Origin: an uncultured Bacilli bacterium
GTDB taxonomy: Bacteria; Bacillota_I; Bacilli_A; RF39; UBA660
NCBI GenBank assembly: GCA_910586295.1
Contig: CAJUGE010000070.1
Coordinates: 17,032-81,031, forward strand
Reading direction: 5' to 3'
Length of the DNA stretch: 64,000 bases
Positions 1 through 64,000 of the stretch are shown piece by piece; the stretch's first letter is position 1, and the number at the start of each line of letters is the position of its first letter. The notes below the pieces were generated by a model. That model saw only the letters and a program-made list of their open reading frames with translations, was not told the origin of the DNA and did not search any database. The translations under genes and the position numbers were made by a program.

Positions 1-1
1 A

Positions 2-982
2 GGCAATGGTTATTCTATTGAGTCATTTGAAAGGTTCTTTAAAAGTAGAAGATTTAGAAAGGTTTTGTGCCTTATTTATGCTATATATGTTATTTATGAG
101 GTTGAAAAAGTTAGTAGTGGTTTAATAGATTTTGATGATATGATGAGTTATGCTACAAATATTGTAAAAAGAAATATTATTAGGCTACCTTTTAAAATGT
201 TTATAATAGATGAATTTCAGGATACATCGTTATTAAGGTTTAATCTTATACGTGAATTAGTAAAGTTAAATGATGCTGGGTTGTGTGTAGTTGGAGATGA
301 TTATCAGTCTATTTATCATTTTTCTGGTTGTGATTTGGAGATATTTCTGAATTTTAAAGATTATTATAATGAGGCAAAAATATATAGGTTAGAAAAAACT
401 TATAGAAATAGTTTGGAACTGGTTAATACTGCTGGTAAGTTTGTTATGAAGAATCCCAATCAAATTAAGAAGAATTTAGTGAGTCCTAAGAGATTAGATA
501 AGCCTATTAATTTAGTTTATTTTAATAATATCGATAGTGTACTTGAGAGAGTAATTGGAGATATTCCAAAGGATAAAGAAATCTTAATAATAAGTAGAAA
601 CAATTTTGATATAAAGAAGTATACTAAATGTTTAAGTTATGAAATAAGAGATAACAATTATATAGAATTTCTAAAATTTAAAGATAGGAAAATAAGATTC
701 TTGTCTATACATTCTTCTAAAGGTTTAGAAAGTGATGTAGTAATTATTCTTAATGTTTCTAATGATTTATATGGGTTACCAATTAAATTGAAAGATGAGA
801 AAGTGCTTTCTTTAGTTAAAAAAAATCAACCTTATCCTTATGAGGAAGAGAGAAGACTTTTTTATGTTGCTTTAACTAGAACAAAAAGTTATATATATTT
901 GTTAGTTCCTAATAGTAAACCATCTATATTTGCAAGTGAAATAAAGTATGATGAGAATGTTAAAGTATATAGTTTTAATTGA
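2..982 (+). CDS. UvrD/Rep-family SF1 DNA helicase, C-terminal portion. The reading frame is open to the window edge, so the gene starts upstream.
   Basis: No stop codon in this frame back to position 2. Motifs FIIDEFQDTS, VGDDYQSIY, LEKTYRNS, LSIHSSKGLESDVVII and YVALTRTKSYIYLL correspond to SF1 helicase motifs III-VI. Confidence 0.7.
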   Translation, partial: GNGYSIESFERFFKSRRFRKVLCLIYAIYVIYEVEKVSSGLIDFDDMMSYATNIVKRNIIRLPFKMFIIDEFQDTSLLRFNLIRELVKLNDAGLCVVGDDYQSIYHFSGCDLEIFLNFKDYYNEAKIYRLEKTYRNSLELVNTAGKFVMKNPNQIKKNLVSPKRLDKPINLVYFNNIDSVLERVIGDIPKDKEILIISRNNFDIKKYTKCLSYEIRDNNYIEFLKFKDRKIRFLSIHSSKGLESDVVIILNVSNDLYGLPIKLKDEKVLSLVKKNQPYPYEEERRLFYVALTRTKSYIYLLVPNSKPSIFASEIKYDENVKVYSFN

Positions 983-1184
983 TTTTCTTTTCTATTGTTA
1001 TTAGTTCTCCTGGAGTACAATCTAAGTATTCACATAATAACTCTATTGTATGGAATGATATTGATGTTGTTTCTCCTTTGATAATTTTATTAATGTTAGT
1101 TTGAGAAATGTTTGTTTTTTTACATAGCCAATATTTAGATTTATTTATTCTTTTTAAAAGTTTTTCAATGTTTATTGTAATCAT
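975..1184 (-). CDS. XRE-family helix-turn-helix transcriptional regulator (69 aa)
   Basis: ISFHTIELLCEYLDCTPGELI is a classic Cro/C1 HTH. The ORF is convergent with the helicase and overlaps it by 8 nt. Confidence 0.55.
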   Translation of the reverse strand: MITINIEKLLKRINKSKYWLCKKTNISQTNINKIIKGETTSISFHTIELLCEYLDCTPGELITIEKKIN

Positions 1185-1331
1185 TTTAATACCTCTTTCA
1201 TATATAAAATTTTACTAAATATATAACTTTAAAATAACCTATATATAAAAATATCATTTGCAAATATATCACTTGTAAATCATCTGTTTTTGATATATAA
1301 TAAAATAAATGTGAGGGTAGAAAGGGAACTT

Positions 1332-2747
1332 ATGAAAAATAAATTATTAATAATTACTTTAATTGGATTACTGATGTTAACTGGATGTGAAAGTAAAAAG
1401 CAGGAGGAAAGTAAACAAGTAGTAGAAACAAATGGGATGCTAACTTATACAATAGATGGTGAAGTAGCAAAGGAAAAACCTACAAAAGAGGATGGTTACT
1501 TTGTTAATAAGATTGTGTGTGATAACGGAACAGATATGATGTGGGATAATGATAATTGGGAAGTAGAATTAACAGAAGTGAAAAGTAAAGATAGATGTAT
1601 GGTGGATTTTACAAAAGATAGTAGTGCTTCTGGGTATAGAATTACAGTTACGTCTAATAGCACATCTAGTTTAGATAGTTTATCAAAAGCTACAACTGAG
1701 AATGGAACAGTAATAATATATTCAACATCAACAATAAAAAATGTAAGTGGATGCAATGGAAAGATAGAAGGAAACAAAGTAATAGTAAGTAATGTAACAG
1801 AAAATCAAACATGCAATATAACAATGGAGCTAACTTTAGCAAATGCTATTCTAATTGCATATGCACCAAAACCAGCAAGAACATCATTTAGCATTATAGA
1901 TGATGGGATACCAGGATTATATACGGGAAGTGATGACCAAGGAACTACATACTATTTTAGTGGAGATGGTACTAACATGAATAACTGGGTAAGCTTTGCT
2001 GGGAAACTTTGGAGAGTAATTAGAATCAATGGAAACGGAAGTGTAAGGTTATTGTACGCTGGAAATGGGACGAGTGCAGTCGATGTTAGTATGAGTGTAT
2101 ATAGTTTAAATAGTAATACTTATAATCATCCTGCTTATGTAGGATGGAAATATGCAGAAGGTGAAAATATAGAAGAAAATAGAGAAAGTATTACAAATAG
2201 TGGGGCATATAATGTTGTAAATACATGGTACAATGAGTTAAGTGATGATAAAAAGAATTATATAGATATTGAAGCAATATATTGTAATGATAGAGATTTA
2301 GCAGATGGTAATTCATACAATGTAAGTAAAACATTTTACTATAATGTATATACAAGACTATTTTTATATAAAACTCCTACGTTTAAGTGTAATAATTTAA
2401 GCGATAGGTTCACGACATTTGGATTGATGACAGCAGATGAAGTGGCATTCGCAGGTGGAGTATGGGGTATACAAAACATGAAAAGTTATTATTATTTGAA
2501 TAAAATGGGGATAGGCAGTATTACTGAAGAATATGATTGGTGGACTATGACTCCTTTTCGCTGGAATAAATATTCTAATGCAGGAAGAGCTGCAATGGTG
2601 ATTATAAATGGTTCTAATGGTATGTTAAATAATTCTGATATTGCAGTAAAAAGTGCAGTTATTAGACCAGTAATTTCTATTAAAAAAGAAACTTTAATTA
2701 CTGGAGGAGATGGTAGTGGCGATAATCCTTATACTTTATCTTTATAA
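1332..2747 (+). CDS. Lipoprotein, paralog A. It has a lipobox signal peptide, a Cys-containing beta-rich segment, and a conserved WRVI...LLYAG / MTADEV / YWWT / VIRPV domain ending GGDGSGDNPYT.
   Basis: A preferred internal start MKNKLLIITLIGLLMLTGC gives a lipobox LTGC, with RBS AAAGGG upstream. Protein-level paralog of the minus-strand gene at 37700..39109. The motif set resembles a Firmicute family that may be DUF6273; this is unverified. Confidence 0.6.
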   Translation: MKNKLLIITLIGLLMLTGCESKKQEESKQVVETNGMLTYTIDGEVAKEKPTKEDGYFVNKIVCDNGTDMMWDNDNWEVELTEVKSKDRCMVDFTKDSSASGYRITVTSNSTSSLDSLSKATTENGTVIIYSTSTIKNVSGCNGKIEGNKVIVSNVTENQTCNITMELTLANAILIAYAPKPARTSFSIIDDGIPGLYTGSDDQGTTYYFSGDGTNMNNWVSFAGKLWRVIRINGNGSVRLLYAGNGTSAVDVSMSVYSLNSNTYNHPAYVGWKYAEGENIEENRESITNSGAYNVVNTWYNELSDDKKNYIDIEAIYCNDRDLADGNSYNVSKTFYYNVYTRLFLYKTPTFKCNNLSDRFTTFGLMTADEVAFAGGVWGIQNMKSYYYLNKMGIGSITEEYDWWTMTPFRWNKYSNAGRAAMVIINGSNGMLNNSDIAVKSAVIRPVISIKKETLITGGDGSGDNPYTLSL

Positions 2748-2840
2748 TATTTTATAAAAGTAGTACATATAATTATTTTGTTATATTTACTTTTTAGTAT
2801 ATTTTAGTATTTGCTTACATATTATTAGTTAGGTGATACT

Positions 2841-3134
2841 ATGGATAGAACAAGTGAACTTGGTAATAATTTTAATCATGCAATTAGTATTAATGAAAGA
2901 AAGAATGTATTAATAACTGGAGTAAAGAAATTAGAGAATTTTGATAGTAAAGAGTTTTTCTTAGAAAGTATAATGGGTTATATATTAATAAAAGGAGAAG
3001 GCTTAGAATTAATTAAATTAGATACATTTCAAGGTACTTTATCTATAAAGGGAAAAGTTAATAGTATGAATTATTTGGAGAGTGGAGGAAAGAAAGTAAA
3101 TAAAGAGAGTATGCTTTCTAAATTGTTTAAATGA
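2841..3134 (+). CDS. yabP: Sporulation protein YabP
   Basis: The core ITGV..LENFDS.EFFLES.MG.L.IKGEGLEL..L....G.L.I.G.V.S..Y matches YabP. It is followed by yabQ and divIC, as in Bacillus. Confidence 0.75.
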   Translation: MDRTSELGNNFNHAISINERKNVLITGVKKLENFDSKEFFLESIMGYILIKGEGLELIKLDTFQGTLSIKGKVNSMNYLESGGKKVNKESMLSKLFK

Positions 3135-3448
3135 GTTTAGATACTCAGATTATAAGTTTGTTATTCTCTTTTGGATATGGTATTTTGGTAAGTTATTTAT
3201 TTAATTTAAATTATAACTTTATATATTTATCTTCTCTTTTATATAGAATTGCTATAAATATATTGTTTACTGTTGATTTAGCTTTGGTATATTTCTTGCT
3301 TATAAAAGTGATTAACTTCGGGGTTATCCACATTTATTTTGTATTTGCGTTTTTGCTTGGATTTATTTTATTTGTTAATAGATATAAGTTTCTTAGAAAG
3401 ATAATTAAAGTTAAAAAGTATGTCAAAATTAAAAAATCTAGTAAATAG
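3131..3448 (+). CDS. yabQ: Spore cortex biosynthesis membrane protein YabQ
   Basis: A 105-aa polytopic membrane protein. Its start overlaps the yabP stop (ATGA). Synteny is yabP-yabQ-divIC. Confidence 0.55.
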   Translation: MSLDTQIISLLFSFGYGILVSYLFNLNYNFIYLSSLLYRIAINILFTVDLALVYFLLIKVINFGVIHIYFVFAFLLGFILFVNRYKFLRKIIKVKKYVKIKKSSK

Positions 3449-3520
3449 ATTTTTTTGACTAATTTAAAGTGAGTTCTATATTTAATACATATATATGAGA
3501 AAGTGTTGACTAATTGATAT

Positions 3521-3556
3521 TACTCTCATTATATCAAAGGATGAGAGTATTTTTGG
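3521..3556 (+). terminator. Rho-independent terminator downstream of yabQ
   Basis: TACTCTCAT, an 11-nt loop, ATGAGAGTA (9-bp stem), then TTTTT. Confidence 0.5.
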
Positions 3557-3568
3557 GCAAAAAAATAG

Positions 3569-3729
3569 GTCGTCCTCCAAAGACGGCGTTCTTGCAAAAA
3601 CGATTTAACGTTTTTATGTATGAAGTCAAATTATTGCTGGTATTTCTTGATGAAATTTTGATTTTTGAGGTAAAAAAATTAGAACGTCCTCCGAAGACGG
3701 CGTCCCTACAAAAACGATTTAACGTTTTT
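3569..3729. repeat. Two copies of a roughly 47-bp element, each carrying two hairpins. The copies lie at 3571-3617 and 3685-3729.
   Basis: The consensus is CGTCCTCC(A/G)AAGACGGCGT.C.T.CAAAAACGATTTAACGTTTTT. Hairpin 1 pairs GTCGTC with GACGGC. Hairpin 2 is AAAAACG-ATTTAA-CGTTTTT, a perfect palindrome flanked by A and T runs, so it could terminate in both directions. The element lies between convergent yabQ and the Abi gene. Confidence 0.55.
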
Positions 3730-3785
3730 CCCATCGCATGTTAACATATTATCACATAATATATGCAATGTCAAACTATTTTCAG

Positions 3786-4751
3786 TTATTTGAAGTGTTT
3801 TTCAACGATTTTTGAAAAGTATTCATATACTGATTTTAATAGTTCATTATTATTATAGTATGATTTGTGTATAATTATTCTTTTATATATGAATTTTTTT
3901 ACTTTTTTGTTCATCTTTCTTTGTATGTTTTTGTCATTAACGAAAAATTTAAACATATATATTGCACTTGTTATTTGCTTTATTCTAGAGTTTTTGATTT
4001 TTTTGATAATTATTTTTTTGCTAATATCATTTTTTGTGAGAAATTGGCTTATTTCATATGGTACATGATACTCATTGTCTTTTATCTTGAGGTCAGTTAA
4101 TACATTAGTATTGTGATATATTGCATTTCTGAGTCTTCCAACATCTCTTAGGATGAATACATTTTTGTTTTCAGATTTTAAGTTGTATTCTAAAGTGATG
4201 AAGTTATAAAAATCTATTAATTCACCAAATGTAATTATTTCTAAAAATTCCCAAATTGGAATGTTTTCTAATTTTTTGTCTTGATTAATGTCGTATTTAT
4301 TAAATATTTTCTTGTAGTAAACGCTACCTGTTTTAGTGTATATGCTTTTGTGTAATTTTTTTGGATAGTTTTTATTGTTATAGTCTTTATCTAAATATAA
4401 ATTTACAATATTATAACCATCATCTTTCTCTTTTACGATTTTTAGTATTCTTAGTTTTAAATGGTGTTCTATATTTGAGATAAGTTCAAATAAAAGTATT
4501 CTAAGTTCGTAATCTATTCTTGCTAGGTCGCATAAATATGCAAAATCCAAATCAGTATATTTGTCTATGAACTCATTATTTATATAAAACTGCTCAAAGT
4601 TGTTTTTGTATGCTGTTATGTTGTAGCAATTATTTGTTTCTTCTAAATATTTAATTGTATTTTTTTCATTAATGTGTTTAAATTTTATATTTTTATCTTT
4701 TAGTTTTTCTATCAATTCTTCTGTGCTTAGCATATGTTTATTCCCTGTCAT
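3786..4751 (-). CDS. Abi_2 family (AbiD/AbiF-like) abortive-infection protein
   Basis: N-terminal LSTEELIEKLKDKNIKF...KYLEETNNCYNITAYKN. LRNAIYHNTNV matches the Abi_2 RN..AH motif. Length 321 aa. The gene sits inside the otherwise conserved yabQ-divIC interval. Confidence 0.7.
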   Translation of the reverse strand: MTGNKHMLSTEELIEKLKDKNIKFKHINEKNTIKYLEETNNCYNITAYKNNFEQFYINNEFIDKYTDLDFAYLCDLARIDYELRILLFELISNIEHHLKLRILKIVKEKDDGYNIVNLYLDKDYNNKNYPKKLHKSIYTKTGSVYYKKIFNKYDINQDKKLENIPIWEFLEIITFGELIDFYNFITLEYNLKSENKNVFILRDVGRLRNAIYHNTNVLTDLKIKDNEYHVPYEISQFLTKNDISKKIIIKKIKNSRIKQITSAIYMFKFFVNDKNIQRKMNKKVKKFIYKRIIIHKSYYNNNELLKSVYEYFSKIVEKHFK

Positions 4752-4891
4752 AAATATTCACTTCCTATTGGAAAGTTATTATAACATGTCGTTTTATAAA
4801 TGTAAAATGCGAATTTTGTTGTGTAAAGTAGTACGTTAGGTAATTGAAACATAGTGTGATATGTGGTACTATTTTTTATAGGATGGAGAAT

Positions 4892-5179
4892 ATGAAGAAG
4901 GCTACAAAAAAAGATAAGAGAAGAATTACAGTTTTAATTATTGTTTTTGTACCGTTACTAGGTTTGTTTATTAGTAACATGTTTTCATATTGGTCTACTA
5001 TTTATTCTAATATTAAAGAAAAGAAGGAATTAGAAAAAGCGTATAAAGAGAGACTTGAGGAAGAAGAACTATTGAAGAGTGAAATTAATAAATTGCAAGA
5101 TGAAGAGTATATTGCTAGATATGCAAGAGAGAAATATTTATATAGTAAAGATGGAGAAATAATTATAAAGATAGATTAA
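4892..5179 (+). CDS. divIC: Septum formation initiator (DivIC/FtsB family)
   Basis: N-terminal transmembrane segment, a coiled coil, and the conserved C-terminal YIARYAREKYLYSKDGEII. Start chosen at MKKATKK, with RBS AGGATGGAG upstream. Synteny after yabPQ. Confidence 0.6.
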   Translation: MKKATKKDKRRITVLIIVFVPLLGLFISNMFSYWSTIYSNIKEKKELEKAYKERLEEEELLKSEINKLQDEEYIARYAREKYLYSKDGEIIIKID

Positions 5180-5248
5180 AATTAAAGTTAGTAGTTTTAA
5201 TTTATTTTTTTTAATTGTATAATAGACTTAAGAAGTAGGAGTGGTATT

Positions 5249-7330
5249 ATGTTTGATAGATTAAATGATAGACAAAGAGAAGCAGTTTTACATAAGGAGG
5301 GACCTTGTTTAGTTCTTGCAGGAGCAGGTTCTGGAAAGACTAGAGTTCTTACTGAGAGGATATGTTACTTAATAAATGAGGGAGTTAGACCACAAAATAT
5401 ACTTGCTATTACATTTACTAATAAGGCTGCAAGAGAAATGAGAGAGAGAGTTCATAATTCCATAGGAGATGAAGCGGATAAAATATTTATTGGAACTTTT
5501 CACTCTTTAGGTTTAAAGATAGTTAGAGAGAATGCAGAGGTCTTAGGATATAGTAAGAATATAACTATATTAGATAAAGATGATGTTAATTCTTTGATTA
5601 AGAAATTTATGAAAGAGATGAATCTAGATAGTGATAAGTATCCTGTTAAATATATTTTAAATAAAATAAGTTTTGCTAAGAATGAGGGACTTAGTCCAGA
5701 GCAGTATGAAAAGTTTATGAAAGGTGCTTTGGATGAGGCAGTTATTAGAATATATAAAAGATATGTTAATGCTCTTAAGAGAAATAATAGTGTAGATTTT
5801 GATGATTTACTTATAATGCCACTTGAAATATTTAAGAAAAGTGATGAAGTGATGGATAAGTATCAAGAGCATTATCAATATATATTAGTTGATGAGTATC
5901 AAGATACTAATGGGGTTCAATATGATTTATGTAAGATGCTTGCTAGTAAGTATCGTAATTTGTTTGTAGTAGGAGATATGGACCAGTCTATTTATTCTTT
6001 TAGATTTGCTAATTATATGAATGTTCTTAATTTTGAAAAAGATAATCCTGATGCTAAAGTAGTAGTGCTTGATGAGAATTATAGAAGTACTAATAATATT
6101 TTGAAGGCGGCTAATCAAGTTATTAAAAATAATACTGAAAGAAAAGAGAAGAATCTTTGGAGTAATAATGGTGATGGAGATAAGATAAAGTATGTAAGAT
6201 GTGAAGGGGAGTTAGATGAAGCTAAGTATGTTGTTAGTGAAGCAAGAAAGTTAATACAGATGGGAGAAAATCCTAGTGAGATAGCAGTTTTGTATAGAAC
6301 TAATGGACAAAGCCGTGTGGTAGAAGAGTCTTTCTTAAAAGAAGGAATACCTTTTAAAATTGTTGGTAGTTATTTCTTCTATAATAGAAAAGAGATTAAA
6401 GATTTAATTGCTTATTTGCATTTGATCTATAATTCTAATGATGATGTTAGTTTAGAGAGAGTTATTAATGTTCCTAAGAGGGGGATTGGACTTAAGACTA
6501 TAGATAAACTCAGAACAGAGGCTAATATTAGAGATGTCAGTATGTTCGATGTTATAGATAGTGGTAAAGAGTTAGAGTTTAAGAAGTTGATTATAGATTT
6601 AAGGGAAGAGAGTAAGAATACTAATTTAAGTGGACTTGTTGATTTGATATTAGATAAGAGTGGTATTAAAAAAGAACTTGAAGAGACTAATAGTTTAGAA
6701 AGTGAGATTCGTTTAGAAAACTTGGAAGAATTTAAGAGTATTACTTTGGCCTTTGAAGAAAGAGGTATATATAATTTAGATGAATTTCTTGAAAATATTA
6801 GTTTAGTTAGTGATATGAAAGAATATAAAGAAGTAGAAAATGGTGTTACTTTGATGACTCTTCATTCTGCTAAGGGGTTAGAGTTTAATAATGTTTTTCT
6901 AGTTGGTATGGAAGAAGGAATTTTTCCACATAGTAGATGCTATGAGACTCCAAGTGAGATGGAGGAAGAAAGAAGACTTTGTTATGTAGGCATTACTCGT
7001 GCTAGGAAGAAACTTTATTTGCTTAATGCTAAGAAAAGAACACTTTACGGAAAGACTACTATGAATATGCCTAGTAGATTTATAGATGAGATAAGTGAAG
7101 ATTTGGTTGAAAGTAATATTCAAAAAACACCTCAAATAAATGTTGGAAATATGTATGAGAGTGGTAGAAATGATGACTTGAATGTAGGAGATAGAGTTAA
7201 TCATGAAAAGTATGGAGCTGGGGTTGTCGTTAAAATAGATGGAAGCTTAGCTACTATTGCTTTTGGACATAAAGATGGAATTAAACAACTTATGAAGAAT
7301 CATAAGAGTTTAAAGAAAGTTGTAATGTAA
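5249..7330 (+). CDS. pcrA: ATP-dependent DNA helicase PcrA
   Basis: 693 aa. Walker A GAGSGKT, then DEYQDTN, VGDMDQSIYSFR and YVGITRARKKLYL. Immediately upstream of ligA, as in Bacillus. Confidence 0.9.
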   Translation: MFDRLNDRQREAVLHKEGPCLVLAGAGSGKTRVLTERICYLINEGVRPQNILAITFTNKAAREMRERVHNSIGDEADKIFIGTFHSLGLKIVRENAEVLGYSKNITILDKDDVNSLIKKFMKEMNLDSDKYPVKYILNKISFAKNEGLSPEQYEKFMKGALDEAVIRIYKRYVNALKRNNSVDFDDLLIMPLEIFKKSDEVMDKYQEHYQYILVDEYQDTNGVQYDLCKMLASKYRNLFVVGDMDQSIYSFRFANYMNVLNFEKDNPDAKVVVLDENYRSTNNILKAANQVIKNNTERKEKNLWSNNGDGDKIKYVRCEGELDEAKYVVSEARKLIQMGENPSEIAVLYRTNGQSRVVEESFLKEGIPFKIVGSYFFYNRKEIKDLIAYLHLIYNSNDDVSLERVINVPKRGIGLKTIDKLRTEANIRDVSMFDVIDSGKELEFKKLIIDLREESKNTNLSGLVDLILDKSGIKKELEETNSLESEIRLENLEEFKSITLAFEERGIYNLDEFLENISLVSDMKEYKEVENGVTLMTLHSAKGLEFNNVFLVGMEEGIFPHSRCYETPSEMEEERRLCYVGITRARKKLYLLNAKKRTLYGKTTMNMPSRFIDEISEDLVESNIQKTPQINVGNMYESGRNDDLNVGDRVNHEKYGAGVVVKIDGSLATIAFGHKDGIKQLMKNHKSLKKVVM

Positions 7331-7331
7331 T

Positions 7332-7937
7332 ATGAAATTTTTTGTGGTTGGACTAATATCTATTTTGGTTATTATTTATTTAGAGTATAAGTTAAAGACA
7401 TGGAGAAAAGAAACTTTATTTTTAAGTTTTAAAAAAAATTTAAATGTTATAAATGTTGTTTGTGTCTCTTTACTTTTTGCTTCTTTGATGTTATTGATTT
7501 CTTTATTGCTAGAAAAGTGTGGGGTTTTTATTAATGGAAAAGGAACTTTTGAAATTGAAATGTTGCCTTATATTTTATATTCAGTTAGTATAGTTCCGTT
7601 AATAGAAGAGTATTTTTATAGATTTTTGCCATATAAAATTGTTTTGCTACCTCAGTATTTTAAATATCTTCTAGTTTTAAGTAGTTTAGTGTTTGCTTTT
7701 AGTCATTCAGTTGTAGGTGCAGAGTATGTTTATATATTTTGTATGGCTTGTATATTATCTTATATTTATTTAAAAACAAAAAATATTTTATATTCTATTT
7801 TTTCTCATGGTGTATACAATTTGTTTGTCTTTCTTAATTATTATGCTTATTTTAATAACGTGTTAATTTTGGTAATAATTATATTTATTTGTTTAATTAT
7901 TTTATATAGAGATAAAATAAAGATTTTGAAATTCTAA
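7332..7937 (+). CDS. CPBP-family (CAAX protease-like) intramembrane metalloprotease
   Basis: A polytopic membrane protein with EEYFYRFLPY (EExxxR) and FAFSHS (FxxxH) motifs. Confidence 0.65.
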   Translation: MKFFVVGLISILVIIYLEYKLKTWRKETLFLSFKKNLNVINVVCVSLLFASLMLLISLLLEKCGVFINGKGTFEIEMLPYILYSVSIVPLIEEYFYRFLPYKIVLLPQYFKYLLVLSSLVFAFSHSVVGAEYVYIFCMACILSYIYLKTKNILYSIFSHGVYNLFVFLNYYAYFNNVLILVIIIFICLIILYRDKIKILKF

Positions 7938-7958
7938 GTTAAATACTTAGTTTTTTTT
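7934..7958 (+). terminator. Rho-independent terminator
   Basis: CTAAGT-TAAAT-ACTTAG followed by a 9-nt T run. It overlaps the CPBP stop codon. Confidence 0.5.
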
Positions 7959-8154
7959 AAAGATTATTATGTCTTTAAAGGAGTTAGTTTAGTAAATAGT
8001 ATTATTTGTTTGAGTATACTATTGTAAGTTAAATCTCTTGTCATAAAATAGAGAAATTTAAAAGTGTTCATATGTTATAACTATAATGGTTAAGATAAAT
8101 GTTTTTGTTATTTTCTTTTTTAGATTTCTCTTGTATAATAAAGATGGTGAATAA

Positions 8155-10504
<2,350 letters not shown>

Positions 10505-10616
10505 TAAGATTCTAAAGCTCTTATGCTTTTAGGAGTGTAAGAGTTTTCTATTTGTTAATTATTCGTTATGTAAACTAGCATAAATTAATAAAATATTGTA
10601 TAATTAGTATCAAGAG

Positions 10617-11081
10617 GTGAAAAGAATGAAAAAGTTAATTAAGGAAAATAAAGTTTTATTTGTTTTATCTATTATAATTTTAATAAGTTTGATATGCATA
10701 GGGGTGGGGTTAATAACTTATTTTTATAGTGAAGATGGAGATAAATTTGGAAATAGGTGTGAAGGTGCAGATAAGTTACCTATAAGTGAAAATATTTCTG
10801 AAGATATAAAAAGTTTATATGAAAGTGGTGTAGAGAGTGTTAAAGTTGATGTTATTTGTAAACGTATTGATGTTTTGATAGATGTTGCACCAGGTATTAG
10901 TAAGGTGGATGCTCAAAGTATAGGAGTTAGGGCATTAGAAAAGTTTACTGATGAGCAAAAATCTTTCTATGATATTTCATTTTTGATTACTTGTAAAGGT
11001 AATACTGAGGAGACTACTGTTTTTCCAATGCAAGGTATGAAAAATTCTGAAAATTCTCAAATAGTATGGACTAATAATTAA
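10617..11081 (+). CDS. Hypothetical membrane-anchored protein (154 aa)
   Basis: N-terminal transmembrane helix. No recognisable motifs. Confidence 0.4.
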   Translation: MKRMKKLIKENKVLFVLSIIILISLICIGVGLITYFYSEDGDKFGNRCEGADKLPISENISEDIKSLYESGVESVKVDVICKRIDVLIDVAPGISKVDAQSIGVRALEKFTDEQKSFYDISFLITCKGNTEETTVFPMQGMKNSENSQIVWTNN

Positions 11082-11092
11082 GAGGAGTTATT

Positions 11093-13111
11093 ATGAGGAA
11101 AAATAATAGGAAAAAGTATTTTTTAATTACAGGGTTAGTTTTAATATTATTAGTGCTTCTTTTTGGAATATTATATTATGTAAACAATTCTAAGAATAAT
11201 TATTCTTTTGCTGAGAAGAATTGGATTAATAGTAATGTTGATAACATTAAGAATGTAAATGTTCAATCTGGCTTACCTATTTTTAGTGAAAATGGTGAAG
11301 GTGTATTTTATGATTATTTAAGGGAAATGGAAAAAGATACAGGTTTAACATTTAATATTACTGTTAGTTCTGATGGTAATTCTAGTGAATCATATAAGCT
11401 TTTAAATAAGAATGATATTGATAAAAACGACTTAGTCTTTTATACAGACCATTATGTTGTTATTAGTAAGTCTGATAAGCAATTAGTTGATTTATCTAAT
11501 ATTAATGAACAATTAATTGGTGTTATAGGTGAAGATAAAGAATATGTATCTAAGTATTTGAGTGATTATAATTTTGAAATTCAAGATTATGATAATTTTA
11601 CTAAAATGGATGAGGAAATGAATCATTCAATATATTATGCAATTATTCCTATGTATAGATATATGACTGATATAGTGTATAATAAATATAATATTGTGTA
11701 TCATATAGAAGGGCTACATTCTCATTATGTTTTGAGTAAATCTGTTGATAATGATATTTTGAGTAACGTACTCACAAAATTTTATAATAAATGGGAAGAT
11801 GAGATTTATACTAATATAAATAAGCATTTCTTAGCACTTTATTATAAATCTAATAGTTTGAGTGAACTTGAAAGAGAAACAATTACGGGTGATGATTTGT
11901 TAGTAGGTTATATAGAAAATATGCCTTATGAGGGTAAAATCAATAATCATTTTAGTGGTGTTACTAATGAATATTTAAGTTTATTTGCAGATATGACAGG
12001 CGCTACTTATAAATATATTAAGTATAATGATTTAAATAAGTTGACTGAGGCTCTTAATTCTAAGAAAGTTGATTTAGTTCTAAATTATTATAATATTAGT
12101 AGTCCTAGTTATCAATCAAGTGTTGGTCTTGGAAATATAAACTATGTTATTATTACTCATCATGATAATGTGATTCCAGTTGAAAGTTTAGAGAGTATTA
12201 AAGATGATAATATTAAGATGGTTAAAAATACTAAACTATATAATTTTATAAAAGATAAACAAATGGAAGTTCAAGATTATGATAATTATAGAGAGTTATT
12301 TAAAGATATGAATAATAGAGATGTAGTTATAATGGAGAAGAGTACTTTTGAATTTTATAAGAATAGTAAACTAAAAAATTATGTTATTAAATATATAGGT
12401 ACAAGTGATGTTAGTAATTCGTTCTTACTTAATAATGATAATAGAGTACTTAATGATATGTTTAATTTCTATTTGACTACATTAGGAAATAAATCAGTTC
12501 ATAATATGGCTGTAAGAGATTCTTTGCAAGATGTTAATGCTAATGTAATTATTCAGTTTGTAATTAGTAATATAACTTATATTTTAATCTTAGGTTTAGC
12601 AATAGCTTTCTTACTCTTTAAATTTAATAGGAAAGTTAAAGTTACTAAGAAGATTAAGAAAGAAGATAAGATGATGTACTTAGATATTATGACTAATCTT
12701 AAGAATAGAAATTATCTTAATGATAATCTTAACTATTGGGAATCTAATAAGATTTATCCACAATCTATAGTGGTAGTCGATTTGAATAATATTTCTACTA
12801 TTAATGATACTAAGGGGCATGAAGAAGGAGATAAACAAATTAAAGGTGCTGCTGGAATACTTATAAAAACTCAAAGGGAAAATTCTGAAATTATTAGAAC
12901 TGATGGAAATGAATTTTTGATATATTTAGTTGGATATGAAGAAAAACAGATAGTTACGTATGTTAATAAATTACTTAAAGAATTTAAGAATTTACCATAT
13001 GAGTATGGAGCTAGTGTTGGTTATTCTATGATTAATGCAGAGTCTACTACTATTGACGATGCTATTAATGAAGCACTTATTATGATGAGGAGAAATAAAG
13101 GGGAAAAATAA
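11093..13111 (+). CDS. Membrane sensor with a large extracytoplasmic domain between two transmembrane helices and a C-terminal GGDEF-like domain with a degenerate active site
   Basis: The C-terminal region LKNRNYLND...VVVDLNNISTINDTKGHEEGD...IRTDGNEFLIYL has a GGDEF fold, but the signature is RTDGNEF instead of RxGGEEF. Confidence 0.6.
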   Translation: MRKNNRKKYFLITGLVLILLVLLFGILYYVNNSKNNYSFAEKNWINSNVDNIKNVNVQSGLPIFSENGEGVFYDYLREMEKDTGLTFNITVSSDGNSSESYKLLNKNDIDKNDLVFYTDHYVVISKSDKQLVDLSNINEQLIGVIGEDKEYVSKYLSDYNFEIQDYDNFTKMDEEMNHSIYYAIIPMYRYMTDIVYNKYNIVYHIEGLHSHYVLSKSVDNDILSNVLTKFYNKWEDEIYTNINKHFLALYYKSNSLSELERETITGDDLLVGYIENMPYEGKINNHFSGVTNEYLSLFADMTGATYKYIKYNDLNKLTEALNSKKVDLVLNYYNISSPSYQSSVGLGNINYVIITHHDNVIPVESLESIKDDNIKMVKNTKLYNFIKDKQMEVQDYDNYRELFKDMNNRDVVIMEKSTFEFYKNSKLKNYVIKYIGTSDVSNSFLLNNDNRVLNDMFNFYLTTLGNKSVHNMAVRDSLQDVNANVIIQFVISNITYILILGLAIAFLLFKFNRKVKVTKKIKKEDKMMYLDIMTNLKNRNYLNDNLNYWESNKIYPQSIVVVDLNNISTINDTKGHEEGDKQIKGAAGILIKTQRENSEIIRTDGNEFLIYLVGYEEKQIVTYVNKLLKEFKNLPYEYGASVGYSMINAESTTIDDAINEALIMMRRNKGEK

Positions 13112-13112
13112 T

Positions 13113-13991
13113 ATGATAGATAAGATAAAAGATTTTGTTAAAAATGTTTTAGATATTATGAGGAAACCTGAGATGCTTACTTTACCTAGTACACTTGCTT
13201 ACTATTTCGTTTTAAGTGCTGTACCTATTATATCTATAGTACTTTTGATAGCAACTTCTTTTAACTTGTCTGCTTCTTTTATTATAGATTTTATTGCTGA
13301 CAATTTTAGTGAGGATTTGGTAAATCTTCTTACTCCTTTATTTTCTGAACAGACTTTTTCTTTAGGTTTTATGGTTTATCTTGGAGTTTCTTTCTTTCTT
13401 GCCAGTAATGGTAGTGATTCTATAATTGTTGCTTCAAATATGATTTTTAATTTAGAAAATAAGCATTATATTAAAAGAAGAATTAAAGCATTTGGAATAA
13501 CATTAATTATTTTCTTACTTTTTACATTTATGTTGATAGTTCCATTGTTTGGTGAGCAGATTATTGCTATTTGTATAAGTTTGGGTGTTAGAAATTCTAT
13601 TGTTGATGTAATGAAAATGCTTTATCCAGTGTTAAATGTTCCAGTAACTTTAATAGTCATGTATTTTGCAATAAAGCTAATTTACGTTATAGCACCAGAT
13701 GATAAAATTAAAAGTAAATATGTAACTAAAGGTGCTGTATTTACAACTACTCTTTGGTTTATTGTAACCATGATTTATTCTTATTATATTAAAAATCTTG
13801 CAGATTATAGTCATTATTATGCTGGACTTGGTACTATAGTTATGCTTATGGTATGGCTTTATATTTTGGCATTTATATTTGTTATAGGTATAAGCTTGAA
13901 TTATAGAAATGCAACTGAAGAGATAGAGAGAACTAATACTATTAAGTTAAAAGAACTTGAAGAAAGAGTTAGGGCTAGTAAAGTAAAATAG
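13113..13991 (+). CDS. YihY/BrkB-family (formerly RNase BN) integral membrane protein
   Basis: The N-terminal LTLPSTLAYYFVLSAVPIISIVL is characteristic of the YihY family. About six transmembrane helices. Confidence 0.7.
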   Translation: MIDKIKDFVKNVLDIMRKPEMLTLPSTLAYYFVLSAVPIISIVLLIATSFNLSASFIIDFIADNFSEDLVNLLTPLFSEQTFSLGFMVYLGVSFFLASNGSDSIIVASNMIFNLENKHYIKRRIKAFGITLIIFLLFTFMLIVPLFGEQIIAICISLGVRNSIVDVMKMLYPVLNVPVTLIVMYFAIKLIYVIAPDDKIKSKYVTKGAVFTTTLWFIVTMIYSYYIKNLADYSHYYAGLGTIVMLMVWLYILAFIFVIGISLNYRNATEEIERTNTIKLKELEERVRASKVK

Positions 13992-14340
13992 GCAATACTT
14001 TTAATTATGTAGAGACTAGTGTTTCTTACAAAATCGTAAGAGCAAATTGGTCTTTTTTTCTGTATAATTATATTTGTTAAGTGAAGTTAACAAAAAAGTA
14101 ATGAGTAGTTGGTGGAATGCAACTAAGTTATTGTTTAAAATAAGACTAATATTAAGGTGAAGTTTATAATATATGAATAGAACTTCTTTAATTGTTATTA
14201 AGTTAGGTGGTGTTTTTAAAAGAAAGGTTATTGGGAGTGAAGGTGTAAGCATAGTTCTTTGGAAAATAAAGAAAATTAATTTAAGTTTTAATAATTTTTC
14301 ATATACTGGAGAAATATTACAGTTTGGGGTATAATAGTTA

Positions 14341-14737
14341 TTATGGCATTTTTAAAATATTGTGTTATGCCTACATATTTTTATAAATTTAAATATTTGA
14401 TTTGCAGGAGTAAAAAGAGTGATTATATTTCTTTGACATTTGGTAATGTGCCTAATGAGTATAATGAAAAGTTTTTTGACTTATCTAAAGGATAGGATTT
14501 TAACTGTACTTTCTTTTTGGATGAAGATTTTGTTTTTAAGTATAGAGATATAGTTTCTAGAATGTTAACTGATAGTCATTTGGTAGGAGTTTATTCTTGT
14601 TAACATATGAATCCTTGGAGTGTTGATTATTTAAGGGCTAATATGGATTTTATAAATGGTATTAATGTTTTAGAAGAGATTGGTATTTCTGTTAAATTTT
14701 ATAGAGTATTTTCGGAGAATAATTTGTTTAAATTATG
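14341..14737 (+). pseudogene. Remnant of a polysaccharide deacetylase (NodB-type) gene
   Basis: A disrupted frame reads ISLTFGNVPNEYNEKFFDLSKG*DFNCTFFLDEDFVFKYRDIVSRMLTDSHLVGVYSC*HMNPWS. This matches the TFDDGP...ATFF...GHE.G.H..H order with internal stops. A second similar fragment, KINLSFNNFSYTGEILQFGV, lies just upstream. Confidence 0.35.
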
Positions 14738-14839
14738 AAAGAGGAAAAGTTGAAGTCTCTTTAATAACTTTGGAAGTTTTAAGAGAGACTGTACTTGATT
14801 TGATTAGTATGATTTATTGTTTTAGGAGATTAGATAGGT

Positions 14840-15877
14840 ATGATGAAGAATAGGAAATTAAGAATTATATATTTTTTGATATTTTTGATATGCGTTGTAG
14901 GGACTTTTTATGTTGTCTTTAAGAAAAATGATGTTAATTTGATTTTGAGTAATATTTCTAAGACTGATTTTAAATTTATATTTTTGGCAATTTTATGTAT
15001 GTTTGCATATATTAGTGGAGAGGGTATTAATATTAGGCGTGTTCTTGTTACTAGTGGACATAAAGTAAACTTTTTTAGTGCTTTTAAGTATGCAGCAGTA
15101 GGCTTCTTCTTTAGTTCAATTACTCCTTCTGCAACTGGAGGAGATCCTGCTCAACTGTTTTTTATGGCTAAAGATAATCTTCCTGTAACTCACAGTGTTT
15201 TAGCTCTTCTGGTGGAGTTATCTAGCTTTCAGGCAGTTTTATGTATCTTGTCTTTAGTTGGACTTATTGTTAATTTTGATCTGTTAATAAATTCTAGTAG
15301 TATAAAGTATTTTTTAATTTTAGGTATGATTATAAATATTCTTTATTTGACTTTTCTTATAATGATGATTTTTTCTAAAAAAACTGTTATAAAAATTATT
15401 AATTTTATTTATAGAGTTTTTGGTAGAATTTCTAAGAAAAGTGATTTGATTTATGATAAATGTTTAAAACAAGTTGATGATTATCATGAGTGCGCTATTT
15501 ATTTGAAAAGTCATAAGATTGTACTTCTAAAAATCTTTTTGACTACGATGATACAGATGATACTTTATTATAGCGTTCCATACTTTGTTTATAGATCTTT
15601 AGGTTTACAAGGAGAGAACATTTTTACATTTGTACTGTTACAAGCATCTCTTAGTATGGCTATTTCTTATATGCCGATGCCTGGTACAGTAGGTGCTAGT
15701 GAAGGTGCATTTATGTTAGTCTTTAAGTCGCTTTTTCCTGCTAGTGTTTTAAGTAGTGCTATGTTAGTCAGTAGAGGTGTTAGCTTTTATTTGTTTGTTG
15801 TAATTAGTGGATTTATTATTTTAAGTAGCATTATTTATGAAAAATTATGTAAAAAAAATAAGAGTATTTGTGTATAA
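14840..15877 (+). CDS. Flippase-like membrane protein (UPF0104 / lysyl-PG synthase transmembrane-region family)
   Basis: 345 aa with about eight transmembrane helices. The N-terminal LRIIYFLIFLICVVGTFYVVFKK...ILCMFAYISGEGINIRRVL is typical of the PF03706 family. Confidence 0.55.
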   Translation: MMKNRKLRIIYFLIFLICVVGTFYVVFKKNDVNLILSNISKTDFKFIFLAILCMFAYISGEGINIRRVLVTSGHKVNFFSAFKYAAVGFFFSSITPSATGGDPAQLFFMAKDNLPVTHSVLALLVELSSFQAVLCILSLVGLIVNFDLLINSSSIKYFLILGMIINILYLTFLIMMIFSKKTVIKIINFIYRVFGRISKKSDLIYDKCLKQVDDYHECAIYLKSHKIVLLKIFLTTMIQMILYYSVPYFVYRSLGLQGENIFTFVLLQASLSMAISYMPMPGTVGASEGAFMLVFKSLFPASVLSSAMLVSRGVSFYLFVVISGFIILSSIIYEKLCKKNKSICV

Positions 15878-15890
15878 CTACTCTTTTTAT

Positions 15891-15919
15891 TTGATTTAAA
15901 GTTACGATTGTGTTATTAT
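15891..15919 (+). promoter_or_regulatory. Sigma-A-type promoter (TTGATT-N17-TATTAT) for the first giant repeat gene
   Basis: The -35 and -10 hexamers and 17-nt spacer are conserved with the duplicated copy at 18841..18869. Confidence 0.45.
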
Positions 15920-15947
15920 TTAAGATAGATACTAGGGAGGATTTATT

Positions 15948-18752
15948 ATGAGTTTAAAAGGCCCTTATACTGAGGAAGAGAAAAAAATTATTGAAGAAGA
16001 TGGCTTATACTATGAAATGGGAGAATCTAAATATGAGAAGAAAAAAAGATTTATTTTAATTTTTGTATTCTTTGTCCTTCTTTTAGGACTTACTGCTTTA
16101 GGTACTTGGTCTTTTGTTAAGTATTTTCGTGATAGTACTAATGGATTAAATATCGATTTAAATGGTGACAGGTGGCCAGATCTGAATATTGATTTAGATA
16201 ACGATGGCAAATGCGATGTAAACTGTGATATAGACGGAGATGGTAAGCCAGATATTAATATTAGTTATCCTAAGTATGGAAGATTACATGCAGCAATATT
16301 CAATGTAGATACCGATGGAGATGGCAAACCTGATTGGAACTTAATTAATCAAGATACCGATGGAGATGGCAAATGTGATTTAAACTGCGATATAGATAAT
16401 GATGGGTGGCCAGATACTAATTTAGATTTAGATGGAGATGGCAAGCCAGATATTAATATCGATACAGATGGAGACGGTAAATGCGATTTAAATTGTGATT
16501 TAGATGGAGATATGAAGCCAGATTTAAACATCGATACAGATGGAGACGGCAAATGTGATGTAAACTGTGATACTGATGGCGATGGCAAACCAGATATTAA
16601 TATTACTATAAAAGGTGATCCTGAAGATAAGCCTATATTTAATATCGATATAGATGGAGATGGTAAGCCAGATAAGAATTTGACAAATCAAGATACAGAT
16701 GGAGATGGCAAGTGCGATTTGAATTGTGATATTGATAAAGATGGATGGCCAGATACTAATTTAGATATAGACGGAGATGGCAAGCCAGATATTAATATCG
16801 ATACAGATGGAGACGGTAAGTGTGATTTAAATTGTAATACTGATGGAACAGGTAAATGTAATTATAATTGTGACACTGATGGAGACGGAAAACCAGATAC
16901 TAATATAGATACAAATGGTAATAAGCTTCCAGATATGAATTTGGATATTGATGGAGATGGCAAACCAGATGTTAATGTAGATAAAGATGGGGATGGCAAA
17001 CCAGATGATAATCTAATGAATCAAGATACAAATAAAGATGGTATTTGTGATTTAAATTGTGATACAAATGGAGATGAGTGGCCAGATACTAATATAGACA
17101 TAGACGGAGATGGTAAACCAGATATTAATATAGATGTTGATAATGATGGAGTATGTGATTATAATTGTGATGCTGATGGAGATGGCAAACCAGATGATAA
17201 TCTTATGAATCAAGATAAAGATGGAGATGGCAAGTGCGACTTGAATTGTGATACAGATGGAGATGGCAAGCCAGATATTAATATTGATGCAAACGGAGAC
17301 GGTAAATGTGATTTGAATTGTGACACTGATGGAGATGGTAAGTGTGATTTAAATTGTGATACAAACGGAGACGGTAAGTGTGATAAGAATTGTGATATAA
17401 ATGGCGATGACAAGTGTGACAGAAATTGTTATGATAACAATGATAAATGTATAAAGAATTGTGACACTGACGGAGACGGTAAGTGTGATACAAATTGTTA
17501 TGAGAATCCGAATAAACCAGATTTGTGTACAAAAAATTGTGATACAAATGGTGATGGCAAATGTGATTTGAATTGCGATACTGATGGAGATGGTAAGTGT
17601 GATAAGAATTGTGACACTGATGGAGATGGCAAGTGCGATGTTGATTGTTATGATAACAATGATAAATGTATAAAGAATTGCGATACCGATGGAGACGGTA
17701 AGTGTGATACAAATTGTTATGAGAATCCAGATAAACCTGGAGTTTGTACAAAAAATTGTGATTTTGACGGAGACGGTAAGTGTGATTTAAATTGTGATAC
17801 CGATGGAGATGGCAAGTGCGATGTGAATTGTTATGAGAATCCAAGTAAACCAGATGTGTGTACAAAGAATTGTGATACAGATGGCGATGGTAATTGTGAT
17901 GTGAATTGTCATGAGAATCCAAGTAAACCAGATGTGTGTACAAGAAACTGTGATTATGATGGAGATGGCGAGTGTGATTTAAACTGTAACGAAGATCCAA
18001 ATAAACCAGGGGTGTGTACAAAAGATTGTGATACAGATGGCGATGGTATTTGTGACTTGAATTGTACTTGTAAGGAAAATTGTGATGATAATAAGGATGG
18101 GGTTTGTGATAGAAATTGTTACGATGATCCAAATAATCCTAATGTATGTACTAAAAACTGTGATACTGATGGAGACGATAAATGTGATGTCAATTGTTAT
18201 GAGAATCCAGATAATCCTAATATGTGTACTAAGAACTGTGATACTGATGGAGATGGGGTTTGTGACTACAATTGTTATGATGAAAATGGAAACTGTACTA
18301 AAGAGTGTGACACTGATGGAGATGGTAAGTGTGATATTGAATGTGATGATGAGGTTGTTCTTGGTCAATTAACATTTGTTGATACTAATAAACTTAATAG
18401 TAACGCTTTGGTTCCAGGATGGACAGGAAGTAAAACATTTATTGTTATGAATAATAGTACTTCAGTAGTTAAGTATAAGATATCTTGGACTAATATTATT
18501 AATACTTTCACTTCAACTAATAATTTATATTATGGTTTGGTTAGAAATGGAAATACTCTTGCTGATATAGAGACTGCTAGAGTTCCTAGAAATGTTGATC
18601 AAGGTAAGAGTCTAGTAGATAATGTTTCTATTCAACCAGGTGAAATTCATACTTATACTATTACTTATGAGTTTAGAAATACTGAATTTAATCAAGATGT
18701 AGATAAGGATAAGACATTTAGTACTAAGCTTAGAGTTGATACTTTAAATTAA
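15948..18752 (+). CDS. Giant membrane-anchored protein of 934 aa. It has a short cytoplasmic N-terminus, one transmembrane helix, more than 40 Asp- and Cys-rich Ca-binding-type repeats of the form DxDGDGK(P/C)DxN(I/C)D (thrombospondin type 3 or dockerin-like), and a C-terminal TasA/camelysin-like domain.
   Basis: The transmembrane helix is FILIFVFFVLLLGLTALGTWSFV, with a KKKR flank on its cytoplasmic side. Repeats such as DTDGDGKCDLNCD and DIDGDGKPDINI recur throughout. The C-terminus, GQLTFVDTNKLNSNALVPGWTGSKTFIVMNNSTS...QDVDKDKTFSTKLRV, aligns with the TasA mature N-terminus (ATFASGTLDL...KPGDKLTKDFQFENNGS) and with the three small proteins downstream. Confidence 0.8.
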   Translation: MSLKGPYTEEEKKIIEEDGLYYEMGESKYEKKKRFILIFVFFVLLLGLTALGTWSFVKYFRDSTNGLNIDLNGDRWPDLNIDLDNDGKCDVNCDIDGDGKPDINISYPKYGRLHAAIFNVDTDGDGKPDWNLINQDTDGDGKCDLNCDIDNDGWPDTNLDLDGDGKPDINIDTDGDGKCDLNCDLDGDMKPDLNIDTDGDGKCDVNCDTDGDGKPDINITIKGDPEDKPIFNIDIDGDGKPDKNLTNQDTDGDGKCDLNCDIDKDGWPDTNLDIDGDGKPDINIDTDGDGKCDLNCNTDGTGKCNYNCDTDGDGKPDTNIDTNGNKLPDMNLDIDGDGKPDVNVDKDGDGKPDDNLMNQDTNKDGICDLNCDTNGDEWPDTNIDIDGDGKPDINIDVDNDGVCDYNCDADGDGKPDDNLMNQDKDGDGKCDLNCDTDGDGKPDINIDANGDGKCDLNCDTDGDGKCDLNCDTNGDGKCDKNCDINGDDKCDRNCYDNNDKCIKNCDTDGDGKCDTNCYENPNKPDLCTKNCDTNGDGKCDLNCDTDGDGKCDKNCDTDGDGKCDVDCYDNNDKCIKNCDTDGDGKCDTNCYENPDKPGVCTKNCDFDGDGKCDLNCDTDGDGKCDVNCYENPSKPDVCTKNCDTDGDGNCDVNCHENPSKPDVCTRNCDYDGDGECDLNCNEDPNKPGVCTKDCDTDGDGICDLNCTCKENCDDNKDGVCDRNCYDDPNNPNVCTKNCDTDGDDKCDVNCYENPDNPNMCTKNCDTDGDGVCDYNCYDENGNCTKECDTDGDGKCDIECDDEVVLGQLTFVDTNKLNSNALVPGWTGSKTFIVMNNSTSVVKYKISWTNIINTFTSTNNLYYGLVRNGNTLADIETARVPRNVDQGKSLVDNVSIQPGEIHTYTITYEFRNTEFNQDVDKDKTFSTKLRVDTLN

Positions 18753-18840
18753 ATTAAAATAAAAGGAATTGTTATTAAAATATAGCAGTTCTTTTTTTAG
18801 TAAAGTTAATGGTAAGTGTAATCATTTTATTTGATTTAAG

Positions 18841-18869
18841 TATGTGTTTGTGTTATTATTTAAAGTAGA
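18841..18869 (+). promoter_or_regulatory. Sigma-A-type promoter (TTGATT-N17-TATTAT) for the second giant repeat gene
   Basis: Duplicate of the 15891..15919 upstream region. About 55 bp are conserved across the two copies. Confidence 0.45.
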
Positions 18870-18888
18870 ATAATAGGGAGACGATAAT

Positions 18889-20571
18889 ATGGATAGAGAA
18901 AGATATGAGCAAATTAGAAGAGAAGAAGAAAAGAGACGTATACTTGAGGAGGATGGATTATATTTTAGAGATCCTAAGAATAAAAAGCAAAAAACCAAGC
19001 AAAAGGTTATGATGATATTTTCTTTAATTATATTTATGGGTGCAACTGTTGCGACGACTTTAGTCATTATCAATTATTTTCATGCTAGAAAGACATTAGC
19101 TGTTAATATCGATACCGATGAAGATGGATGGCCAGATTTAAACGTTGATGTTAATGGTGATGGCAAATGTGAAGTTAATTGTGATACAGATGGTGACAAT
19201 AAGCCAGATACTAATATAGGTTATAAAAAAACTTTAATTGCATTTTTTAATATAGATATAGATGGAGATGGCAAACCAGATAGTAATCTAATAAACCAAG
19301 ATATAAATGGTGATGGCAAGTGTGACTTGAATTGTGATACAAATGGTGATGGATATCCTGATACAAATTTAGATTTTAGTAGTACTGGAGTTGCGAGAAT
19401 TAATATTGATAATAATAATGATGGAAAGTGTGATTTGAATTGTGATGTTTTAGGTTTAAGGACTGCTCAGGTAAATATAGATACTGATAAAGATGGCAAG
19501 CCAGATGTTAATATCGATATTAATAATGATGATAAACCAGAAGTTAATGTTACATATGGAAGTGATTATGAAAATCCAATTTTTGGTATAGATACTAATG
19601 GAGATGGCAAGCCAGATGAAAATTTAATAAACCAGACGAAAAATGGTAAGTGTGAGGTTAATTGTGTTTTAGAAAATGGTTACTTTCCAGTTTTAAATGT
19701 TGATATGGATGGTGACGGAGAAGCAGACATAAATCTTGATACTAATGGAGATAATTTGGCTGAGTTAAATATAGATATAATTGGCGATGGTAAGTGTGAT
19801 TTAAATTGTGATACAGATAATGATGGTATAGCAGATATTAATGTTAGCTTGGGAAATAATGTTTACATAAATCTTGATTATGATAGAGATGGTAAAGCAG
19901 ACATAAATCTTGATACTAATGGAGATAATATTCCAGATAAAAATTTAATGAATCAAGAAGAAAATGGTAAGTGTATTTTGAATTGTGATTTAGATGGTAA
20001 TGGAATACCTGATATAAATATAGACATTGATGGAGATGGCAAAGCAGATGTTAATATTGATTTAAATGATGATGGTAAGGCTGATGCTAATCTTGATACT
20101 GATGATGATAGAAAACCTGATAGAGATATAATTGATACTAAAGCCGATATAGTAAAGGATGTCCTAATTTCGGCTAAAGAATTGTCTTATAGTTTGGATT
20201 ATTTAGATAAGTATCCAAATTTTAGTGAAATGATTCCTGGATGGAAAGGTACAAAAACCTTTAAGGTTACTAATAATAGTAGTGAGACTATTATCTATGA
20301 TATTGAATGGGATGATTTAGTTAATACTTTTACTTATGAAAATAGACCTTTTTATAGTGTTGTAAAGGATGGTAATACTTTAGTTGCTATTCAAAATGGT
20401 AGATTTTCGTATTCTGCTAATAATGGTGAAAAGTTTGTTAGTAGTATTAGTATAAAACCTGGTGAAACTCATAATTATGTAATAAACTATGAATTTAATA
20501 AAAATAATACTGATCAGAGTGTTGATAATGGCAAGATAATTTTTGGAAGGTTAAAGATTGTCACTAAATAA
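18889..20571 (+). CDS. Paralog of the giant repeat protein, 560 aa, with the same architecture: cytoplasmic N-terminus, transmembrane helix, DxDGDGK Ca-binding repeats, and a TasA-like C-terminal domain.
   Basis: EEDGLYF plus a K-rich stretch plus the transmembrane helix MMIFSLIIFMGATVATTLVII. Repeats such as DIDGDGKPDSNL and DGDGKCDLNCD. C-terminal IPGWKGTKTFKVTNNSS...QSVDNGKIIFGRLKIV. Confidence 0.8.
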   Translation: MDRERYEQIRREEEKRRILEEDGLYFRDPKNKKQKTKQKVMMIFSLIIFMGATVATTLVIINYFHARKTLAVNIDTDEDGWPDLNVDVNGDGKCEVNCDTDGDNKPDTNIGYKKTLIAFFNIDIDGDGKPDSNLINQDINGDGKCDLNCDTNGDGYPDTNLDFSSTGVARINIDNNNDGKCDLNCDVLGLRTAQVNIDTDKDGKPDVNIDINNDDKPEVNVTYGSDYENPIFGIDTNGDGKPDENLINQTKNGKCEVNCVLENGYFPVLNVDMDGDGEADINLDTNGDNLAELNIDIIGDGKCDLNCDTDNDGIADINVSLGNNVYINLDYDRDGKADINLDTNGDNIPDKNLMNQEENGKCILNCDLDGNGIPDINIDIDGDGKADVNIDLNDDGKADANLDTDDDRKPDRDIIDTKADIVKDVLISAKELSYSLDYLDKYPNFSEMIPGWKGTKTFKVTNNSSETIIYDIEWDDLVNTFTYENRPFYSVVKDGNTLVAIQNGRFSYSANNGEKFVSSISIKPGETHNYVINYEFNKNNTDQSVDNGKIIFGRLKIVTK

Positions 20572-20705
20572 TAAAAGATTCGCTTAATTGCGTTTTTTTT
20601 TATTTGTATTTATTTGTTGTAAATTGTCATAAATAATTTTAAGTTTTTCTTGCTTTTCTTAGTAACTCTTGGTATGATTGTATATAGTAAAGGAGGTAAA
20701 GAACT

Positions 20706-21359
20706 ATGAACGATAACAGAGGACAAACTATTTTCTTATCAGTAATTGGTATTGCTACTTTATTAGTTGCTATTATAGGTGCTACATTTGCATATTTCAC
20801 TACTACAATGGATGGTACTAAAGCTGGCGTAACAGCTACTACTGGTACTTTAGGTGCTGTTACTTATACTGCTGAGGCTTTAAATCTTCCTAATATTTTA
20901 CCAGGTAAGACTTCTGAAGAGAAGAGTGTTACAGTTAGTTTAGGAACTTCTGATTTTGATGTTAATTATGTATGCAATTTAGAGGTAACTGGTAACGAAG
21001 TTACAGATATGTTCTTAAAGGTTAGTGGTGAAAATATTATTGCTGCTGCTAATAATCAAAGATTACCTTTGGTTGTGTATCCTACTTTTGGTGAAGATGG
21101 TACAACTGAGTTAACTCCAGCTGGTACAGCTCAAAAGATTAAGATTGCTGAAGGAACTTTAAAATCTGGTGAGTCTAAGACTATGAAGTATGCAATTACT
21201 TTCCAAGAAACTGGTTCAGAGCAAAATGCTCAACAAGGTAAAAGATTCAATGCTACAGTTAGTTGTGGTTTAGAGAGTGCTGATGGTGTTTATTATAATG
21301 ATGCTAATCAAGGTGGAACTACTACTAAACCTACAGGAACACCAACTCCACAACCTTAA
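20706..21359 (+). CDS. TasA/camelysin-family secreted protein with a SipW-cognate signal peptide (217 aa)
   Basis: Signal LSVIGIATLLVAIIGATFAYFTTT, then TATTGTLGAV (compare TasA GGGTWAAFND...ATFASGTLDL). Core LPGKTSEEKSVTVSLGTS...QQGKRFNATVS. C-terminal tail YYNDANQGGTTTKPTGTPTPQP. Confidence 0.75.
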   Translation: MNDNRGQTIFLSVIGIATLLVAIIGATFAYFTTTMDGTKAGVTATTGTLGAVTYTAEALNLPNILPGKTSEEKSVTVSLGTSDFDVNYVCNLEVTGNEVTDMFLKVSGENIIAAANNQRLPLVVYPTFGEDGTTELTPAGTAQKIKIAEGTLKSGESKTMKYAITFQETGSEQNAQQGKRFNATVSCGLESADGVYYNDANQGGTTTKPTGTPTPQP

Positions 21360-21628
21360 TTTGAAAATGGTTTGACATAGTAATTTACTATATTAAAAAA
21401 ATAAGTTAGCGATTTATAGGCTGACTTTTTTTGAACTTTTATTAATGAAGTAAGTGTGTAGTTTTTCAAAAATAAAGTTGTATGCTTGTTATTTGTTTTA
21501 TATATAACATTTTAATTTGGCGGTTTTCTGTTACATTTATAATATATTTTTGTAAAATTTTGTTCCAATAGTTGTATTTTACTGGAAAAAATGGTATTAT
21601 TGAGTTAGTTTAGAATAATGGTGAAAAT

Positions 21629-22225
21629 ATGGAAGAAGAGAAAAAGAATAAAAATTCAAGATTAAAAGAAATTATTATTGCAGTTATTCCCGTTTTGTCT
21701 TTTATTGCTGTTACGATTGGAACAACATATGCAGCTTACATGGCTAGTGTTGTAGGTAATGAGAAGAATGGCGAAACAGTTTTGAAGAGTGCTCGTGTTT
21801 ATGCGATGTTTAATGCTACAGATAGTATTGATTCAGAGAATATTTTACCTGGTTGGAGCAGTACTTTAAATTTCACAATTGTAAACACTAGCCCAGAAGA
21901 TAATTTGTATGCTAATTATACACTAGCTTGGGAGATTGAAGAAAATACAATTAATGATGATAATTTTGTTTATACATTAGAGTGCACTAGTACTAAAGAA
22001 GGTAAAGAAATAAATGAAAGTGAAAAGAATACACTTATTAAAGTATCTAATTCTAGAAAAGTTCCTACTATTAGTACAAATATCGGAACTGGAATGATTA
22101 ATACTGGAGTTACTCATCATTGTCAATTAAAAGTTATGTTAAGAGAAAGTGGGACTCCTCAAGATTCTTTACAAGGCAAGACATTTAAAGGTAAAATAGT
22201 TGCTAAAGGAGATCCTAATGTATAA
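21629..22225 (+). CDS. TasA/camelysin-family secreted protein with a SipW-cognate signal peptide (198 aa)
   Basis: Signal IIAVIPVLSFIAVTIGTTYAAYMAS. Core LPGWSSTLNFTIVNTSPED...LQGKTFKGKIV. Confidence 0.7.
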   Translation: MEEEKKNKNSRLKEIIIAVIPVLSFIAVTIGTTYAAYMASVVGNEKNGETVLKSARVYAMFNATDSIDSENILPGWSSTLNFTIVNTSPEDNLYANYTLAWEIEENTINDDNFVYTLECTSTKEGKEINESEKNTLIKVSNSRKVPTISTNIGTGMINTGVTHHCQLKVMLRESGTPQDSLQGKTFKGKIVAKGDPNV

Positions 22226-22251
22226 TAAATAGTGCAGAAAGAAGGTTTGTT

Positions 22252-22872
22252 ATGAATGGCAAAAAGTATGAAATATATTTAAGTGTTATAACTATTATGA
22301 CTGTATTAGTAACAGCCGTTGGAGTATCGTTTGCTTATTTTACTGATGGTATATCTGGGACAGAAGGAGCCATTTCTTCTACAACTGCTTCTATTGGTAG
22401 TGTAACTTTTGACGGTGGTCAAGATTTCTCTATGTCAACAGAAATTGAACCAGGGTGGAGTGCTACTAAGACTTTTTCTATTGAGGTTTCTCCTTCTGTA
22501 GTAGATCAAGTAATATATATAAGATTAGATTATGTTAATGGGTTTAAAGATTTGGAACTTAATGTTAATGGCACTGTCGGTGAGGGAAATGGTATTAATG
22601 GTGCTAAGGGAAGTGTTTCCCTTGTTAAAGAAATGTCAGCTGATTCAGCGAGTAATACTACAACATTAGTTGAATTAACAGTACCTGCCAGTGATAATAC
22701 TATTAAGTATAATTATACATTAACTGCAAGTTTTCCTGATACAAATCAAAATCAAAATTATGATCAAGGAAAAACTTTTGAGGCAACATTATATGCAGAT
22801 TTAGGAGAAAGTGATATTTATTATAATGATGCTAATCAAGGTGGGACAACAACTAAACCTAATGCTCAGTAA
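22252..22872 (+). CDS. TasA/camelysin-family secreted protein with a SipW-cognate signal peptide (206 aa)
   Basis: Signal LSVITIMTVLVTAVGVSFAYFTDG. Core EPGWSATKTFSIEVSPS...DQGKTFEATLY. The C-terminal tail YYNDANQGGTTTKPNAQ is shared with the 20706 gene. Confidence 0.75.
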   Translation: MNGKKYEIYLSVITIMTVLVTAVGVSFAYFTDGISGTEGAISSTTASIGSVTFDGGQDFSMSTEIEPGWSATKTFSIEVSPSVVDQVIYIRLDYVNGFKDLELNVNGTVGEGNGINGAKGSVSLVKEMSADSASNTTTLVELTVPASDNTIKYNYTLTASFPDTNQNQNYDQGKTFEATLYADLGESDIYYNDANQGGTTTKPNAQ

Positions 22873-22898
22873 ACACTATATATACATAGTGTTTTTTC
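22872..22898 (+). terminator. Rho-independent terminator after the TasA-like gene cluster
   Basis: AACACTAT-ATATAC-ATAGTGTT (8-bp stem) followed by TTTT. Confidence 0.6.
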
Positions 22899-22955
22899 AT
22901 TTATTTGAAAAAAGCATATATTTTTGGTATAATATCTTTATCGAGGTAAAGAAAA

Positions 22956-25043
22956 ATGTTTAAAGATATAAATAAAAAATTTAAAGTTGAACGTTTAAAA
23001 GTTGCTTATAAAAAACTACTTAGGAAAATAAGAAAATATTTTTCAACAAATATTTTGTTTTTGACTTATCTTATTACTTCTGTTTTTATTAGTTTTCTCT
23101 TAAGATATTTTACTATTGGTATTATAAATGATTTTAAAGCAATTTTTTGTGATTTAGTTGTAGTTATGTTGCTTGGTTCTTTTGGTTATTTAGTTAAACC
23201 CAAACATCAATTTAAATATTTTTTAGGACTTAGCATTTTTAATACATTTCTATGTATATTAAATCATATTTATTATACTTTTTATATGAGCTTTGTTAGT
23301 GTTAGTTTGCTTGGCACTTTATCAATGTTGGGAGAAGTGAGTGATTCTGTTACAAATAAATTGGAAATCTTATATTTCATTTATTTAATTGCTCCCTTAA
23401 TGTTAATAGTAGTTAATAGGTTTCTTTCTAAGAGGAAATACCATTTTATAGTAGGTAAATATGAAAATGGTAAGAAAATGTTTATTAGAACTTCTTTACT
23501 TTCATTTATATGTTTAGTATTTTTGTTAACTACTTTATCAAACTCTGAGGGAAGTAGACTTGTGAAACAGTGGAATAGGGATTTTATAGTGCAAAGGTTT
23601 GGTTTGTATTTCTATACTGCTAATGATTTTATACAAAGTATTCAACCATCTATTAGTCCGATGTTTGGATATGATAGTGCGGCTAAAATGTTTAGAGATT
23701 TTTATTCGGATAAAGATTATACTAAAAATAAAAATGAATATACTGATATATTCAAGGGAAAGAATGTAATATTTATTCATGGTGAGAGTATTCAAAATTA
23801 CTTAATAGATTTAGAGGTTAATGGAATAGAAATAACACCAAATTTAAATAAAATTGCACATGAAGGGTTATATTTTTCTAGTTTTTATCCACAAATAAGT
23901 ATAGGAACTAGTAGTGATACAGAATTTACTTTAAGTACTAGTTTACTTCCTAGTTCTAGTGGAACAGTATTTGTTAATTATGCTAACAGGAATTATGAAA
24001 CAATACAAAAGAAGTTTAAGTCACTAGGATATTATACGTTTAGTATGCATGCTAATGCAGCAAGTTATTGGAATAGAGAAACTATGTATAAATCTTTAGG
24101 ATATGATAAGTTTTATGCAAAAGATAGTTTTATTGTTCCAGAGGATACTGATGATGCAAATTTTATAGGACTTGGACTTTCTGATAAATCTTTCTTTAAA
24201 CAGATTATGCCAATACTTGAAGAACTAAGGAATAGTGAGCAGCCTTTTATGGGCACAGTAATAACTTTAAGTAATCATAGTCCGTTTGCAGATGTTGACA
24301 AATATGGTAAATTAGACTTTAGTATTACATTTGAAAAAGGCACAGGAGAATTTGATAATAATGGAGTAGAAATAAGAGAGACAGTGACTGTTCCTTATTT
24401 AGAGAATACTGAGATGGGTAATTATTTGAAGAGTGCTCATTATGCAGATGAGGCTTTAGGTGAGTTTTTTGAGGCACTCAAGGTTTCTGGAATGTTTGAA
24501 GATACTGTTATAGTGTTTTATGGAGATCATGAGAGTAAGTTAGGAAAAAAGAATTTGAGTTTGTTATATAATTATGATCCAATGACTGAAAGTATTAAGA
24601 GTGAAGATGATCCAACATTTGTAAGCTTTGATAATTATAAATATGATTTAATTAAGAATACACCGTTAATTATTTGGACAGGTGATGATACTTTGAAAAG
24701 AGAGGTTACTGATGTTATGGGGATGTGGGATGTAATGCCTACAATTGCAAATATGTTTGGATTTGATTATAAATATGCCCTTGGAAACGATATCTTTTCT
24801 GATAATGAGAAGTTAGTAGTATTTCCTAATGGAGATGTTTTAACAAATAAGGTATTTTATAATAATTTAAGAGATGAATATATACCTTTAACGGAAGAAC
24901 CTATTGATACTCAATATATTGAGAGATTAAAAGAGTATGCAGAAGTAAGGCTTGATGTAAGTAAGTCTATTATAGTACATGATTTAATTGAGAAGGAAGA
25001 GAATAATTTAGAAAGGGTGATACTTAATGAAAAAGACAAATAA
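22956..25043 (+). CDS. ltaS: Lipoteichoic acid synthase family protein (LtaS-type sulfatase)
   Basis: 695 aa. Five N-terminal transmembrane helices plus an extracellular sulfatase domain (NVIFIHGESIQN...TPNLNKIAHEGLYFSSFY...SNHSPF). Confidence 0.75.
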   Translation: MFKDINKKFKVERLKVAYKKLLRKIRKYFSTNILFLTYLITSVFISFLLRYFTIGIINDFKAIFCDLVVVMLLGSFGYLVKPKHQFKYFLGLSIFNTFLCILNHIYYTFYMSFVSVSLLGTLSMLGEVSDSVTNKLEILYFIYLIAPLMLIVVNRFLSKRKYHFIVGKYENGKKMFIRTSLLSFICLVFLLTTLSNSEGSRLVKQWNRDFIVQRFGLYFYTANDFIQSIQPSISPMFGYDSAAKMFRDFYSDKDYTKNKNEYTDIFKGKNVIFIHGESIQNYLIDLEVNGIEITPNLNKIAHEGLYFSSFYPQISIGTSSDTEFTLSTSLLPSSSGTVFVNYANRNYETIQKKFKSLGYYTFSMHANAASYWNRETMYKSLGYDKFYAKDSFIVPEDTDDANFIGLGLSDKSFFKQIMPILEELRNSEQPFMGTVITLSNHSPFADVDKYGKLDFSITFEKGTGEFDNNGVEIRETVTVPYLENTEMGNYLKSAHYADEALGEFFEALKVSGMFEDTVIVFYGDHESKLGKKNLSLLYNYDPMTESIKSEDDPTFVSFDNYKYDLIKNTPLIIWTGDDTLKREVTDVMGMWDVMPTIANMFGFDYKYALGNDIFSDNEKLVVFPNGDVLTNKVFYNNLRDEYIPLTEEPIDTQYIERLKEYAEVRLDVSKSIIVHDLIEKEENNLERVILNEKDK

Positions 25044-25689
25044 GAAAGCAGTAAATAAAAAAATAAACAAAAATAGAGTATTTTACTTTGCAGTTATTGT
25101 AATTGCTGTTATAATAGTAGCTGTGACTTCTGTTAAGGTTGTGTTTGATTTCTTTGTCGGTGATTCAAGAGAAATTCAATCTAAGAAAGAGCTGGATAAT
25201 TTGGAGTTATATGGTTATACTTTAGATGATTTAGATACACCTTTATATAAAACATATTTTGATGAATTGAAGGATATTTTAAATAAAGACGAATTAGATT
25301 GGGAGCAATATGCAACTGGTTTAACTAAGATATTTGTGGCAGACTTTTATACTCTAAGTAATAAGATAACTAGTAGTGATATAGGTGGTGTGGAATTTAT
25401 ACATATAGATATGGTAGATAATTTTATAATGCACGCTGGAGATACTATGTATAATCATGTTAAGAATAATGTTTATGGAGATAGAGTTCAAGAACTTCCT
25501 ACAGTAAGTGATGTTACAATAGGTGAAATCATAAGTGAGAATTATACATATAATGATAATAGTTATGAAGCATATAAAGTTAGTGTTACTTGGGAATATG
25601 AGAAAGATTTGGGGTATGATAAAACTGGAACTTTCTATTTGATAAAGGACAATAATAAATTGAATGTTGTGCAAAAACTAGGAGAATAG
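25027..25689 (+). CDS. Hypothetical membrane-anchored protein (220 aa)
   Basis: K-rich N-terminus plus a single transmembrane helix. The start overlaps the ltaS end, and the stop abuts tilS. Confidence 0.45.
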   Translation: MKKTNKKAVNKKINKNRVFYFAVIVIAVIIVAVTSVKVVFDFFVGDSREIQSKKELDNLELYGYTLDDLDTPLYKTYFDELKDILNKDELDWEQYATGLTKIFVADFYTLSNKITSSDIGGVEFIHIDMVDNFIMHAGDTMYNHVKNNVYGDRVQELPTVSDVTIGEIISENYTYNDNSYEAYKVSVTWEYEKDLGYDKTGTFYLIKDNNKLNVVQKLGE

Positions 25690-25690
25690 T

Positions 25691-27016
25691 ATGGAAGATG
25701 TAGTAAAGTATTTGCTAAATGAAAGTGGTATAAAATATCGTGATACAATTTGTATTGGAGTTTCTGGTGGACCAGATTCTATGGCTTTGCTTGATATAGT
25801 TATTAAACTTAAAAGTGAGCTTGATTTGATAGTTGTGGTGTGTCATATTAATCATGGACTTAGAGAAGAAAGTGAGGAGGAAGCAAAATATTTGGAAAAA
25901 TTTTGTGAAGATGAAGGACTTCATTTTGAGTATATGAAGATAGAGAATTATGGAGATGATAATTTTCATAATGAAGCAAGGACTATTAGGTATAATTTCT
26001 TTGATAAGGTTTGTAAAGAGTATAAGGCAACTGTGCTTATGACAGCTCATCATGGTGATGATTTGATAGAGACAATACTTATGAGAATGGTTAGAGGAAG
26101 TACTTTAAAGGGATATAGTGGTTTTTCTAAGAGAGTAGAAAAAGATAATTATGTAATTTTAAGGCCTCTTATATCAATGACTAAGAGCGAACTTGAGGAT
26201 TATTGTAAAGTTAATAAAATTAAGTATTTTGTTGATAAATCTAATATGAAGGACGTTTATACAAGAAATAGATATCGTAAATATGTACTTCCTTTTTTGA
26301 AAACAGAAGATCCAATGGTACACGAAAAGTTTCTTAAATTTAGTGAAACTTTGATGGAGTATAATAATTATATTGATAGAGAAATGAATTTAGTTTTTAA
26401 TAGAGTATTCAAGAATGGAGTTTTAGATACTTCTAAGTTTCAAGAATTAGATCATTTGATTCAAACTAAAATAATATATAATATTTTGGAGAGAATTTAT
26501 GGAGATGATTTGTTTATTATTACTAATACTCATGTTAAACTTATATTCGATTTAATTAATGGTAGTAAAGCTCAGGCGATAGTGCATTTACCAAATAATG
26601 TTAAGGTAATTAAGAGTTATACTGATATCGGATTTGGGTATGACGAAGAGCAAGCAGATATTTATGAGATAGAAATTAATAGTGTTGTTAATTTGCCAAA
26701 TGGGAAGAATATAGAGATAGTAAATTCTAGTGATGATACTTCTAATTATGTAACTAGGTTAAGTAGTAAGGAAGTTCTTTTGCCTCTTCATGTTAGAACT
26801 AGAAGAAACGGTGATAAATTTGAAGTTAAAGGAATGGATGGACACAAAAAAGTAAATGATATATTTATAGAGAAGAAGTTGGTAACTAGAGATAGAAATA
26901 TATGGCCTATAGTATGTGATGCTAATAATAATATTGTGTGGCTTCCAGGATTAAAAAAAAGTAAATTTGACAAAGATATTAAAGAAGAGTATGATATAAT
27001 ACTAAAGTATTATTAA
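25691..27016 (+). CDS. tilS: tRNA(Ile)-lysidine synthetase TilS
   Basis: PP-loop GVSGGPDSMAL in the N-terminal domain, 441 aa. Directly upstream of ftsH, as in Firmicutes. Confidence 0.85.
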   Translation: MEDVVKYLLNESGIKYRDTICIGVSGGPDSMALLDIVIKLKSELDLIVVVCHINHGLREESEEEAKYLEKFCEDEGLHFEYMKIENYGDDNFHNEARTIRYNFFDKVCKEYKATVLMTAHHGDDLIETILMRMVRGSTLKGYSGFSKRVEKDNYVILRPLISMTKSELEDYCKVNKIKYFVDKSNMKDVYTRNRYRKYVLPFLKTEDPMVHEKFLKFSETLMEYNNYIDREMNLVFNRVFKNGVLDTSKFQELDHLIQTKIIYNILERIYGDDLFIITNTHVKLIFDLINGSKAQAIVHLPNNVKVIKSYTDIGFGYDEEQADIYEIEINSVVNLPNGKNIEIVNSSDDTSNYVTRLSSKEVLLPLHVRTRRNGDKFEVKGMDGHKKVNDIFIEKKLVTRDRNIWPIVCDANNNIVWLPGLKKSKFDKDIKEEYDIILKYY

Positions 27017-27034
27017 ATTGAGAGGAGAAAGTTT

Positions 27035-28924
27035 ATGAAGAAAAAAACAAGTATGACAAGGCTATTTATGCCTTATGTAGCACTTTTTGTTGTAGTTATG
27101 ATTGTATTCTTTCTATATAATATGAAAAGTGTTGTTATTCATGAGTTGAATTATAATGAATTTATGAGTAATTTAACTAAGGAACAAGTTAGTAAATTAG
27201 AGGTTACTCCAAAGAGTAGAGATAGTATTTATTATTTGGAGGGTAAACTTGAAGGTTATAAAGATAATGAAACTTTTGAATTAATAGTTCCTTATACTGA
27301 TAGTGTAATTGAGAATGTTTTAGATGAGGCTACTAAGCAAGGATTGAATGTTGAAATAAATAAAGATCCTGGTAGTATTAGTTGGATTTCTATAATTATG
27401 GAACTTATTCCACTTGCACTTATAGGCATTGTTACTTTCTATTTGATGAGGGCTATGCTTAGTCAAGGTAAAGGTGGTACTTTAGATTTTGGTAGAAGTA
27501 GAGCTAAGTTAAATCAAGATGGTGGTAAAGTTACATTTAAAGATGTTGCTGGACTTAATGAAGAGAAAGAGGAAGTTAAAGAGTTAATTGATTTTCTTAG
27601 AAATCCTAAGAAATTTCAAAAACTAGGTGCTAGAATTCCTAAGGGTGTTCTTTTAGTAGGACCTCCAGGAACTGGTAAGACATTACTTGCTAAGGCAGTT
27701 GCGGGTGAAGCAAAAGTTCCCTTTTACTATATAAGTGGTAGTGATTTTGTTGAACTATTTGTAGGTGTCGGTGCTAGTCGTGTTAGAGATATGTTTAAAC
27801 AGGCAAAGCAAACTGCTCCTTGTCTAATATTCATTGATGAGATAGATGCAGTTGGTAGACAAAGAGGAACTGGTCTTGGTGGTGGACATGATGAGAGAGA
27901 GCAAACTCTTAATCAATTACTTACTGAGATGGATGGATTTGGTGCGAATGAAGGAATTATAATTATAGCAGCAACTAATAGGCCTGATGTTCTTGATCCT
28001 GCCCTTTTAAGACCTGGTAGATTTGATAGACAAGTGACTGTTAATTTACCTGATGTTAGAGAAAGAGAAGCTATACTTGGTGTTCATGCTAAAGGGAAGA
28101 TAATATCAGAGGATGTCACTTTGAAACATTTAGCAGAGAGAACTCCTGGATATAGTGGTGCAGATTTAGAGAATTTACTTAATGAAGCAGCTTTACTAGC
28201 GGTTAGAAGAAATAAAGAATGTATAACTATGGACGAAATGGATGAAGCAAGTGATAGGGTTCTTATGGGACCTGCTAAGGTAAGTAGAAAAGTTACTCCT
28301 TTTGAGAAAAAGGTAGTTGCTTATCATGAGAGTGGACATGCAGTTCTTGGTATAGAACTTCCTAATGGTGAAGAAGTTCATAAGATTACTATTATTCCTA
28401 GAGGTATGGCTGGAGGATATACTCAGATGCTTCCTAAAGAAGAGAGAACTATGATTTCTACTAAGGATGAGTTACTTCAGAGAATAGTTAGTTATTTAGG
28501 TGGACGTGTTAGTGAAGAATTATTCTTAGGTGAAATTAGTACAGGTGCTAGTGATGACTTTAAGAGAGCAACTGCTATTGCTAGAAGTATGGTTACTGAG
28601 TATGGTATGAGTGATTTAGGACCAGTTCAATTAGAGCATAGAAGTGGAGAAGTTTTCTTAGGTAGAGATTATACTAATAGTTCTAAGAATTATTCTGATG
28701 CTGTTGCACTAGAGATAGACCAAGAGATTAGAAAGATTATGGATGAGTGTTATAAGAAAGCTAAGGATATTCTAAGTAAAAATAAGGAATTAGTTGATAT
28801 ACTTGCTCATACTTTAGAAGAAAAAGAAACTTTGACTAAGGAAGAAATCGAAGAAATAGTTAAAGATTATAAATCTGGTAATAAGGGTAAGAAAAATAAA
28901 ACCAAAGAAGATACTGAAGAGTAA
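27035..28924 (+). CDS. ftsH: ATP-dependent zinc metalloprotease FtsH
   Basis: Two transmembrane helices, AAA module GPPGTGKT...IIFIDEIDA, second region of homology, and HEAGH zinc motif (AYHESGHAV). 629 aa. Confidence 0.95.
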
Positions 28925-28938
28925 AATCTTTGGTTTTT
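28918..28938. repeat. Direct repeat copy 1 (AGAGTAAAATCTTTGGTTTTT), overlapping the ftsH stop
   Basis: Identical 21-mer to 30336..30356. The pair brackets the DUF4143 ATPase cassette. Confidence 0.6.
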
Positions 28939-28944
28939 AGTTTG

Positions 28945-29024
28945 TGAAAACGATATATCGAATTCTGTGAAAATGGTATATTGAAACTCTTGAAAATGGT
29001 ATAAAAAAACCTGAAAATGGTATA
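28945..29024. repeat. Four direct iteron-like repeats of TGAAAA(T/C)G(G/A)TATA at 21-23 bp spacing
   Basis: Copies begin at 28945, 28968, 28991 and 29012, between direct repeat copy 1 and the ATPase start. Confidence 0.5.
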
Positions 29025-29057
29025 TTGAAATGATATAATAATAATGGAGATGATATT

Positions 29058-30337
29058 ATGTCTTTAAGGAAAGAAGAATATGTAGAAAGATTAGTTGATA
29101 AAAAAATAGATAAGTATTTGACTTTATTTGTGCAGTTCATTTATATGGTCCTAAATGGTGTGGGAAAACTTGGACTGCACTAAATCATTCTAATAGTGTT
29201 ACTTATATGACTTTAAAGGATAAAAGAGCTTTAGCGATGGAAAATCCTAAGTTTATTTTCGATGATGATAGACCACAGTTAATTGATGAATGGCAGTTAG
29301 TGCCTAGTATTTGGGATGCAGTTAGGCATGAGTGTGATGTTGATAAAAACAAGGGGAAGTTTATTTTGACTGGCTCTACTACTTTAATTAAGAATGATAA
29401 AGATGAGGTGTTTCATACTGGGATGGGTAGAATAGTAGACTGTAGAATGTATCCTATGAGTTGTTATGAGTCTGGAGACTCTAGTGGCATCGTTAGTATT
29501 TTAGATATGCTTAATCAAAAGATTGAGAATAAGGGATTCAAGAGTTTAGAACTTCCAGAAATCGCTAGGCTAATAGTAAGAGGTGGTTGGCCAGAAAATA
29601 TAAAGGTTAGTGATGAAGATATTACGATATTGCCTAAGATGTATTTAGAGTCTATCATAAATAAAGATATAAATGAAAGAAAAGATAAAAAAAGAGATTC
29701 TAATAAAATGAGTATGCTTATTAGAGCACTTGCAAGAAATGAGTCTAGTGTGGTTAGTTTTAATACTTTAGTGAAAGATATAGAAGAATATGAAAGTGAA
29801 GAAGAGCTTTTAACGAGTAGGATTACGGTTGCTGATTATTTAAGTGTTTTAGATAGTTTATATTTAACTTTGAATCAAGAAGCATTTAGTATTAATTATC
29901 GTTCTTCTAAAAGAATTGGTAAATCACCTAAGAGACATTTTGTGGATCCTAGTTTAGCTTGTGCTAGTTTAGGCTTGAATGTTTCTAAGCTTATGAATGA
30001 TTTTAATACTTTTGGTCTTATGTTTGAGTCGCTTGTACTTCGTGATTTAAAAATATATATGGATACTACCAATGGTAAAGTATTTTATTTTAGAGATAAT
30101 ATTAGTGGAGCTGAAGTGGATGTTATTTTAGAGTTTGCTGATTCTAGTTATGCAGCAGTAGAGGTTAAACTTAGTTTTAATTATATTGAAGAGGCAAAGA
30201 AAAGTTTAAAGAAATTTTATGATAATGTTTCTGTTAAGCCTAAATTTATGTGTATTATAGTTGGACATTACGATGCTATTTGTAGGGATGATGAAACTGG
30301 TATATATATAGTTCCTATAAATGCTCTTAAACCTTAG
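29058..30337 (+). pseudogene. DUF4143-type AAA+ ATPase (COG1373 family) interrupted by a frameshift near 29114-29135
   Basis: Frame 0 reads MSLRKEEYVERLVDKKIDKYLTLF and stops at 29183. Frame 2 continues ICAVHLYGPKWCGKTWTALNH (Walker A) through ...IVGHYDAI. The shift lies in a TTTATTTG run. It may be a true pseudogene or a sequencing error. Confidence 0.55.
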
Positions 30338-30356
30338 AGTAAAATCTTTGGTTTTT
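30336..30356. repeat. Direct repeat copy 2 (AGAGTAAAATCTTTGGTTTTT), overlapping the stop of the ATPase gene
   Basis: Identical to 28918..28938. Confidence 0.6.
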
Positions 30357-30531
30357 GTTTTAAAAGAAAAAATTGATTAGTAAAACGTCGGGGCTTCTAA
30401 CTATTAAAGTTTAGCCATTTATGACACGAATACTAATCAATGTATGTTAATTATAACATAAGATTTGGTTGAAAGTAAATATGGCTTTATGAAAAGTTAT
30501 ATTGTATAATTAGTTTAGGGTGGTAGTTTTA

Positions 30532-31827
30532 ATGAAATATAGTTTTGTTAAAGAAATAAGAGAAATGAATTTGCAATTTTATGATTTAAAGAATTTATTG
30601 CTAGTTTTAAGTAATATGGGTGAAAAAGATTTTAAGAGGGTATATAAAAGATTAAAAAATTCAAATAATAGAGATGTGTTTGTTAGTTTAGTTAATAAGT
30701 TAATTTTAAATCAATATGGAAGTCTTGATGATGTTTTTAAAATTATGGATAAGTTGGAGCAATTGTCATTTAATGATAATGCTTTAAAGTTAGTTTATGG
30801 AGATTTTATTTATATATATAGAAGTGTAGATGAAATATTAGAATCAATGGATAAGGTTAGTGAAGAAACCGATTTTCTTATGTTTTATGATGTTTATATT
30901 TTACGATATAGAAATCATTCTGAACATATGAAATTAATTGAAAAAGCAAAGTTGTATAGATATAAGTCCTCAATTCTTATGATTGCTAGAGATGAAAATA
31001 TATTGAAAAATAGGTTTTTAGAAGAACAATTACAAATAATGACTATTGTAAAGAAACATAGATGTAATAATAAGGTAATTGATTTATTACGTAATAAATG
31101 TTTATTAGAAAATAGGACATTTGAAGATGTAGAAAATTATGTTTTAGTTTTAAAGAAATATAAATATAGTTCTATTGTATTAGATTTATTAACTAATGAA
31201 GATTTAGTAGTAGGTAGAACTGCTAATGAGCATATAGCTTTAATTGATAAGTTAAGTGAATGTGGTTTTGATTATAGAGCAAGAGAAGTATTGTCATCTG
31301 AGGCTATACTGGAAAATAGAACAAATGAAGAATCATTTAAATTATTAGAACAGGTTGTTTTAAATAATTATAATGCATATATTATGGAGCTTGTTACTGA
31401 CATTAATGTATTAAAAAATAGAAATAATGAAGATTTGCTAAAATTAATAGCAGTTTTAAAAGAGTTAGGTTATGATAGGAATGCTTATGAAATTGCTATA
31501 TCTGAAGTGGTTTTAAAATATAGAGGTGTAGATGAACAAATATTATTAATGAGAAAAATATGTGATACTTTTAGACCTAATATTAATTTATTTATTGCTT
31601 ATGATTTTGTAGCACTTTGTGATATTGGACAGCAATTAATTGCAATAGACACTAATTCTGCTAGTAAAAATATTTTAAACTTTAAAAGTGTTTTAAGTAT
31701 TGTTAGTGATGAGAAAGAGTTAGATGAACTTTTAGGTATTTTAGCTGAATGTGATGATACTAAGGAAATGAAAGTATCTGAAGAATACTTTGCTAGAAAA
31801 TTAAGACAAAGAGATTTACCATTTTAG
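30532..31827 (+). CDS. Hypothetical protein built from about seven tandem alpha-helical repeats of roughly 35 aa
   Basis: Recurring units L(L/K)(E/N)NR(T/N).E(D/E)...L..(V/L)L...GY(D)..A.E; examples include LLENRTFEDVENYVLVLKKYKY, ILENRTNEESFKLLEQVVLNNYNAY and VLKNRNNEDLLKLIAVLKELGYDRNAY. Confidence 0.5.
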   Translation: MKYSFVKEIREMNLQFYDLKNLLLVLSNMGEKDFKRVYKRLKNSNNRDVFVSLVNKLILNQYGSLDDVFKIMDKLEQLSFNDNALKLVYGDFIYIYRSVDEILESMDKVSEETDFLMFYDVYILRYRNHSEHMKLIEKAKLYRYKSSILMIARDENILKNRFLEEQLQIMTIVKKHRCNNKVIDLLRNKCLLENRTFEDVENYVLVLKKYKYSSIVLDLLTNEDLVVGRTANEHIALIDKLSECGFDYRAREVLSSEAILENRTNEESFKLLEQVVLNNYNAYIMELVTDINVLKNRNNEDLLKLIAVLKELGYDRNAYEIAISEVVLKYRGVDEQILLMRKICDTFRPNINLFIAYDFVALCDIGQQLIAIDTNSASKNILNFKSVLSIVSDEKELDELLGILAECDDTKEMKVSEEYFARKLRQRDLPF

Positions 31828-31837
31828 TTTTAAGTCA

Positions 31838-31870
31838 AGTGTATCTTGGCTTTTTGTTTTCTTTTAAATG
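31838..31870 (+). terminator. Rho-independent terminator
   Basis: AGTCAAG-TGTAT-CTTGGCT (7-bp stem with one G-U pair) followed by TTTTGTTTT. Confidence 0.45.
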
Positions 31871-31993
31871 TACTTGAAGAATAGTAAAAAAAATGTTATT
31901 CTTATAATAGGCAAAATAATTGAAATATATTAAAATAACTGTATATTTATTTTATAATTTGTGCTAAAATTGTTTATAGTGAGGTAGTATATT

Positions 31994-32806
31994 ATGGGAA
32001 AGGTTATATCACTTGTAAATCAAAAAGGTGGGGTAGGCAAAACAACCACTAGTATTAACTTAAGCAGCGCTTTAGGACATTTGGGAAAAAAAGTTTTGTT
32101 AATTGACTTTGACCCTCAGAGTAATAGTACTACTGGGATAGGTCTTAATAAGGCTGATATTAATAAAAGTATTTATGATGTTATTATGCATAGTTGTGAT
32201 ATTAAGGAGGCAATACTTAAAACTAAGTTTAAAAACCTTAGTGTTATTCCTTCTATGATATATCTTAGTGGTGCTGAGATGGAGCTTATGCAAAATGCTA
32301 TGACAGAACAAGACTATATAATAGGTGATCAATTAAAATTGCAGATTGATACTATTAGAGATAGATATGATTATATTTTGATAGATTGTCCTCCTACTTT
32401 AGGTGTTTTGACTACTAATGCTTTAGCGGCTAGTGATAGTGTTTTAATACCAGTGCAGTGTGAGTATTATTCACTAGAGGGAGTGACACAGTTACTAAAT
32501 ACAATTCTTCTTACTCAAAGTAAAATTAATCCAAAACTTGATATAGAAGGTGTACTACTAACTATGCTTGATGGTAGAACTTTGGTTGGATTAGAAGTTG
32601 TGGAAGATGTTAGAAAGTTTTTTAAAGAAAAAGTATTTAATACAATTATTCCAAGACTAGTAAGATTAGTTGAAGCACCAAGTCATGGAAAACCAATATT
32701 AGAATATGATCCGAAGTGTAGAGGTGCACTTGCTTACATTAATTTAGCGAAGGAAGTGATTGAAAGAGATGGAAAACAAGAGGAAAGCGCTAGGGAGGGG
32801 GCTTGA
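31994..32806 (+). CDS. parA: Chromosome partitioning ATPase ParA/Soj
   Basis: Deviant Walker A NQKGGVGKTTT, 270 aa. Immediately followed by parB. Confidence 0.9.
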   Translation: MGKVISLVNQKGGVGKTTTSINLSSALGHLGKKVLLIDFDPQSNSTTGIGLNKADINKSIYDVIMHSCDIKEAILKTKFKNLSVIPSMIYLSGAEMELMQNAMTEQDYIIGDQLKLQIDTIRDRYDYILIDCPPTLGVLTTNALAASDSVLIPVQCEYYSLEGVTQLLNTILLTQSKINPKLDIEGVLLTMLDGRTLVGLEVVEDVRKFFKEKVFNTIIPRLVRLVEAPSHGKPILEYDPKCRGALAYINLAKEVIERDGKQEESAREGA

Positions 32807-33656
32807 ACAATTATTTAGTAATGAGGCTTTTAATATAGATGAATTTGAAAAGTCTATAGTAGAGACGACTTCTAAAGAAGATGTTGTTCAAGTTAATTTA
32901 AGTGAATTAAGAAGTAATCCTTATCAACCTAGAAAGGTTTTTGATCCAGAAAAATTAGATGAGCTTACAAGTAGTATTAGAGAATATGGTGTTATTGAAC
33001 CTATTATAGTTAAGAAAAGTATTAAAGGATTTGAGATTGTTGCAGGTGAAAGAAGAAGTTTGGCTGCTAAGAAGGCTGGACTTGAAACTATACCTGCTAT
33101 TGTGCGTGAGTTTACTGATGAAGAAATGATGAGTATAGCAATTTTAGAGAATATTCAAAGAGAAAATTTGAATATTATAGAAGAAGCTATGGCTTATAAG
33201 AATATGTTAGAGAAACTTCATTTAACTCAAGAAGAACTTAGTAAGAAAGTTGGTAAGAGTAGAAGTCATATAACTAATATCTTGGGAATTTTATGTTTGC
33301 CTAAGAGTGTGCAAGATATGGTTTTATCAAATAAGTTAAGTATGGGGCATGCTAGATGTCTTAGTAAACTTAATAATGAAGAGCAAATACTTAATATGGC
33401 TAATAGAGTTGTAGAAGAGAAATTAAGTGTTAGAGATTTAGAAAATGCGCTTAGTGAAGGTGATTTTGAAAAAAAGATAGTTATTAAGAAAAAAGAACCT
33501 AAAGATGAAAGACATGTTCATATTCAGAGAATTATGAGAGAGAAAATAGGTACATTGGTTAAAGTTAATAATAAGAATATAGTTATTCCTTTTGATAGTG
33601 ATAGTGACCTTGAAAGGATACTTGAAATTATTAATATTAATTTAAATGTAGATTAG
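32760..33656 (+). CDS. parB: Chromosome partitioning protein ParB/Spo0J
   Basis: N-terminal KRKALGRGLEQLF, the ParB box GERR (VAGERRSLAAKKAG), and an HTH. The start overlaps the parA 3' end (the true start may be the ATG at 32769). Confidence 0.9.
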   Translation: MKEMENKRKALGRGLEQLFSNEAFNIDEFEKSIVETTSKEDVVQVNLSELRSNPYQPRKVFDPEKLDELTSSIREYGVIEPIIVKKSIKGFEIVAGERRSLAAKKAGLETIPAIVREFTDEEMMSIAILENIQRENLNIIEEAMAYKNMLEKLHLTQEELSKKVGKSRSHITNILGILCLPKSVQDMVLSNKLSMGHARCLSKLNNEEQILNMANRVVEEKLSVRDLENALSEGDFEKKIVIKKKEPKDERHVHIQRIMREKIGTLVKVNNKNIVIPFDSDSDLERILEIININLNVD

Positions 33657-33663
33657 GTGGAGT

Positions 33664-33858
33664 ATGAAATACGAACTTGGAAGTATAGTAATAATGAAGA
33701 AAGCTCATCCTTGTGGTGAAAATTTGTGGAAGGTTATTAGACTTGGTGTAGATATTAAACTTGAGTGTGTTAAGTGTGGAAGAACAATAATGATGGATAG
33801 AATAGAATTTGAAAGAAAACTAAAGAAAGTGGTGGAAGATGAAAAAAAAGAGATTTAA
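33664..33858 (+). CDS. DUF951-family small protein
   Basis: 64 aa, with the spacing GSIVIMKKAHPCGENLWKVIRLG...CVKCGR. It sits downstream of parB, as its Bacillus counterparts do. Confidence 0.5.
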   Translation: MKYELGSIVIMKKAHPCGENLWKVIRLGVDIKLECVKCGRTIMMDRIEFERKLKKVVEDEKKEI

Positions 33859-35368
33859 TCCTATATTTATTTTTATTATAATGACGTTTGTTACAATACT
33901 ACTTAGTTTTGTTTTATCTCTTTTTAATTTGCAAGCTGAATACAGTACAGTTAATTCATATACTAATACTTTGCAAAATAATGTTATTCAAGTTGAGAAT
34001 TTATTTAGTGGCACTGGTATTAAGTATATTATTTCTAATACAGTTAGTAATTTTGTTGATTTTGCTCCACTTAGTACTTTGATTATTATATTAATAGGCA
34101 TTGGAGTTTTGGAAAAGTCAGGTTTTGCTAAAACATTCTTTACCTTGATTACTCAAAATTTTAGAAAGAATAGTATAACTTTTGCTTTGATTCTTATTAG
34201 TATTCTTGCAAGTTTGTTTGGAGAAATTGGTTTTGTTTTATTATTACCTATAGGCGCTATGTTGTTTAAGTATGGACATAGACATCCATTTGGAGGAATT
34301 ATTGCTTCTTTTGCAGGAATGTGTTTTGGATATGGAATAAATATTTTTATGTCTAGTACTGATAGTAGTTTATTAAGTTTTACTTTATCTGCAGCAAGAG
34401 TAATTGATACTGACTATGTTGTTGGTCAATATTTTTCTTTGTTTTTTATGATTGTTGCTATAATTGCAGCTTCAATTGTTATGACAAGAGTGACAGAAAA
34501 AACTATTATGCCTAAGTTAGGTAAATATGAGTTTGATGAAGTTGAAACTTTAGATAAGGTTATATTTACTAATAGAGAATTAAGAGGGTTAGTAGTAGGT
34601 ATTGGGGCGGCTTTATTATATATATTAGCTGTAGTTTATATGATAGTACCTGGTCTGCCTTTTAGTGGTGGTCTTTTGGATTCTAATGGAACTTTTTACA
34701 TTGATAAGCTTTTTGGTGTTAATTCTTTATTTAGTCAAGGCTTTGTGTTTATAATAACTTTTCTTTTCATAGTGATTGGCTTATCATATGGGTTTATGGC
34801 AAAGACTCTAAAAACTAATCAGGATGTTAGTGATTGTTTATCATATTCTTTGGATGGGGTTGGTAGCATATTAGTTTTAATTTTTGTTTCTAGTTTGTTT
34901 ATTAGCACTTTTCAAAAGAGTAATATAGGATTGGTTGTTGTAGCACTTTTATCTCAATTAATGAATGTATTTAATTTTTCTGGGATAGGGTTAGTAATTT
35001 TATTATTTATTATTTCTATTATTGCTGGACTCTTTTATACAGGTTTAGTTTCAAAGTGGCAAGTTATGAGTGGACAAGTAGTACCTGCTTTGATGAATGC
35101 TAGTGTAAGCCCAGAATTTGCTCAGATAGTATATGTTGGAGGTTCTAGTTTGTCACTTGCTTTTACTCCAATTATGTTGTATTATGTAATTTATGTTGCT
35201 TATATGGAGAAATATGATAAGAGTAATCAAGTAACACTTACTAAGTCATTTAGTTATATGAGAAGTTATGGAGCAACAATGATAGTTCTTTGGATACTTT
35301 TGATATTAGGCTTTTATATATCAGGTCTTCCAATTGGTATAGGAAGTACACCTAGTTTGTCATTTTAA
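33839..35368 (+). CDS. AbgT-family transporter (p-aminobenzoyl-glutamate transporter family)
   Basis: NFVDFAPLSTLIIILIGIGVLEKSG, GHRHPFGGIIASFAGMCFGYG and ARVIDTDYVV match conserved AbgT blocks. 509 aa and polytopic. Confidence 0.6.
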   Translation: MKKKRFNPIFIFIIMTFVTILLSFVLSLFNLQAEYSTVNSYTNTLQNNVIQVENLFSGTGIKYIISNTVSNFVDFAPLSTLIIILIGIGVLEKSGFAKTFFTLITQNFRKNSITFALILISILASLFGEIGFVLLLPIGAMLFKYGHRHPFGGIIASFAGMCFGYGINIFMSSTDSSLLSFTLSAARVIDTDYVVGQYFSLFFMIVAIIAASIVMTRVTEKTIMPKLGKYEFDEVETLDKVIFTNRELRGLVVGIGAALLYILAVVYMIVPGLPFSGGLLDSNGTFYIDKLFGVNSLFSQGFVFIITFLFIVIGLSYGFMAKTLKTNQDVSDCLSYSLDGVGSILVLIFVSSLFISTFQKSNIGLVVVALLSQLMNVFNFSGIGLVILLFIISIIAGLFYTGLVSKWQVMSGQVVPALMNASVSPEFAQIVYVGGSSLSLAFTPIMLYYVIYVAYMEKYDKSNQVTLTKSFSYMRSYGATMIVLWILLILGFYISGLPIGIGSTPSLSF

Positions 35369-35383
35369 ATAGGAGGGGATTTT

Positions 35384-36484
35384 ATGGCACTTAAGGCAGG
35401 AATTATAGGTATGCCCAATGTTGGGAAGAGTACACTTTTTAATGCAATAACTAAAAAAAATATTTTGGCAGCAAATTATCCTTTTGCAACTATAGATCCG
35501 AATTTAGGCACTGTTACAGTCCCAGATAAGAGGTTGTCAGTTTTAGAAGATATGTATGTTCCAGAGAGAACCATTCCCACTCAGTATGAGTTTACTGATA
35601 TTGCAGGTCTTGTTAAGGGAGCTTCTTCTGGTGAGGGACTTGGAAATAAATTTTTAAGTCATATAAGAGAAGTAGATGCAGTTATTCATGTAGTTAGATG
35701 TTTTGAAGATAAGGATATTATACATGTTGAGGGTAGTTTAGATCCAATAAGAGATATTGAAATTATAAATTTAGAACTTGCTATAAGTGATATGGAGATT
35801 GTTAGTAATAGGTTAGACAGAATTACTAAGAAAGCTCAAACTAGTAATGATAAAGTTGCTTTGAAGGAAGTTGGCATTTTAAGTCGTTGTAAGGATCATT
35901 TGGCTGGTGGTGGTGCTCTTAGGGATTTGGAGTTTACAGATGATGAGCTTGAAGTTATTAAGGCATTTAATTTTATTACTCTTAAACCTATGATTTATTT
36001 AGCAAATGTTAATGAGATGGATTTGGTTATGAATAATAATGAATATATTGATAGTGTTAGAGAATATGCTAGTAATCATGCATGTGAAGTAGTCTTAATG
36101 TGTACTAAGATAGAGAGTGAGCTTGCAGAGCTTGAAGATAGTGATAGAAAAGTATTTTTAGAAGAATTAGGTATAAAAGAGAGTGGACTTGATCAATTAA
36201 TAAATACTACTTATAAGATATTAGGTCTCAAGACTTTTTTTACTGTTGGTAGTGATGAAGTGCGAGCTTGGACTTTTAGAGATGGAATGAAAGCACCTGA
36301 ATGTGCTGGTATAATTCATACAGATTTTCAAAAAGGTTTTATTAAGGCAGAAGTTATGTCTTATGAAGATTTGATTGAATGTGGTAATGAAGTCAAGGTA
36401 AAAGAAGCTGGTAAGGTAAGACTTGAAGGAAAGGATTATACTATGCAGGATGGAGATATATGTCATTTTAGATTTAATGTTTAG
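35384..36484 (+). CDS. ychF: Ribosome-binding ATPase YchF
   Basis: G1 GMPNVGKST, a TGS domain at the C-terminus, 366 aa. Sits in the parB...rpsF neighbourhood. Confidence 0.9.
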   Translation: MALKAGIIGMPNVGKSTLFNAITKKNILAANYPFATIDPNLGTVTVPDKRLSVLEDMYVPERTIPTQYEFTDIAGLVKGASSGEGLGNKFLSHIREVDAVIHVVRCFEDKDIIHVEGSLDPIRDIEIINLELAISDMEIVSNRLDRITKKAQTSNDKVALKEVGILSRCKDHLAGGGALRDLEFTDDELEVIKAFNFITLKPMIYLANVNEMDLVMNNNEYIDSVREYASNHACEVVLMCTKIESELAELEDSDRKVFLEELGIKESGLDQLINTTYKILGLKTFFTVGSDEVRAWTFRDGMKAPECAGIIHTDFQKGFIKAEVMSYEDLIECGNEVKVKEAGKVRLEGKDYTMQDGDICHFRFNV

Positions 36485-36573
36485 GGTACTTAGTATCCTT
36501 TTTCTATGACAAGTTTGTTATGTTGTTGTAGCAAAATCAAAGATAAAATGATATAATGTAAGTAAGAGGAGGA

Positions 36574-36927
36574 TTGATTATGAAGAAGTTTTGTTCAAAT
36601 TGTGGAAATGAACTAGTTGAAGGTGCAGATGTATGTACTAAGTGCGGAAAAATGGTTGGTAGTTCTACTGCTCAAACTGGTAGTAAAAATAAGATTGCTG
36701 CTGCTTTACTTGCGTTCTTTTTAGGAACTTTTGGAGCACATAATTTTTATTTAGGTTATACTAGTAAAGCTGTAACTCAGTTAGTATTGACTTTGATTGG
36801 TTATTTCACATTAGTATTTCTCATTGGTTCATTATTTATAATGGCTACTGGAATTTGGGCATTTATTGAATTTATAATGATTTTAACAGGAAGTATTAAA
36901 GATTCTGATGGAAATGCTTTAGTTTAG
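36574..36927 (+). CDS. TM2-domain protein with an N-terminal zinc ribbon
   Basis: CSNCGNEL...CTKCG followed by the two-helix TM2 pattern KIAAALLAFFLGTFGAHNFYLGY. Confidence 0.6.
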   Translation: MIMKKFCSNCGNELVEGADVCTKCGKMVGSSTAQTGSKNKIAAALLAFFLGTFGAHNFYLGYTSKAVTQLVLTLIGYFTLVFLIGSLFIMATGIWAFIEFIMILTGSIKDSDGNALV

Positions 36928-36937
36928 GAGACTTTTT

Positions 36938-37657
36938 ATGATTAAATATTGTGGAGAATGTGGTGCAGATTTAAGAAAGACTAACGGTATATGCAAGAAT
37001 TGCGCAAGTAAACATAAGTATAGTTCTGGTGGAGTAATAAATAGAATAAATATCAAAGAAGGTGCAAAGGAAGTTTTAGATAAGTATTTTTGGAAGATAT
37101 TTAAAGCAAGTTTTTTTGTCTATGTTATTATGGCTTTATCTATGTTATTAGTGGATAAGCTACTTGATTCAAAAACTTTGATGTATGATGTTGCATCTTT
37201 ATTTAGAGTTTTTATATTTATGCCATTGTCTGTTGGTTTAATAAGGTACATTCTAAAAATAATTAGAGATGAGGAAGTAAAATTTGATGAAATTTTTGTA
37301 TATTACGATAGACGAATATTTATAGTCTTTGGGGTAGGTTTCTTAGTCTCTTTGATTAGTGTATTATGGGCATTCCTGTTTATAGTGCCAGGTGTTATAG
37401 CATATTTATCTTATTCATTTTGTAATTATATTTTAGTAGATAATGATGATATGAATGTTATGGAAATACTTGCAGAAAGTAAAAGACTTACAGATGGTTA
37501 TAAGGGAGATATTTTCTTATTTATTTTAAGTTTTGTGGGTTGGTATTTGTTATCAATATTTACTTTCGGTATAGTATTTATATATGTTATTCCATATTCT
37601 GCTGTTTCTTATGCAATGTATTATGAAGAGTTAAAGAGACTTAAACAAGAAAAATAA
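36938..37657 (+). CDS. Membrane protein with an N-terminal zinc ribbon (DUF975-like)
   Basis: CGECGADL...CKNCAS, then four to five transmembrane helices. Same zinc-ribbon-plus-membrane architecture as its neighbour. Confidence 0.4.
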   Translation: MIKYCGECGADLRKTNGICKNCASKHKYSSGGVINRINIKEGAKEVLDKYFWKIFKASFFVYVIMALSMLLVDKLLDSKTLMYDVASLFRVFIFMPLSVGLIRYILKIIRDEEVKFDEIFVYYDRRIFIVFGVGFLVSLISVLWAFLFIVPGVIAYLSYSFCNYILVDNDDMNVMEILAESKRLTDGYKGDIFLFILSFVGWYLLSIFTFGIVFIYVIPYSAVSYAMYYEELKRLKQEK

Positions 37658-37699
37658 GAATTATAAAAAAATATTGTATCAGATATAGATACGATATTT

Positions 37700-39109
37700 T
37701 TAGTTTGGTAGAGCTATCGTGTATGGATTATTCCCACTGCCATCCCCTCCAGTTACTAGTACATTAGACACGAGAGAGACTACTGGGCGAACAACACCCT
37801 TAGTAGACACAGATGTGTCTACTAAGCGGCCAGGATTGCCAATATGCACAATGAATATAAGTGTGCTGATAGTACTGTGGAAGTAAGATGGGCTCATTGT
37901 CCACCAGTAACGTATTCCAGTTGAACTTCCACCTTCTGTATTCAAGTAATAATATGCACTTTCATTATTAACATCATATAATCCTCCAGCATATGAAACC
38001 TCATCTGCTGTCATTAATCCGAAATTATAGAATCTATCTGCTTCATTTCTACATTCATATGTGGGTCTCTTATTTGTTATTAGTCTTGTATATGCTGCAT
38101 AGTAGAATTGATTACTTGTACTGTATGCTCCATTTTCTCCTCTATCATTACAATATATAGCATTAGTATCTATATAATTTGAATATGACGAAGCAATATT
38201 TGAATTATACCATGTTTCTACTGCTGCATAAGCATTACTCTTAGTAGCATTTTCTCTATTTGTTGATAGACTATCTCCCTTAGTATACTGCCATCCTACA
38301 TATTGCGGATGGTTATATTCTCCATTCACACTATATGTTTGTGCGCTTTCTATATATCCATCTTCTCCTCCACTTCCTGCATATAGTAGTCTTACACTTC
38401 CGTTTCCATTGATTCTGATTATTCTCCATAAACTTCCTGCAAAGCTTACCCAGTTATTTGGATTTCCTGTAAAGTAATAACTTGTTCCGCTAAATGAACC
38501 ACTTGCATTATAGTCTTTTGCTTCATGCAGTGCTGCCTCAGTATATATACTAATAAATGAACTTCTTGTTCCACTACTAGGATATGCTGCTTTTATTATG
38601 CCTGCCAACGTTTTATCTTCTAATACAATATTACAAGTTTGATTTGATGTCATATTTTCTACTATCACTTTATTATCTTCTATTCTAGCTTTACATCCTG
38701 TTACATTTTGTATTGGTGAAGTTGAATATATGATAACAGTTCCATTATTTACGGTGGTCTTTGAGCTGCTATCTAAGTTTTGTGGAACATTAGAAGTGAC
38801 TGTTACTCTATACCCAGGTGTATTTACATCTTTAGTAAAATCTACTGTACATCTATCATTACTCTTAATATTAGTTAATTCTACTTCCCAGTTATCATTA
38901 TCCCACATCATATCTGAATCATTATCACATACGATTTTATTGACAATGTATCCTTCTTCTTTAGTCGGCTTTTCTAAAGCTACTTCCCCGTCAATTGTAT
39001 AACTTAACATACCATTAGTTTCTAAAGTATTTTCATTTTCTTCTTTATTACATCCAGTAATTACTATTAATATAGTTAGTAAAGTAATTAAAATAATTTT
39101 AATTTTCAT
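37700..39109 (-). CDS. Lipoprotein, paralog B of 1332..2747
   Basis: Lipobox ITGCNKE. Long stretches are near-identical to paralog A (ETNGML.YTIDGEVA.EKPTKE.GY.VNKIVCDN..DMMWDNDNWEVELT; NWVSFAG.LWR.IRINGNGSVRLLYAG; FGLMTADEV.AGG; GGDGSG.NPYT). Confidence 0.6.
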   Translation of the reverse strand: MKIKIILITLLTILIVITGCNKEENENTLETNGMLSYTIDGEVALEKPTKEEGYIVNKIVCDNDSDMMWDNDNWEVELTNIKSNDRCTVDFTKDVNTPGYRVTVTSNVPQNLDSSSKTTVNNGTVIIYSTSPIQNVTGCKARIEDNKVIVENMTSNQTCNIVLEDKTLAGIIKAAYPSSGTRSSFISIYTEAALHEAKDYNASGSFSGTSYYFTGNPNNWVSFAGSLWRIIRINGNGSVRLLYAGSGGEDGYIESAQTYSVNGEYNHPQYVGWQYTKGDSLSTNRENATKSNAYAAVETWYNSNIASSYSNYIDTNAIYCNDRGENGAYSTSNQFYYAAYTRLITNKRPTYECRNEADRFYNFGLMTADEVSYAGGLYDVNNESAYYYLNTEGGSSTGIRYWWTMSPSYFHSTISTLIFIVHIGNPGRLVDTSVSTKGVVRPVVSLVSNVLVTGGDGSGNNPYTIALPN

Positions 39110-39205
39110 AGATTTCCTTTCTACCTCTTACTTAAAAATGATATCATAATGTTATCATTTTGTAAATATCTTATTTTATATCATTTTGATATCATTATGT
39201 AATAG

Positions 39206-39400
39206 GTGAAAGTTATGAGAAAATTAGACAATAGGATAGCTACTTTGATAAGAATAGACGAAGAATTATATGAAGATATTAAGTGTTTAGCTGAGAGAGA
39301 TAATAGGAGTATTAATAAGCAAATAGAGTTTATTTTGAAATTATATGTAGAAAAAGAATTAGATGTTTCTAAAGATAATGATAAACTTAACCAAGAATGA
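39206..39400 (+). CDS. Ribbon-helix-helix (CopG/Arc-like) DNA-binding protein
   Basis: 64 aa. RIATLIRIDEELYEDIKCLAERDNRSINKQIEFILKLYV shows the beta-strand, helix, helix pattern of RHH proteins. Confidence 0.45.
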   Translation: MKVMRKLDNRIATLIRIDEELYEDIKCLAERDNRSINKQIEFILKLYVEKELDVSKDNDKLNQE

Positions 39401-39442
39401 GAATTATTGGTTTTACCTTTTACTTTTTTGCATAGAATTTCC

Positions 39443-39471
39443 TAGACAAAGGAATTTTTATTTGTTATAAT
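39443..39471 (+). promoter_or_regulatory. Promoter for rpsF-ssb-rpsR (TAGACA-N17-TGnTATAAT)
   Basis: Extended -10 TGTTATAAT at 39463-39471, about 70 nt upstream of rpsF. Confidence 0.4.
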
Positions 39472-39543
39472 ACGTTCGTAAGAGCAAAAGCTCCTTGCTT
39501 CTTAATAATTTAGGAAGCCGATAGACCAAAGGGAGGTGAAATA

Positions 39544-39831
39544 ATGAATAAGTATGAGATTATGTTCATTGTAAGAGCTGATATTACAGAGGATGAAGTT
39601 AAAGAAACTGTTAAGTCTTTTGAGAAAATTTTGACTGATTTGGGTGCTAAGATTGATAATTCTAAGGATTTAGGTCAAAAGAAGTTAGCTTATGAAATAA
39701 AGAAACAAGTTAGAGGATACTATCACTTACTTAATGTTGAATGTAATAGTGATGCTGTTAAAGAATTTGACAGAAAAGCATTAATCGATGAAAAGATTTT
39801 AAGACATTTAATAATAAGAGAGGAAGTGTAG
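39544..39831 (+). CDS. rpsF: 30S ribosomal protein S6
   Basis: MNKYEIMFIVRAD...YHLLNVEC. 95 aa. Confidence 0.9.
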   Translation: MNKYEIMFIVRADITEDEVKETVKSFEKILTDLGAKIDNSKDLGQKKLAYEIKKQVRGYYHLLNVECNSDAVKEFDRKALIDEKILRHLIIREEV

Positions 39832-39832
39832 T

Positions 39833-40318
39833 ATGAATAAAGTAATACTAGTAGGAAGACTTACTAGGGATCCAGAAGTTAGAACTATGCCTAATGGAAA
39901 TCCAGTTGCTTCATTTTCTTTGGCAATTAATAGACCATTTAAGAATAAAGATGGAAATGTCGATGCGGATTTTATTAATGTTTCTATATTTGGAAGACAA
40001 GCTGAGAATGTTGGGAAGTATGTTACTAAAGGAAGTTTAGTTGGTTGCGAAGGAAGAATACAAACTAGAAGTTATGATGCTCAAGATGGTAGCAAGAGAT
40101 ATGTTACTGAGGTTATAGCAGATAATGTTGAATTTATGAGTAGTAGTAGGAATAACCCTAATAATGGCCAGACTCCTGTTAGTGCTTATGTTGATACAAC
40201 TAGTTCAGTTTATATGGATGAGCCAAGTCCTGAAATTGGCGTAGATGTTTCTACAGAGGATCCTTTTAAGAATTTTGGCAGTGAAGTTTCATTAAGTGAT
40301 GATGATTTACCATTTTAA
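39833..40318 (+). CDS. ssb: Single-stranded DNA-binding protein
   Basis: OB-fold MNKVILVGRLTRDPEVR. Acidic C-terminal tail DDDLPF. Confidence 0.9.
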   Translation: MNKVILVGRLTRDPEVRTMPNGNPVASFSLAINRPFKNKDGNVDADFINVSIFGRQAENVGKYVTKGSLVGCEGRIQTRSYDAQDGSKRYVTEVIADNVEFMSSSRNNPNNGQTPVSAYVDTTSSVYMDEPSPEIGVDVSTEDPFKNFGSEVSLSDDDLPF

Positions 40319-40342
40319 TATTTAAAGTTAGGAGGAAATATA

Positions 40343-40558
40343 ATGAAGGATTTTTATCCAAGAAAGAAAAAAATTTGTCAGATGTGTGCTGGTAAAAGCG
40401 TAGATTATAAAGATGTACCTATAATACTTAAGTATATAAATGAAAAGGGTAGAATTTTACCTAAGAGAATGACAGGCGCTTGTGCTAAGCATCAAAGATA
40501 TATTGCAATGCAAGTTAAAAGAGCAAGATTTATGGGATTGATTCCATTTGTAAAATAG
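40343..40558 (+). CDS. rpsR: 30S ribosomal protein S18
   Basis: VDYKDVPIILKYINEKGRILPKRMTG...RARFMGLIPF. Confidence 0.9.
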   Translation: MKDFYPRKKKICQMCAGKSVDYKDVPIILKYINEKGRILPKRMTGACAKHQRYIAMQVKRARFMGLIPFVK

Positions 40559-40581
40559 CATTTAGTTGTGCTATTTTTTTA
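40555..40581 (+). terminator. Rho-independent terminator after rpsR
   Basis: ATAGCA-TTTAGTTG-TGCTAT followed by TTTTTTT. Confidence 0.55.
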
Positions 40582-40741
40582 TTGCTTTAAATGGTTAATT
40601 TTAGAATTTATTAAAAGAAAATCTTTATAATTATCTATTTTTTTAATAAAAAGTTAAGAATTATATAAGAAAATTTTAAAAAACGTTTTTTTGTTTTTAA
40701 GTATAATTAATCTATGATAATTGTAAAGTGGTGATTTTTTA

Positions 40742-41941
40742 TTGAAAAAGTTAAGTTTTAAGTTAATAAGTGAAGAAGATTACAAAGAAATAGAAAACGA
40801 TTTTGAAAATAGCAATTATTTTCAAACTTCAAATTGGGGACAATTGAAAGAAATGACTGGATGGAGTAGAGTGTTTGTTGGAGTTTACGATGGAAGTGAG
40901 TTTTTAGCTATTTCAATGTTATTATATAAGAATATATTATTCGGTAAAAAGATTTTTTATTCTCCTAGAGGTATACTTTGTGATTATAATAGTTTTGATA
41001 TTTTGGATTTTTTTACTAAAGAAGTAAATAAGTATATAAAATCAATGGGTGGATTCTTGTTAAAGATTGATCCTTTAGTTTCTTTCTGTGAAAGAGATTT
41101 AAATGGTTTGCTTATAGGGGATAGCAATAATTTAGATTTAATAAATTATTTAAAAAGTGTAGGTTTTAAACATAATGGTTTTACTACAGGTTTTAGTGAC
41201 GATGTGCAATTTAGATGGTCTTTTTATTTAGATATAGTTGAGAAAGAAAAAATTATTCAAGATATGGATAAAAGATGTAGAAGAAGTATTAGAAGAAGTG
41301 ATAAGTATCCGTATATAATAAAGGAAGTAGATGATGATAGTATAATGGATTTTAAGGTTATTATGGAGCATACTTGTAGTAGGCATAGTTGCTATGATAG
41401 GTCTTTAGATTATTATAGACAAATTAAACATATCTTGAAAGATAGAGCTAAGTTGCTTATTATTTATTTATTACGTGATGAATATTTGAGCAGTTTTAAA
41501 GATGATAAATTATATGATATTGTTGCAAAAGAAGACAGAGAATTTATTCCAGTTACTGCAGGAGTTTTCATTATTGATAAAAATTTTGTTCATTATGTTT
41601 ATGGTGGAACTATTAAAGAATATATGAGATTATGTTTTCAATATAAATTACAGTTTTTGATGATTAATTATGCTATTAGTAATAATATTTCTGTGTATGA
41701 TTTTGGCGGGATTAGTGGGGTTTTTGATAAAGATTCTTCTGATTATGGAATATATGAATTTAAGCGGGGTTTTGGAGGATATGTTGTAGAATATATTGGT
41801 GAATTTGATTTAATAGTCGATAAGAAATATTATTATCTTTATAAATTAATGTATAGTGTTTATGGGCATGCTAAGAGGATTATCTTGAATTTAAAGAAAA
41901 AACTGAGGTTATCAGTTTCTATCATTTACCATATTTATTAA
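40742..41941 (+). CDS. FemAB-family peptidoglycan interpeptide-bridge aminoacyltransferase
   Basis: 399 aa with TTG start. N-terminal YFQTSNWGQLKE and the overall FemX/FemAB layout. Confidence 0.7.
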   Translation: MKKLSFKLISEEDYKEIENDFENSNYFQTSNWGQLKEMTGWSRVFVGVYDGSEFLAISMLLYKNILFGKKIFYSPRGILCDYNSFDILDFFTKEVNKYIKSMGGFLLKIDPLVSFCERDLNGLLIGDSNNLDLINYLKSVGFKHNGFTTGFSDDVQFRWSFYLDIVEKEKIIQDMDKRCRRSIRRSDKYPYIIKEVDDDSIMDFKVIMEHTCSRHSCYDRSLDYYRQIKHILKDRAKLLIIYLLRDEYLSSFKDDKLYDIVAKEDREFIPVTAGVFIIDKNFVHYVYGGTIKEYMRLCFQYKLQFLMINYAISNNISVYDFGGISGVFDKDSSDYGIYEFKRGFGGYVVEYIGEFDLIVDKKYYYLYKLMYSVYGHAKRIILNLKKKLRLSVSIIYHIY

Positions 41942-42583
41942 TCTTAATAATTGAAATATTTCTGCTATTGTACTCGCTACATATGTGAACGCTGCTGCGA
42001 CGAGCATTTTTCTTATGCCATTTGAGTCTCTGTCGTCTGCTATATTCAGATTATTCAATTCTATTAGCGCACGACTAGAAGCGTTAAATTCAACTGGTAA
42101 AGTTACTATTTGAAATATAATTCCTATACCTACAGTTATAATTCCTAGCCATATTAGGTTTATTGCTTCGAAGATGAATCCAAAAATTATTATTAAGTAA
42201 GAAAATCTGGATGTTATACTAACTATTGGAAATAGCATACTTCTAATTTTTAGAAATGTGTAGCCTTCTTTATCTTGGATTGCATGTCCTACTTCATGTG
42301 CTGCTACTGCATTAGCTGCTATGCTAGTTCCATGATAGATTTCTTTAGATAATTTTACAACTTTTCTTGATGGATTATAATGGTCTGTTAATGTTCCACT
42401 TGTTTCTAAAATTAATACATCTTCTAAGTTATATTTATCTAGGATTTGTCTTGCTACATCAAATCCTGTTAGTCCTTTGCTTGTTTCTTTCTTTGTACTT
42501 TTACCATATGTAATGCTGATATATAATTGAGCTATTAATGGCAGAAATATTATTATTAATATACATAATGTTTCCATAATCAC
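41912..42583 (-). CDS. Membrane zinc metallopeptidase (YugP-like)
   Basis: HEVGHAIQDKEGY zinc motif with flanking transmembrane helices. Its 3' end overlaps femAB by 30 nt in convergent orientation. Confidence 0.7.
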   Translation of the reverse strand: MIMETLCILIIIFLPLIAQLYISITYGKSTKKETSKGLTGFDVARQILDKYNLEDVLILETSGTLTDHYNPSRKVVKLSKEIYHGTSIAANAVAAHEVGHAIQDKEGYTFLKIRSMLFPIVSITSRFSYLIIIFGFIFEAINLIWLGIITVGIGIIFQIVTLPVEFNASSRALIELNNLNIADDRDSNGIRKMLVAAAFTYVASTIAEIFQLLRLINMVNDRN

Positions 42584-42616
42584 TCTCCTTAGTTAATTAT
42601 ACCACAGATGTGTTAT

Positions 42617-44737
42617 CTATACTACAAATTCCATATAACTTTCATTTATTAGAGAGGATATACGTTTTGCTCCAATATTTTTGTAATCTGATTTGTCTAT
42701 TATTTTCTCTATTTCATTAGGTTTTAGATTTTTGTCTATATTTTCTATTATTTTTTTTATGTCTTCTATACATAAGTCTTTTAAGTTAATTGTTACGTGA
42801 AAATTTTCTCTTTTTATTTCGTTATTATTTTTTATAAATCCAATAGTTTCTTTATTTTTAGTAATTGTGGTAGTGAATATAAATAGTGTATTGTTAAATT
42901 TTGTTGTAGTATTATTTGATAATTTTAGTTCTCCAGTTTCTAATATTTTATATATTATATTAATTACATCTTTATGGGCCAGTTCATAATTGTCTATCAC
43001 TATTATTGAAAGTGGAAAATTTTTTATACTTTCAAACACAGTGTTTTTTTCGTCATATCCGACATACCCTGCTGGGCTTCCTAATAGTTTATTTATAGAT
43101 ATTTCTGTGTTGTATTCATTCATGTCTAAAGTTAGTAAGTTGTATTTTAATATTTTAGAATATTCTTTAATTAGTGTAGTTTTTCCAGTTCCAGTATTTC
43201 CTTTTAACAATATTGAATATGGCTTGTTATTGGTTTTTTCTGTGTAGTTTGATGTTATGCTTGTTAGCTTATCAATCGCTTCGTTTTGACCGATTATTTT
43301 GTCTTTAAGTTGACTATTTAGATCGGCAAGATATTTTTTGTCTTCTAGTTCAAATATCGTGCTATTGGTTTTTGTTTCTAATACTTTCTTTAGAGTTGTA
43401 AGAGTTACTCTGTTTTTATTATTTTCATCCTTTGTTTTAGATAATTTGTTTTGTAAATTGTTTATTTGTTCTTTCGTTAGGCTAGCATTTAAGATATCAT
43501 TTTGAAGTAAGTATTTGTTTTTTTCTTTATTAAGATTTTCTATTTTAGTATATAATTTTTTGTATTCGTTATTTTTTTCTATAATACTTGTAGTCGCACA
43601 TATTTCGTCTAAGATGTCTATGCTTTTGTCTGGTTCGTTTCGCCCAACGATATATTTATCTACTAGTTTTATTGTTTCATCAAGTATTTTATCGGGTATT
43701 ATGACATTGTGGTATTTTTCATAATCTTTTTTTATTTTTTTGAGAATTATTTTTGTTTCTTCTGCATTTGGTTCATTCACATATATTTTTTGGAATCTTC
43801 TTTCTAATGCTTTGTCTTTTTCTATGCTAGTTTTAAATTCTGCGTTTGTAGTTGCACCTATACATTTTATTTTTCCTCTAGCAAGTGCGGGTTTTAGTAT
43901 GTTAGAAGCATCTATTGCACCTTCTGCTCCACCTGCTCCTACGATTGTGTGTATTTCGTCTATAAATAATATTAGGTTTTTATTGCTTTCTAGTTCTGTT
44001 ATAATATTAGAAAGTTTTTCTTCAAATTCTCCTCGATATTTTGTTCCAGCGATTACTGAGGCTATATTAAGGTTTAATATTTCTTTATTTTTTAATAATT
44101 TTGGAACGTTATTATTTACTATTCTTCTTGCTAGTTCTTCTACAATAGCTGTTTTTCCTACTCCTGCTTCTCCTATTAGTATAGGATTATTTTTATTTTT
44201 TCTTGCTAGAATTTCTATGACTCTTTCTATTTCTTTGTCTCTGCCTATTACTTTGTCTAATTCTCCTTTTTTGGCTAAGTCATTTAGATTAGTTGCTAAT
44301 TCTTTAATTAATAAGGATTTTCCAAGAGTGTCTGTATTTAAAAGGTTATTTTTTAGATTTTCTATATCTATTTCTAGAGATCTAAGTATTTTATATGCTG
44401 TTGTAGAATTGTTGTTTAGAATTTTATTTATAAGTGTTGGAAGTGTTATTTCACTTTCAAAGTCACTTTTCTTAATTATTATGTCTTCTATTATTTTTAG
44501 TAGTTCTTTTTTATAGAATATGTATTCTTCTTTTGATGTTCCTTTTTGGATTTTTGATTTAACTTTATTGTAGGTTAATCCTTCCTTTTTTAGGCTTTCT
44601 GAAATGCTTGTTTCTATTTTGAGTACACTTAGTAGTATGTGTTCTGTTCCAACCAGGTTGTTTTTGTTTTCTAATGCTTCGTTTTCACTTCCTTTTAAAA
44701 CTTTTCTTAGTTCTTCTGTATATTTATTCATAAACAC
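42617..44737 (-). CDS. Clp/Hsp100-family AAA+ ATPase (ClpC/ClpE-like, 706 aa) with an atypical D2 Walker B
   Basis: Clp_N (LVGTEHILLSVL). D1 Walker A GEAGVGKTAI and Walker B LFIDEIHT. D2 Walker A GNTGTGKTT, but D2 Walker B reads IIVIDNYELAH instead of hhhhDEIEKAH. Confidence 0.75.
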   Translation of the reverse strand: MFMNKYTEELRKVLKGSENEALENKNNLVGTEHILLSVLKIETSISESLKKEGLTYNKVKSKIQKGTSKEEYIFYKKELLKIIEDIIIKKSDFESEITLPTLINKILNNNSTTAYKILRSLEIDIENLKNNLLNTDTLGKSLLIKELATNLNDLAKKGELDKVIGRDKEIERVIEILARKNKNNPILIGEAGVGKTAIVEELARRIVNNNVPKLLKNKEILNLNIASVIAGTKYRGEFEEKLSNIITELESNKNLILFIDEIHTIVGAGGAEGAIDASNILKPALARGKIKCIGATTNAEFKTSIEKDKALERRFQKIYVNEPNAEETKIILKKIKKDYEKYHNVIIPDKILDETIKLVDKYIVGRNEPDKSIDILDEICATTSIIEKNNEYKKLYTKIENLNKEKNKYLLQNDILNASLTKEQINNLQNKLSKTKDENNKNRVTLTTLKKVLETKTNSTIFELEDKKYLADLNSQLKDKIIGQNEAIDKLTSITSNYTEKTNNKPYSILLKGNTGTGKTTLIKEYSKILKYNLLTLDMNEYNTEISINKLLGSPAGYVGYDEKNTVFESIKNFPLSIIVIDNYELAHKDVINIIYKILETGELKLSNNTTTKFNNTLFIFTTTITKNKETIGFIKNNNEIKRENFHVTINLKDLCIEDIKKIIENIDKNLKPNEIEKIIDKSDYKNIGAKRISSLINESYMEFVV

Positions 44738-44811
44738 CTCTCTTATATTCTATGTTATATTGTGTTGTTTAAGAAATTTTTATACAAAAAAACATCACTT
44801 TCGTGATATTT

Positions 44812-46482
44812 TTATATGAATACTACAATTAGGATTATTATTAGTATTATAGCTAGTAGTTGTAATACTAATTTCCAACTTGTTTTTAACCATTCTTTAT
44901 ATGATATTCCTAAGTATTCAAGTCCTACAATCATTAACGCAGATGTAGGTGCGATTATTAGAGTTAATCCATGTAAAGATTGTGATATGATTGCAAGTGA
45001 ATTTGTAGCTTCTGGATATGTTGATACTAAGTATGGTAATCCAGATTGTATTACGTATAGAATGTCTATATTAAGTATGGTACTTATGATAGTATCTAAT
45101 CCTGCTACTAAGATGTATACTATTTGTGAAATTGTTTCCATAGCACCACTTAAGAAGCTTACTTTTCCAAGAGCATCTATGATTCCTCCACCTAAAGAGT
45201 TGATTAGCCAGTCTGTAATACTCATGAAGAATGGATTATAAGCAGTTATTATTACTATTGTGTATGCTAATGTCATCACTATAACTGGTTTTAGTACTTG
45301 TTTTACACCTTTAGCAAATGAAGTTATAATAGTTTCAAAATCTAATTTGTAGATTAAGCTTATTATAAGTGTTGCCCCAAGTGTCAATACTGTTATTTCT
45401 GCTAATGATGTCCAAGAGCCAAATGATGTTATACCAGCGATTAGATAATTGAATATTGTGTAATCTTTGATTTCAAATTCTGTAATGTTTGTATGTAAGT
45501 CTGAAAAGAAAGTTACTTCAAATATTTTTTCCCAATCGAACATTCCTAGTATCATTACTAAGATAAGTAATCCTAGTATAAGGAATATAGGCCAGCTTGC
45601 TTTTTTGCTTTGTTTTTTCTCGCCTATTAGTGGTATGTTGTTTTTACTTGATTCTTCTTTTTCTTCTTTAGTCTCTATTTTTCTTTCTTTAGATTTTTTT
45701 GCTTGTTTTAGAAGTACAAATAAGTATAGAGTATAACATATTACCAATAGTGCAATTTTCCAAATTAGCTCTGTACTATAGTCACTTCCAACTATTTCGT
45801 TAATGTAACTTGTTGCTGGACTATAGATTCCTCCAATTATACCAATTATAGGTGATATAAATCCAGTTAGAAATGCAGTCATTTTGTTGTAACCCATTAA
45901 TAGGACAATAGCACATATAGCAGGTATTATTAGAAATAATACAAGGTTAGGTCCATATAGTCCACCTTTTTCAACATTAGCTGCGAACAATGCACTTACT
46001 AGTGTTAGTACAAGTGATGCTCCAATTAGAAAGTATTCTTCTTTTCCTTTTAATTTTTTTACTATTTTATCTAGTGTATTTCTGTATTTTCCTGTTTCAG
46101 CTAATACTCCGTATAATCCTCCAACTGCAAATATGAATAACATTGGTTGTAAGAAGAATTGTACTGAAAGATAAGGATAGTCTATTAAATTAAATAATGA
46201 CATTCTTTCAAATCCTATACTTTGAAATTCTCCATATTGGAATGTTGCTGCTGGGATTACCCAACTTAATGCTCCTAAGTATAGAACAATTAATCCTAAT
46301 AATTTTAGAATTGTATTTTTCTCTGATGGTACAATCCATTTTATTATAGAAAGTACGAATAGAGTTGTTGTACCTATGATTTCCATTGGCATTCCAATGT
46401 TTGTTGGTACAAATATTCCTACGATTATTAGTATTATTGCTGCGATACTTGCAATCATTTTGAACTTAGCGTTCGTTTTCAT
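44812..46482 (-). CDS. Polytopic integral membrane protein, possibly a transporter (556 aa)
   Basis: At least 12 predicted transmembrane helices and a central K/E-rich cytoplasmic loop. The family was not recognised. Confidence 0.45.
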   Translation of the reverse strand: MKTNAKFKMIASIAAIILIIVGIFVPTNIGMPMEIIGTTTLFVLSIIKWIVPSEKNTILKLLGLIVLYLGALSWVIPAATFQYGEFQSIGFERMSLFNLIDYPYLSVQFFLQPMLFIFAVGGLYGVLAETGKYRNTLDKIVKKLKGKEEYFLIGASLVLTLVSALFAANVEKGGLYGPNLVLFLIIPAICAIVLLMGYNKMTAFLTGFISPIIGIIGGIYSPATSYINEIVGSDYSTELIWKIALLVICYTLYLFVLLKQAKKSKERKIETKEEKEESSKNNIPLIGEKKQSKKASWPIFLILGLLILVMILGMFDWEKIFEVTFFSDLHTNITEFEIKDYTIFNYLIAGITSFGSWTSLAEITVLTLGATLIISLIYKLDFETIITSFAKGVKQVLKPVIVMTLAYTIVIITAYNPFFMSITDWLINSLGGGIIDALGKVSFLSGAMETISQIVYILVAGLDTIISTILNIDILYVIQSGLPYLVSTYPEATNSLAIISQSLHGLTLIIAPTSALMIVGLEYLGISYKEWLKTSWKLVLQLLAIILIIILIVVFI

Positions 46483-46593
46483 TTTCTTATTACCTCCTGT
46501 TACAATTATACACTAAAGATGTCAAGTTTTACAAGTTTTTATGTTAGTTTCACAAAAATTACAAATTAATATAAAAAATACCACATAAAGTAT

Positions 46594-46917
46594 TTAGTCT
46601 TTATGTAGTGTAAGTGAGCTTCCTTTTTCTATTATTAGTTCTTTTAATTCACTTAATTCTTCTATGCTCATTGATTCTATTATCATTTGTGTGTCTTCTA
46701 CTTGTGTTTCAATATCCATTGCACTCGCGCTATTTATAAGTGCAGAACTTACGGAAGTTACAGTTAGAGATGTAGAAGTAGAAGGTGAGTCTTCTGATAA
46801 AACTGTTTGTAAGATTTCGTCAGAAAAAGTTGTAGATATTGATGGAGATAAAGCACTACCAAAAAGCAAAGTGCTATTACCTCCAAATGTAAATAAATTT
46901 ATTAATGATTGTATCAT
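46594..46917 (-). CDS. Hypothetical protein (107 aa)
   Basis: Its start overlaps the stop of the upstream ORF (ATGA), suggesting translational coupling. S/T-rich. Confidence 0.3.
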   Translation of the reverse strand: MIQSLINLFTFGGNSTLLFGSALSPSISTTFSDEILQTVLSEDSPSTSTSLTVTSVSSALINSASAMDIETQVEDTQMIIESMSIEELSELKELIIEKGSSLTLHKD

Positions 46918-47636
46918 AATTTTAATTTCCTTTCTTTTGATTTAATTGTATGTTCAATTAGTAATTCTAGTTCTAAAGTTTCTTCTTTTGTTTGTATACA
47001 TTCAATAATGTCTTGTTTACTAGGTACTTTTTTATCTCTTTCTAAAAGAGGCGCTAGAGATTTAGAAATGTTTTTGTAAAGTTTGATTTTTTGACTTAAT
47101 TTGTGTTTTCTAATTTTAGTTAGTTTTTCTAGTTTTTGTTCTATTCTAGTTATATTATAATTTTGTAAATTAATGCATTCAAAGTTTATAAAGATACTAA
47201 TAGAGTTTAAACTAATTGATATAACCAAAGGGATAGTTATGCTTTTTATGAAAATTATTCCAACTATTGAAATAGCAATATATAATAAGTTAGATTTAAT
47301 TCCATTTATATGAATTTTTTTGTTGATGTTGAGATAGTTAAGTGTTTCATTAGGGTTTAAAGTGTTAAAGTGATAGTTTCTATTTTCATTGTTATTATAT
47401 TCTATTCTTGCTCTTAGTTTTTCTCTGTTAAAATATCTAATTAACATTTTTCTATTTTCGTCATTATTTTCTTTTTTTAGCATTTTATTAAGTTTTTTAT
47501 CTAATAATTTATCATTCAAATTTATTATCTTTTTATAAAAAGGTTTTGTTAGTTTGAATTTTAATTCTTCTACTTTTAGAACTACTTTTTTAAACTTAAG
47601 TGCTCCTAATTTTTCATATAAAGCTAATTTTTTCAT
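46914..47636 (-). CDS. Hypothetical membrane protein (240 aa)
   Basis: Basic N-terminal region, two central transmembrane helices, and a coiled-coil C-terminus. Confidence 0.35.
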   Translation of the reverse strand: MKKLALYEKLGALKFKKVVLKVEELKFKLTKPFYKKIINLNDKLLDKKLNKMLKKENNDENRKMLIRYFNREKLRARIEYNNNENRNYHFNTLNPNETLNYLNINKKIHINGIKSNLLYIAISIVGIIFIKSITIPLVISISLNSISIFINFECINLQNYNITRIEQKLEKLTKIRKHKLSQKIKLYKNISKSLAPLLERDKKVPSKQDIIECIQTKEETLELELLIEHTIKSKERKLKL

Positions 47637-47692
47637 TTTTTATTTTTCCCCTTGGTATGTATTATAACATATAATTAATTTATAGTAAATTC

Positions 47693-48013
47693 TTATTTTT
47701 TTAGTATTTTTTTATTACTTTCGTCTAGTAATGTTATAATTGTTTTTCCATATTCGTCTTTATCTACTTTTTTATGTCTTAGACCTCTAAACATTACGGC
47801 AAAAATTATTACACCTTCTTCTATTGTTTTTACTGCTCCATTTTCTAGTAATAATAATGCGTTTTCTATAATTATTTCTTTTTCATTCTCAAATAAGTTG
47901 CAATCATTTTCTATTATTATTTCTATGTTGTCAATTTTGGTTTTCTCTTCTTCTTGATTTCTCTTTTGTTCTAATACTCTTTTTCTACTTTTTAAAAGGC
48001 TTAATATTTTCAT
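47693..48013 (-). CDS. Hypothetical protein (106 aa)
   Basis: ORF lying 9 nt downstream of lysS on the same strand. No motifs recognised. Confidence 0.35.
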   Translation of the reverse strand: MKILSLLKSRKRVLEQKRNQEEEKTKIDNIEIIIENDCNLFENEKEIIIENALLLLENGAVKTIEEGVIIFAVMFRGLRHKKVDKDEYGKTIITLLDESNKKILKK

Positions 48014-48024
48014 TTCTATTTCCT

Positions 48025-49500
48025 TTAATTGTTATTTTCTGGTTTCATAAGTGGGAATAAGACAACATCTCTTATTGAGTCAGTATTGTATATTAACATC
48101 ATAAGTCTATCAATTCCGAATCCTAGTCCTGAAATTGGTGGCATTCCTTGCTCCATTGCTAGTAAAAAGTTTTCGTCTAGGTCCATAGTTTCATCATCAC
48201 CTTGACTTTTTGCTTTAAGTTGTTCTTCAAATGTTTCTCTTTGTGTCTTAGGATTTACAAGTTCTGAATATGCTTTGCAAAGTTCGGTTCCGCCTGCGAT
48301 TACTTGGAATACGTCTATTCTTTTTGAGTCTTTGTCGTTTCTTCTTGCTAATGGAATAAGTACTGCTGGATAGTTATAAATTATTGTTGGCTCGATTATG
48401 TTTTTACGAATTTTATTTTTGTATACAAAATCGATTATTTGACTTAGTGAATGGTAGTCTTCTAGTTCTGTCAATGTAAACAATCCTTTTTCTACTATTT
48501 TTTGTTTTAGCTCGTCTGGTTCTTCTATGTTTAGAAAGTCAAAACCAAATACTTTGTTCATTTCTTCGCAGTAATTGATTTTATTCCATTCTTCTTTTCC
48601 AAAGTCAAGAGTGTTACCTTGATATTCTATAGTAGTTCCACCTGTGAGTTCTTTTAGTAGCTCTTTTATGAAGTTAGTGTAAAATTTCATGTTGTCTTCA
48701 TAGTTCCAGTAGGAAGCATACCATTCAACTTGAGTAAATTCTTGTAAGTGTTCTGTGTCCATTCCTTCGTTTCTAAAACATTTAGATATTTCATAGACTT
48801 TGTCGAATCCGCCTGCGATACATTCTTTTAAGTAAATTTCAGGTGCTATTCGTAGATTGCAGTCCATGTCTAATGCATTGTGGTGTGTAAAAAATGGTTT
48901 AGCAGATGCACCAGAGACTGCTGTTTGGAGAATTGGAGTTTCTACTTGTAGGAAACCATTTTCTCCTAAATACTTATGTAGAAATGAATAGAATTTACTT
49001 CTTCCTATGAAAATACGTCTTGATTCTTCATTAGTAATTAAGTCAACATATCTTTGTCTATATTTTATTTCTGTATCTTGTAATCCGTGGAATTTTTCTG
49101 GTAATGGTCTTAGTGCTTTTCCTAGAAATTCAAATGAATGGACTCTAAGTGTTTTTTCTCCAGTTTGTGTTGTGAATATTTCTCCAGTAGCACCTATGAA
49201 GTCTCCAGTATCAATTAGTTTTTTAAAGAAGTCATATTTTTCTTCGCCTACTAAATCAATTTTAAGTTCTAGTTGCATTGCTCCTTCTAAGTCTCTAATT
49301 TTTATGAAGCTAAGTTTTCCCATTTTTCTCATGAATACTATTCTACCTGCTAGTGATATGTTTGTTTCTCCATCACTAAGGTTTTGTGCATCTTTTAGTG
49401 TGTGTGTTTTCTTAAATTTTTCTGGATAAGGGTTACAAAATTCTGATATGCTATCTAATTTTTCCCTTCTTACAATTTCTTGTTCTGTTAATTCTCTCAA
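48025..49500 (-). CDS. lysS: Lysine--tRNA ligase (class II LysS)
   Basis: 491 aa. TTG start with AGGAGG 8 nt upstream. Class II motifs FRNEG, GGTELC... and GLGFGIDRL. Confidence 0.95.
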   Translation of the reverse strand: MRELTEQEIVRREKLDSISEFCNPYPEKFKKTHTLKDAQNLSDGETNISLAGRIVFMRKMGKLSFIKIRDLEGAMQLELKIDLVGEEKYDFFKKLIDTGDFIGATGEIFTTQTGEKTLRVHSFEFLGKALRPLPEKFHGLQDTEIKYRQRYVDLITNEESRRIFIGRSKFYSFLHKYLGENGFLQVETPILQTAVSGASAKPFFTHHNALDMDCNLRIAPEIYLKECIAGGFDKVYEISKCFRNEGMDTEHLQEFTQVEWYASYWNYEDNMKFYTNFIKELLKELTGGTTIEYQGNTLDFGKEEWNKINYCEEMNKVFGFDFLNIEEPDELKQKIVEKGLFTLTELEDYHSLSQIIDFVYKNKIRKNIIEPTIIYNYPAVLIPLARRNDKDSKRIDVFQVIAGGTELCKAYSELVNPKTQRETFEEQLKAKSQGDDETMDLDENFLLAMEQGMPPISGLGFGIDRLMMLIYNTDSIRDVVLFPLMKPENNN

Positions 49501-49502
49501 TT

Positions 49503-49729
49503 TTCTCTCCTCCTAAAATAAAAAGTTATTGAATTTAAGGGACGAGTTTACCCGTGGTACCACCCTAATTTATCAATAACTTGATCTTATTATTTATAAC
49601 GGTTATTAACCGGGCATAAGCCACTCGAAAGTTTTTATTCATATTAGGCTTGTTACCAATTTCCATCTTATTTGGCTTTCTATAAATAGTTTCTAATATT
49701 ACTCGTCTTTCTCATCGATTTATGGCTAC
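49503..49729 (-). promoter_or_regulatory. T-box riboswitch leader of lysS
   Basis: The minus strand carries AATTAGGGTGGTACCACGGG (the T-box consensus AANNAGGGTGGNACCGCGG) 30-60 nt before the start codon, followed by a T-rich tail. The 5' part has GATGAGA...AGTA (a stem I K-turn-like element). Confidence 0.65.
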
Positions 49730-49758
49730 ATTTTATAATAATTGTTGTTGTTTGTCAA
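49730..49758 (-). promoter_or_regulatory. Putative promoter (TTGACA-N17-TAAAAT) driving the lysS T-box leader
   Basis: Minus-strand TTGACA at 49758-49753 and TAAAAT at 49735-49730. Confidence 0.4.
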
Positions 49759-49900
49759 CTGCTTTATTCTTCATGTAGAGTAAAGGTTTAAATTTTCCTT
49801 TTATCGGCTTTATAATGTAAGAAGTTACATCTAGTTTTTTATCAAAATTGTAGTATTATAGGCTTAAGTTTGTGAAATTTATTCTAATCGGGAGGTAAGT

Positions 49901-50489
49901 ATGAATAATATTTTATATGTTTATATAGACGAAAGTGTAGACTTTGGTTTTAGTGAAGGAAGTTCTATGTTGTATGTTGTATCTTTTGTTTTTTATGATG
50001 ATGTTTCTTCAATAGATGGAGATGTTAGCTATCTTAATAAGAGACTTGTTAGGTCATAAAGGTATGATACATACAGCATTACTTGTTTCAAGAAAGAATG
50101 AGTATAATAAATGGTCTTTTGAAAAGAGAAAAGATGTTTTTTCTACATTGTATAATTTTGCTAGAAAAATAGGAGTTAGATTAAAGAGTGTTGTTATTGA
50201 TAAGAAATATTTTAATATGAGAATACGATTAAAGAAGAAATTGAAAGATGAAATGGAGAAGTTTATACGAGAAAATGGGAATTATATAAATTCTTATAAA
50301 AAAGTGATTATATTTTATGATGATGTAGAGTTTGTATCAAAGTTTAATCATAAAGATAATAGAATATTTCAAGTAGCAGATATGCTTACAGTTTTTGATA
50401 AACTAGATTTTAAAATAAAAAATAGATTGCTTTTAGTAAGAATGAGAAAGAGTTTTTTTATCTTAAAAAGTATAGTATTTTTTAAGTAA
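49901..50489 (+). pseudogene. DUF3800-family gene disrupted by a frameshift near 50000-50057
   Basis: Frame A reads MNNILYVYIDESVDFGFSEGSSMLYVVSFVFYDD (the DUF3800 N-terminal YIDESGD motif) and stops at 50057. Frame B, from 50016, continues for 157 aa. RBS GGGAGG precedes the frame A ATG. Confidence 0.5.
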
Positions 50490-50601
50490 CTTTTTATAAG
50501 TTCTTAAATGCTGTTATATTCTTATTTTATGAGGATTTACGACATTTTATTTTTAGAAAATGTTTGAATATATTTTTATAATTTCTTATATTTTTTCTTT
50601 C

Positions 50602-50790
50602 AAAAGTAGTAAATTAGTAGTAAAAATTTAAATATTTTTTGAGACATTAATTTTAAATATTAAAAATGCTGTGACATTGTACATTATTAAAGTATAGTCT
50701 TATGAGCGAGACTAGTGGTGTAGCCACAAAGTCCTCGCCATAATAAGGTATAGTATTACCCTTATTATGTAGCGTGTAGCATGTAGCAAA
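50602..50790 (-). repeat. Structured intergenic repeat element of roughly 190 bp, copy 1. It lies immediately 3' of the HD-domain gene, in inverted orientation relative to copy 2.
   Basis: The reverse complement aligns with 60129..60327: TTTGCTACATGCT.CA.G.TACATAATAA.GGTAATACTAT.CCTTATTATGGCGAGGACTTT.GTGGCTAC.CCACTAG.C.CGCTCA...TATACTTT.ATA...TTTTTACTACTAATTTACTACTTTT. It contains a 10-bp hairpin, CATAATAAGG / CCTTATTATG. Confidence 0.6.
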
Positions 50791-50794
50791 TTTT

Positions 50795-51418
50795 TTATTT
50801 AATTTTAGTTTTAATTTCTTTTAGTCTTTCGACAAATTCTTTTTTATTATTTAAAAGATTGCGTAATTCTTTTAAATAATTGTTATACTCCATATCTTCT
50901 ACAAAGAAATTAGCATAACCACCGTTTCCAAATTTTTCTAATGTATGTTTATAACATTCCTCAATTGTTTCTTTCTCACTAAGTTTATTAAAATGTGTAA
51001 TGCTATAAAGATAAATTCGTTTTAATGAATCATCAACATCGATATTTCTATCTGCAGATGATAATATTTTTCCATAAATACTTCTAGGCTCTCGATTTAA
51101 TGAAGCCCTATGATCTTCTATTGCCTCTTTCATTATTATTAAGTTCTTGTCATTAAAAAAATTATTTAAGTTCGTATCATTATACATAATTTGAGCAGAA
51201 ACTTTTTCATGATTTTTATAATCTACATAATAACCAATATCATGATATGCCGCTATTACATAAAGCATGTTATTATCAATATCCATATTTTTACTTAATT
51301 TATAGCATCTATTGATAACATAGTTAATATGCTCTATTTGATGTCCTTTATCATTTAGTTTATATCGTGGAAATATGTTTTGTTCAATATATCTTTTTAA
51401 TTCTTCATTCACATTCAT
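50795..51418 (-). CDS. HD-domain phosphohydrolase
   Basis: GHQIEHINYV...VIAAYHDIGYY gives the H...HD metal-binding motif. 207 aa. Confidence 0.65.
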   Translation of the reverse strand: MNVNEELKRYIEQNIFPRYKLNDKGHQIEHINYVINRCYKLSKNMDIDNNMLYVIAAYHDIGYYVDYKNHEKVSAQIMYNDTNLNNFFNDKNLIIMKEAIEDHRASLNREPRSIYGKILSSADRNIDVDDSLKRIYLYSITHFNKLSEKETIEECYKHTLEKFGNGGYANFFVEDMEYNNYLKELRNLLNNKKEFVERLKEIKTKIK

Positions 51419-51578
51419 TAACTCATCTCCATAATACTAATTTATAATAAACGACTTTAAGTTTATAAAAATTAGCATGTTCGCTTGTTTAATAAACTAA
51501 CTTATAGTATAATTCTTTTAGGGAATATCAGTTGTTGAGTGTCTACCGAATCTCTAATAGAGAGGAGGATTGATAAAA

Positions 51579-51671
51579 ATGAAAACTAGGACTTTTATCA
51601 TTAAAGCTCTTAAGCTCATTGCTATCATTTTATTTCTCCTTATCATTATGATAGTAGTAATAAAAAAATGA
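51579..51671 (+). CDS. Small hydrophobic peptide (30 aa)
   Basis: MKTRTFIIKALKLIAIILFLLIIMIVVIKK, with RBS AGAGGAGG 8 nt upstream. An 11-bp stem-loop overlaps the stop codon, and a terminator follows. Confidence 0.35.
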   Translation: MKTRTFIIKALKLIAIILFLLIIMIVVIKK

Positions 51672-51718
51672 CACTTAATTCTTCATTGAATTAAATGTCT
51701 TCACAATTCATTGGGTAG

Positions 51719-51760
51719 ACATTCAACTCGCAAAAACTGAATGTTCCCTTTTTTATTTTA
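51719..51760 (+). terminator. Rho-independent terminator after the small peptide ORF
   Basis: ACATTCA, a 12-nt loop, TGAATGT, then TCCCTTTTTTATTTT. Confidence 0.5.
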
Positions 51761-51984
51761 TGCAAGTTCCCTTGACATATTCATAATAACACATTTTATA
51801 ATTATTGTCAAAAATTCATATCAGAAAAAATGTATCATTTTTATGTGATTGTATGAAGATTTTATATAAAGTAGTATTAGATTATTCATACATCGTTTAA
51901 AATAAAGAATTCACATCGAAAATCAAAGTTTTTATGATAAAAATTTTATTTATTTAGTAAGTGATATTAAGTATAAAAGACTTA

Positions 51985-52016
51985 AATAAAAAGAAAAACT
52001 ACTCCATAAGGGTAGT
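51985..52016 (-). terminator. Minus-strand rho-independent terminator about 155 nt downstream of dus
   Basis: On the minus strand, ACTAC-CCTTATGGA-GTAGT is followed by TTTTCTTTTTATTT. Confidence 0.4.
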
Positions 52017-52171
52017 CTTCTTACTAGTGTTTTTTAACTAGCACTGGTCGGTCCTTACCAGACTTATATCTCAACTTATGTTGTAATGCTGTTCAGACCT
52101 AAGTTGAAGAATTTCTTCTTCATTAATTATATTATACTAGTATAAGAAATTACGTCTAGCTTTTTTGAAAA

Positions 52172-53149
52172 TTAATTTAATGCGTCTTCGATTGAATTTA
52201 TTGTATTTATTAATTCTTCTTCAGTTTTACAAGTTACTATTTTGTTTTTTATTTCTTTTGTGTTTGGAATACCTTTTAAATACCAGAGTGCGTGTGTTCT
52301 TATTTCTAATAGTGCTACATTAGTATTTTCATATTGTTTTAGAAGCTCGTAGTGTCTTTTTATCATATTTATTTTCTCTTTTGGTGTAGGGGTTGGTATT
52401 ATATTATCGTTTTCTACATATTCGATACACTCTTTTATAAACCAAGGATTTCCAAGTGTGGCACGCCCTATCATAATAGCATCACAGTTTGTAGTTTCTA
52501 ACATTCTTTTTGCATCTTCGATTGTTTTAATATCTCCATTTCCTATAACAGGAATTTTTACATTTTCTTTAACTTGTTTAATTATGTTCCAGTCGGCTGT
52601 TCCACTATAGCCTTGACTTCTAGTTCTTGCATGTATTGCAATTGCAGAAGCTCCAGCTAGTTCTATTTTTTTAGCAACTTCAATTGCATTTATATTATTC
52701 TCGTCCCATCCACTTCTTATTTTTACTGTTATAGGAGTATTTGTATTTTCTACTACAGATTTAACTATTTCGTATATTTTGTCTGGATTTTTTAAGAGTG
52801 CACTTCCTGCTTGACTTTTTATAGCAACTTTGGGAACAGGACATCCCATGTTTATGTCTATAATATCTGGATGAAAGTTTTCTTCAATGTATTTTGCTGC
52901 AGTTACAAATGAATTAGTATCGTGTCCGAATATTTGAATACTTATTGGTCTTTCTTCTTCATTAAAATTGATAAGATTTATAGTTTTTTTGCTACCATAT
53001 GTAATACCAGTAGATGATATCATCTCAGAGTATATTAAACCAGCACCCATTTCTTTTATAATAGTTCTATAACTAATGTTAGAAACTCCAGCCATGGGCG
53101 CAAATACTATTCTATTATTAATTGTAATATTTCCTATTTTCCACTTCAT
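52172..53149 (-). CDS. dus: tRNA-dihydrouridine synthase (DusB-like)
   Basis: The N-terminal FAPMAGVSN and NMGCP (the catalytic Cys loop) mark a TIM-barrel FMN-binding fold. 325 aa. Confidence 0.85.
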   Translation of the reverse strand: MKWKIGNITINNRIVFAPMAGVSNISYRTIIKEMGAGLIYSEMISSTGITYGSKKTINLINFNEEERPISIQIFGHDTNSFVTAAKYIEENFHPDIIDINMGCPVPKVAIKSQAGSALLKNPDKIYEIVKSVVENTNTPITVKIRSGWDENNINAIEVAKKIELAGASAIAIHARTRSQGYSGTADWNIIKQVKENVKIPVIGNGDIKTIEDAKRMLETTNCDAIMIGRATLGNPWFIKECIEYVENDNIIPTPTPKEKINMIKRHYELLKQYENTNVALLEIRTHALWYLKGIPNTKEIKNKIVTCKTEEELINTINSIEDALN

Positions 53150-53195
53150 GAGATAATTATACTTTATATATGAAAAAAAGCAAATTAGTTTTTAA

Positions 53196-54320
53196 CTAAT
53201 CTGCTTCAGTAGATACTTTTTTTAATGTAACTTTACATATTGCGTTGGTTTTAACGTCATATACTTTAACTATTGCAGTGTCTCCAGTTGATTGATAATC
53301 ACCTCTGGTGCTTCCATCACAGTCAACATTCATATTATTGTAACTGTAACCTGTTTCCGCTTTTATAATAAATGTTGCAGTTTGTCCTTCAGATACTTCC
53401 ATTGGGCTAGTGCCATCTGTTATTTTTCCACCTTCTACTGTAAGTGTTACAGATAGTTTTTTTGGTTTAAATGTTACTGTACATTTAGTATTATTTGTTA
53501 TTTCACGAACTGTAAGTTTTCCGTTTACAAATGAAGCCTTTTGATTATTAGTGCAAGTGTAAGTGTCATATATATAGTTCTCTGCTTCTTCTATTTCAAA
53601 TTCTACGTTTCCACCATGATTTACTGATTTAGCTCTTTCACCAGTTATGGTTCCAAAGTTTGCTTCAACTTCAACTGTGTAATCACTTATTTTAAATGGG
53701 ATTGTACAAGTTGAATCTTTTGTTACATCAGTAACTTTTAAATCTCCAGTAGCTTCGTCATATTCTGCTTTTGCTCCATTTGTACAACTAACTTTTATTT
53801 CATTATCATACTTATAGCCTTCATTAGGTTTAACAATTATTGTTGTTTCGTCATTTAATAACGCATCAAATTCTTGTTCATTTTCTTTGTTTGGCAATTC
53901 TCCATTACTTGCTTTAATAGTTATTTTGTGTAAACTCTTTAGAAAGTATAATCTACAAGTTGAATTAGAAGATAATTCTGGTGGTGTAAATTCCCATTCT
54001 TCTTCATCCCAAGTTCCAGTTTCATTTGGTTCTTTAGTGTTAGTACATGCTGCTCTTTCAAATTGATATACTAGTGTGTCGTCTTCTGCACCTTCGAAAT
54101 CTGGATTTATAACTTTTAATTCTTCTTTTTCTGGTAATTCTTCAACTTTTTCATTGTCTATATAATACATATATGTAACTTTATAAGTTTCATTTTTATC
54201 TTTATCTTTAGGTTTGTCTGTTTTTGAACTTTCTAAATAGCCTATTGTTCCACATGCTAAGCATATAACAATTAGTCCTATAAGAGTTATTATTAATCCT
54301 TTTTTGTTTTTCTTTTTCAT
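53196..54320 (-). CDS. Lipoprotein with three beta-rich repeats of about 75 aa, resembling Listeria-Bacteroides (InlB B-repeat / Flg_new) domains
   Basis: Lipobox LIVICLACGT. Each repeat is bracketed by Cys residues (…SCTNGAKAEYDEATGDLKV…STCTIPF; …YTCTNNQKASFVNGKLTV…TKCTVTF; …VDCDGSTRGDYQ…AICKVTL). Confidence 0.5.
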   Translation of the reverse strand: MKKKNKKGLIITLIGLIVICLACGTIGYLESSKTDKPKDKDKNETYKVTYMYYIDNEKVEELPEKEELKVINPDFEGAEDDTLVYQFERAACTNTKEPNETGTWDEEEWEFTPPELSSNSTCRLYFLKSLHKITIKASNGELPNKENEQEFDALLNDETTIIVKPNEGYKYDNEIKVSCTNGAKAEYDEATGDLKVTDVTKDSTCTIPFKISDYTVEVEANFGTITGERAKSVNHGGNVEFEIEEAENYIYDTYTCTNNQKASFVNGKLTVREITNNTKCTVTFKPKKLSVTLTVEGGKITDGTSPMEVSEGQTATFIIKAETGYSYNNMNVDCDGSTRGDYQSTGDTAIVKVYDVKTNAICKVTLKKVSTEAD

Positions 54321-54478
54321 AAGTTTTATTCCTCCAACTTCTTATTCTTTTTACTATATGTTTATTTTATAATAGATGTCCTTTTATGTCAACTATCTAA
54401 TTTTACTCTTTACTAATGTTTTTTATGCTGTTTTTCATGCAAAATATTGTCTTTTTAATTGAAAATATGAGATTTTGT

Positions 54479-54506
54479 TTGACTTTGTAAAACTTTATAG
54501 TATAAT
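54479..54506 (+). promoter_or_regulatory. Sigma-A promoter (TTGACT-N16-TATAAT) for rplM-rpsI, with a leader of about 85 nt
   Basis: Consensus hexamers. The leader may correspond to the Firmicute L13 autoregulatory leader; its structure was not verified. Confidence 0.5.
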
Positions 54507-54591
54507 GATAGTTGGTACATTTTTATTGTTCTGGTATTTATGTTGTGGGAAGGCATATATATTAAGGACAGATAGAAGGAGAAATATTATT

Positions 54592-55020
54592 ATGAAAACA
54601 TTTATGTTAAGAAAAGAAGATGTTAATACTAAATGGTTCGTGATTGATGCTGAAGGGCAAAATTTAGGTAGAGTTGCTAGTAAAGCTGCACATATTTTAC
54701 GTGGAAAACATAAGCCTACATTTACTCCTCATGTTAATTGCGGAGATGCGGTTATTATCATTAATGCTAGTAAGGTAAATCTTACTGGAGATAAACTTGA
54801 TAAGAAGGTTTATTACAATCATAGTGGATATCCAGGTGGTTTAAGAGAAAGAACTGCTAAAGTTATGAAAGAAAAATATCCAGTTGAAATGGTTGAGAGA
54901 GCTATTAAAGGAATGCTTCCTAAGAATAGACTTGGAAGAGATATGTTTAGAAATCTTTATGTATATGAAGGTAGTGAACATAAACACGAGGCTCAAAAAC
55001 CAGAGAAGTTAGAATTATAG
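54592..55020 (+). CDS. rplM: 50S ribosomal protein L13
   Basis: [30 protein letters not shown]... An internal ATG with an RBS is preferred over the longer 54475 ORF. Confidence 0.9.
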
Positions 55021-55029
55021 GAGGAAACT

Positions 55030-55428
55030 ATGGCAGAAGCAAAGAAATATAGAGCTACTGGTAGAAGAAAAAGAGCGGTAGCACAAGTAACATTAGTTAG
55101 TGGTAAAGGTAAAATAACTGTTAATGGTGTAGATGTTAGAGAATATTTACCTTATGATACTTTGGTTATGGATTTGAAACAACCTCTAGTACTTACTGGA
55201 ACTGAAAATGATTTTGATGTTGAAGTTACTGTTAAAGGTGGAGGATTTGATGGTCAAACTGGTGCGATAAGATTAGGTATTGCTAGAGCTTTACTTGAAG
55301 TTAATAGTGAAGGTTATAGACCTACTTTAAAAGGTGCTGGTATGATAACTAGAGATGCTAGAATTAAAGAGCGTAAGAAATACGGTCTTAAGAAAGCAAG
55401 ACGTGCTCCACAATTTAGTAAGAGATAA
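55030..55428 (+). CDS. rpsI: 30S ribosomal protein S9
   Basis: [14 protein letters not shown]...[19 protein letters not shown]...[12 protein letters not shown]. Confidence 0.95.
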
Positions 55429-55510
55429 ATTTACGGTCCGAAATATTTCGGGCTTTTTATATTGATTTGCAAATAATGAAGATAATGATATAATTAAGTA
55501 GGAGGTTTTT

Positions 55511-56290
55511 ATGGAAAGATTTAAAGAAACTATAATGAGTGAAAGTAGGCATCATTTTGTTTATGGATATGATACTACCAAGAGAAAGGAATTTTGTGAG
55601 TCTTTGGAAAAGAGTTATCCAATAGTGATGGATTCTGATAAACCAATGGGTATTTATTTGGAAGAATATGGATTACCAAATATTGAGTATGATAAGGGAC
55701 TTGTTGATATGTATGAGACGTGGTCAATTAGCAGAGAATATTTGTGGTTTTCAATTATATATAGGATTTTGTCTAATGCTAAGGAAAGTGTTGGATTTGA
55801 TGAATTAAATAAAAGAGTTCAAGAATTAATTAATCGTTTGAATAGAGGATTTAAAACTCCTGGTTTTAAGGATATTCAAGACTTAAATCACTTGCTTGCA
55901 GTTTTTAAAGAATCAATAGAGTTTTATTTAGAGTCTTATAAAAATTATGTTTTAAATATTGAACGTGTACAGATTGATAGTGTGCCTATTCCTTTTATGA
56001 ATTTAGAATTCTTTGTTAAGCGTTTTAAAGAAAGTATAAATAATCAGTCTTATTTTGGAGTTATTATTAATAATAATAAAGATATAGCCTTATCTTCTGT
56101 ACAGTCTATTAATGATTTAGTTGGTTCTAGAATAAACGGAGATATTTCTATGAAAATAGTAACTGAGCCTGATAAGTGGAAATCTTATAGATGTACGCGG
56201 GATGATTTTGTACAATCTGTTCATGATTATGGTACTATAGAGTTAGATGATAGTTTGCGTGACAATATTAAGTCATTAAAAAATAACTAG
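55511..56290 (+). CDS. Hypothetical protein (259 aa), possibly a degenerate P-loop-NTPase-like fold
   Basis: No intact Walker A. HHFVYGYDTTKRKEF and FGVIINNNKD sit where NTPases carry their Walker A and Walker B motifs. Belongs to the accessory insert between rpsI and htrA. Confidence 0.35.
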   Translation: MERFKETIMSESRHHFVYGYDTTKRKEFCESLEKSYPIVMDSDKPMGIYLEEYGLPNIEYDKGLVDMYETWSISREYLWFSIIYRILSNAKESVGFDELNKRVQELINRLNRGFKTPGFKDIQDLNHLLAVFKESIEFYLESYKNYVLNIERVQIDSVPIPFMNLEFFVKRFKESINNQSYFGVIINNNKDIALSSVQSINDLVGSRINGDISMKIVTEPDKWKSYRCTRDDFVQSVHDYGTIELDDSLRDNIKSLKNN

Positions 56291-56295
56291 TTAAA

Positions 56296-56676
56296 CTAGC
56301 TATTTAGGAAAGGCCCTTTAGCGGCTTTTTTTAATTCTACTCTTACAACTGAAGATAGTTCGTCTACTTCAATTATTTCTCTTTCTCCAATAGTCCATCC
56401 TGAGTCTCTAGTGTAGGTATTAGTTAGTCCTTCTATTACACTACTAACATCACTTGGTGCACATGATTTTACAAAGACTTCCTCGTGAGTACCAGCAGGT
56501 ATTTCTTTTCTTGAAATTGGTACACTTATTTTTACTTTTCCATCTTCTAATGGTGTGAGTGTTACTTTTCCTACTAAGTAGCCATTATCTCTGTCATATA
56601 GTTTTTCTAGACAACTTATAGTTTCGTATATGTAACTTCTGTAAGTTGTTTTTTCAAATGTTTGTGTGTCATTCAT
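56296..56676 (-). CDS. Hypothetical protein (126 aa)
   Basis: Convergent with the previous ORF and tightly packed against it. No motifs recognised. Confidence 0.35.
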   Translation of the reverse strand: MNDTQTFEKTTYRSYIYETISCLEKLYDRDNGYLVGKVTLTPLEDGKVKISVPISRKEIPAGTHEEVFVKSCAPSDVSSVIEGLTNTYTRDSGWTIGEREIIEVDELSSVVRVELKKAAKGPFLNS

Positions 56677-56792
56677 TGTTAATTCCTCCTAGCATATTAT
56701 TAACATAAAAAGTGTATTATAAAAAGAAAATTATGTGAAAAATGTGGTTAAAGTGTTAAGTTTATGATAGAATTTACTTTAGGTGACGAGGG

Positions 56793-57728
56793 TTGGCAAA
56801 TAAAGTATTTAAAAATTTAGATGAGCAAATTAATATTTTGAGAGACAAAGGTCTTATAATTAATGATGAAGATTATGCTAAAGAAATATTGCTTCGTGAA
56901 AACTATTTCTTTATTATGGGTTATAGGCATTTGTTTGTGAAACATGATACGACTAGAAAGTTTAAAGATGGTTCTACGTTTGAAGAATTATATAGTTTAT
57001 TTGTGTTTGATAGAATGTTTAGAAATATTATATTTAAGAATATACTTATTGTTGAGAATAACTATAAATCTATATTTAGTCATGTTTTAAGTAAAGATTA
57101 TGGTTATAAGGAGAAAGATTATCTTAATAGTAAGAATTTTGATACTAGTAAAGAGAAGAGTAGACAGATTAATGATTTGGTTAGAAAAATTAAGAGACAA
57201 CTTAGAATAAATGGTAAAAATCATGGGGCGACTAGTCATTATATGGATAATTATGGTTATATTCCTCTTTGGATAGGTATTAAAGTTATAAGTTTTGGTA
57301 TTATGAGTGAGATGTTTAGTGTACTTAAGTATCATAATAAAGAAGAAATTGCAGATATTTATCATATTACTCCAGAGGAGATGGAAGTGTTTTTACCGAT
57401 ACTTGCGAATTACAGAAATTTATGTGCGCATGAAGATATAGTGTTTGACCATTTTACTCAGAGAGTTATTCCTGATAATAAGTATCATAATTTATTAAAT
57501 ATTGATAAAACTAATGATGAGTATGTGTATGGTAAAAATGATATTTTTGCTCTTATAATTATTTTGAAGTTTCTTCTGACTCAGACAGATTTTAAGATGA
57601 TGATGAATGAAATAAATTATGAGTTTGATAGATTAAGTGGTAAGTTGCATACTATTAGTATTGATGATGTATTAGATAAAATGGGATTTCCACCTAATTA
57701 TAAAGATATTATGTATATGGAAGGATGA
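56793..57728 (+). CDS. Abi_2 family (AbiD/AbiF-like) abortive-infection protein, second copy
   Basis: TTG start. DEQINILRDKGLIINDEDYAKEILLRENYFFIMGY and NYRNLCAHEDIVFD are Abi_2 hallmarks. Ends 7 nt before htrA. Confidence 0.7.
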   Translation: MANKVFKNLDEQINILRDKGLIINDEDYAKEILLRENYFFIMGYRHLFVKHDTTRKFKDGSTFEELYSLFVFDRMFRNIIFKNILIVENNYKSIFSHVLSKDYGYKEKDYLNSKNFDTSKEKSRQINDLVRKIKRQLRINGKNHGATSHYMDNYGYIPLWIGIKVISFGIMSEMFSVLKYHNKEEIADIYHITPEEMEVFLPILANYRNLCAHEDIVFDHFTQRVIPDNKYHNLLNIDKTNDEYVYGKNDIFALIIILKFLLTQTDFKMMMNEINYEFDRLSGKLHTISIDDVLDKMGFPPNYKDIMYMEG

Positions 57729-57734
57729 TATAGT

Positions 57735-58811
57735 TTGAGAAAGAAAATTGCTTATGTTTTGTTATGTTTACTATGTTTTATACTAGGTTCTGGTGTTATG
57801 TTTGGGGTGCTTTATTTGTATCCTAAGACAATAGTTAAAACTATAAGGGAAGAGAATGTTAATATTACTGATACTGGTATAAGTGCTGCAGTTGACAAAA
57901 TTAAAGATTCTGTGGTGGTAATTGAGGTTTATAGTGGTAAGGATTTAGTTAGTACTGGTACTGGGTTTGTATATGATCAAGATGATGATTTTGGTTATAT
58001 TATGACTAATCACCATGTTATTGAGGACGCTGGAGATATAAGTATTACTTATAGTGATGATAGTGAAGGTAGTGCAAGTGTGGTTGGAAGTGACCAATAT
58101 GCAGATATTGCAGTTCTTAGAGTACCTAAGAAAGATATAAAGAGTGTTGCAGTTATTGGAAGTAGTACCGATATGAAAGTTGGAGATACTGTGTTCACTA
58201 TTGGTAGTCCTATGGGAATTGATTTTAGAGGTACTGTTACTAGGGGAATACTTAGTGGGAAAGACAGGTTAGTTTCTGTTAATGTTAATTCTAATCAAGC
58301 AGATTGGATTATGAATGTTATGCAGACAGATGCTGCGATTAATCCTGGAAATAGTGGTGGACCTTTATGTAATGCTAATGGAGAGGTTATTGGTATTAAT
58401 TCTTTAAAGATAGTGAAAGATACTATTGAGGGGCTTGGATTTTCTATTCCTATAGAAGATGCGATAAGTTATTCTAAGAGTATAAGAGAAAAAGGAAGTG
58501 TTAGTAGACCTTATATTGGTGTGAGTATGTTAAATGCTAGTAGTACAATGCAACTTGCTTATGCAGGTCTTAGAATAGATAGAAATATTGAAGATGGTGT
58601 TGTTGTTGTTGAAATAGAAAGTGGAAGTCCTGGAGATAAAGCAGGTTTAAAACGTGGAGATGTAATTGTTAAAGTTGGTGATGATTGGGTAAGTGATATT
58701 GCAGAATTTAGATATAGGCTTTATAGTTATTCTCCAGAAGAGACAATAGAGATTACCGTATTAAGGGATGGTAATGAAGAAAGGGTTAATGTTAAATTAT
58801 CAAGTAATTAG
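57735..58811 (+). CDS. htrA: Membrane-anchored HtrA/DegP-family serine protease with a PDZ domain
   Basis: Transmembrane anchor. Catalytic His (TNHHV), Asp and Ser (GNSGGPL), then PDZ (GSPGDKAGLKRGDVIVKV). Confidence 0.85.
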   Translation: MRKKIAYVLLCLLCFILGSGVMFGVLYLYPKTIVKTIREENVNITDTGISAAVDKIKDSVVVIEVYSGKDLVSTGTGFVYDQDDDFGYIMTNHHVIEDAGDISITYSDDSEGSASVVGSDQYADIAVLRVPKKDIKSVAVIGSSTDMKVGDTVFTIGSPMGIDFRGTVTRGILSGKDRLVSVNVNSNQADWIMNVMQTDAAINPGNSGGPLCNANGEVIGINSLKIVKDTIEGLGFSIPIEDAISYSKSIREKGSVSRPYIGVSMLNASSTMQLAYAGLRIDRNIEDGVVVVEIESGSPGDKAGLKRGDVIVKVGDDWVSDIAEFRYRLYSYSPEETIEITVLRDGNEERVNVKLSSN

Positions 58812-59049
58812 AATTTAAGTCATGAGCTTTTGTGGTAAGTGGCTTTTGTGGTAAGTGGCTTTTTTGTAAAGATATTGAAAATAAAAAGTATCGATATCTT
58901 ACTAAACTAAATTAAAGCAAAATCATATGATTAATAGATAAAAGTGTTCTTCAACTAAAATTTACTTCTGTTACTACATACCTATTATCTAAAATTCTGA
59001 ATACTTTTTGTTATAAAAGTTGTGATTTTTGATTAAATGTCTTTATTTT

Positions 59050-59100
59050 AGGGGTATATGTAGGATTTTAGTGGTGTTTTACTACTAGTTTACTACTTTA
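59050..59100 (+). repeat. Partial, degenerate third copy of the structured repeat element
   Basis: GGGTATA...TTTACTACTAGTTTACTACTTTA matches the 3' part of copy 2 (GGGTATACTTTG...TTTTTACTACTAATTTACTACTTTT). Confidence 0.3.
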
Positions 59101-59284
59101 TAAATTCATATTACTTTTATAAAATGAAAAATATGACGAGGATATATTAGATGATAATATTATTGAAATTATACAGAATACTAAATAAAAAAACAAAGAT
59201 GATTTTGAACTAAAGTTAGACAAATTTTGCATAAAATCAATTTTTATGGTAATATAAACACTAATTTTAAAGGAGAATTCTATT

Positions 59285-60106
59285 ATGAAAGAAATAAAAT
59301 CGAAGGAAATAGATTTATTTGCTCTACAAAAATTACAAAGTTAAGGAACAAAAAGTACAATTTATACTGATGGAAACATATGTTATAAATTTCTGGATGG
59401 TCTTTATCCAGATGAAAAAAGAGATTTGCACAAAAAGTTTCTTGATATGGATGGAATAAAGATTAATAATGTATTATTACCTCAAGATTTAATAATTAAA
59501 GATGGTATATTATACGGTTATACTATGAGATATTTTGAAAATTCCATACCATTATCAGATAAATTTTTAAAAAGATATTTTAATTGCAATGAATTATTTA
59601 TCTATGTATATAAAGCAAGTAAGATATTAAGAGATATTCATAACAATGGTATATGTTGTCAAGACCTAAGTTTTGAAAATATATTAATTGATAATAAAGG
59701 AAACGTTGCATTTTGTGATATTAATGGTTGTACTTATAAAGAACATCGTTCACCATTTTTTTCTAGATTACTTAAAGAATTCTTAGTTGATTATAGAAAA
59801 TCTAGAGTATCTACAGTAGAAGATACAGATAAATTATCAATAATTTTATCTTTTTATCTTACAATGTATGGAGAAGTATTACAAAGAATAACAAGAAGAC
59901 AATACCATGTTTTATCAGATAATATACGTACATTAGAAAATTTGAGAGAAATTGCTAATATATTGGTTGATAAAAAAGTTCTTATACAAGATATGCCATA
60001 TTTAGATGATGTTATAGATTTAACAGATAATTATGAAATAGATAGAAAACAAGTTTTAACTTTAAAGTCAAAAATATTAAATTATTTTTTCTGCAGAAAT
60101 AAATAA
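59285..60106 (+). pseudogene. Protein-kinase-like fold gene with an in-frame TAA at codon 20 (59342-59344)
   Basis: MKEIKSKEIDLFALQKLQS*GTKSTIYTDGNICYKFLDG (Gly-loop and VAIK-like region), then IHNNGICCQDLSFENILIDNKGNVAFCDINGCTY (compare HRDLKPENILID...DFG). The stop falls exactly at the first Gly-loop position. The downstream 226-aa ORF begins only at Met 59426. Confidence 0.5.
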
Positions 60107-60128
60107 TTTAATGCTTACGAAAAGAATC

Positions 60129-60327
60129 AATAAAAACATTTGCTACATGCTTCATGATACATAATAATGGTAATACTATCCTTATTATGGCGAGGACTTT
60201 AGTGGCTACGCCACTAGACCCGCTCACAGGGTATACTTTGATACTATGACATTACATAGTATTTTTTAAATATTTAAAATTAGTACTTTGAAAGTCTTAA
60301 AATTTTTACTACTAATTTACTACTTTT
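60129..60327 (+). repeat. Structured intergenic repeat element of roughly 190 bp, copy 2, lying 3' of the kinase-like gene
   Basis: Near-identical to the reverse complement of 50602..50790. Contains hairpins CATAATAATGG/CCTTATTATG, GGCGAG...CCCGCT, and the inner AGTGGC-TAC-GCCACT. Confidence 0.6.
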
Positions 60328-60945
60328 AATAGCAAAAATATAAGGGATTATAAAAATATATGTGAATATATCCCAGAACAAAAGTATCAAAAACCATATA
60401 AATAAAGTTATAAAGATATTTAAGAACTTATGAAAAGTTGCTCAAAAAATACAATATTTTTAATTAACAATTTCTATGTTCGATCAATATTCTTATACTA
60501 TTTTCAAATAAATTAAAATAATCTATTCTTCTTTTAGCAAAAGCTTTATACACATTTTTACTTATAAATTCTATTTGTGTCTATTTCATCTATACAAGAG
60601 ATACTAACATTTTAAATGTTTTATAATATGTTAAATTTAAAAACAACGTATCTATTAAAGTAAGCAAAAGTTTTATTCCACTATTTAGTTTATATTTTGA
60701 TGCTTTTGATAATTCTGGTAAATAAGCCTTTATGAAATTCATACTGTTTTTCTAAATTTTATATTTAATATTTTTAATTCTATTATTTTAATAATACATT
60801 ATTTCAAATCTATGTTTTGCAAAGAGGTGAATTAAACTAAAAAAAGGTTTAAAGAAAATTCATTTTGTTTTATTGGTTAACTTTTGTTTTTCTTGACTTC
60901 ATTTTAAAGCTAATGTATGATATATCCTAGGAAGGAGAAATTTTT

Positions 60946-61404
60946 GTGTTAAAATGTAAAGAATTTAATCCGCTTAAATTAAAAGTTACTGAAGATAGGG
61001 TATTTCAGATTAATGGAAATCAAGAACATGTGGTTGATGACTTTTTTCTAAATTTGGAAGATTTGCACTATGGATTTAATATAACTATAGCTAATGGGGA
61101 AAGTGTAACTTATTATACTCAGCACCCTATAATTGGAGTTGGTGTTTCGGAAATAGAAAACGATATTATTTTAATCTATGAATATGGAAAATCTATTAAT
61201 TGGAAAATAAATAAAGTAACTGGAAGTATTATTCAATATGGTCAATTTGATAAAAAGCATAGATTAGATGTTAAATATTTTAAGAAAATTTATGGTTTAG
61301 GTGAGAGCTTTATTGATATTGCTAATTCTTATACGAGAAACCAAAATCCATCTATTAATCTTAATTCTAAAATGAGACTTTGGTTAAAATTAAAGCTTAA
61401 CTAA
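60946..61404 (+). CDS. Hypothetical protein of 152 aa, GTG start. Paralog of the next gene.
   Basis: RBS AGGAGG. Shares ...IGK(S/T)I(N/P)WK(I/V)N...G..IQ(Y/F)..F...YL.K..GLG...D...SY with 61529..61969. Confidence 0.45.
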   Translation: MLKCKEFNPLKLKVTEDRVFQINGNQEHVVDDFFLNLEDLHYGFNITIANGESVTYYTQHPIIGVGVSEIENDIILIYEYGKSINWKINKVTGSIIQYGQFDKKHRLDVKYFKKIYGLGESFIDIANSYTRNQNPSINLNSKMRLWLKLKLN

Positions 61405-61528
61405 TCAGATTTTTATAGAAGGAAAATTAAGATGTTTTTATAATAATTTAGACATATTAAGGAAGCAATTTTTTATTTTCTATAATATGTTAATAATTAT
61501 AAGATAAAGCTAGTGTTTAAATAGGAAT

Positions 61529-61969
61529 GTGTACAATATGATAAATTTAAGATTTGATAATCCTGCTTATTTATGGGATGATGGAAAAGATGGTAAGCGT
61601 TTTTTTGTTGGCAAGTATGGAGAATATCTTAGTAGTGCTGGAGGCGTCGTTTTTTGCGAAATTCATTATGGATTCTCTTTTACAAGTCAAACGAAAGAGA
61701 CTTTTCTTTTTTCTACTCAATGTCCAATATATGGAGCAGAAATTGATATGGATGGAATATTTGTGATTATGAAAGTTTTTGAAATTGGAAAGACCATACC
61801 ATGGAAAGTGAATATGGAGACAGGCGAGGTTATACAATTTGCTAAATTTTTAGATATATCTAGAAGAGATATGGAATATTTGAGTAAGAATTTCGGTCTT
61901 GGTGTAAATGATTTAGATGAAGTTAACTCTTATTTGGAAGGAAACTCTTTAAAGAAAACTTTATTATGA
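61529..61969 (+). CDS. Hypothetical protein of 146 aa. Tandem paralog of 60946..61404.
   Basis: Same conserved blocks as above. No recognised family. Confidence 0.45.
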   Translation: MYNMINLRFDNPAYLWDDGKDGKRFFVGKYGEYLSSAGGVVFCEIHYGFSFTSQTKETFLFSTQCPIYGAEIDMDGIFVIMKVFEIGKTIPWKVNMETGEVIQFAKFLDISRRDMEYLSKNFGLGVNDLDEVNSYLEGNSLKKTLL

Positions 61970-62069
61970 AATGTTTTCTTTTTTGTTTAGTAAGTGTATA
62001 GTCTATTGTGGAGTAATTGAAAATTTAAGATAAAACTAGTATAATTAAGTTATGTATTAAGGTGATTCT

Positions 62070-63008
62070 ATGAAGAAGTGTGCAGTTATTTATAATCCAG
62101 AAAGTGGTAAACCTAGAGATAAGAAAGATATAAAGATGTTACCATCTATTTTAGAGCTTAACGGGTATGATGCTAGTTTATGCCCTACTAAGGGGCCTAA
62201 AGATGCTGTTAATATTATTAAAAATTTACCAAATGATACAGATTTAGTTATTTGCTGTGGTGGAGATGGTACATTAAATGAAGGAGTCACTGGAAATCTA
62301 AGTAGAGATAATAAAATATTAATGGGACATTTACCTGTGGGAACTGTTAATGATGTTGGTAGCATGTATGGATTTACTAAGAATATGGTTGTGAATGCAC
62401 AGATGTTATGTGATGGTAGTGTTAGAAATATTGATGTTTGCATGATTAACGGAAAACCTTTTGTATATGTAGCTTGTATTGGAAGTTATGTAGATGCTTC
62501 TTTTAATACGCCAAGGAAACTTAAGAAAAAGTTTGGGAGACTTGCTTATTTTATGCATACTTTAGTTGAGTTAAAGGATAAAGTAAGATTATTTAATTTG
62601 ACTTATGAAGTTGATGATAAGATAGTAAGTGGTACTTATTCTTTTGTGTTTGTTTCTAATACATGTAGAATGGGTGGCTTTAATAATATCTATAAAGATG
62701 TTAAGCTGGATGATGATATGTTTGAAGTTGTACTTTGTACAGCTAAGACTAAGGCGGAACTTGCATTTTTAGGAACTAAGATACTTGCTGGAGAAATTAA
62801 ATCTATGCCAGGTTTAGAAGTTTACAAAACTAATAGGTTTAGAATTATTTTTGAAGAGATGCCACCTAGTTGGGTAATAGATGGAGAAGAGTATAAACAT
62901 AATACAAGGGAATTTCTTTTTACTATTAATAAAGATATAAATATGTTAATACCTGAAAAAAATATTGTTAAATTGTTTAGCTCTTTAGAGGAATATAAAG
63001 GAAAATGA
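62070..63008 (+). CDS. dagK: Diacylglycerol kinase family lipid kinase (DagK/YegS-like)
   Basis: Catalytic-domain motif VICCGGDGTLNEGV. 312 aa. Confidence 0.8.
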   Translation: MKKCAVIYNPESGKPRDKKDIKMLPSILELNGYDASLCPTKGPKDAVNIIKNLPNDTDLVICCGGDGTLNEGVTGNLSRDNKILMGHLPVGTVNDVGSMYGFTKNMVVNAQMLCDGSVRNIDVCMINGKPFVYVACIGSYVDASFNTPRKLKKKFGRLAYFMHTLVELKDKVRLFNLTYEVDDKIVSGTYSFVFVSNTCRMGGFNNIYKDVKLDDDMFEVVLCTAKTKAELAFLGTKILAGEIKSMPGLEVYKTNRFRIIFEEMPPSWVIDGEEYKHNTREFLFTINKDINMLIPEKNIVKLFSSLEEYKGK

Positions 63009-63018
63009 GGATGTTAGT

Positions 63019-63891
63019 ATGGTTATAGTAGGCAGAGATAGAAATGGAAAATTAGATATTGATAAAGATACAAAGTTTATGAAGTTTTTATATGGTAATG
63101 AATTTGGTAGGTTAATTGCTAGAGTTTTGGCATGTCCTTTTATATCTAAAGTAAGTGCATTATATTTAAATAGTTCTTTGTCTAGTCATATGGTTAAAAA
63201 TTTTGTTCTTAAAAATAATATAGATTTGAATTTATATGAAAAAAGTGAATTTAATAGTTTTAATGAGTTTTTTACTAGACTTAGGAAACGTGAAAATATT
63301 CATATTGATTATAATAACGATAGTTTTATTTCTCCATGTGATGGAAAGTTACTTGTATATAAGATAGGAGAGAATAGTGATTTTAAGATTAAAAATTCTT
63401 GTTATACTGTGAGTGATTTATTGAATGGGGATGCTATAAGTAATGAATATAAAGATGGATATATTTTAATTTTTAGATTAAGACCAAAGGATTATCATAG
63501 ATATGTTTATATTGATAACGGAACTAAGAGTAGAAATGTGAGAATACCAGGTATTTTGCATACTGTGAGGCCTATTGCGTTAGAGAGTGAACCAGTGTAT
63601 AAACGTAATGCTAGAGAGTATACTCTTCTTAGAACTCAAAATTTTGGGGATATAATTCAAATAGAAGTTGGTGCGATGTTGGTTGGAAAGATATGCAACT
63701 ATCATAATGATTGGCAGTTCAAACGTGGTGAAGAGAAAGGGCATTTTGAGTTTGGTGGTTCTACTATAGTTTTATTAGTTAAAAAAGGTATATTAGTTGT
63801 AGATGATGATATTTTAAAAAATACAAGTGAAGATGTTGAGACTTTGGTAGAATGTGGAATGCAAATTGGTAGGAAGAATAATATTGTGTAA
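63019..63891 (+). CDS. psd: Phosphatidylserine decarboxylase proenzyme
   Basis: Carries the FGGST form of the G(G/S)ST self-cleavage motif (FEFGGSTIVLL), 290 aa. Adjacent to dagK in a lipid-metabolism pair. Confidence 0.85.
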   Translation: MVIVGRDRNGKLDIDKDTKFMKFLYGNEFGRLIARVLACPFISKVSALYLNSSLSSHMVKNFVLKNNIDLNLYEKSEFNSFNEFFTRLRKRENIHIDYNNDSFISPCDGKLLVYKIGENSDFKIKNSCYTVSDLLNGDAISNEYKDGYILIFRLRPKDYHRYVYIDNGTKSRNVRIPGILHTVRPIALESEPVYKRNAREYTLLRTQNFGDIIQIEVGAMLVGKICNYHNDWQFKRGEEKGHFEFGGSTIVLLVKKGILVVDDDILKNTSEDVETLVECGMQIGRKNNIV

Positions 63892-63971
63892 TTATTGTGA
63901 AAATTTTTATTTCATAATATTGAAAAATGTTTCATAAAATGTTATTATTGAGTGGTAAGAGGAGGTGTATT

Positions 63972-64000
63972 ATGAAGAGAGGTAAATTAGTTTTATTATC
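63972..64000 (+). CDS. Start of an ORF (MKRGKLVLL...) that continues beyond the window
   Basis: ATG with AGAGGAGG upstream. Only 9 codons are visible. Confidence 0.3.

Follow-up and report, generated by a model that had tools for sequence, protein, structure and literature searches.

The locus and its genes

The whole 64-kb stretch of DNA that was analysed, here called the window, comes from a gut bacterium of the Bacilli that is uncultured, and carries on its + strand an open reading frame, gene A (15948..18752), for a 934-aa stalk-and-head protein of what we call class 1. The protein starts with a charged and probably cytoplasmic N-terminus (residues 1-34, 15948..16049, +) that ends in KKKR and has the motif IIEEDGLYY in common with gene B. 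A single hydrophobic helix (residues 35-53, 16050..16106, +; mean Kyte-Doolittle value 2.68), followed by GTWSF, corresponds to the one transmembrane helix of the first-pass annotation. Next comes a long tandem array of 12-residue Dx[DN]xDG units, in which Cys-type and Pro-type units are mixed, with a few longer spacers, over residues 62-482 (16131..17393, +), and only Cys-type units, mostly 23-28-mers, are found at residues 483-800 (17394..18347, +). The C-terminal residues 804-934 (18357..18749, +) form a predicted TasA-like beta-sandwich, the head.

Gene B (18889..20571, +) is an open reading frame for a 560-aa paralog with a transmembrane helix at residues 43-61, ~29 units and a TasA-like head at residues 433-560; it is 52% identical to A and colinear with it across the first ~420 residues, and the B protein was found 100% identical in the JGI metagenome 3300006217. 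That this shorter paralog uses the same unit with fewer Cys, as had been noted, was borne out (6 CxxxC pairs vs 39 in A). Three genes for small secreted TasA-like proteins follow on the + strand: protein 1 (20706..21359, 217 aa) with a signal peptide ending in ATFAYFTT, protein 2 (21629..22225, 198 aa), and protein 3 (22252..22872, 206 aa) with a signal peptide ending in VSFAYFTD, the last being present on 37 contigs of public data.

Two membrane proteins are encoded upstream of A, one with a GGDEF diguanylate-cyclase domain (11093..13111, +; TIGR00254, 63 bits) and, directly next to A, a flippase-like one (14840..15877, +; TIGR00374, 81 bits; Pfam LPG_synthase_TM). Directly downstream of small protein 3 lies an LtaS-like sulfatase-family gene (22956..25043, +; precomputed Pfam LtaS_N and Sulfatase), which reaches 286.7 bits (E 3.7e-85) against the LTA-synthase equivalog NF053595, below the cutoff of 970. 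No SipW homolog was found within the window or its allelic contigs, and the small proteins of the window reach none of the NCBIfam SipW-signal models.

The 12-residue unit and its cysteine pairs

Gene A is extreme in composition, with 205 Asp, 112 Asn, 98 Gly and 78 Cys and a net protein charge of -140. The first-pass annotation had described more than 40 repeats of 12-13 residues, and our parse agrees with it closely, giving 45 tandem units with a modal length of 12 aa (25 of the 45 are exact 12-mers) and the consensus D-x-D-G-D-G-K-[C/P]-D-x-N-[C/I/L]; in the 23-28-mers of the C-terminal half, a linker such as YENPxKPxVCTKNC is added to the 12-mer. Strict cores of the form D.[DN][GKN]D[GDEM] number 43, whereas 1000 shuffles gave 1.7 on average and never more than 7; for the CxxxC pairs, of which A has 39 that take in every one of the 78 Cys, the shuffles averaged 6.4 and peaked at 16. 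Each unit is laid out as a Dx[DN]xDG loop with a further Asp at position 9, three residues past the loop, and then x-N-x, so that the DxDxDG calcium-loop core proposed for each unit is there as a linear motif. Conservation is position-wise, at Gly4, Gly6, Pro8/Cys8, Asn11 and a hydrophobic residue or Cys at position 12.

Positions 8 and 12 hold either Pro with Ile/Leu/Val or, as a strictly coupled alternative, Cys with Cys: in the unit tally C8 and C12 occur together in 227 units, C8 alone in 4, C12 alone in 1 and neither in 3475. The Cys are therefore at fixed positions, as had been claimed. Counted from the unit listing, 28 of the 45 units of A are Cys-type, and from residue ~447 on all of them are, in line with the reported enrichment of Cys toward the C-terminus. 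The description of these proteins as "giant" holds only in a relative sense, A having 934 aa and the largest relative 1901 aa with 122 Cys pairs. The 12-residue repeat is real and has no Pfam or NCBIfam model; the NCBIfam matches to A and B are only compositional, to the SD-repeat regions of ClfA, ClfB, SdrC and SdrD, far below the cutoffs.

Reality of the gene and its length variants

Tandem repeats of this kind raise the question of mis-assembly, and the first-pass annotation had itself considered that the open reading frame could be an artefact of collapsed repeats. Short-read contigs do often stop within A or B (loci L013, L014, L015 and L017, and the fragment P0140 on a 1158-bp contig), and A exists in three length variants between assemblies (934, 973 and 1086 aa; another ortholog has 1122 aa). 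However, the gene was recovered in at least five independent assemblies, with an identical copy in the NCBI MAG GCA_949488705.1, and there are orthologs in independent ENA and JGI assemblies and hundreds of homologs. The SNPs between alleles of A are mostly synonymous (19:3, 17:8 and 14:7), and the DNA copies of the repeat within A are only 61-83% alike, which indicates that the array is old. An artefactual origin of the gene is thus exceedingly unlikely, and its existence is secure.

Doubt attaches only to how many repeat copies the window really contains. The 1086-aa allele, with 52 CxxxC pairs, is found in three independent assemblies and one partial contig, and is gap-free in three diverged strains that are 22-26 SNPs apart. 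The window allele lacks a 456-nt (152-aa) in-frame block of this form, and the junction of the missing block, identified by comparison of the alleles, is a 36-nt exact direct repeat, NCDTDGDGKCDV (window ~17789-17824, +), so that the window either carries a genuine deletion or has collapsed locally in the assembly. The 973-aa allele, seen in one assembly, is without one 339-nt higher-order unit.

Predicted structure of the array

AlphaFold models, calculated without ions, show residues ~72-320 of A as a regular periodic stack (pLDDT 75-93) in which beta-bridges recur every 12 residues, at unit positions 10 (26 residues) and 12 (22 residues), and in which Cys-type and Ile/Leu-type units adopt the same conformation. 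The pLDDT falls to 52-71 over residues 322-481 and to 28-44 over the Cys-rich half (residues 482-771), where the alignment is thin, with 57-66 at its end; no structural conclusion is drawn for this half. Solely from the DSSP periodicity we infer one unit per turn, a rise of 4.8 Å and contact between C8 and C12. If the units stack in this way, one per 4.8 Å, the rod would be ~20-26 nm long.

Disorder of the repeats had been named beforehand as an outcome that would speak against a calcium-binding array, and it is not what is predicted for residues ~72-320, the low values of the Cys-rich half notwithstanding. A related proposal is that the array is a disordered, acidic, wall-spanning spacer, a flexible charged linker comparable to the Ser-Asp repeats in the MSCRAMMs of staphylococci, whose anchor-side position it shares. 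Its extreme acidity, the purely compositional NCBIfam matches to those very repeats and the low pLDDT of the Cys-rich half would fit such a linker. We nevertheless regard this as unlikely, since a purely compositional spacer would need neither a unit conserved position by position nor the strict coupling of positions 8 and 12, and both the ~250 residues with confident periodic bridges and the mostly synonymous SNPs argue against it.

The first-pass annotation had called the array thrombospondin type 3 (TSP3) or dockerin-like; taken as membership in these families, by homology and fold, this view found no support. TSP3 repeats are Asp-rich, disulfide-bonded, contiguous Ca2+-binding repeats with little regular secondary structure, the dockerin fold requires helices, and both families, like EF-hands, have an acidic ligand at position 12. 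The array has a DxDxDG-type core and fixed Cys in common with them, but its unit has C/I at position 12, and the confident region of the A model contains no predicted helices. Pfam TSP_3 and Dockerin_1 were never listed for A, B, the repeat fragments (at E up to 10) or the 39 homologs, and a search of PDB sequences returned no thrombospondin or dockerin match. The closest profiles to the repeat, all sub-threshold, are FG-GAP_3 (23.9 bits, cutoff 26.9), FG-GAP and EF-hand_1 loops. Membership in either family is accordingly quite improbable, even if thrombospondin and the dockerins are among the known Dx[DN]xDG contexts, in which this motif with a nearby extra Asp suffices for a generic Ca2+ site (Rigden et al. 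2011, PMC3123361).

The TasA-like head

The last ~130 aa of A are modelled as a TasA-like beta-sandwich (AlphaFold pLDDT 88, pTM 0.79) that is paralogous to the three small secreted proteins downstream. A Foldseek search with this head gave the TasA fibre 8AUR as the top PDB match (E 4.9e-4, probability 1.0), with a modest superposition (query-normalised TM 0.55, rmsd 6.9 Å); archaeal TasA-like filaments and chaperone-usher pilins came next. An HMM built from heads only finds small proteins 1, 2 and 3 (E 3.2e-6, 1.4e-15 and 1.8e-11, respectively), protein 2 being supported by alignment as well. Small protein 1 also passes the Pfam Peptidase_M73 cutoff (26.1 bits, cutoff 22.5), a profile to which the heads of A and B themselves gave no match.

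Relatives and their gene neighbourhoods

A TasA-like head is found in 130 of the 139 proteins that have at least three CxxxC pairs, and in five large class-1 relatives all Cys are so paired (244/244, 132/132, 108/108, 132/132 and 114/114). In class 1 the transmembrane helix starts at a median residue 39, with a subgroup at 80-123, and the first unit begins a median of 13 residues past it. In the C-terminally anchored homologs (n=33) the array stops a median of 48 residues short of the C-terminus. The partner domains of the Cys-free repeat are those of adhesin heads (Big_2, MucBP, Flg_new, lectin and Beta_helix_3), and this repeat is widely used as a stalk module in large surface proteins of Firmicutes, beside their C-terminal anchor.

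Related genomes contain the same type of protein in operons of small TasA-like, stalk-protein and SipW-peptidase genes. An archaeal/SipW-type signal peptidase (TIGR02228, 89-90 bits, cutoff 51.85) is encoded directly downstream of the class-1 gene at loci L004 and L006, and SipW-like genes lie downstream of it also at L018, L023, L024, L025 and L026. Genes for small TasA-like or AYFT-signal proteins adjoin in the window and at L006, L022, L023, L026, L028, L029 and L033. Altogether, TasA/SipW parts accompany the class-1 gene at 12 of 20 distinct loci; no TasA or SipW gene was found nearby at the other 8, and 4 of those lie beside PBP2-MraY-FtsW.

This last arrangement suggests that the proteins might be envelope rulers or tethers unrelated to fibres, which would serve the wall or division machinery or set a distance from the membrane to the wall or a surface layer. 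Envelope genes recur consistently as neighbours: PBP2-MraY-FtsW is directly adjacent at L019, L020 and L021, a PBP2-type gene is a few genes off at L007, FtsEX-Peptidase_M23 occurs at L004 and L018, FemAB at L006 and the LtaS-like and flippase-like genes in the window, and the length of the stalk varies within and between species. Housekeeping envelope genes may adjoin incidentally in small genomes, however, and the TasA-like head, together with the fact that SipW and small TasA-like genes are the tightest recurring partners, makes this reading improbable.

Whether the protein stays in the membrane depends on the hydrophobic helix of A, which is a signal-anchor or a SipW-type signal peptide; a retained membrane anchor is favoured. 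If SipW instead cleaved it, the mature protein, with rod and head behind a short aromatic N-terminus, would leave the membrane and join the fibre or chain head-to-tail, with the new N-terminus FVKYF... as the donor strand, the head as the acceptor and the long rods as spacers or cross-links. The end of the hydrophobic segment resembles the cleavable signal end of the small paralogs in 28-42 of 152 class-1 proteins vs 0-2 of 52 in class 2, so that the protein may be released and not anchored. SipW-type peptidase genes adjoin class-1 genes where no small TasA-like gene was detected (L004, L018 and L025), GTWSF of A presumably resembles the TasA cleavage region, and the N-terminus of B gives a very weak match to the TapA model TIGR04087 (14.5 bits, cutoff 80). 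Against release, A and B have 34-42 residues before the helix, a length that is unusual for a cleaved signal peptide; the strict signal-end motif is absent from most class-1 proteins, the window is without a SipW gene, and the repeat adjoins the hydrophobic segment as closely as it does the C-terminal anchor of class 2 proteins. Taken together, we consider release a serious but rather unlikely alternative.

Proposed function

In A and B a hydrophobic export segment at the N-terminus is followed by the array of 12-residue units and, at the C-terminus, by the TasA-like beta-sandwich. Both could be rod-and-head proteins that are exported as part of a TasA/SipW-type fibre system, with a Ca2+-stiffened spacer presenting the head; we give this reading about an even chance. 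Extracellular Ca2+ would fill the Asp loops and neutralise the charge of the protein, turning the array into a stiff rod, and the Cys pair, in the place of the small hydrophobic pair, would either be a disulfide staple or hold a metal through its thiolates. In an anaerobe, which the host presumably is, disulfides outside the cell are not guaranteed. The rod would be a spacer beside the anchoring end, like the Cys-free repeat in wall-anchored Firmicutes adhesins. Being fused behind the rod, the head has no free N-terminal donor strand, and would enter the polymer of small TasA-like subunits by donor-strand complementation with its acceptor fold only. Such joining would fasten the fibre to the cell or nucleate it there, which would resemble the role of TapA. 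Both the donor-strand mechanism of TasA and the role of TapA have been described (PMC9674648), and Ca2+-stiffened extender regions are a general strategy of adhesins (PMC7493085).

The Cys might alternatively be the point of the protein, with thiols and carboxylates binding soft metals such as Zn, Cu, Fe or Cd or buffering redox outside the cell, so that it would mainly be a store or detoxifier. All Cys are paired as CxxxC in the large class-1 proteins examined (78-244 per protein), and successive pairs would be close to each other in all-Cys arrays if the units stack. In the presumably anoxic habitat of the host, free thiols are plausible. Nevertheless, the Cys pairs replace Pro and Ile/Leu/Val in an otherwise identical scaffold with the same modelled conformation, which indicates a structural role; there are no adjacent metal-handling genes, and both the operon context and the succession of anchor, stalk and head speak for a function at the surface or in a fibre. 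A metal or redox function is therefore very unlikely.

Comparison with known systems

Among calcium-binding repeats, those of TSP3 (Pfam TSP_3; 1UX6) resemble the array in being contiguous and Asp-rich with fixed Cys, but they differ in unit length and in Cys spacing (here CxxxC within a 12-mer), there is no profile or fold match, and the repeat described here is bacterial (Firmicutes) and used as a stalk. Other Dx[DN]xDG loops of the Rigden & Galperin class, the EF-hand-like ones and the FG-GAP "calcium blades", have the same linear motif and the Asp three residues past the Gly, and their contexts have been reviewed (PMC3123361). In the array, in contrast, there is one loop per 12 residues without intervening helices or propeller blades, 45 of them are consecutive in A and up to ~130 in relatives, and C/I/L is found at position 12 instead of the acidic ligand of EF-hands. 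A geometrical analogy is with the beetle antifreeze protein TmAFP (TCTxSxNCxxAx; PDB 1EZG), which also has a 12-residue period and two Cys per unit. Every coil of 12 residues in TmAFP makes a single turn of a very narrow beta-helix, with an intra-coil disulfide filling the core (PMC8038014). This coil geometry would fit the periodic bridges and the coupled C8/C12 of the array, as an analogy only: neither sequence nor fold similarity to TmAFP was detected, its Cys are spaced i,i+6 vs i,i+4 here, and it is without Ca2+ loops and binds ice.

The likeness to the TasA/TapA/SipW system of Bacillus subtilis (Peptidase_M73; 8AUR) lies in the predicted beta-sandwich of the head, in its paralogy to small secreted proteins, among them small protein 1 with its score above the Peptidase_M73 cutoff, and in the operons of relatives, where genes for small AYFT-signal proteins occur together with one for an archaeal/SipW-type signal peptidase. 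In contrast, the head stands behind a rod and lacks a free N-terminal donor strand, its similarity to TasA proper is limited to fold and a remote profile, A and B are, by the TIGR04087 score, unrelated to TapA in sequence, and a sipW gene is absent from the window. Neither TapA nor TasA has, to our knowledge, a described counterpart of the repeat stalk. TapA itself is known as an accessory tether or nucleator of the fibre (PMC9674648). As long tandem arrays on the anchor side that project a distal binding domain, the stalks finally resemble the extenders of RTX/Bap-type adhesins (MpIBP RII, SiiE BIg), whose arrays are stiffened by calcium (PMC7493085, PMC4083281), and the Ser-Asp stalks of MSCRAMMs. 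The extenders are built from Ig-like domains of 90-110 residues with Ca2+ in the linkers, and the SD repeats are dipeptides to which the model matches are compositional, whereas the stalk of A and B is made of a bare 12-residue loop.

Repeat units of A and B

The ORF at 15948-18752 (+) encodes a 934-aa protein, A, which is predicted by computation to be a stalk-and-head protein of a TasA-type system. The next ORF, at 18889-20571 (+), encodes its 560-aa paralog, B. The composition of A includes 205 Asp, 112 Asn, 98 Gly and 78 Cys residues, and every one of the 78 Cys lies in a CxxxC pair, giving 39 pairs. Strict cores of the form D.[DN][GKN]D[GDEM] occur 43 times with a modal spacing of 12 residues, while 1000 shuffled versions of A averaged 1.7 cores, with no more than 7 in any of them, and 6.4 CxxxC pairs, with no more than 16. 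When A was parsed, 45 units were obtained, 25 of them exact 12-mers with the pattern D-x-D-G-D-G-K-[C/P]-D-x-N-[C/I/L]. Beyond residue ~483 the units are mostly 23-28-mers, in which a Cys-type 12-mer is followed by a linker of 11-14 residues (YENPxKPxVCTKNC or YDNNDKCIKNC) that bears one further CxxxC. B is colinear with A, at 52% identity, across the first ~420 residues of A, and has only 6 CxxxC pairs. The description in the first-pass annotation, i.e., more than 40 units of 12-13 residues that become richer in Cys toward the C-terminus, with Cys pairs at fixed positions and a paralog with fewer Cys, was thus borne out. The repeat DNA of A also gives rise to apparent frame artefacts, the ORFs at 17278-18132 (-), 17979-18368 (-) and 18082-18372 (+), of 284, 129 and 96 aa; they are rich in H/Y/N or I/T and could be mis-called as genes.

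Reality of the gene and length of its alleles

That such an ORF might be an assembly artefact of collapsed tandem repeats had been raised from the outset. This was rejected, since the gene was recovered elsewhere, both as an identical copy in the NCBI MAG GCA_949488705.1 and as alleles in other assemblies, the DNA copies within the array are only 61-83% alike, and the codon differences between alleles of A are mostly synonymous (19:3, 17:8 and 14:7). The low likeness of the DNA copies also argues that the array is old.

The number of copies in the window is less certain. In the JGI metagenome 3300006217, where the B protein is 100% identical, the ortholog of A has 1086 aa; it agrees with A at 933 of 934 residues over the common sequence, and carries an extra in-frame, Cys-rich block of 152 aa that brings it to 104 Cys and 52 pairs. 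At the DNA level, the two alleles differ by 8 SNPs and a single 456-nt gap, whose edges hold a common 36-nt exact repeat, namely one NCDTDGDGKCDV unit (window ~17789-17824). The 1086-aa length was found gap-free in three assemblies that differ by 22-26 SNPs, with the block also present on a partial fourth contig, and is the commonest form of A. A 973-aa form, in one JGI assembly, lacks exactly one 339-nt higher-order unit. Several contigs stop inside A or B, and a 176-aa piece of A lies on a contig of 1.1 kb, so that short-read assembly evidently has trouble at this locus. The 934 aa of the window represent either a deletion variant or a local assembly collapse.

Two contexts of the repeat

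A first homolog search yielded 728 matches, which fell into two classes. In class 1, to which A and B belong, an N-terminal hydrophobic helix is followed after a median of 13 residues by the repeat and then by a conserved C-terminal domain of ~130 aa, the head; the sources that carry a name are, without exception, MAGs of uncultured Bacilli or Firmicutes from animal guts. Class 2 consists of large surface proteins of Clostridia (source names include Clostridioides difficile, Oscillospiraceae, Emergencia and Anaerotruncus) with N-terminal adhesin-type domains (Pfam Big_2, Big_3_5, MucBP, Flg_new, a lectin domain and Beta_helix_3), and a Cys-free block of D(T/I)DGDGKPD(I/V)NI units placed directly before an LPXTG motif or a TM anchor, the median distance from the end of the block to the C-terminus being 48 residues. 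The ~130-aa C-terminal domain was present in 130 of 139 proteins with at least three CxxxC pairs, and none of 37 C-terminally anchored proteins contained Cys units. On a few Cys-type stalks, a small beta-sandwich of another kind takes the place of the TasA-like head. A 196-aa block of units was also compared exhaustively with 1.84 billion cluster representatives. It matched 1459 proteins at E<=1e-3, of which 442 reached E<=1e-10, and many of the matches were 2000-4260 aa long with the block close to the C-terminus. As judged from sequence, the repeat is a stalk module used in two contexts.

The largest class-1 protein seen (L027:4729-10434, from a rabbit-gut Bacilli MAG) has 1901 aa with ~130 units and 517 Asp; its 244 Cys all lie in 122 CxxxC pairs, and its head is TasA-like, as in A. 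Another protein with a Cys-type stalk, P0330 (464 aa), has a second, different Cys-rich stretch (residues ~65-160) ahead of the 12-mers, with short C..C / C...C-type segments, e.g., CKGEACTYVICNEKKNTCSYKICNGSKC.

Relation to known calcium-binding repeats

The repeat had at first been read as a thrombospondin type 3 (TSP3) or dockerin-like array. However, neither Pfam TSP_3 nor Pfam Dockerin_1 matched full-length A and B (E<=1), repeat fragments (E<=10) or 40 family members (E<=0.01), and the predicted fold of the array did not correspond to the "wire" wrapped around calcium that was solved for the C-terminal fragment of thrombospondin. Dockerin is a domain of ~70 residues with two Ca2+ loops, each followed by a helix. 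This architecture was not found in A, where DSSP showed no helix in the confident region of the model and the units are contiguous 12-mers. A TSP3 or dockerin identity of the repeat is not supported by any test applied.

The nearest Pfam profiles, all of them sub-threshold, were FG-GAP_3 (23.9 bits, cutoff 26.9), FG-GAP (18.1 bits, cutoff 22.1) and EF-hand_1, and they aligned to the repeat only through their calcium-loop part. An FG-GAP or integrin-type beta-propeller was rejected, as the scores are below threshold and the period is 12 residues versus the ~60 residues of a four-stranded blade. The MSCRAMM Sdr/Clf families were likewise rejected: the NCBIfam scores of 98-111 bits, against cutoffs of 999-2500, come from the SD-repeat region only and are compositional. 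A PDB sequence search with the repeat region gave only weak matches to filamin and polcalcin, and the motif string "DGDGKPD" occurred in no paper of the library searched. The repeat module is undescribed in Pfam and NCBIfam and is widespread in the surface proteins of Firmicutes.

The units of A do conform to the Dx[DN]xDG loop class, in that they contain the linear motif and an Asp at unit position 9. Such a site can be completed by a further Asp nearby (Rigden et al., PMC3123361). Because the motif is accompanied in the unit by an Asp three residues past the Gly, Ca2+ binding is plausible, with up to 45 putative sites in A, and the calcium-loop reading of the repeat seems reasonable on these sequence features.

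Predicted structure of the array

The structure prediction that the first-pass annotation had proposed was carried out with AlphaFold2, without ions, on residues 62-800 of A and a 20-row alignment of repeat regions. The resulting model had a mean pLDDT of 59 and was strongly bimodal. An ordered stack was predicted for residues ~72-320 (pLDDT 75-93), and the values fell to 52-71 for residues 322-481 and to 28-44 for residues 482-771, where homolog coverage is thin. In the confident part, DSSP revealed a beta-bridge residue pair every 12 residues, with 26 such residues at unit position 10 and 22 at position 12 (9 Cys and 13 Ile/Leu). Since bridges form at position 12 in Cys and Ile/Leu units alike, the prediction gives Cys-type and Pro-type units a common conformation, with successive units stacked. 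The model thus describes an array predicted to be ordered across at least its own N-terminal half.

The pairing of positions 8 and 12 was followed in a survey of 3707 unit windows from 122 proteins, overlapping registers included. Cys occupied both positions in 227 units, position 8 only in 4 and position 12 only in 1, the remaining 3475 having Cys at neither; similarly, Pro8 was paired with Ile, Leu or Val12 in 1479 of 1562 units. In A and five large relatives examined, all Cys were in CxxxC pairs (244 of 244 in one relative). Positions 8 and 12 thus behave as a single structural element, formed in one version by two small hydrophobic residues and in the other by two Cys, the latter possibly serving as a disulfide staple or a thiolate site.

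The TasA-like head and its small paralogs

The heads of A and B align with three small secreted proteins encoded directly downstream of B, at 20706-21359, 21629-22225 and 22252-22872, with which they have the motifs PGW..TKTF.V.N.S and Q..DQGKTF in common. An HMM built from the heads only detected the three, in this order, at E values of 3.2e-6, 1.4e-15 and 1.8e-11. The first of them (20706-21359) passes Pfam Peptidase_M73, the camelysin/TasA family, with 26.1 bits (cutoff 22.5); the heads themselves have no Peptidase_M73 match, and their homology to the small paralogs was established by the heads-only HMM. A PDB sequence search with the head profile found no match. The AlphaFold model of the A head (pLDDT 88, pTM 0.79) is an eight-strand sandwich, and its top PDB match was the TasA fibre subunit 8AUR (E 4.9e-4, probability 1.0, query-normalised TM 0.55). 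Behind it ranked archaeal TasA-like filaments, namely the Sulfolobus 0406 filament and the Pyrobaculum bundling pili, and then chaperone-usher pilins. All of these structural matches are fibre subunits of the donor-strand type, and the head of A is modelled as a TasA-like beta-sandwich fold.

The small proteins belong to a family of ~190-220 aa with 713 matches, in which the signal peptide ends in ATFAYFTT in 119 of 143 members checked. The TapA model TIGR04087 gave 14.5 bits for the N-terminus of B (cutoff 80) and no match for A. The model of the SipW-cognate signal, TIGR04088, matched neither A, B nor the three window paralogs, and scored 14.9-15.6 bits (cutoff 19) for the class-1 gene neighbours at locus L006.

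Gene neighbourhood and the N-terminal helix

Genes in the window run in the order GGDEF protein, YihY/BrkB protein, a gap, a flippase-like gene, A, B, the three small TasA-like genes and an LtaS-like gene, and this order is the same in all sampled strains of the species and in a sister species, where the A ortholog has 1122 aa and 54 pairs. The region upstream of A, from the gene for the GGDEF membrane protein to the flippase-like gene, occupies 11093-15877; the gap within it (13991-14840) is 850 nt long and ORF-poor, with ORFs of 53 and 46 aa called there in other strains. An Rfam search of the window found no c-di-GMP riboswitch, despite the GGDEF neighbour of A, and neither this search nor a scan for promoters and terminators gave any guide to how the genes are grouped into operons. 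In one strain (L016:1137-2500, Logan SRR27022924), an IS element, composed of an rve-family transposase and an HTH_Tnp gene, lies between B and the first small TasA-like gene.

No SipW homolog was found by tblastn with SipW-like sequences in the window or its alleles; a 220-aa ORF at 25027-25689 was suspected of being sipW and then rejected. The gene that immediately follows the class-1 gene at two other loci (L004 and L006) encodes a signal peptidase I of archaeal type (TIGR02228, 89-90 bits, cutoff 51.85) for which the second-best model is Bacillus SipW, and a SipW-type peptidase gene has the same position in L018, L023, L024, L025 and L026. By our own count, TasA/SipW components are linked to 12 of 20 distinct class-1 loci, and four other loci adjoin PBP2-MraY-FtsW. 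Among the latter surroundings, the class-1 gene of L019, L020 and L021 stands directly beside a PBP2-type gene (PBP_dimer/Transpeptidase/PASTA), also with MraY and FtsW, and in L007 the genes for a sensor kinase and a response regulator come between the class-1 gene and a PBP2-type gene downstream of it. In the dcw cluster, the position beside PBP2/MraY/FtsW is roughly that of the bitopic division protein FtsL. Upstream of the class-1 gene in L004 and L018, FtsEX and Peptidase_M23 are encoded. The full set, i.e., small TasA-like genes with AYFT signals, then the class-1 gene, then the SipW-type peptidase, occurs in L006, L023 and L026, an order with the same logic as tapA-sipW-tasA in B. subtilis (PMC9674648).

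The N-terminal helix may be either a permanent anchor or a cleaved SipW-type signal. Cleavage would agree with the pairing of some class-1 genes with sipW alone, and with a SipW-like signal end in 28-42 of 152 class-1 proteins, compared with all 137 small proteins and 0-2 of 52 class-2 signals. A permanent anchor would be in keeping with the long segment that precedes the TM helix in class 1, and with the way in which the repeat abuts this helix, just as the class-2 repeat abuts its anchors.

Other features of the window

Three Rfam matches in the window exceed the gathering score. A T-box leader accounts for one of them and the "ssNA-helicase RNA" motif for the other two, and together they lie at 49535-49724 (-), 50739-50788 (+) and 60141-60189 (-). 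An AAA_14/DUF4143 ATPase is encoded at 29207-30337, and its equivalents in L008, L011 and L014 bring the observed forms to 376, 426 and 366 aa or a split of 121 + 232 aa; the adjoining 431-aa gene has no Pfam match and varies from 420 to 431 aa between strains. At the window start lies a 305-aa ORF (65-982, +) whose match to the UvrD helicase profile is confined to the C-terminal part of that profile. A full-length UvrD/PcrA-type gene (5249-7330, +) follows a few kb downstream, and an abortive-infection-like Abi_2 gene lies between the two on the opposite strand (3786-4751, -). The genes parA/parB and ssb are found at 31994-33656 and 39833-40318, and the GC skew across 38-54 kb falls from ~+0.4 to ~0 where genes switch to the minus strand; this region may be near a replication landmark.

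A possible mechanism

The array would act as a spacer beside the anchoring end of the protein. If each stacked unit contributed ~4.8 Å, A would be ~22 nm long and the 1086-aa allele ~26 nm. A rod of 22-26 nm is comparable to the Gram-positive wall. Ca2+ would fill the loops of A, offset its net charge of -140 and stiffen the array, as calcium does in other adhesin extenders (PMC7493085), and the Cys pairs might staple the turns. The head would engage a polymer of the small TasA-like subunits. TasA subunits give their N-terminal strand to the next subunit by donor-strand complementation (PMC9674648), and as the N-terminus of the head is tied to the rod, the head could accept a strand and could not freely donate one, which would make it the terminal, tethering subunit.

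A more specific proposal, which we regard as rather improbable, is that the array represents a previously unseen fold, a minimal solenoid of 12 residues per turn whose core would consist of a column of Ca2+ and, in each turn, a Pro/Ile pair or a Cys-Cys staple or thiolate metal site, serving as a length-tunable ruler that in uncultured gut Bacilli would set the distance of a TasA-like fibre or sheath from the membrane. Lengths range from 934, 973 and 1086 aa within the species to 430-1900 aa across relatives, and under the ruler proposal they would reflect units gained or lost by recombination.

Comparison with known systems

TasA-type donor-strand fibres are a main protein scaffold of Gram-positive and archaeal biofilms, and their attachment to the cell is understood only via TapA in Bacillus. 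The locus suggests a different attachment in abundant uncultured gut Bacilli, in which a long stalk, probably stiffened by Ca2+, bears a fused TasA-like domain. The unit occurs in ~1,460 protein clusters, including surface proteins of Clostridioides difficile, and defining it would help with the annotation of many "hypothetical" adhesins. For structural biology and protein design, a solenoid of 12-residue calcium loops in which as many as 244 Cys per protein are strictly paired would also be of interest, and it raises the question of how an anaerobe handles more than 100 extracellular Cys pairs.

The closest analogy known to us is the beetle antifreeze beta-helix, in which a 12-residue unit forms one coil and the core is filled by an intra-coil disulfide (PMC8038014). 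The 12-residue unit and the Cys pair are common to both, whereas the Cys spacing differs and there is no homology. A combines parts that are known, namely Dx[DN]xDG calcium loops, adhesin stalks and TasA-family fibres; were the ruler proposal true, bacteria would have their own counterpart of stalk-anchored surface canopies, and the anchoring of TasA-type fibres would follow a new principle.

Follow-up and report, generated by a model that had tools for sequence, protein, structure and literature searches.

A likely one-gene defence-candidate module in decay next to ftsH of a gut Bacilli species, with its promoter in a 23-bp repeat array

We consider it likely that positions 28939-30335 of the window, a 64-kb stretch of DNA from an uncultured low-GC gut Bacilli species, represent a decaying, probably autoregulated one-gene module of the defence candidate PDC-S01, made up of a repeat array, a promoter, and an open reading frame (ORF). 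The module is a discrete, lineage-specific insertion adjoining the 3' end of ftsH, in a variable slot that ends at parA (Table 1). The 21-mer found at both of its edges is the 3' part of the native ftsH intrinsic terminator, copied behind the ATPase gene, and the 23-bp array with a promoter in its last unit is a hallmark of the whole ATPase gene subfamily. The original prediction had described a cassette with an att-like core, iterons, and a frameshifted ATPase of defence-island type; the discrete insertion, the frameshift, and the defence type stood, while the att core and the iterons did not.

Table 1 Features of the module and its surroundings in the window
Feature	Coordinates	Strand	Basis
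ftsH, 629 aa	27035..28924	+	ORF; Pfam FtsH_ext/AAA/Peptidase_M41 on identical protein
T1, ftsH intrinsic terminator	28913..28938	+	Folding; hairpin conserved across 10 species
Four-unit 23-bp-type array	28943..29032	+	Repeat search; same architecture in 74/76 family upstream regions
ATPase promoter	29011..29039	+	Promoter scan, 10/12 matches with TG
AAA_14 + DUF4143 ATPase-nuclease, PDC-S01, pseudogene	29058..30337	+	ORFs, Pfam, PADLOC
Frameshift site	29127..29135	+	TTTGTGCAG in place of TTTGGTGCAG
T2, duplicated terminator 3' of the ATPase gene	30329..30361	+	Repeat match, folding
Element X, ~70 nt, 11-bp perfect outer stem	30372..30441	-	Inverted repeat, folding
hyp435, orphan strain-variable repeat protein	30532..31827	+	ORF; second lineage-specific cargo gene of the gap
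parA, conserved right border of the variable gap	31994..32806	+	Synteny

The gene order LtaS-hyp220-tilS-ftsH was conserved in 80 species. An insertion at the ftsH 3' end had been proposed, and this was confirmed, as the ATPase gene is absent from the ftsH-parA gap in 80 related species. The proposed comparison with empty sites also gave the expected result: parA lies directly 3' of ftsH in many species, and L012 carries the identical 21-mer 3' of ftsH in one clear copy, a terminator-like second match further down the gap being only marginal (p 0.04). Elsewhere, the gap houses another PDC-S01 subfamily (L016 and L084) or an AbiLi-like ATPase (L025). Element X of the window, on the minus strand, probably encodes a small RNA; an Rfam search with the array, both terminators, and element X returned no family match. 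The position of the module is slightly shifted in the sister lineage L092, where X precedes the array instead of following T2. A close relative with the ATPase gene at this position and no flanking repeats had been named as counter-evidence to the cassette; the L092 ATPase end, at its shifted position behind X, indeed lacks an exact 21-mer.

By sequence, the gene of the module is a predicted ATPase-nuclease of the defence-island type (PDC-S01), in agreement with the original prediction. The PADLOC profile PDLC04790 matched the intact allele of strain L002 over its full length (E 7.2e-62, residues 7-424 of 426), and Pfam recognized an N-terminal P-loop AAA_14 domain (PF13173, E 1e-14) and a C-terminal DUF4143 domain (PF13635, E 6e-28). 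The Walker A (GPKWCGKT), Walker B (LIDEW), and nuclease (D..EVK) motifs are conserved, and Walker A, Walker B, and D..ExK are invariant in the family. DUF4143 has been placed among the PD-(D/E)xK nucleases (PMC3424549), and PDC-S01 is described as one of the most common prokaryotic defence candidates, with validation pending (PMC12988326). The intact protein may be an ATP-dependent nuclease with a putative role in phage defence. No partner gene is conserved, as the neighbours of the ATPase gene differ across every context examined, including rpmE-rmuC, rhodanese-uvrA, and the neighbourhood of HU; this is a single-gene system. Plasmid and phage collections contained only distant relatives (at most 39% identity), and a profile search added no diversity. 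No NCBIfam model matched, no chain among solved structures had a sequence match, and all Foldseek matches in the PDB were insignificant, all of them nucleases. In composition and codon usage, the gene was not distinct from the host.

The frameshift predicted near Walker A is present. One G is missing from the invariant Gly25 codon (TTTGGTGCAG to TTTGTGCAG), so that the deletion strikes F24-G25-A26, an invariant motif that precedes GPKWCGKT. Frame 0 is read from 29058 to about 29129 and, after the 1-nt deletion, the frame of 29207-30337; the ATPase is thereby split into ORFs of 41 aa (29058-29183) and 376 aa (29207-30337), and no intact expressible ORF for it was found in the window. Confirmation of the 29100-29140 region had been called for, and independent assemblies agree on it: the same deletion is present in nine of ten metagenome contigs that encode an identical FtsH, the tenth (L002) having an intact gene of 426 aa. 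The frameshift is therefore a real, dominant allele and not a sequencing error. In the 90% cluster, the intact form was found on one contig and the 376-aa forms on at least 36, with 15 of the 31 members listed. The ATPase gene is dead in the window strain and in most others, and one strain keeps it intact. L010 carries a further disruption, and the array and the -35 element are degraded only in frameshifted strains, whose array units have come to lie 21-22 nt apart.

The four predicted repeats before the ATPase gene were recovered, with starts at 28945 (two mismatches), 28968, 28991, and 29012 (TGAAAATGGTATA) and thus a spacing of 23, 23, and 21 nt; in the intact strain L002, it is exactly 23/23/23. 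As array units of the form yTGAAAA-TGGTATAT-TGAAA, they occupy 28943-28965 (degenerate), 28966-28988, 28989-29009 (shortened to 21 nt), and 29010-29032. The last unit supplies the -35 element and the spacer of a sigma-70-type promoter: the -35 hexamer CTGAAA (TTGAAA in L002) lies within unit 4 and is followed by a 17-nt spacer and an extended -10 element, TGaTATAAT, with a GGAG ribosome-binding site at about 29046-29049. The array period is exactly the length of the -35 hexamer plus the 17-nt spacer. The same arrangement precedes nearly every family member (42-100% identity), as arrays of two to six tandem units. Of the 76 upstream regions compared within the family, 74 had 23 as their best period; the median tandem score was 23 as compared with 6 in 180 control regions, and 113 of 118 unit spacings across the family were exactly 23, the remaining ones being 46. 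A -10 element was found 22-23 nt past the start of the last unit in 21 of 51 family arrays. The frame TTGAAAA...AAAA is conserved, and the core varies by lineage. Family member L146 has a solo array 3' of the gene; apparent array remnants 3' of ftsH in L012 were supported by neither a periodicity scan nor BLAST.

The array is probably read by the ATPase-nuclease itself, judging from how protein and array sequences vary together. Of all alignment columns, residue 256 follows the array core most closely, with position 253 second, although this per-column association takes no account of phylogeny and pairs that share a core are, on average, more closely related. Ile256 goes with the core GTATAT in 10 sequences of 55-100% identity; Asp is found with TCGAC/CCGAA, Gly with TGTACA, Asn with TTGCACA, and Arg with GTGCACTTA. 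In L121, a switch has occurred within a clade, Ala256 being paired with TGCACAT. A sliding-window comparison of protein distance with core distance gave a correlation without a sharp peak, and the per-column analysis was used instead. Residue 256 (SR-x-T) falls at a putative recognition helix. In the model we propose, a predicted helix-turn-helix located between the domains for ATPase and nuclease would let the protein bind its own array, and residue 256 would set the core sequence that is read. Such binding would make the ATPase gene autoregulated, most likely by repression, given that its promoter and the last unit overlap. The helix-turn-helix is a prediction from the sequence pattern and secondary structure, because the AlphaFold model was poor (pLDDT 57 with an alignment of 30 close homologs; only the C-terminal nuclease domain was confident). 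Neither the 23-bp array nor the covariation of residue 256 is mentioned in the portions of the DUF4143/PDC-S01 literature searched (PMC3424549, PMC12988326, and PMC13356809).

The 21-mer AGAGTAAAATCTTTGGTTTTT was found in both predicted places (28918-28938 and 30336-30356), and a search of the 64 kb with up to three mismatches allowed gave no further copy (expected 0.01); a generic motif standing after many genes, which had been raised as an objection, was not seen in this stretch. With one indel, the repeat reaches 26 nt (28918-28943 and 30336-30360). The predicted overlap with the preceding stop codons is also real: the ftsH stop TAA (28922-28924) lies inside copy 1, and copy 2 begins within the ATPase stop TAG (30335-30337), in a frame that differs from that of copy 1. 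In T1, the last codons of ftsH form the 5' arm of a stem, ACTGAAGA / TCTTTGGT, with the loop GTAAAA and a T-tract behind it; the stop codon covers the last stem base and the loop. The 21-mer makes up the 3' two-thirds of T1 (loop, 3' arm, and U-tract). Across 10 species, 98.8% of cells in this hairpin were paired and three pairs showed compensatory changes, as compared with 28-58% pairing in slid controls. It should be noted that a simple terminator scan missed the hairpin, as its stem has fewer than three G-C pairs. T2 draws its 5' arm, AAACC..AGA, from the last codons of the ATPase gene and shares the GTAAAA loop, the 3' arm, and the T-tract with T1. Both copies fold as a stem-loop and, with the 3' part duplicated, ftsH and the ATPase gene both end in a hairpin and U-tract. 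Minor sequence variants occur in T1 of strain L001 and in T2 of L007/L008. A third copy suspected by eye 3' of hyp435 was not significant.

The terminator was most likely duplicated by short-homology recombination and not by an integrase. By one route, terminator, array, and gene would have undergone a tandem duplication, with the second gene copy then lost; by another, the module would excise and re-enter through the repeat. In keeping with recombination, the family includes what look like its intermediates: tandem cassettes in L173, L175, and L134, a terminator and a first-unit remnant 3' of the gene in L122, and the solo array of L146. The relocation of the L092 module relative to X points the same way. 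Flanking repeats were modestly enriched in the family, being present at 8 of 64 cassettes as compared with 2 of 65 control genes. In L097, L122, and L174, they copy the local terminators, which are unrelated in sequence (30, 58, and 39 nt, respectively), and in the window, L097, and L122, the module runs precisely from the end of the left copy, at the array, to the ATPase stop codon, where the right copy begins. Recombination across the 21-mer would leave a junction of the ATPase 3' end, the 21-mer, and the array (...AAACCTTAGAGTAAAATCTTTGGTTTTTAGTTTGTGAAAACG), as a circle or a tandem copy, and an ftsH-21-mer-GTTTTAAAAGAAAAAATTGATTAG junction would be the deletion product if the repeat is recombinationally active.

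A site-specific cassette that integrated by recombination of a 21-bp att core with the ftsH 3' end, and that is either mobilized in trans or decayed, seems quite unlikely. The exact direct repeat bounding the module, the empty sites in related species, the other location in L092, and the duplicated terminators around three other family members would all agree with it, but the supposed att core is part of the resident ftsH terminator, which is conserved in species without the module. The family has no common core, since the repeats of L097, L122, and L174 are unrelated and of different lengths, and a significant flanking repeat is missing from 56 of the 64 cassettes. As originally predicted, there was no integrase, nor a transposase, among the 20 large ORFs scanned of about 55 in the window. 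Recent mobility was sought as one protein in differing contexts; the family member P0100, with its identical protein in 2494 listed blocks, had a single context in all 10 places listed (23 contigs), which argues against the att model and also against a self-mobilizing one-gene element that duplicated its target. In such a target-site duplication, which we regard as unlikely, a staggered break around the 3' arm of the terminator, possibly made by the PD-(D/E)xK nuclease of the module acting on the hairpin or a cruciform, would have been filled in. The presence of the nuclease domain, the copies in the window, L097, and L122 that meet the array start and the ATPase stop with unrelated terminator sequences, and a 7-nt AAGTTTT repeat around the L092 module, whose new site is some 170 bp distant, are consistent with this. 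However, repeat lengths vary from 26 to 58 nt, and the L122 repeat takes in the first array unit, so tandem duplication fits better; most cassettes, moreover, have no repeat. The module has no features of an insertion sequence: there is no transposase, its only gene being that of the ATPase, and there are no terminal inverted repeats, the one inverted match between its two ends (I1) being the palindrome of the terminator. The lack of such repeats and the location of the array at one end only also speak against the target-site duplication. A bolder version, in which the module is a self-contained mobile defence cassette of a kind not recognized before, whose re-tunable helix-turn-helix (residue 256) reads a matching 23-bp tandem operator, with this protein-DNA pair and the nuclease driving its movement beside terminator hairpins and duplicating them, is decidedly improbable.

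The remaining alternatives concern the repeats and the split gene. It is extremely improbable that the four repeats serve as iterons or as centromere-like sites tied to parAB and the origin region and not to the ATPase. Their tandem period of roughly 22 bp resembles that of plasmid iterons, and parA and parB lie 3 kb downstream, but the ftsH-parA region of 80 other species has no array except beside the L025 ATPase gene. The arrays instead travel with the ATPase gene into the unrelated rpmE-rmuC, rhodanese-uvrA, and HU contexts and hold its promoter, there is no Rep gene, and the surroundings are chromosomal housekeeping genes. A functional gene that only appears split, through a sequencing artefact or a programmed frameshift, is very improbable. 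Single-base indels are common assembly errors, and the downstream 376-aa ORF is otherwise well conserved; against this stand the recurrence of the deletion in independent assemblies, the contig counts of the two forms, the further disruption in L010, and the decay of the array and -35 element in frameshifted strains alone. For programmed frameshifting, a slippery heptamer is missing here, and slippage by -1 would cost the protein an invariant Gly. We therefore retain the reading of a decaying one-gene PDC-S01 module.

The outcome at this locus is ordinary, a decaying gene within a small slot of variable content, in which the terminator of a neighbour was copied to serve a newly arrived gene. 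The locus nevertheless pointed the way to a cis-element shared across the family, a tandem array of strict 23-bp period whose cores differ between lineages and which includes the promoter. Together with residue 256, the array gives a model open to testing, by which the protein would recognize the operator array of its own gene with a specificity set near this residue, and the family supplies natural protein/operator pairs for testing it.

Among known systems, the module shares with PADLOC PDC-S01/COG1373 a full-length HMM match, the two-domain architecture, and a stand-alone gene in changing neighbourhoods; the window copy differs in being a frameshifted pseudogene. Plasmid iterons and their Rep proteins show a similar direct-repeat period (roughly 22-23 bp), repeats specific to the cognate protein lineage, and an overlap of the repeats with the protein's own promoter, which suggests autorepression. 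The module, however, has no Rep fold or origin features and is chromosomal, with its repeats before a nuclease-ATPase gene. Integron gene cassettes (an ORF plus attC) are likewise one-gene units with a hairpin-forming boundary, in a slot with differing cargo. Unlike them, the module has its own promoter, its boundary hairpin is a neighbour's terminator without the R and L boxes of attC, IntI and attI are missing, and the repeat is 21-58 nt long as compared with a 7-nt core. As in defence islands and hot spots, cargo that varies between species (two PDC-S01 subfamilies, an AbiLi-like gene, and orphans) lies between conserved genes, here ftsH and parA, but the ftsH-parA slot is very small (0-3 genes) and has no recombinase or tRNA. 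Some defence systems have a dedicated transcriptional repressor, such as those of the BrxR/CapW type, with operators that overlap the promoter of the defence genes. The module shares this overlap of operator and promoter, which implies repression until a signal arrives; it differs in that the DNA-reading part appears to be built into the effector and the operator would be a tandem array of two to six units.

The gene between ftsH and parA encodes, in its intact form, an ATPase with AAA_14 and DUF4143 domains that matches PDC-S01, a single-gene phage defence candidate in PADLOC, over its full length (E 7e-62), in agreement with the original prediction of a defence-type ATPase. In the window, its frame is disrupted, an ATG opening a 41-aa ORF and the remaining 376 aa lying in a different frame. 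FtsH is identical to that of the window on ten independent metagenome contigs (L001-L010); nine carry TTTGTGCAG at the break, while one, L002, carries TTTGGTGCAG and encodes an intact 426-aa ATPase. The missing G falls in the codon for the invariant glycine of F24-G25-A26, directly ahead of the Walker A motif GPKWCGKT, and no slippery site was found at the break. Among the members listed of the 90% protein cluster, the intact form is found on 1 contig versus at least 36 for the 376-aa forms, and contig L010 has a second disruption. The anticipated frameshift is a real allele, and the pseudogene is nearly fixed in the window's species. The homologues recovered number over 8000, with many from gut Firmicutes MAGs at 67-72% identity; plasmid and phage collections yielded distant relatives only, and the composition and codon usage of the gene are host-like.

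Four TGAAAATGGTATA-type repeats precede the gene, as originally described, but they are best read as the gene family's own operator/promoter array rather than as iterons. Tandem repeats were also found upstream of the ATPase at loci L092, L093, L094, and L025 and at ~70 metagenome loci (proteins 42-69% identical). Of 76 non-identical upstream regions, 74 have a best period of exactly 23 bp, with 2 to ~6 copies, and the median tandem score was 23 versus 6 in 180 control upstream regions (89% above the control 95th percentile). Adjacent units are spaced by exactly 23 in 113/118 cases and by 46 in 5/118. Each unit has a constant frame, yTTGAAAA ... AAAA, enclosing a ~10-nt variable core that is often a short palindrome (GTGCAC, TGTACA, GTCGAC, or ATGCAT). 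A -35 hexamer and a 17-nt spacer together make up 23 bp; in 21 of 51 arrays, a -10 hexamer follows the last unit's start by 22-23 nt, and the promoter in the window reads CTGAAA-17-TGaTATAAT. No further array was found elsewhere in the window, nor in the ftsH regions of 80 other species except beside the L025 ATPase gene. Among L001-L010, the A-run between units 3 and 4 is polymorphic (A7 or A8, and AAAAAAACCCTT in the intact strain), giving a last spacing of 21, 22, or 23 nt. The intact strain L002 has spacings of 23/23/23 and the -35 TTGAAA, whereas the frameshifted strains have a final spacing of 22 or 21 and CTGAAA, a difference that fits decay after gene death. A decayed cassette, one of the two possibilities first proposed, is borne out.

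Of the genes around the array, only the ATPase is present in every case. When the array core was tabulated against the protein alignment, column by column, it was tracked by the variable residue 256, whose flanks in the motif R255-x-T257 (SRITVADYL) are invariant. Isoleucine goes with GTATAT (in ten sequences that share 55-100% identity with the query), aspartate with TCGAC or CCGAA, glycine with TGTACA, asparagine with TTGCACA, and arginine with GTGCACTTA. A switch was also seen within a clade, where locus L121 combines A256 with TGCACAT and its relatives I256 with TGTATAT. Without correction for phylogeny, and among pairs at least 60% identical, position 256 differs in 87% of different-core pairs versus 4% of same-core pairs and scores highest of any column in the alignment, followed by 253. 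From its sequence pattern, we infer that the surrounding segment is a helix-turn-helix recognition helix; the structure model of the ATPase was too poor to display such a fold. This covariation is fair evidence that the ATPase binds its own array and, by such binding, would regulate its own promoter.

The 21-mer bounding the module, AGAGTAAAATCTTTGGTTTTT, occurs in two exact copies and nowhere else when the whole window is searched with up to 3 mismatches (0.01 expected), and it extends to 26 nt if one indel is allowed. As predicted, each copy overlaps a stop codon: copy 1 contains that of ftsH, and copy 2 begins within that of the ATPase. The proposed att-like core did not hold. The final codons of ftsH (ACTGAAGA) pair with TCTTTGGT over the loop GTAAAA, followed by a T-tract, the stop TAA covering the final base of the stem and the two bases that open the loop. 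This hairpin is kept in related species with compensatory changes (e.g., TTGAAGA/TCTTCAA, TCGAAGA/TCTTTGA, and CTGAAG/CTTCAG); across 10 species, 98.8% of cells were paired, with both-side changes in 3 pairs, versus only 28-58% in slid controls. The copy behind the ATPase also folds, its 5' arm (AAACC..AGA) being the last codons of the ATPase. Given this conserved hairpin and the folding second copy, the repeat is a duplicated ftsH terminator and no conserved att core. In L012 (84% FtsH identity), the identical 21-mer follows ftsH, with a single clear copy. Among the species compared, a duplicated ftsH terminator within the gap was significant in the window's species only (z 9.3); the L012 gap gave a marginal terminator-like match (p 0.04).

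Significant flanking direct repeats were found in 8/64 cassettes versus 2/65 control genes. At L097, L122, and L174, the duplicated sequence is the local terminator, which belongs to an unrelated gene upstream (30 nt, 58 nt with the first array unit included, and 39 nt, respectively). Tandem cassettes occur at L173, L175, and L134, and a solo array lies behind a gene at L146. In the window, L097, and L122, the right copy begins at the ATPase stop, and the left copy stops at the array start or just within it, the two gene ends being joined at microhomology of a few bases. In line with the original observation, a scan of 20 large window ORFs yielded neither an integrase nor a transposase. Flanking repeats vary in sequence and length and are absent from most cassettes, and family member P0100, listed in 2494 blocks, has one context common to the 10 places listed (23 contigs read); these observations favor short-homology recombination over a dedicated recombinase. 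It is possible that the second terminator copy was instead made by a target duplication coupled to insertion. With short-homology recombination, the terminator, array, and gene would have been duplicated in tandem and the second copy lost, or the module would have been excised and have re-entered through the repeat.

The closest ATPase (87% identical) is that of L092, a sister lineage with ~85% DNA identity. Its order is ftsH, terminator, X, array-ATPase, and hyp435, versus ftsH, terminator, array-ATPase, terminator, X, and hyp435 in the window. The L092 module is bounded by a 7-nt AAGTTTT repeat, and the sequence past its ATPase stop (AGAGAATTTGTTTGATTTT) resembles a decayed 21-mer. Judging from these arrangements, the module has moved, or insertion happened twice. 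The window and L092 are similarly diverged in the ATPase (84%) and ftsH (86%), which argues that the module predates their split and was later relocated by ~170 bp. Strains whose hyp435 is 74% identical retain the window's arrangement. Element X resembles a gene for a small RNA, with a conserved TGnTATAAT -10 and a 72-nt structure with an 11-bp perfect closing stem, followed by a U-tract. Conserved counterparts are present in L092 and L176-178. The element has a fold z-score of -2.6, matches no Rfam family, and displays no compensatory pairs in the three sequences compared.

In 80 other species, gene order is conserved as LtaS-hyp220-tilS-ftsH-[gap]-parA-parB-abgT-ychF, and the gap varies from about 0.1 to 6 kb; parA directly follows ftsH in many. 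Neither the window ATPase nor hyp435 was found in these gaps, some of which hold different cargo: PDC-S01 genes in L016 and L084, an AbiLi-like ATPase in L025, and unrelated genes elsewhere. The module is a discrete lineage-specific cassette, lying in a variable slot, in line with the insertion first proposed. The PDLC04787 genes of L016 and L084 are preceded by two repeats ~41 nt apart and by no 23-bp array. In L008, from the window's species, an insertion sequence encoding a 421-aa HTH-type transposase lies between X and the hyp435 promoter, implying that DNA uptake by the gap is still ongoing. For the orphan repeat protein hyp435, a set of 5.8 billion proteins contains no more than three homologue clusters; its identity is 74-100% among strains with nearly identical flanking DNA, which suggests unusually fast evolution or exchange. 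Positions 65-7330 of the window may form a second small defence islet.

Coordinates of features in the window and of gap cargo at compared loci
Feature	Position	Strand	Remark
21-mer copies (starts)	28918, 30336		
Array units (starts)	28945, 28968, 28991, 29012		
A-run	29003-29011		
ATPase, 41-aa ORF	ATG at 29058		
ATPase, 376 aa	29207-30337		
Element X	structure 30372-30441 (~70 nt); gene region 30362-30470	-	putative small RNA gene, ~85 nt
hyp435	30532-31827		
UvrD/PcrA-like fragment	65-982		truncated
485-aa ORF	1290-2747		unknown
Abi_2/AbiD gene	3786-4751	-	
PcrA	5249-7330		full length; after fragment, 485-aa ORF, and Abi_2/AbiD
T-box leader	49535-49724	-	upstream of class II aminoacyl-tRNA synthetase gene (48025-49500, -)
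ssNA-helicase RNA motif (RF03070), copy 1	50739-50788	+	Rfam, above gathering
ssNA-helicase RNA motif (RF03070), copy 2	60141-60189	-	Rfam, above gathering
L016 gap cargo	8994-10205		intact PDC-S01, other subfamily (PDLC04787)
L084 gap cargo	8906-9898		PDC-S01, same PDLC04787 subfamily, N-terminally truncated
L025 gap cargo			AbiLi-like ATPase
L008 insertion sequence	9480-11090		

What deserves follow-up is the 23-bp array seen across the family, together with its covariation with residue 256. DUF4143 (COG1373) is given as a PD-(D/E)xK nuclease family without an assigned function in PMC3424549, and PDC-S01, an ATPase-PD-(D/E)xK fusion whose validation is pending, as fourth in frequency among the defences of prokaryotes in PMC12988326 (also PMC13356809).

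Follow-up and report, generated by a model that had tools for sequence, protein, structure and literature searches.

Two inverted repeats in an uncultured Bacilli genome as probable parts of Tn916-family miniature integrative elements

In a genome of an uncultured Bacilli bacterium, two inverted copies of a structured repeat lie downstream of an HD-domain gene and of a kinase-like gene, within the 64-kb stretch of DNA analysed here (the window). Such an arrangement raises the question of whether the repeats are mobile sequences, structured RNAs or the ends of a larger segment. We consider it probable, at roughly 75%, that both are conserved cis-acting parts of non-autonomous miniature integrative elements of the Tn916 family, each carrying one cargo gene.

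Architecture of the two units

A preliminary description gave a repeat of approximately 190 bp, and the alignment that it reported, of the reverse complement of 50602–50790 with 60129–60327, is confirmed. The length is incorrect, as an nhmmer search with a profile of 52 copies extends the module to approximately 335 bp, reaching 50457 and 60466 (Table 1). Because similarity continues for approximately 140 bp past the TTTACTAC tandem, the copies do not end there as had been described, and the 190-bp repeat is only a part of the left arm and origin of the element. Copy 1 begins 4 nt past the HD stop codon, in agreement with the proposed start a few bases after a stop, whereas copy 2 begins 33 nt past the kinase-like stop. 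The supposed truncated third copy at 59050–59100 is not a repeat copy; the match covers only 23 bp (59077–59099, E 0.04) and corresponds to the second pair of arm sites, situated in the right arm of the element to which copy 2 belongs.

From left to right, each mini-element consists of the left terminus (AAAAAKATWGTA...), an integrase remnant with a DR-2 pair, hairpins A and B, the origin hairpin, the heptamers, a single convergent cargo gene and a right arm of approximately 70–85 bp ending in the right terminus (...ACTAAACTTTTT). The origin hairpin is internal, approximately 290 bp from the left end. A second DR-2 pair is situated in the right arm; hence, each arm holds one pair of DR-2-type sites, the left-arm pair aligning with the int-proximal end of Tn916 and the right-arm pair with its other end. 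The sequence TTTACTACTAnTTTACTAC occurs exactly three times in the window, at 50606–50624 (−), 59078–59096 (+) and 60305–60323 (+), against a chance expectation of 0.5 even with three mismatches allowed.

Table 1. Features of the two mini-elements (window positions)
Feature	Position	Strand	Evidence or remark
Element 1, whole unit	50465..51933	+	1,469 bp; left terminus, module, HD cargo, right arm
Conserved module (left arm and origin region)	50457..50790	+	nhmmer E 2e-84; blast against 60+ loci
Integrase remnant, last 27 codons of a Tn916-type gene	50545..50625	-	tblastn, L053 Int residues 401–427, 74%, E 1.6e-6
DR-2-type arm-site pair GTAGTAAAttaGTAGTAAA (the tandem TTTACTAC)	50606..50624	+	aligns with GTGGTAAAtaaGTAGTAAAttc, the int-proximal end of Tn916/Tn925 in pCF10
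Hairpin A, degenerate; family consensus ATACTATG/CATAGTAT	50666..50687		alignment; pair counts
Hairpin B, nested stem GCGAGACT[AGTGGT-gta-GCCAC]AAAGTCCTCGC	50706..50738		covariation; DNA fold
Origin hairpin	50739..50769	+	RF03070, 47.9 bits; TAGTATTAC in loop at 50751–50759
Heptamers TGTAGCG-TGTAGCA-TGTAGCA, three in tandem, putative Rep iterons	50768..50788	+	module end
Cargo, HD-domain protein, 207 aa, intact	50795..51418	-	Pfam PF01966, E 4.5e-8
Right arm	51868..51933	+	alignment with L035 and strain L240
Element 2, whole unit	59015..60461	-	1,447 bp; inverted relative to element 1
Conserved module	60139..60466	-	nhmmer E 3e-80; 60462–60466 are 5 nt of coupling sequence
Integrase C-terminal remnant (FYY*FTTFNSKNIRDYKNICEYIPEQK)	60304..60384	+	tblastn, 70% identity, E 7.7e-7
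DR-2-type arm-site pair, left arm	60305..60323	-	
Hairpin A ATACTATG-acatta-CATAGTAT	60241..60262		alignment, pair counts, fold
Hairpin B (nested stem)	60190..60225		alignment, pair counts, fold
Origin hairpin	60160..60189	-	RF03070, 43.4 bits; TAGTATTAC at 60178–60170
Heptamers TGTATCA-TGAAGCA-TGTAGCA, three	60141..60161	-	
Cargo, kinase-like gene	59285..60106	+	in-frame TAA at codon 20 (59342–59344); weak Pkinase match
Right arm (the former third partial copy)	59015..59099	-	alignment of 42 units; DR-2' pair at 59078–59096; right terminus AAAAGTTGTGATTTTT at 59015–59030

Element 1 is bordered by a T-run (50453–59) and ATCTT on the left, and by ATGAT and an A-run (51934–42) on the right. Locus L035, with the same HD protein as cargo, is 98.7% identical to the window across exactly 50453–51942, and L031 is 99% identical from 50453 on; the flanks of both are unrelated to those of the window. 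In the case of element 2, L040 is 84% identical over 59165–60461 with the same right-arm pair and unrelated flanks, and its cargo is an intact 261-aa homologue of the kinase-like gene.

The two window elements look fixed, eroding and immobilised. A 21-nt deletion took most of the right-arm DR-2' pair of element 1, leaving AAAGTAGTA alone where L035 and strain L240 both keep AAAGTAGTAAATTAGTAGTAAAA, and the cargo of element 2 is a pseudogene. The 64-kb window contains no int or rep gene. All 18 strain contigs of the window's species carry both elements at the window's sites.

Hairpins and the origin motif

The 10-bp hairpin and the nested stem described previously are both present, and their single-strand folds are far more stable than those of shuffled sequences (z −3.9 to −5.8, 0/200 shuffles). 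When 60 distinct copies are compared, pairing is kept in 92.3% of pair cells, as opposed to 27–52% in slid controls. Compensatory changes occur at 13 pairs; in hairpin B, seven of the eight outer pairs have them. The Rfam model RF03070 matches both window copies over its full 49 nt and above the gathering score of 41.5 bits, on the strand opposite to that chosen in the preliminary description. This match comprises a hairpin with the loop UAGUAUUA(C), followed by UGUAGCAUGUAGCA. The nonanucleotide TAGTATTAC is that of circovirus and nanovirus origins; by analogy, a nick in element 1 is predicted between T50757 and A50758.

Alternatively, the module might act as a structured RNA: a family of small-RNA genes, or an element in the 3' UTR of the upstream gene with a stability or termination function. 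Rfam classes RF03070 as 'Gene; sRNA', the hairpins are conserved with compensatory changes, and a T-run follows hairpin A on the cargo-sense strand. However, G–U and A–C mismatch counts in the hairpins are symmetric, so that neither strand is favoured, and no intrinsic-terminator pattern was found in either window module. The best-conserved blocks, among them the GTAGTAAAttaGTAGTAAA arm-site pair, coincide instead with putative protein-binding sites, namely the Tn916-aligned arm sites, the viral-type origin loop and the tandem heptamers. Furthermore, the same hairpins are located upstream of rep in larger relatives, and some strains of the window's species carry deletions removing hairpin B and half of the origin hairpin, while the adjoining gene is still called intact; the strain-specific deletions strike different cis sites. 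An RNA role is therefore unsupported and very unlikely. That modules always follow the stop codon of a gene, a further point in favour of an RNA role, is explained by internal architecture: this gene is cargo belonging to the element and travels with it. For hairpins A and B, candidate roles are those of single-strand origin, rep operator and transcriptional insulator.

Mobility and larger relatives

The genome scan demanded the exact origin pattern, and the resulting sample is biased, so that all family counts are lower bounds; the hosts are in many cases MAG-type genomes, for which the assignment of contigs to species is imperfect. At least dozens of like units of 767–1598 bp occur in MAGs of gut Bacilli/"Tenericutes", and the single cargo gene differs from unit to unit. 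Of 54 full modules, only 37 lie on loci that extend far enough to show a second DR-2 pair past the origin, and 36 have one within 1.6 kb. One ORF is situated between the origin and this pair, convergent in 37 of 42 units.

Whole units including the cargo are up to 100% identical between unrelated flanks in different genomes (L082 and L083, 1,139 bp), and none of 18 homologous pairs with 70–100% identity shares flank similarity on any testable side. Tandem units are joined as right end, 6 nt and left end, and the right arm is conserved. The junctions are AT-rich, with a layout of T-run, approximately 6 variable nt and A-run, and no target-site duplication is seen at mini-element ends. The earlier suggestion of a MITE-like mobile repeat was thus essentially right as to a mobile, non-autonomous sequence, but the label and the anatomy do not apply: MITEs are ruled out, since the mobile unit is approximately 1.45 kb long with a gene and Tn916-type recombinase arms, and its ends are not transposase terminal inverted repeats with target duplications.

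Independent in-situ deletion of full-size elements, decaying site by site without any mobile mini-family, would be compatible with the decay in the window's species and with the CIME-type remnants that commonly adjoin IMEs (PMC5704250), but we judge it highly improbable. A common deletion junction, joining Int codon ~401 to the region upstream of hairpin A, is present in 50+ copies; identical whole units recur between unrelated flanks, as described above, and at least 4–5 copies with different cargo occur per MAG. As a multi-copy family with exchangeable single cargo at many sites, the mini-elements behave as trans-mobilised units, not as local remnants.

The presence of two ~335-bp inverted repeats 9.3 kb apart would fit the ends of one composite transposon or invertible segment of approximately 10 kb, but we consider this reading highly improbable. 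The interval contains core genes (dus, rplM, rpsI and an HtrA-like protease), each copy is part of a unit with boundaries of its own that occurs singly in other places, and the flanking genes keep the window order and orientation in 18/18 strain contigs, none of which spans both elements.

The best reading is that the ~1.45-kb mini-elements are non-autonomous and moved in trans. Larger relatives share their ends and origin; these code for Int and Xis, both of Tn916 type, together with an FtsK-like protein and a circovirus-like HUH/SF3-helicase Rep. In L053, these are Int (PF00589 and PF02920, the Tn916 Int DNA-binding domain, E 1e-32), Xis (PF09035) and Rep (PF02407), whose best solved relative is the PCV2 Rep (7lar, E 5e-11). 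The L053 protein without a Pfam match is putatively FtsK-like, solely from its gene position and a Walker-A motif; at the corresponding position, the GC-rich relative L047 encodes an FtsK_SpoIIIE protein (E 2.8e-17), the gene order in L047 being the motif directly upstream of Rep (PF02407 and PF00910), then FtsK_SpoIIIE, then a tyrosine integrase. Larger and mini-elements occur together in the same MAG four times. A point against this reading is that the larger relatives found have a somewhat different origin stem and hairpin B, with extra sequence following the heptamers; they are cousins of the mini-elements, not parents.

Rolling-circle transposition driven by Rep from the hairpin, as in IS91 and Helitrons, is another conceivable route in place of a tyrosine integrase, given that Rep combines an HUH endonuclease and a helicase in one protein and that CRESS-like Reps are described as transposases in eukaryotic Replitrons (PMC10288648). 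We find this route very unlikely, as the hairpin is internal, the sequences on either side of it move together, the termini and both arm-site pairs are Tn916-like, the junctions have the layout given above, and the tandem units resemble circle joints.

In the preferred mechanism of integrase-mediated movement in trans, Int and Xis from a helper (a larger relative) or a resident Tn916-like element would bind both arm and core sites, excise the mini-element in circular form and integrate it anew at targets with the T-run/~6 bp/A-run layout. Rep may bind the heptamers, nick the loop (TAGTATT/AC) and then either replicate the circle by the rolling-circle mode or, with the FtsK-like protein for coupling, pass it to a conjugative pore. 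We infer the binding of Int to the DR-2 pairs (GTAGTAAA) and the nicking by Rep from homology only. Against this reading, neither an excised circle nor an empty site nor a transcript was observed, the strain contigs all have both elements at the window's sites, and none of 11 metagenome contigs was circular.

Comparison with known systems

RF03070, the ssNA-helicase motif, was described as a candidate RNA or ssDNA (Weinberg et al. 2017). Rfam models only 49 nt without a function, whereas the motif here is situated within a 335-bp module of a ~1.45-kb element; no helicase gene lies near the window motifs, and the 'helicase' of the relatives is the circovirus-like Rep.

IMEs of IME_Class_7 (Coluzzi 2017, PMC5357655) combine a PF02407 relaxase with TcpA and a tyrosine integrase, and integrated pCRESS plasmids have been described (Kazlauskas 2019, PMC6668415); searched for the relevant terms, the main texts of the two papers name no origin. 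In L053, L047 and others, Rep (PF02407, in some cases together with PF00910) is likewise accompanied by an FtsK/TcpA-like protein, a tyrosine integrase and, in some of them, Xis, but all these genes are missing from the window elements. Site specificity (ebfC) is described for the published examples, whereas the integrase of L053 type resembles that of Tn916 and has low target specificity.

CIMEs are cis-mobilizable decayed ICEs or IMEs keeping attL and attR (PMC5704250). The mini-elements likewise lost integration and transfer genes, kept both att ends and show tandem accretion (L083, L062 and L267); however, they also keep the origin and share one deletion junction. Similar to MITEs and Tn3-derived TIMEs, they are short, multi-copy, non-autonomous derivatives of a larger element with enzymes supplied in trans, but they carry a gene and a replication origin, and in place of simple terminal inverted repeats they have recombinase att arms bearing arm-type sites.

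In the comparison with Tn916/Tn1545 (references pCF10 and an E. faecium Tn916 copy), the left arm and the int-proximal end share ~70% identity over ~170 bp, DR-2 pair included, and the right-arm DR-2' region and the other end share 89.5% over 38 nt. The Int of the larger relatives has the Tn916 N-terminal DNA-binding domain, and their Xis is Tn916-type. The family junctions resemble the coupling sequences and target preference of Tn916. However, the window elements contain no int, xis, conjugation or resistance genes, measure 1.45 kb against 18 kb, and have a transfer or replication origin of circovirus type, compared with the MobT oriT in Tn916.

With CRESS-DNA viruses, the likeness is one of analogy only. 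The mini-elements are instead chromosomally integrated through a tyrosine recombinase, and lack a capsid gene, with no ssDNA or virion stage evident; nevertheless, they also present TAGTATTAC on a stem-loop beside tandem repeats. Nanovirus segments and begomovirus betasatellites of ~1–1.5 kb combine one gene with a common origin region and receive Rep in trans. By the same analogy, the mini-elements would correspond to them in size, single gene, common origin and dependence on Rep in trans.

Extent, structure and identity of the repeated module

The preliminary description had reported an inverted repeat of roughly 190 bp, in which the reverse complement of 50602-50790 aligns with 60129-60327. 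This alignment was recovered and the pairing of the two copies stands, but the length does not, since similarity runs further: a repeat search returned three inverted pieces in collinear order, which together cover 50466-50804 and 60125-60461, and the ~350 columns of the pairwise alignment of the two copies averaged 86% identity. The observation is real and was mis-measured. By blast and multiple alignment, the module is ~335 bp long with sharp ends, beginning with AAAAAKATWGTA and finishing directly after a third heptamer, and conservation is highest at a GTAGTAAAnnnGTAGTAAA pair and at the origin hairpin plus heptamers. In a window of 28% G+C, the TTTACTACTAnTTTACTAC tandem occurs at exactly three sites, against a chance expectation of 0.5 sites even allowing three mismatches. 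The middle site belongs to 59050-59100, which had been taken for a truncated third copy; nhmmer aligns only 23 bp there, and the site is the right-arm pair of element 2, the unit carrying the kinase-like gene.

Positions of the features in the window
Feature	Position	Strand	Details
Element 1	50465-51933	+	Cargo: intact HD gene, 50795-51418 (-)
Module of element 1	50457-50790	+	E 2e-84; profile from 52 related copies
RF03070 ssNA-helicase, copy 1	50739-50788	+	Rfam, 47.9 bits, full length 1-49
Element 2	59015-60461	inverted	Cargo: kinase-like gene, 59285-60106, in-frame TAA at codon 20
Module of element 2	60466-60139	-	E 3e-80; profile from 52 related copies
RF03070 ssNA-helicase, copy 2	60189-60141	-	Rfam, 43.4 bits, full length 1-49
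TTTACTACTAnTTTACTAC tandem	50606-50624, 59078-59096, 60305-60323
157-aa ORF	50016-50489	+	No Pfam match; called gene in public assemblies
30-aa hydrophobic ORF MKTRTFIIKALKLIAIILFLLIIMIVVIKK	51579-51671	+	Strong GGAGG ribosome-binding site
Predicted promoter facing the 30-aa ORF	51811-51783	-	11/12 match; TTGACA, 17 nt, TGnTATTAT
Terminator-like hairpin facing the 30-aa ORF	51699-51670	-
T-box leader	49535-49724	-	RF00230, 96.3 bits; upstream of class II aminoacyl-tRNA synthetase gene, 48025-49500
Strain-variable region downstream of rpsI	55511-58811		259-aa and 126-aa unknown proteins, Abi_2 protein, HtrA-like protease
Very large coding repeat region	16146-20154		36-nt (12-aa) period, rich in GATGGxGAT (D-G-D) units
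Inverted repeats	1404-2295, 38140-39043		416, 89 and 40 nt; 74-90% identity; ~36 kb apart
66-nt intergenic unit, two direct copies	3550-3615, 3664-3729		83% identical; short hairpin (GTCGTCCTCCAAAGACGGCG), terminates in CGATTTAACGTTTTT
Segment common to two genes	281-322, 5960-6001		79% identical over 42 nt

The hairpins described for both copies are present, with single-strand fold z-scores of -3.9 to -5.8. Across 60 distinct copies among the matches listed, standard pairs fill 92.3% of the pair cells versus 27-52% in slid controls, 13 pairs are changed on both sides (a number reached in 7 of 500 shuffles), and two-sided changes occupy 50 cells versus 13.8 expected (0 of 500 shuffles), statistics that overstate independence because the copies are related to one another. 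Seven of the eight outer pairs of hairpin B, the nested stem, are compensatory. Over all helices, again among the matches listed, G-U pairs take 59 cells and A-C pairs 71, with no consistent bias; at one pair of hairpin B, what looks like A-C may instead be a bulge that has shifted. Such counts are symmetric and so uninformative for assigning a strand, and this approach was dropped. The balanced mismatches fit hairpins working at the DNA level, in a cruciform or in either single strand, rather than in a strand-specific RNA. The proposals of a small RNA, a 3'-UTR element or a terminator find no support in this balance, nor in a scan for intrinsic terminators (a G+C-rich stem followed by a T-run), which returned no site within either module.

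Both window copies exceed the gathering score (41.5 bits) of RF03070, the ssNA-helicase motif; relaxing the E-value brought no other credible Rfam family. The match coincides with the 10-bp hairpin noted earlier but lies on the opposite strand. This origin hairpin has a 10-bp stem and an 11-nt loop that contains TAGTATTAC, and three TGTAGCA-like heptamers follow it in tandem, so that both features of a CRESS-type origin layout, the NANTATTAC nonanucleotide in a stem-loop and adjacent tandem iterons, are present. According to the literature, circoviruses, nanoviruses and many other CRESS-DNA viruses have TAGTATTAC as their origin nonanucleotide. The Rfam entry gives no function, and the motif is not discussed in the main text of its source paper (PMC5737381). 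The "helicase" of the name is a circovirus-like Rep, since a Rep is encoded next to the motif in larger relatives.

Single-gene units with Tn916-type arms

A scan of one genome per species, with the loop plus the last heptamer as query, yielded at least 117 stretches, of which at least ~80 are true copies. Among the matches listed, the hosts are mostly uncultured gut Bacilli, "Tenericutes" or Mollicutes MAGs, and a G+C-richer variant of the motif exists in Clostridia. Of 54 full modules in these matches, 37 loci extend far enough to reveal a second GTAGTAAAnnnGTAGTAAA pair, and 36 possess one in the same orientation at most 1.6 kb past the origin. Between origin and second pair lies a single ORF of 89-301 aa, giving units of 767-1598 bp; the ORF is convergent in 37 of the 42 units, and its stop codon therefore adjoins the heptamers. 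The right arm is a conserved stretch of ~90 bp that holds the second pair and terminates in ...AAAAACTAAACTTTTT, followed by 5-6 variable nucleotides and an A-run. The left junction mirrors it, with a T-run (in 37 of 53 copies among the matches listed), ~6 variable (5-6) nucleotides and then AAAAA... Tn916 itself inserts at T-rich/A-rich sites with ~6-bp coupling sequences. In three loci with tandem units (L083, L062 and L267), a right end, 6 nt and a left end follow one another, as would be expected of a circle joint.

The cargo varies by unit. Pfam domains among the units listed include HD, GNAT (twice), Ppx-GppA, DNA_alkylation, Lysine_decarbox/SLOG, His_Phos_1, Metallophos, HAD, WDGH, SDR, PNP_UDP_1 and NUDIX, and the kinase-like cargo and about a dozen others in these units have no Pfam match. 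The second pair and the cargo move along with the module, so a gene-less MITE of 340 bp was dropped as an explanation; the earlier idea of a mobile repeat survives in spirit, and its MITE form gives way to a gene-carrying unit.

Mobility is indicated by 18 unit pairs among the matches listed, which are homologous across the whole unit at 70-100% identity and lack flank similarity in every case, for 300 bp past the ends, wherever the flank is testable. Two units from different MAGs (L082 and L083) are 100% identical over 1,139 bp. Two loci of other genomes resemble element 1: L035 matches exactly 50453-51942 at 98.7% identity and L031 matches from 50453 on at 99%, both within flanks unrelated to the window. 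L040 is 84% identical to 59165-60461 of element 2, with a right-arm pair upstream. Single MAGs contain at least 4-5 units. Among 11 metagenomic matches searched for circular mini-element contigs, none had a terminal overlap, and no empty site occurred among 18 strain contigs. A scan of viral contigs for the repeat pair gave substantial left-arm matches in four contigs only, and two more of ~30 nt.

Both arms of the units are homologous to the DR-2 pairs near the ends of Tn916, the right pair of element 1 being damaged. The comparison was made on Tn916 DNA itself, in alignment with pCF10: the left arm (50467-50624) and the int-proximal end of Tn916/Tn925 share ~70% identity, and GTGGTAAAtaaGTAGTAAAttc of Tn916 aligns there with window GTAGTAAAttaGTAGTAAAa. 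A Tn916 copy in NZ_CP027401.1 that carries int, xis, tet(M), mobT and ftsK is matched at its two ends by both window arms, and its far end shares 89.5% identity with the right-arm pair region across 38 nt. In Tn916 these repeats are the DR-2 arm-type sites, to which its Int binds through the N-terminal domain.

Larger relatives and the state of the window elements

Four larger relatives (L053, L109, L094 and L098) have the module split, with ~3.9 kb between its left 170 bp and its right ~100-160 bp. In L053 this interval holds genes for four proteins, which share a strand. One is a tyrosine integrase that has the N-terminal DNA-binding domain of Tn916 integrase (PF00589 + PF02920, E 1e-32), and another is an excisionase of Tn916 type (PF09035). 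The others are a probable FtsK-like ATPase, assigned by its Walker-A motif and gene position and without a Pfam match, and a Rep (3260-4249, minus strand) with a Viral_Rep domain (PF02407), whose closest solved structure is PCV2 Rep (7lar, E 5e-11). In the Clostridia variant L047, the motif lies directly upstream of a Rep (PF02407 + PF00910), followed by FtsK_SpoIIIE and then a tyrosine integrase. The orientation of the motif relative to rep differs between the two types, being inverted and divergent in the AT-rich, Tn916-armed L053 (4387-4435) and co-directional in the G+C-rich L047 (896-941). The cargo region of L053 additionally holds a 418-aa sigma-70-family protein (4992-6248, minus strand), which recalls the sigma-like orf7 of Tn916.

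The window modules keep the last 27 codons of an L053-like integrase (tblastn, E ~1e-6). This remnant apart, tblastn found no int (PF02920), Tn916-type xis, FtsK-like or rep gene in the 64-kb window; the cognate Int and Xis are present in the larger relatives. The TTTACTAC tandem reads FYY*FTTF in the window and corresponds to FYYEFTTF of the L053 Int; its 3-nt spacer is free in the mini-elements (TTA 26, TTG 18, among the matches listed) and is TTC, the GAA codon, in the larger elements. The origin stem has diverged in the larger elements sampled, which are hence cousins of the mini-elements, not parents. Two candidate parents with a mini-type stem (L100 and L112) proved to be truncated mini-elements adjoining housekeeping genes. 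A larger element and mini-elements occur together in at least four MAGs; MAGs from the runs SRR15730532, SRR15510239 and ERR9465718 are examples of such co-occurrence.

Between elements 1 and 2 lie the core genes dus, rplM and rpsI and an HtrA-like protease gene; with core genes between them, their inverted arrangement is incidental. A composite transposon or invertible segment bounded by both copies was rejected on these core genes and on strain contigs without rearranged flanks. All 18 contigs from other samples with identical flanking proteins have both elements at the same sites, and element 1 erodes differently by strain. In the window and L239, a 21-nt deletion takes most of its right-arm pair; in three further strains of the species (L240, L241 and L242), this pair is kept, and a 56-nt deletion between GTATAGT direct repeats takes hairpin B together with the origin hairpin's 5' arm. 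The window copies look like immobilised fossils, and the host evidently needs no hairpins.

Several neighbouring features were recorded (Table). The 157-aa ORF enters element 1 by 25 nt at the left end, and its last 8 codons and stop thus come from the element. Inside element 1, between the HD gene and the right arm, 51579-51811 has a type I toxin-antitoxin-like arrangement, in which the predicted promoter and hairpin would yield an antisense RNA of ~115 nt over the 3' end of the 30-aa ORF. The region downstream of rpsI varies among L240 and L247-L254, with a phage-type integrase adjoining rpsI in L240 and reverse-transcriptase, holin and amidase genes adjoining the 259-aa gene in other strains; it looks like an rpsI-associated integration hotspot. 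The coding repeat region suggests a giant calcium-binding-type repeat protein, and the inverted repeats at 1404-2295 and 38140-39043 are probably paralogous genes in opposite orientation. By eye, the 42-nt segment looks like a UvrD/PcrA-type helicase motif, in genes unrelated to the "helicase" of the ssNA-helicase motif.

Proposed mechanism and comparison with known systems

As predicted from sequence, the Int and Xis of a helper would bind the arm-site pairs and the termini of a unit, with GTAGTAAATTAGTAGTAAA as the putative target of the Int N-terminal domain (residues 1-70), release the unit in circular form and insert it again at AT-rich sites. Rep would bind the heptamers and nick TAGTATT/AC within the predicted substrate CATAATAAGG-TATAGTATTAC-CCTTATTATG; either rolling-circle replication could follow, or transfer via an FtsK/TcpA-like coupling protein and a resident conjugative pore. 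With a probability of roughly one in three, gut Bacilli and Mollicutes-like bacteria would maintain an undescribed "cassette economy" of single-gene integrative replicons of ~0.8-1.6 kb with Tn916-type att arms and a circovirus-type origin, excised by Int/Xis and replicated or transferred by a helper pCRESS-like Rep and an FtsK-like protein; in function, these would be chromosomal counterparts of nanovirus segments or betasatellites, with the ssNA-helicase motif as oriV/oriT of bacterial circovirus-like Reps.

On the main and probable reading, that of mini-elements mobilised in trans, an orphan Rfam motif gains a testable function as the predicted nick site and iterons of a circovirus-like Rep, and miniature, gene-carrying, non-autonomous derivatives have arisen from the Tn916 recombination system. 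Such mini-elements distribute single accessory genes among uncultured gut Bacilli, including phosphohydrolases, GNATs, NUDIX, SLOG/LOG-like and kinase-like proteins and many unknowns. Annotators are warned that the small gene adjoining each repeat travels as cargo in a mobile unit and that labelling the repeat an sRNA would be wrong. The study of virus evolution gains a bacterial system where a TAGTATTAC origin serves ~1-kb single-gene units that need Rep in trans.

Several known classes resemble these units in part. An IME has its own integrase and relaxase, and the window elements encode neither (tblastn, 64-kb window). They agree with the definition of a CIME in keeping both arms and termini without int, xis or rep, and differ in adding an origin and a family-wide common junction. 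They are unlike MITEs, which are non-coding, shorter than ~0.8 kb and bounded by terminal inverted repeats and a target-site duplication: each unit carries one ORF, its consensus ends are weakly inverted, and the flanking 5-6 nt differ between the two sides. Integron gene cassettes differ too, since here Tn916-type arms with DR-2 pairs flank the gene at dispersed sites. The gene order of L047 corresponds to the IME_Class_7 layout of Coluzzi et al. (PMC5357655), and the mechanism outlined above follows the proposal of these authors for IMEs that have a PF02407 relaxase. L047 also agrees with the pCRESS plasmids, in integrated form, of Kazlauskas et al. (PMC6668415). The parts are known, namely the Rfam motif, Tn916 arms, pCRESS/IME Reps and CIMEs. 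Their combination was not found in the searchable literature, where a family of this kind, whose many copies are non-autonomous Tn916-type mini-elements with one gene each and a circovirus-type origin, appears to be undescribed.
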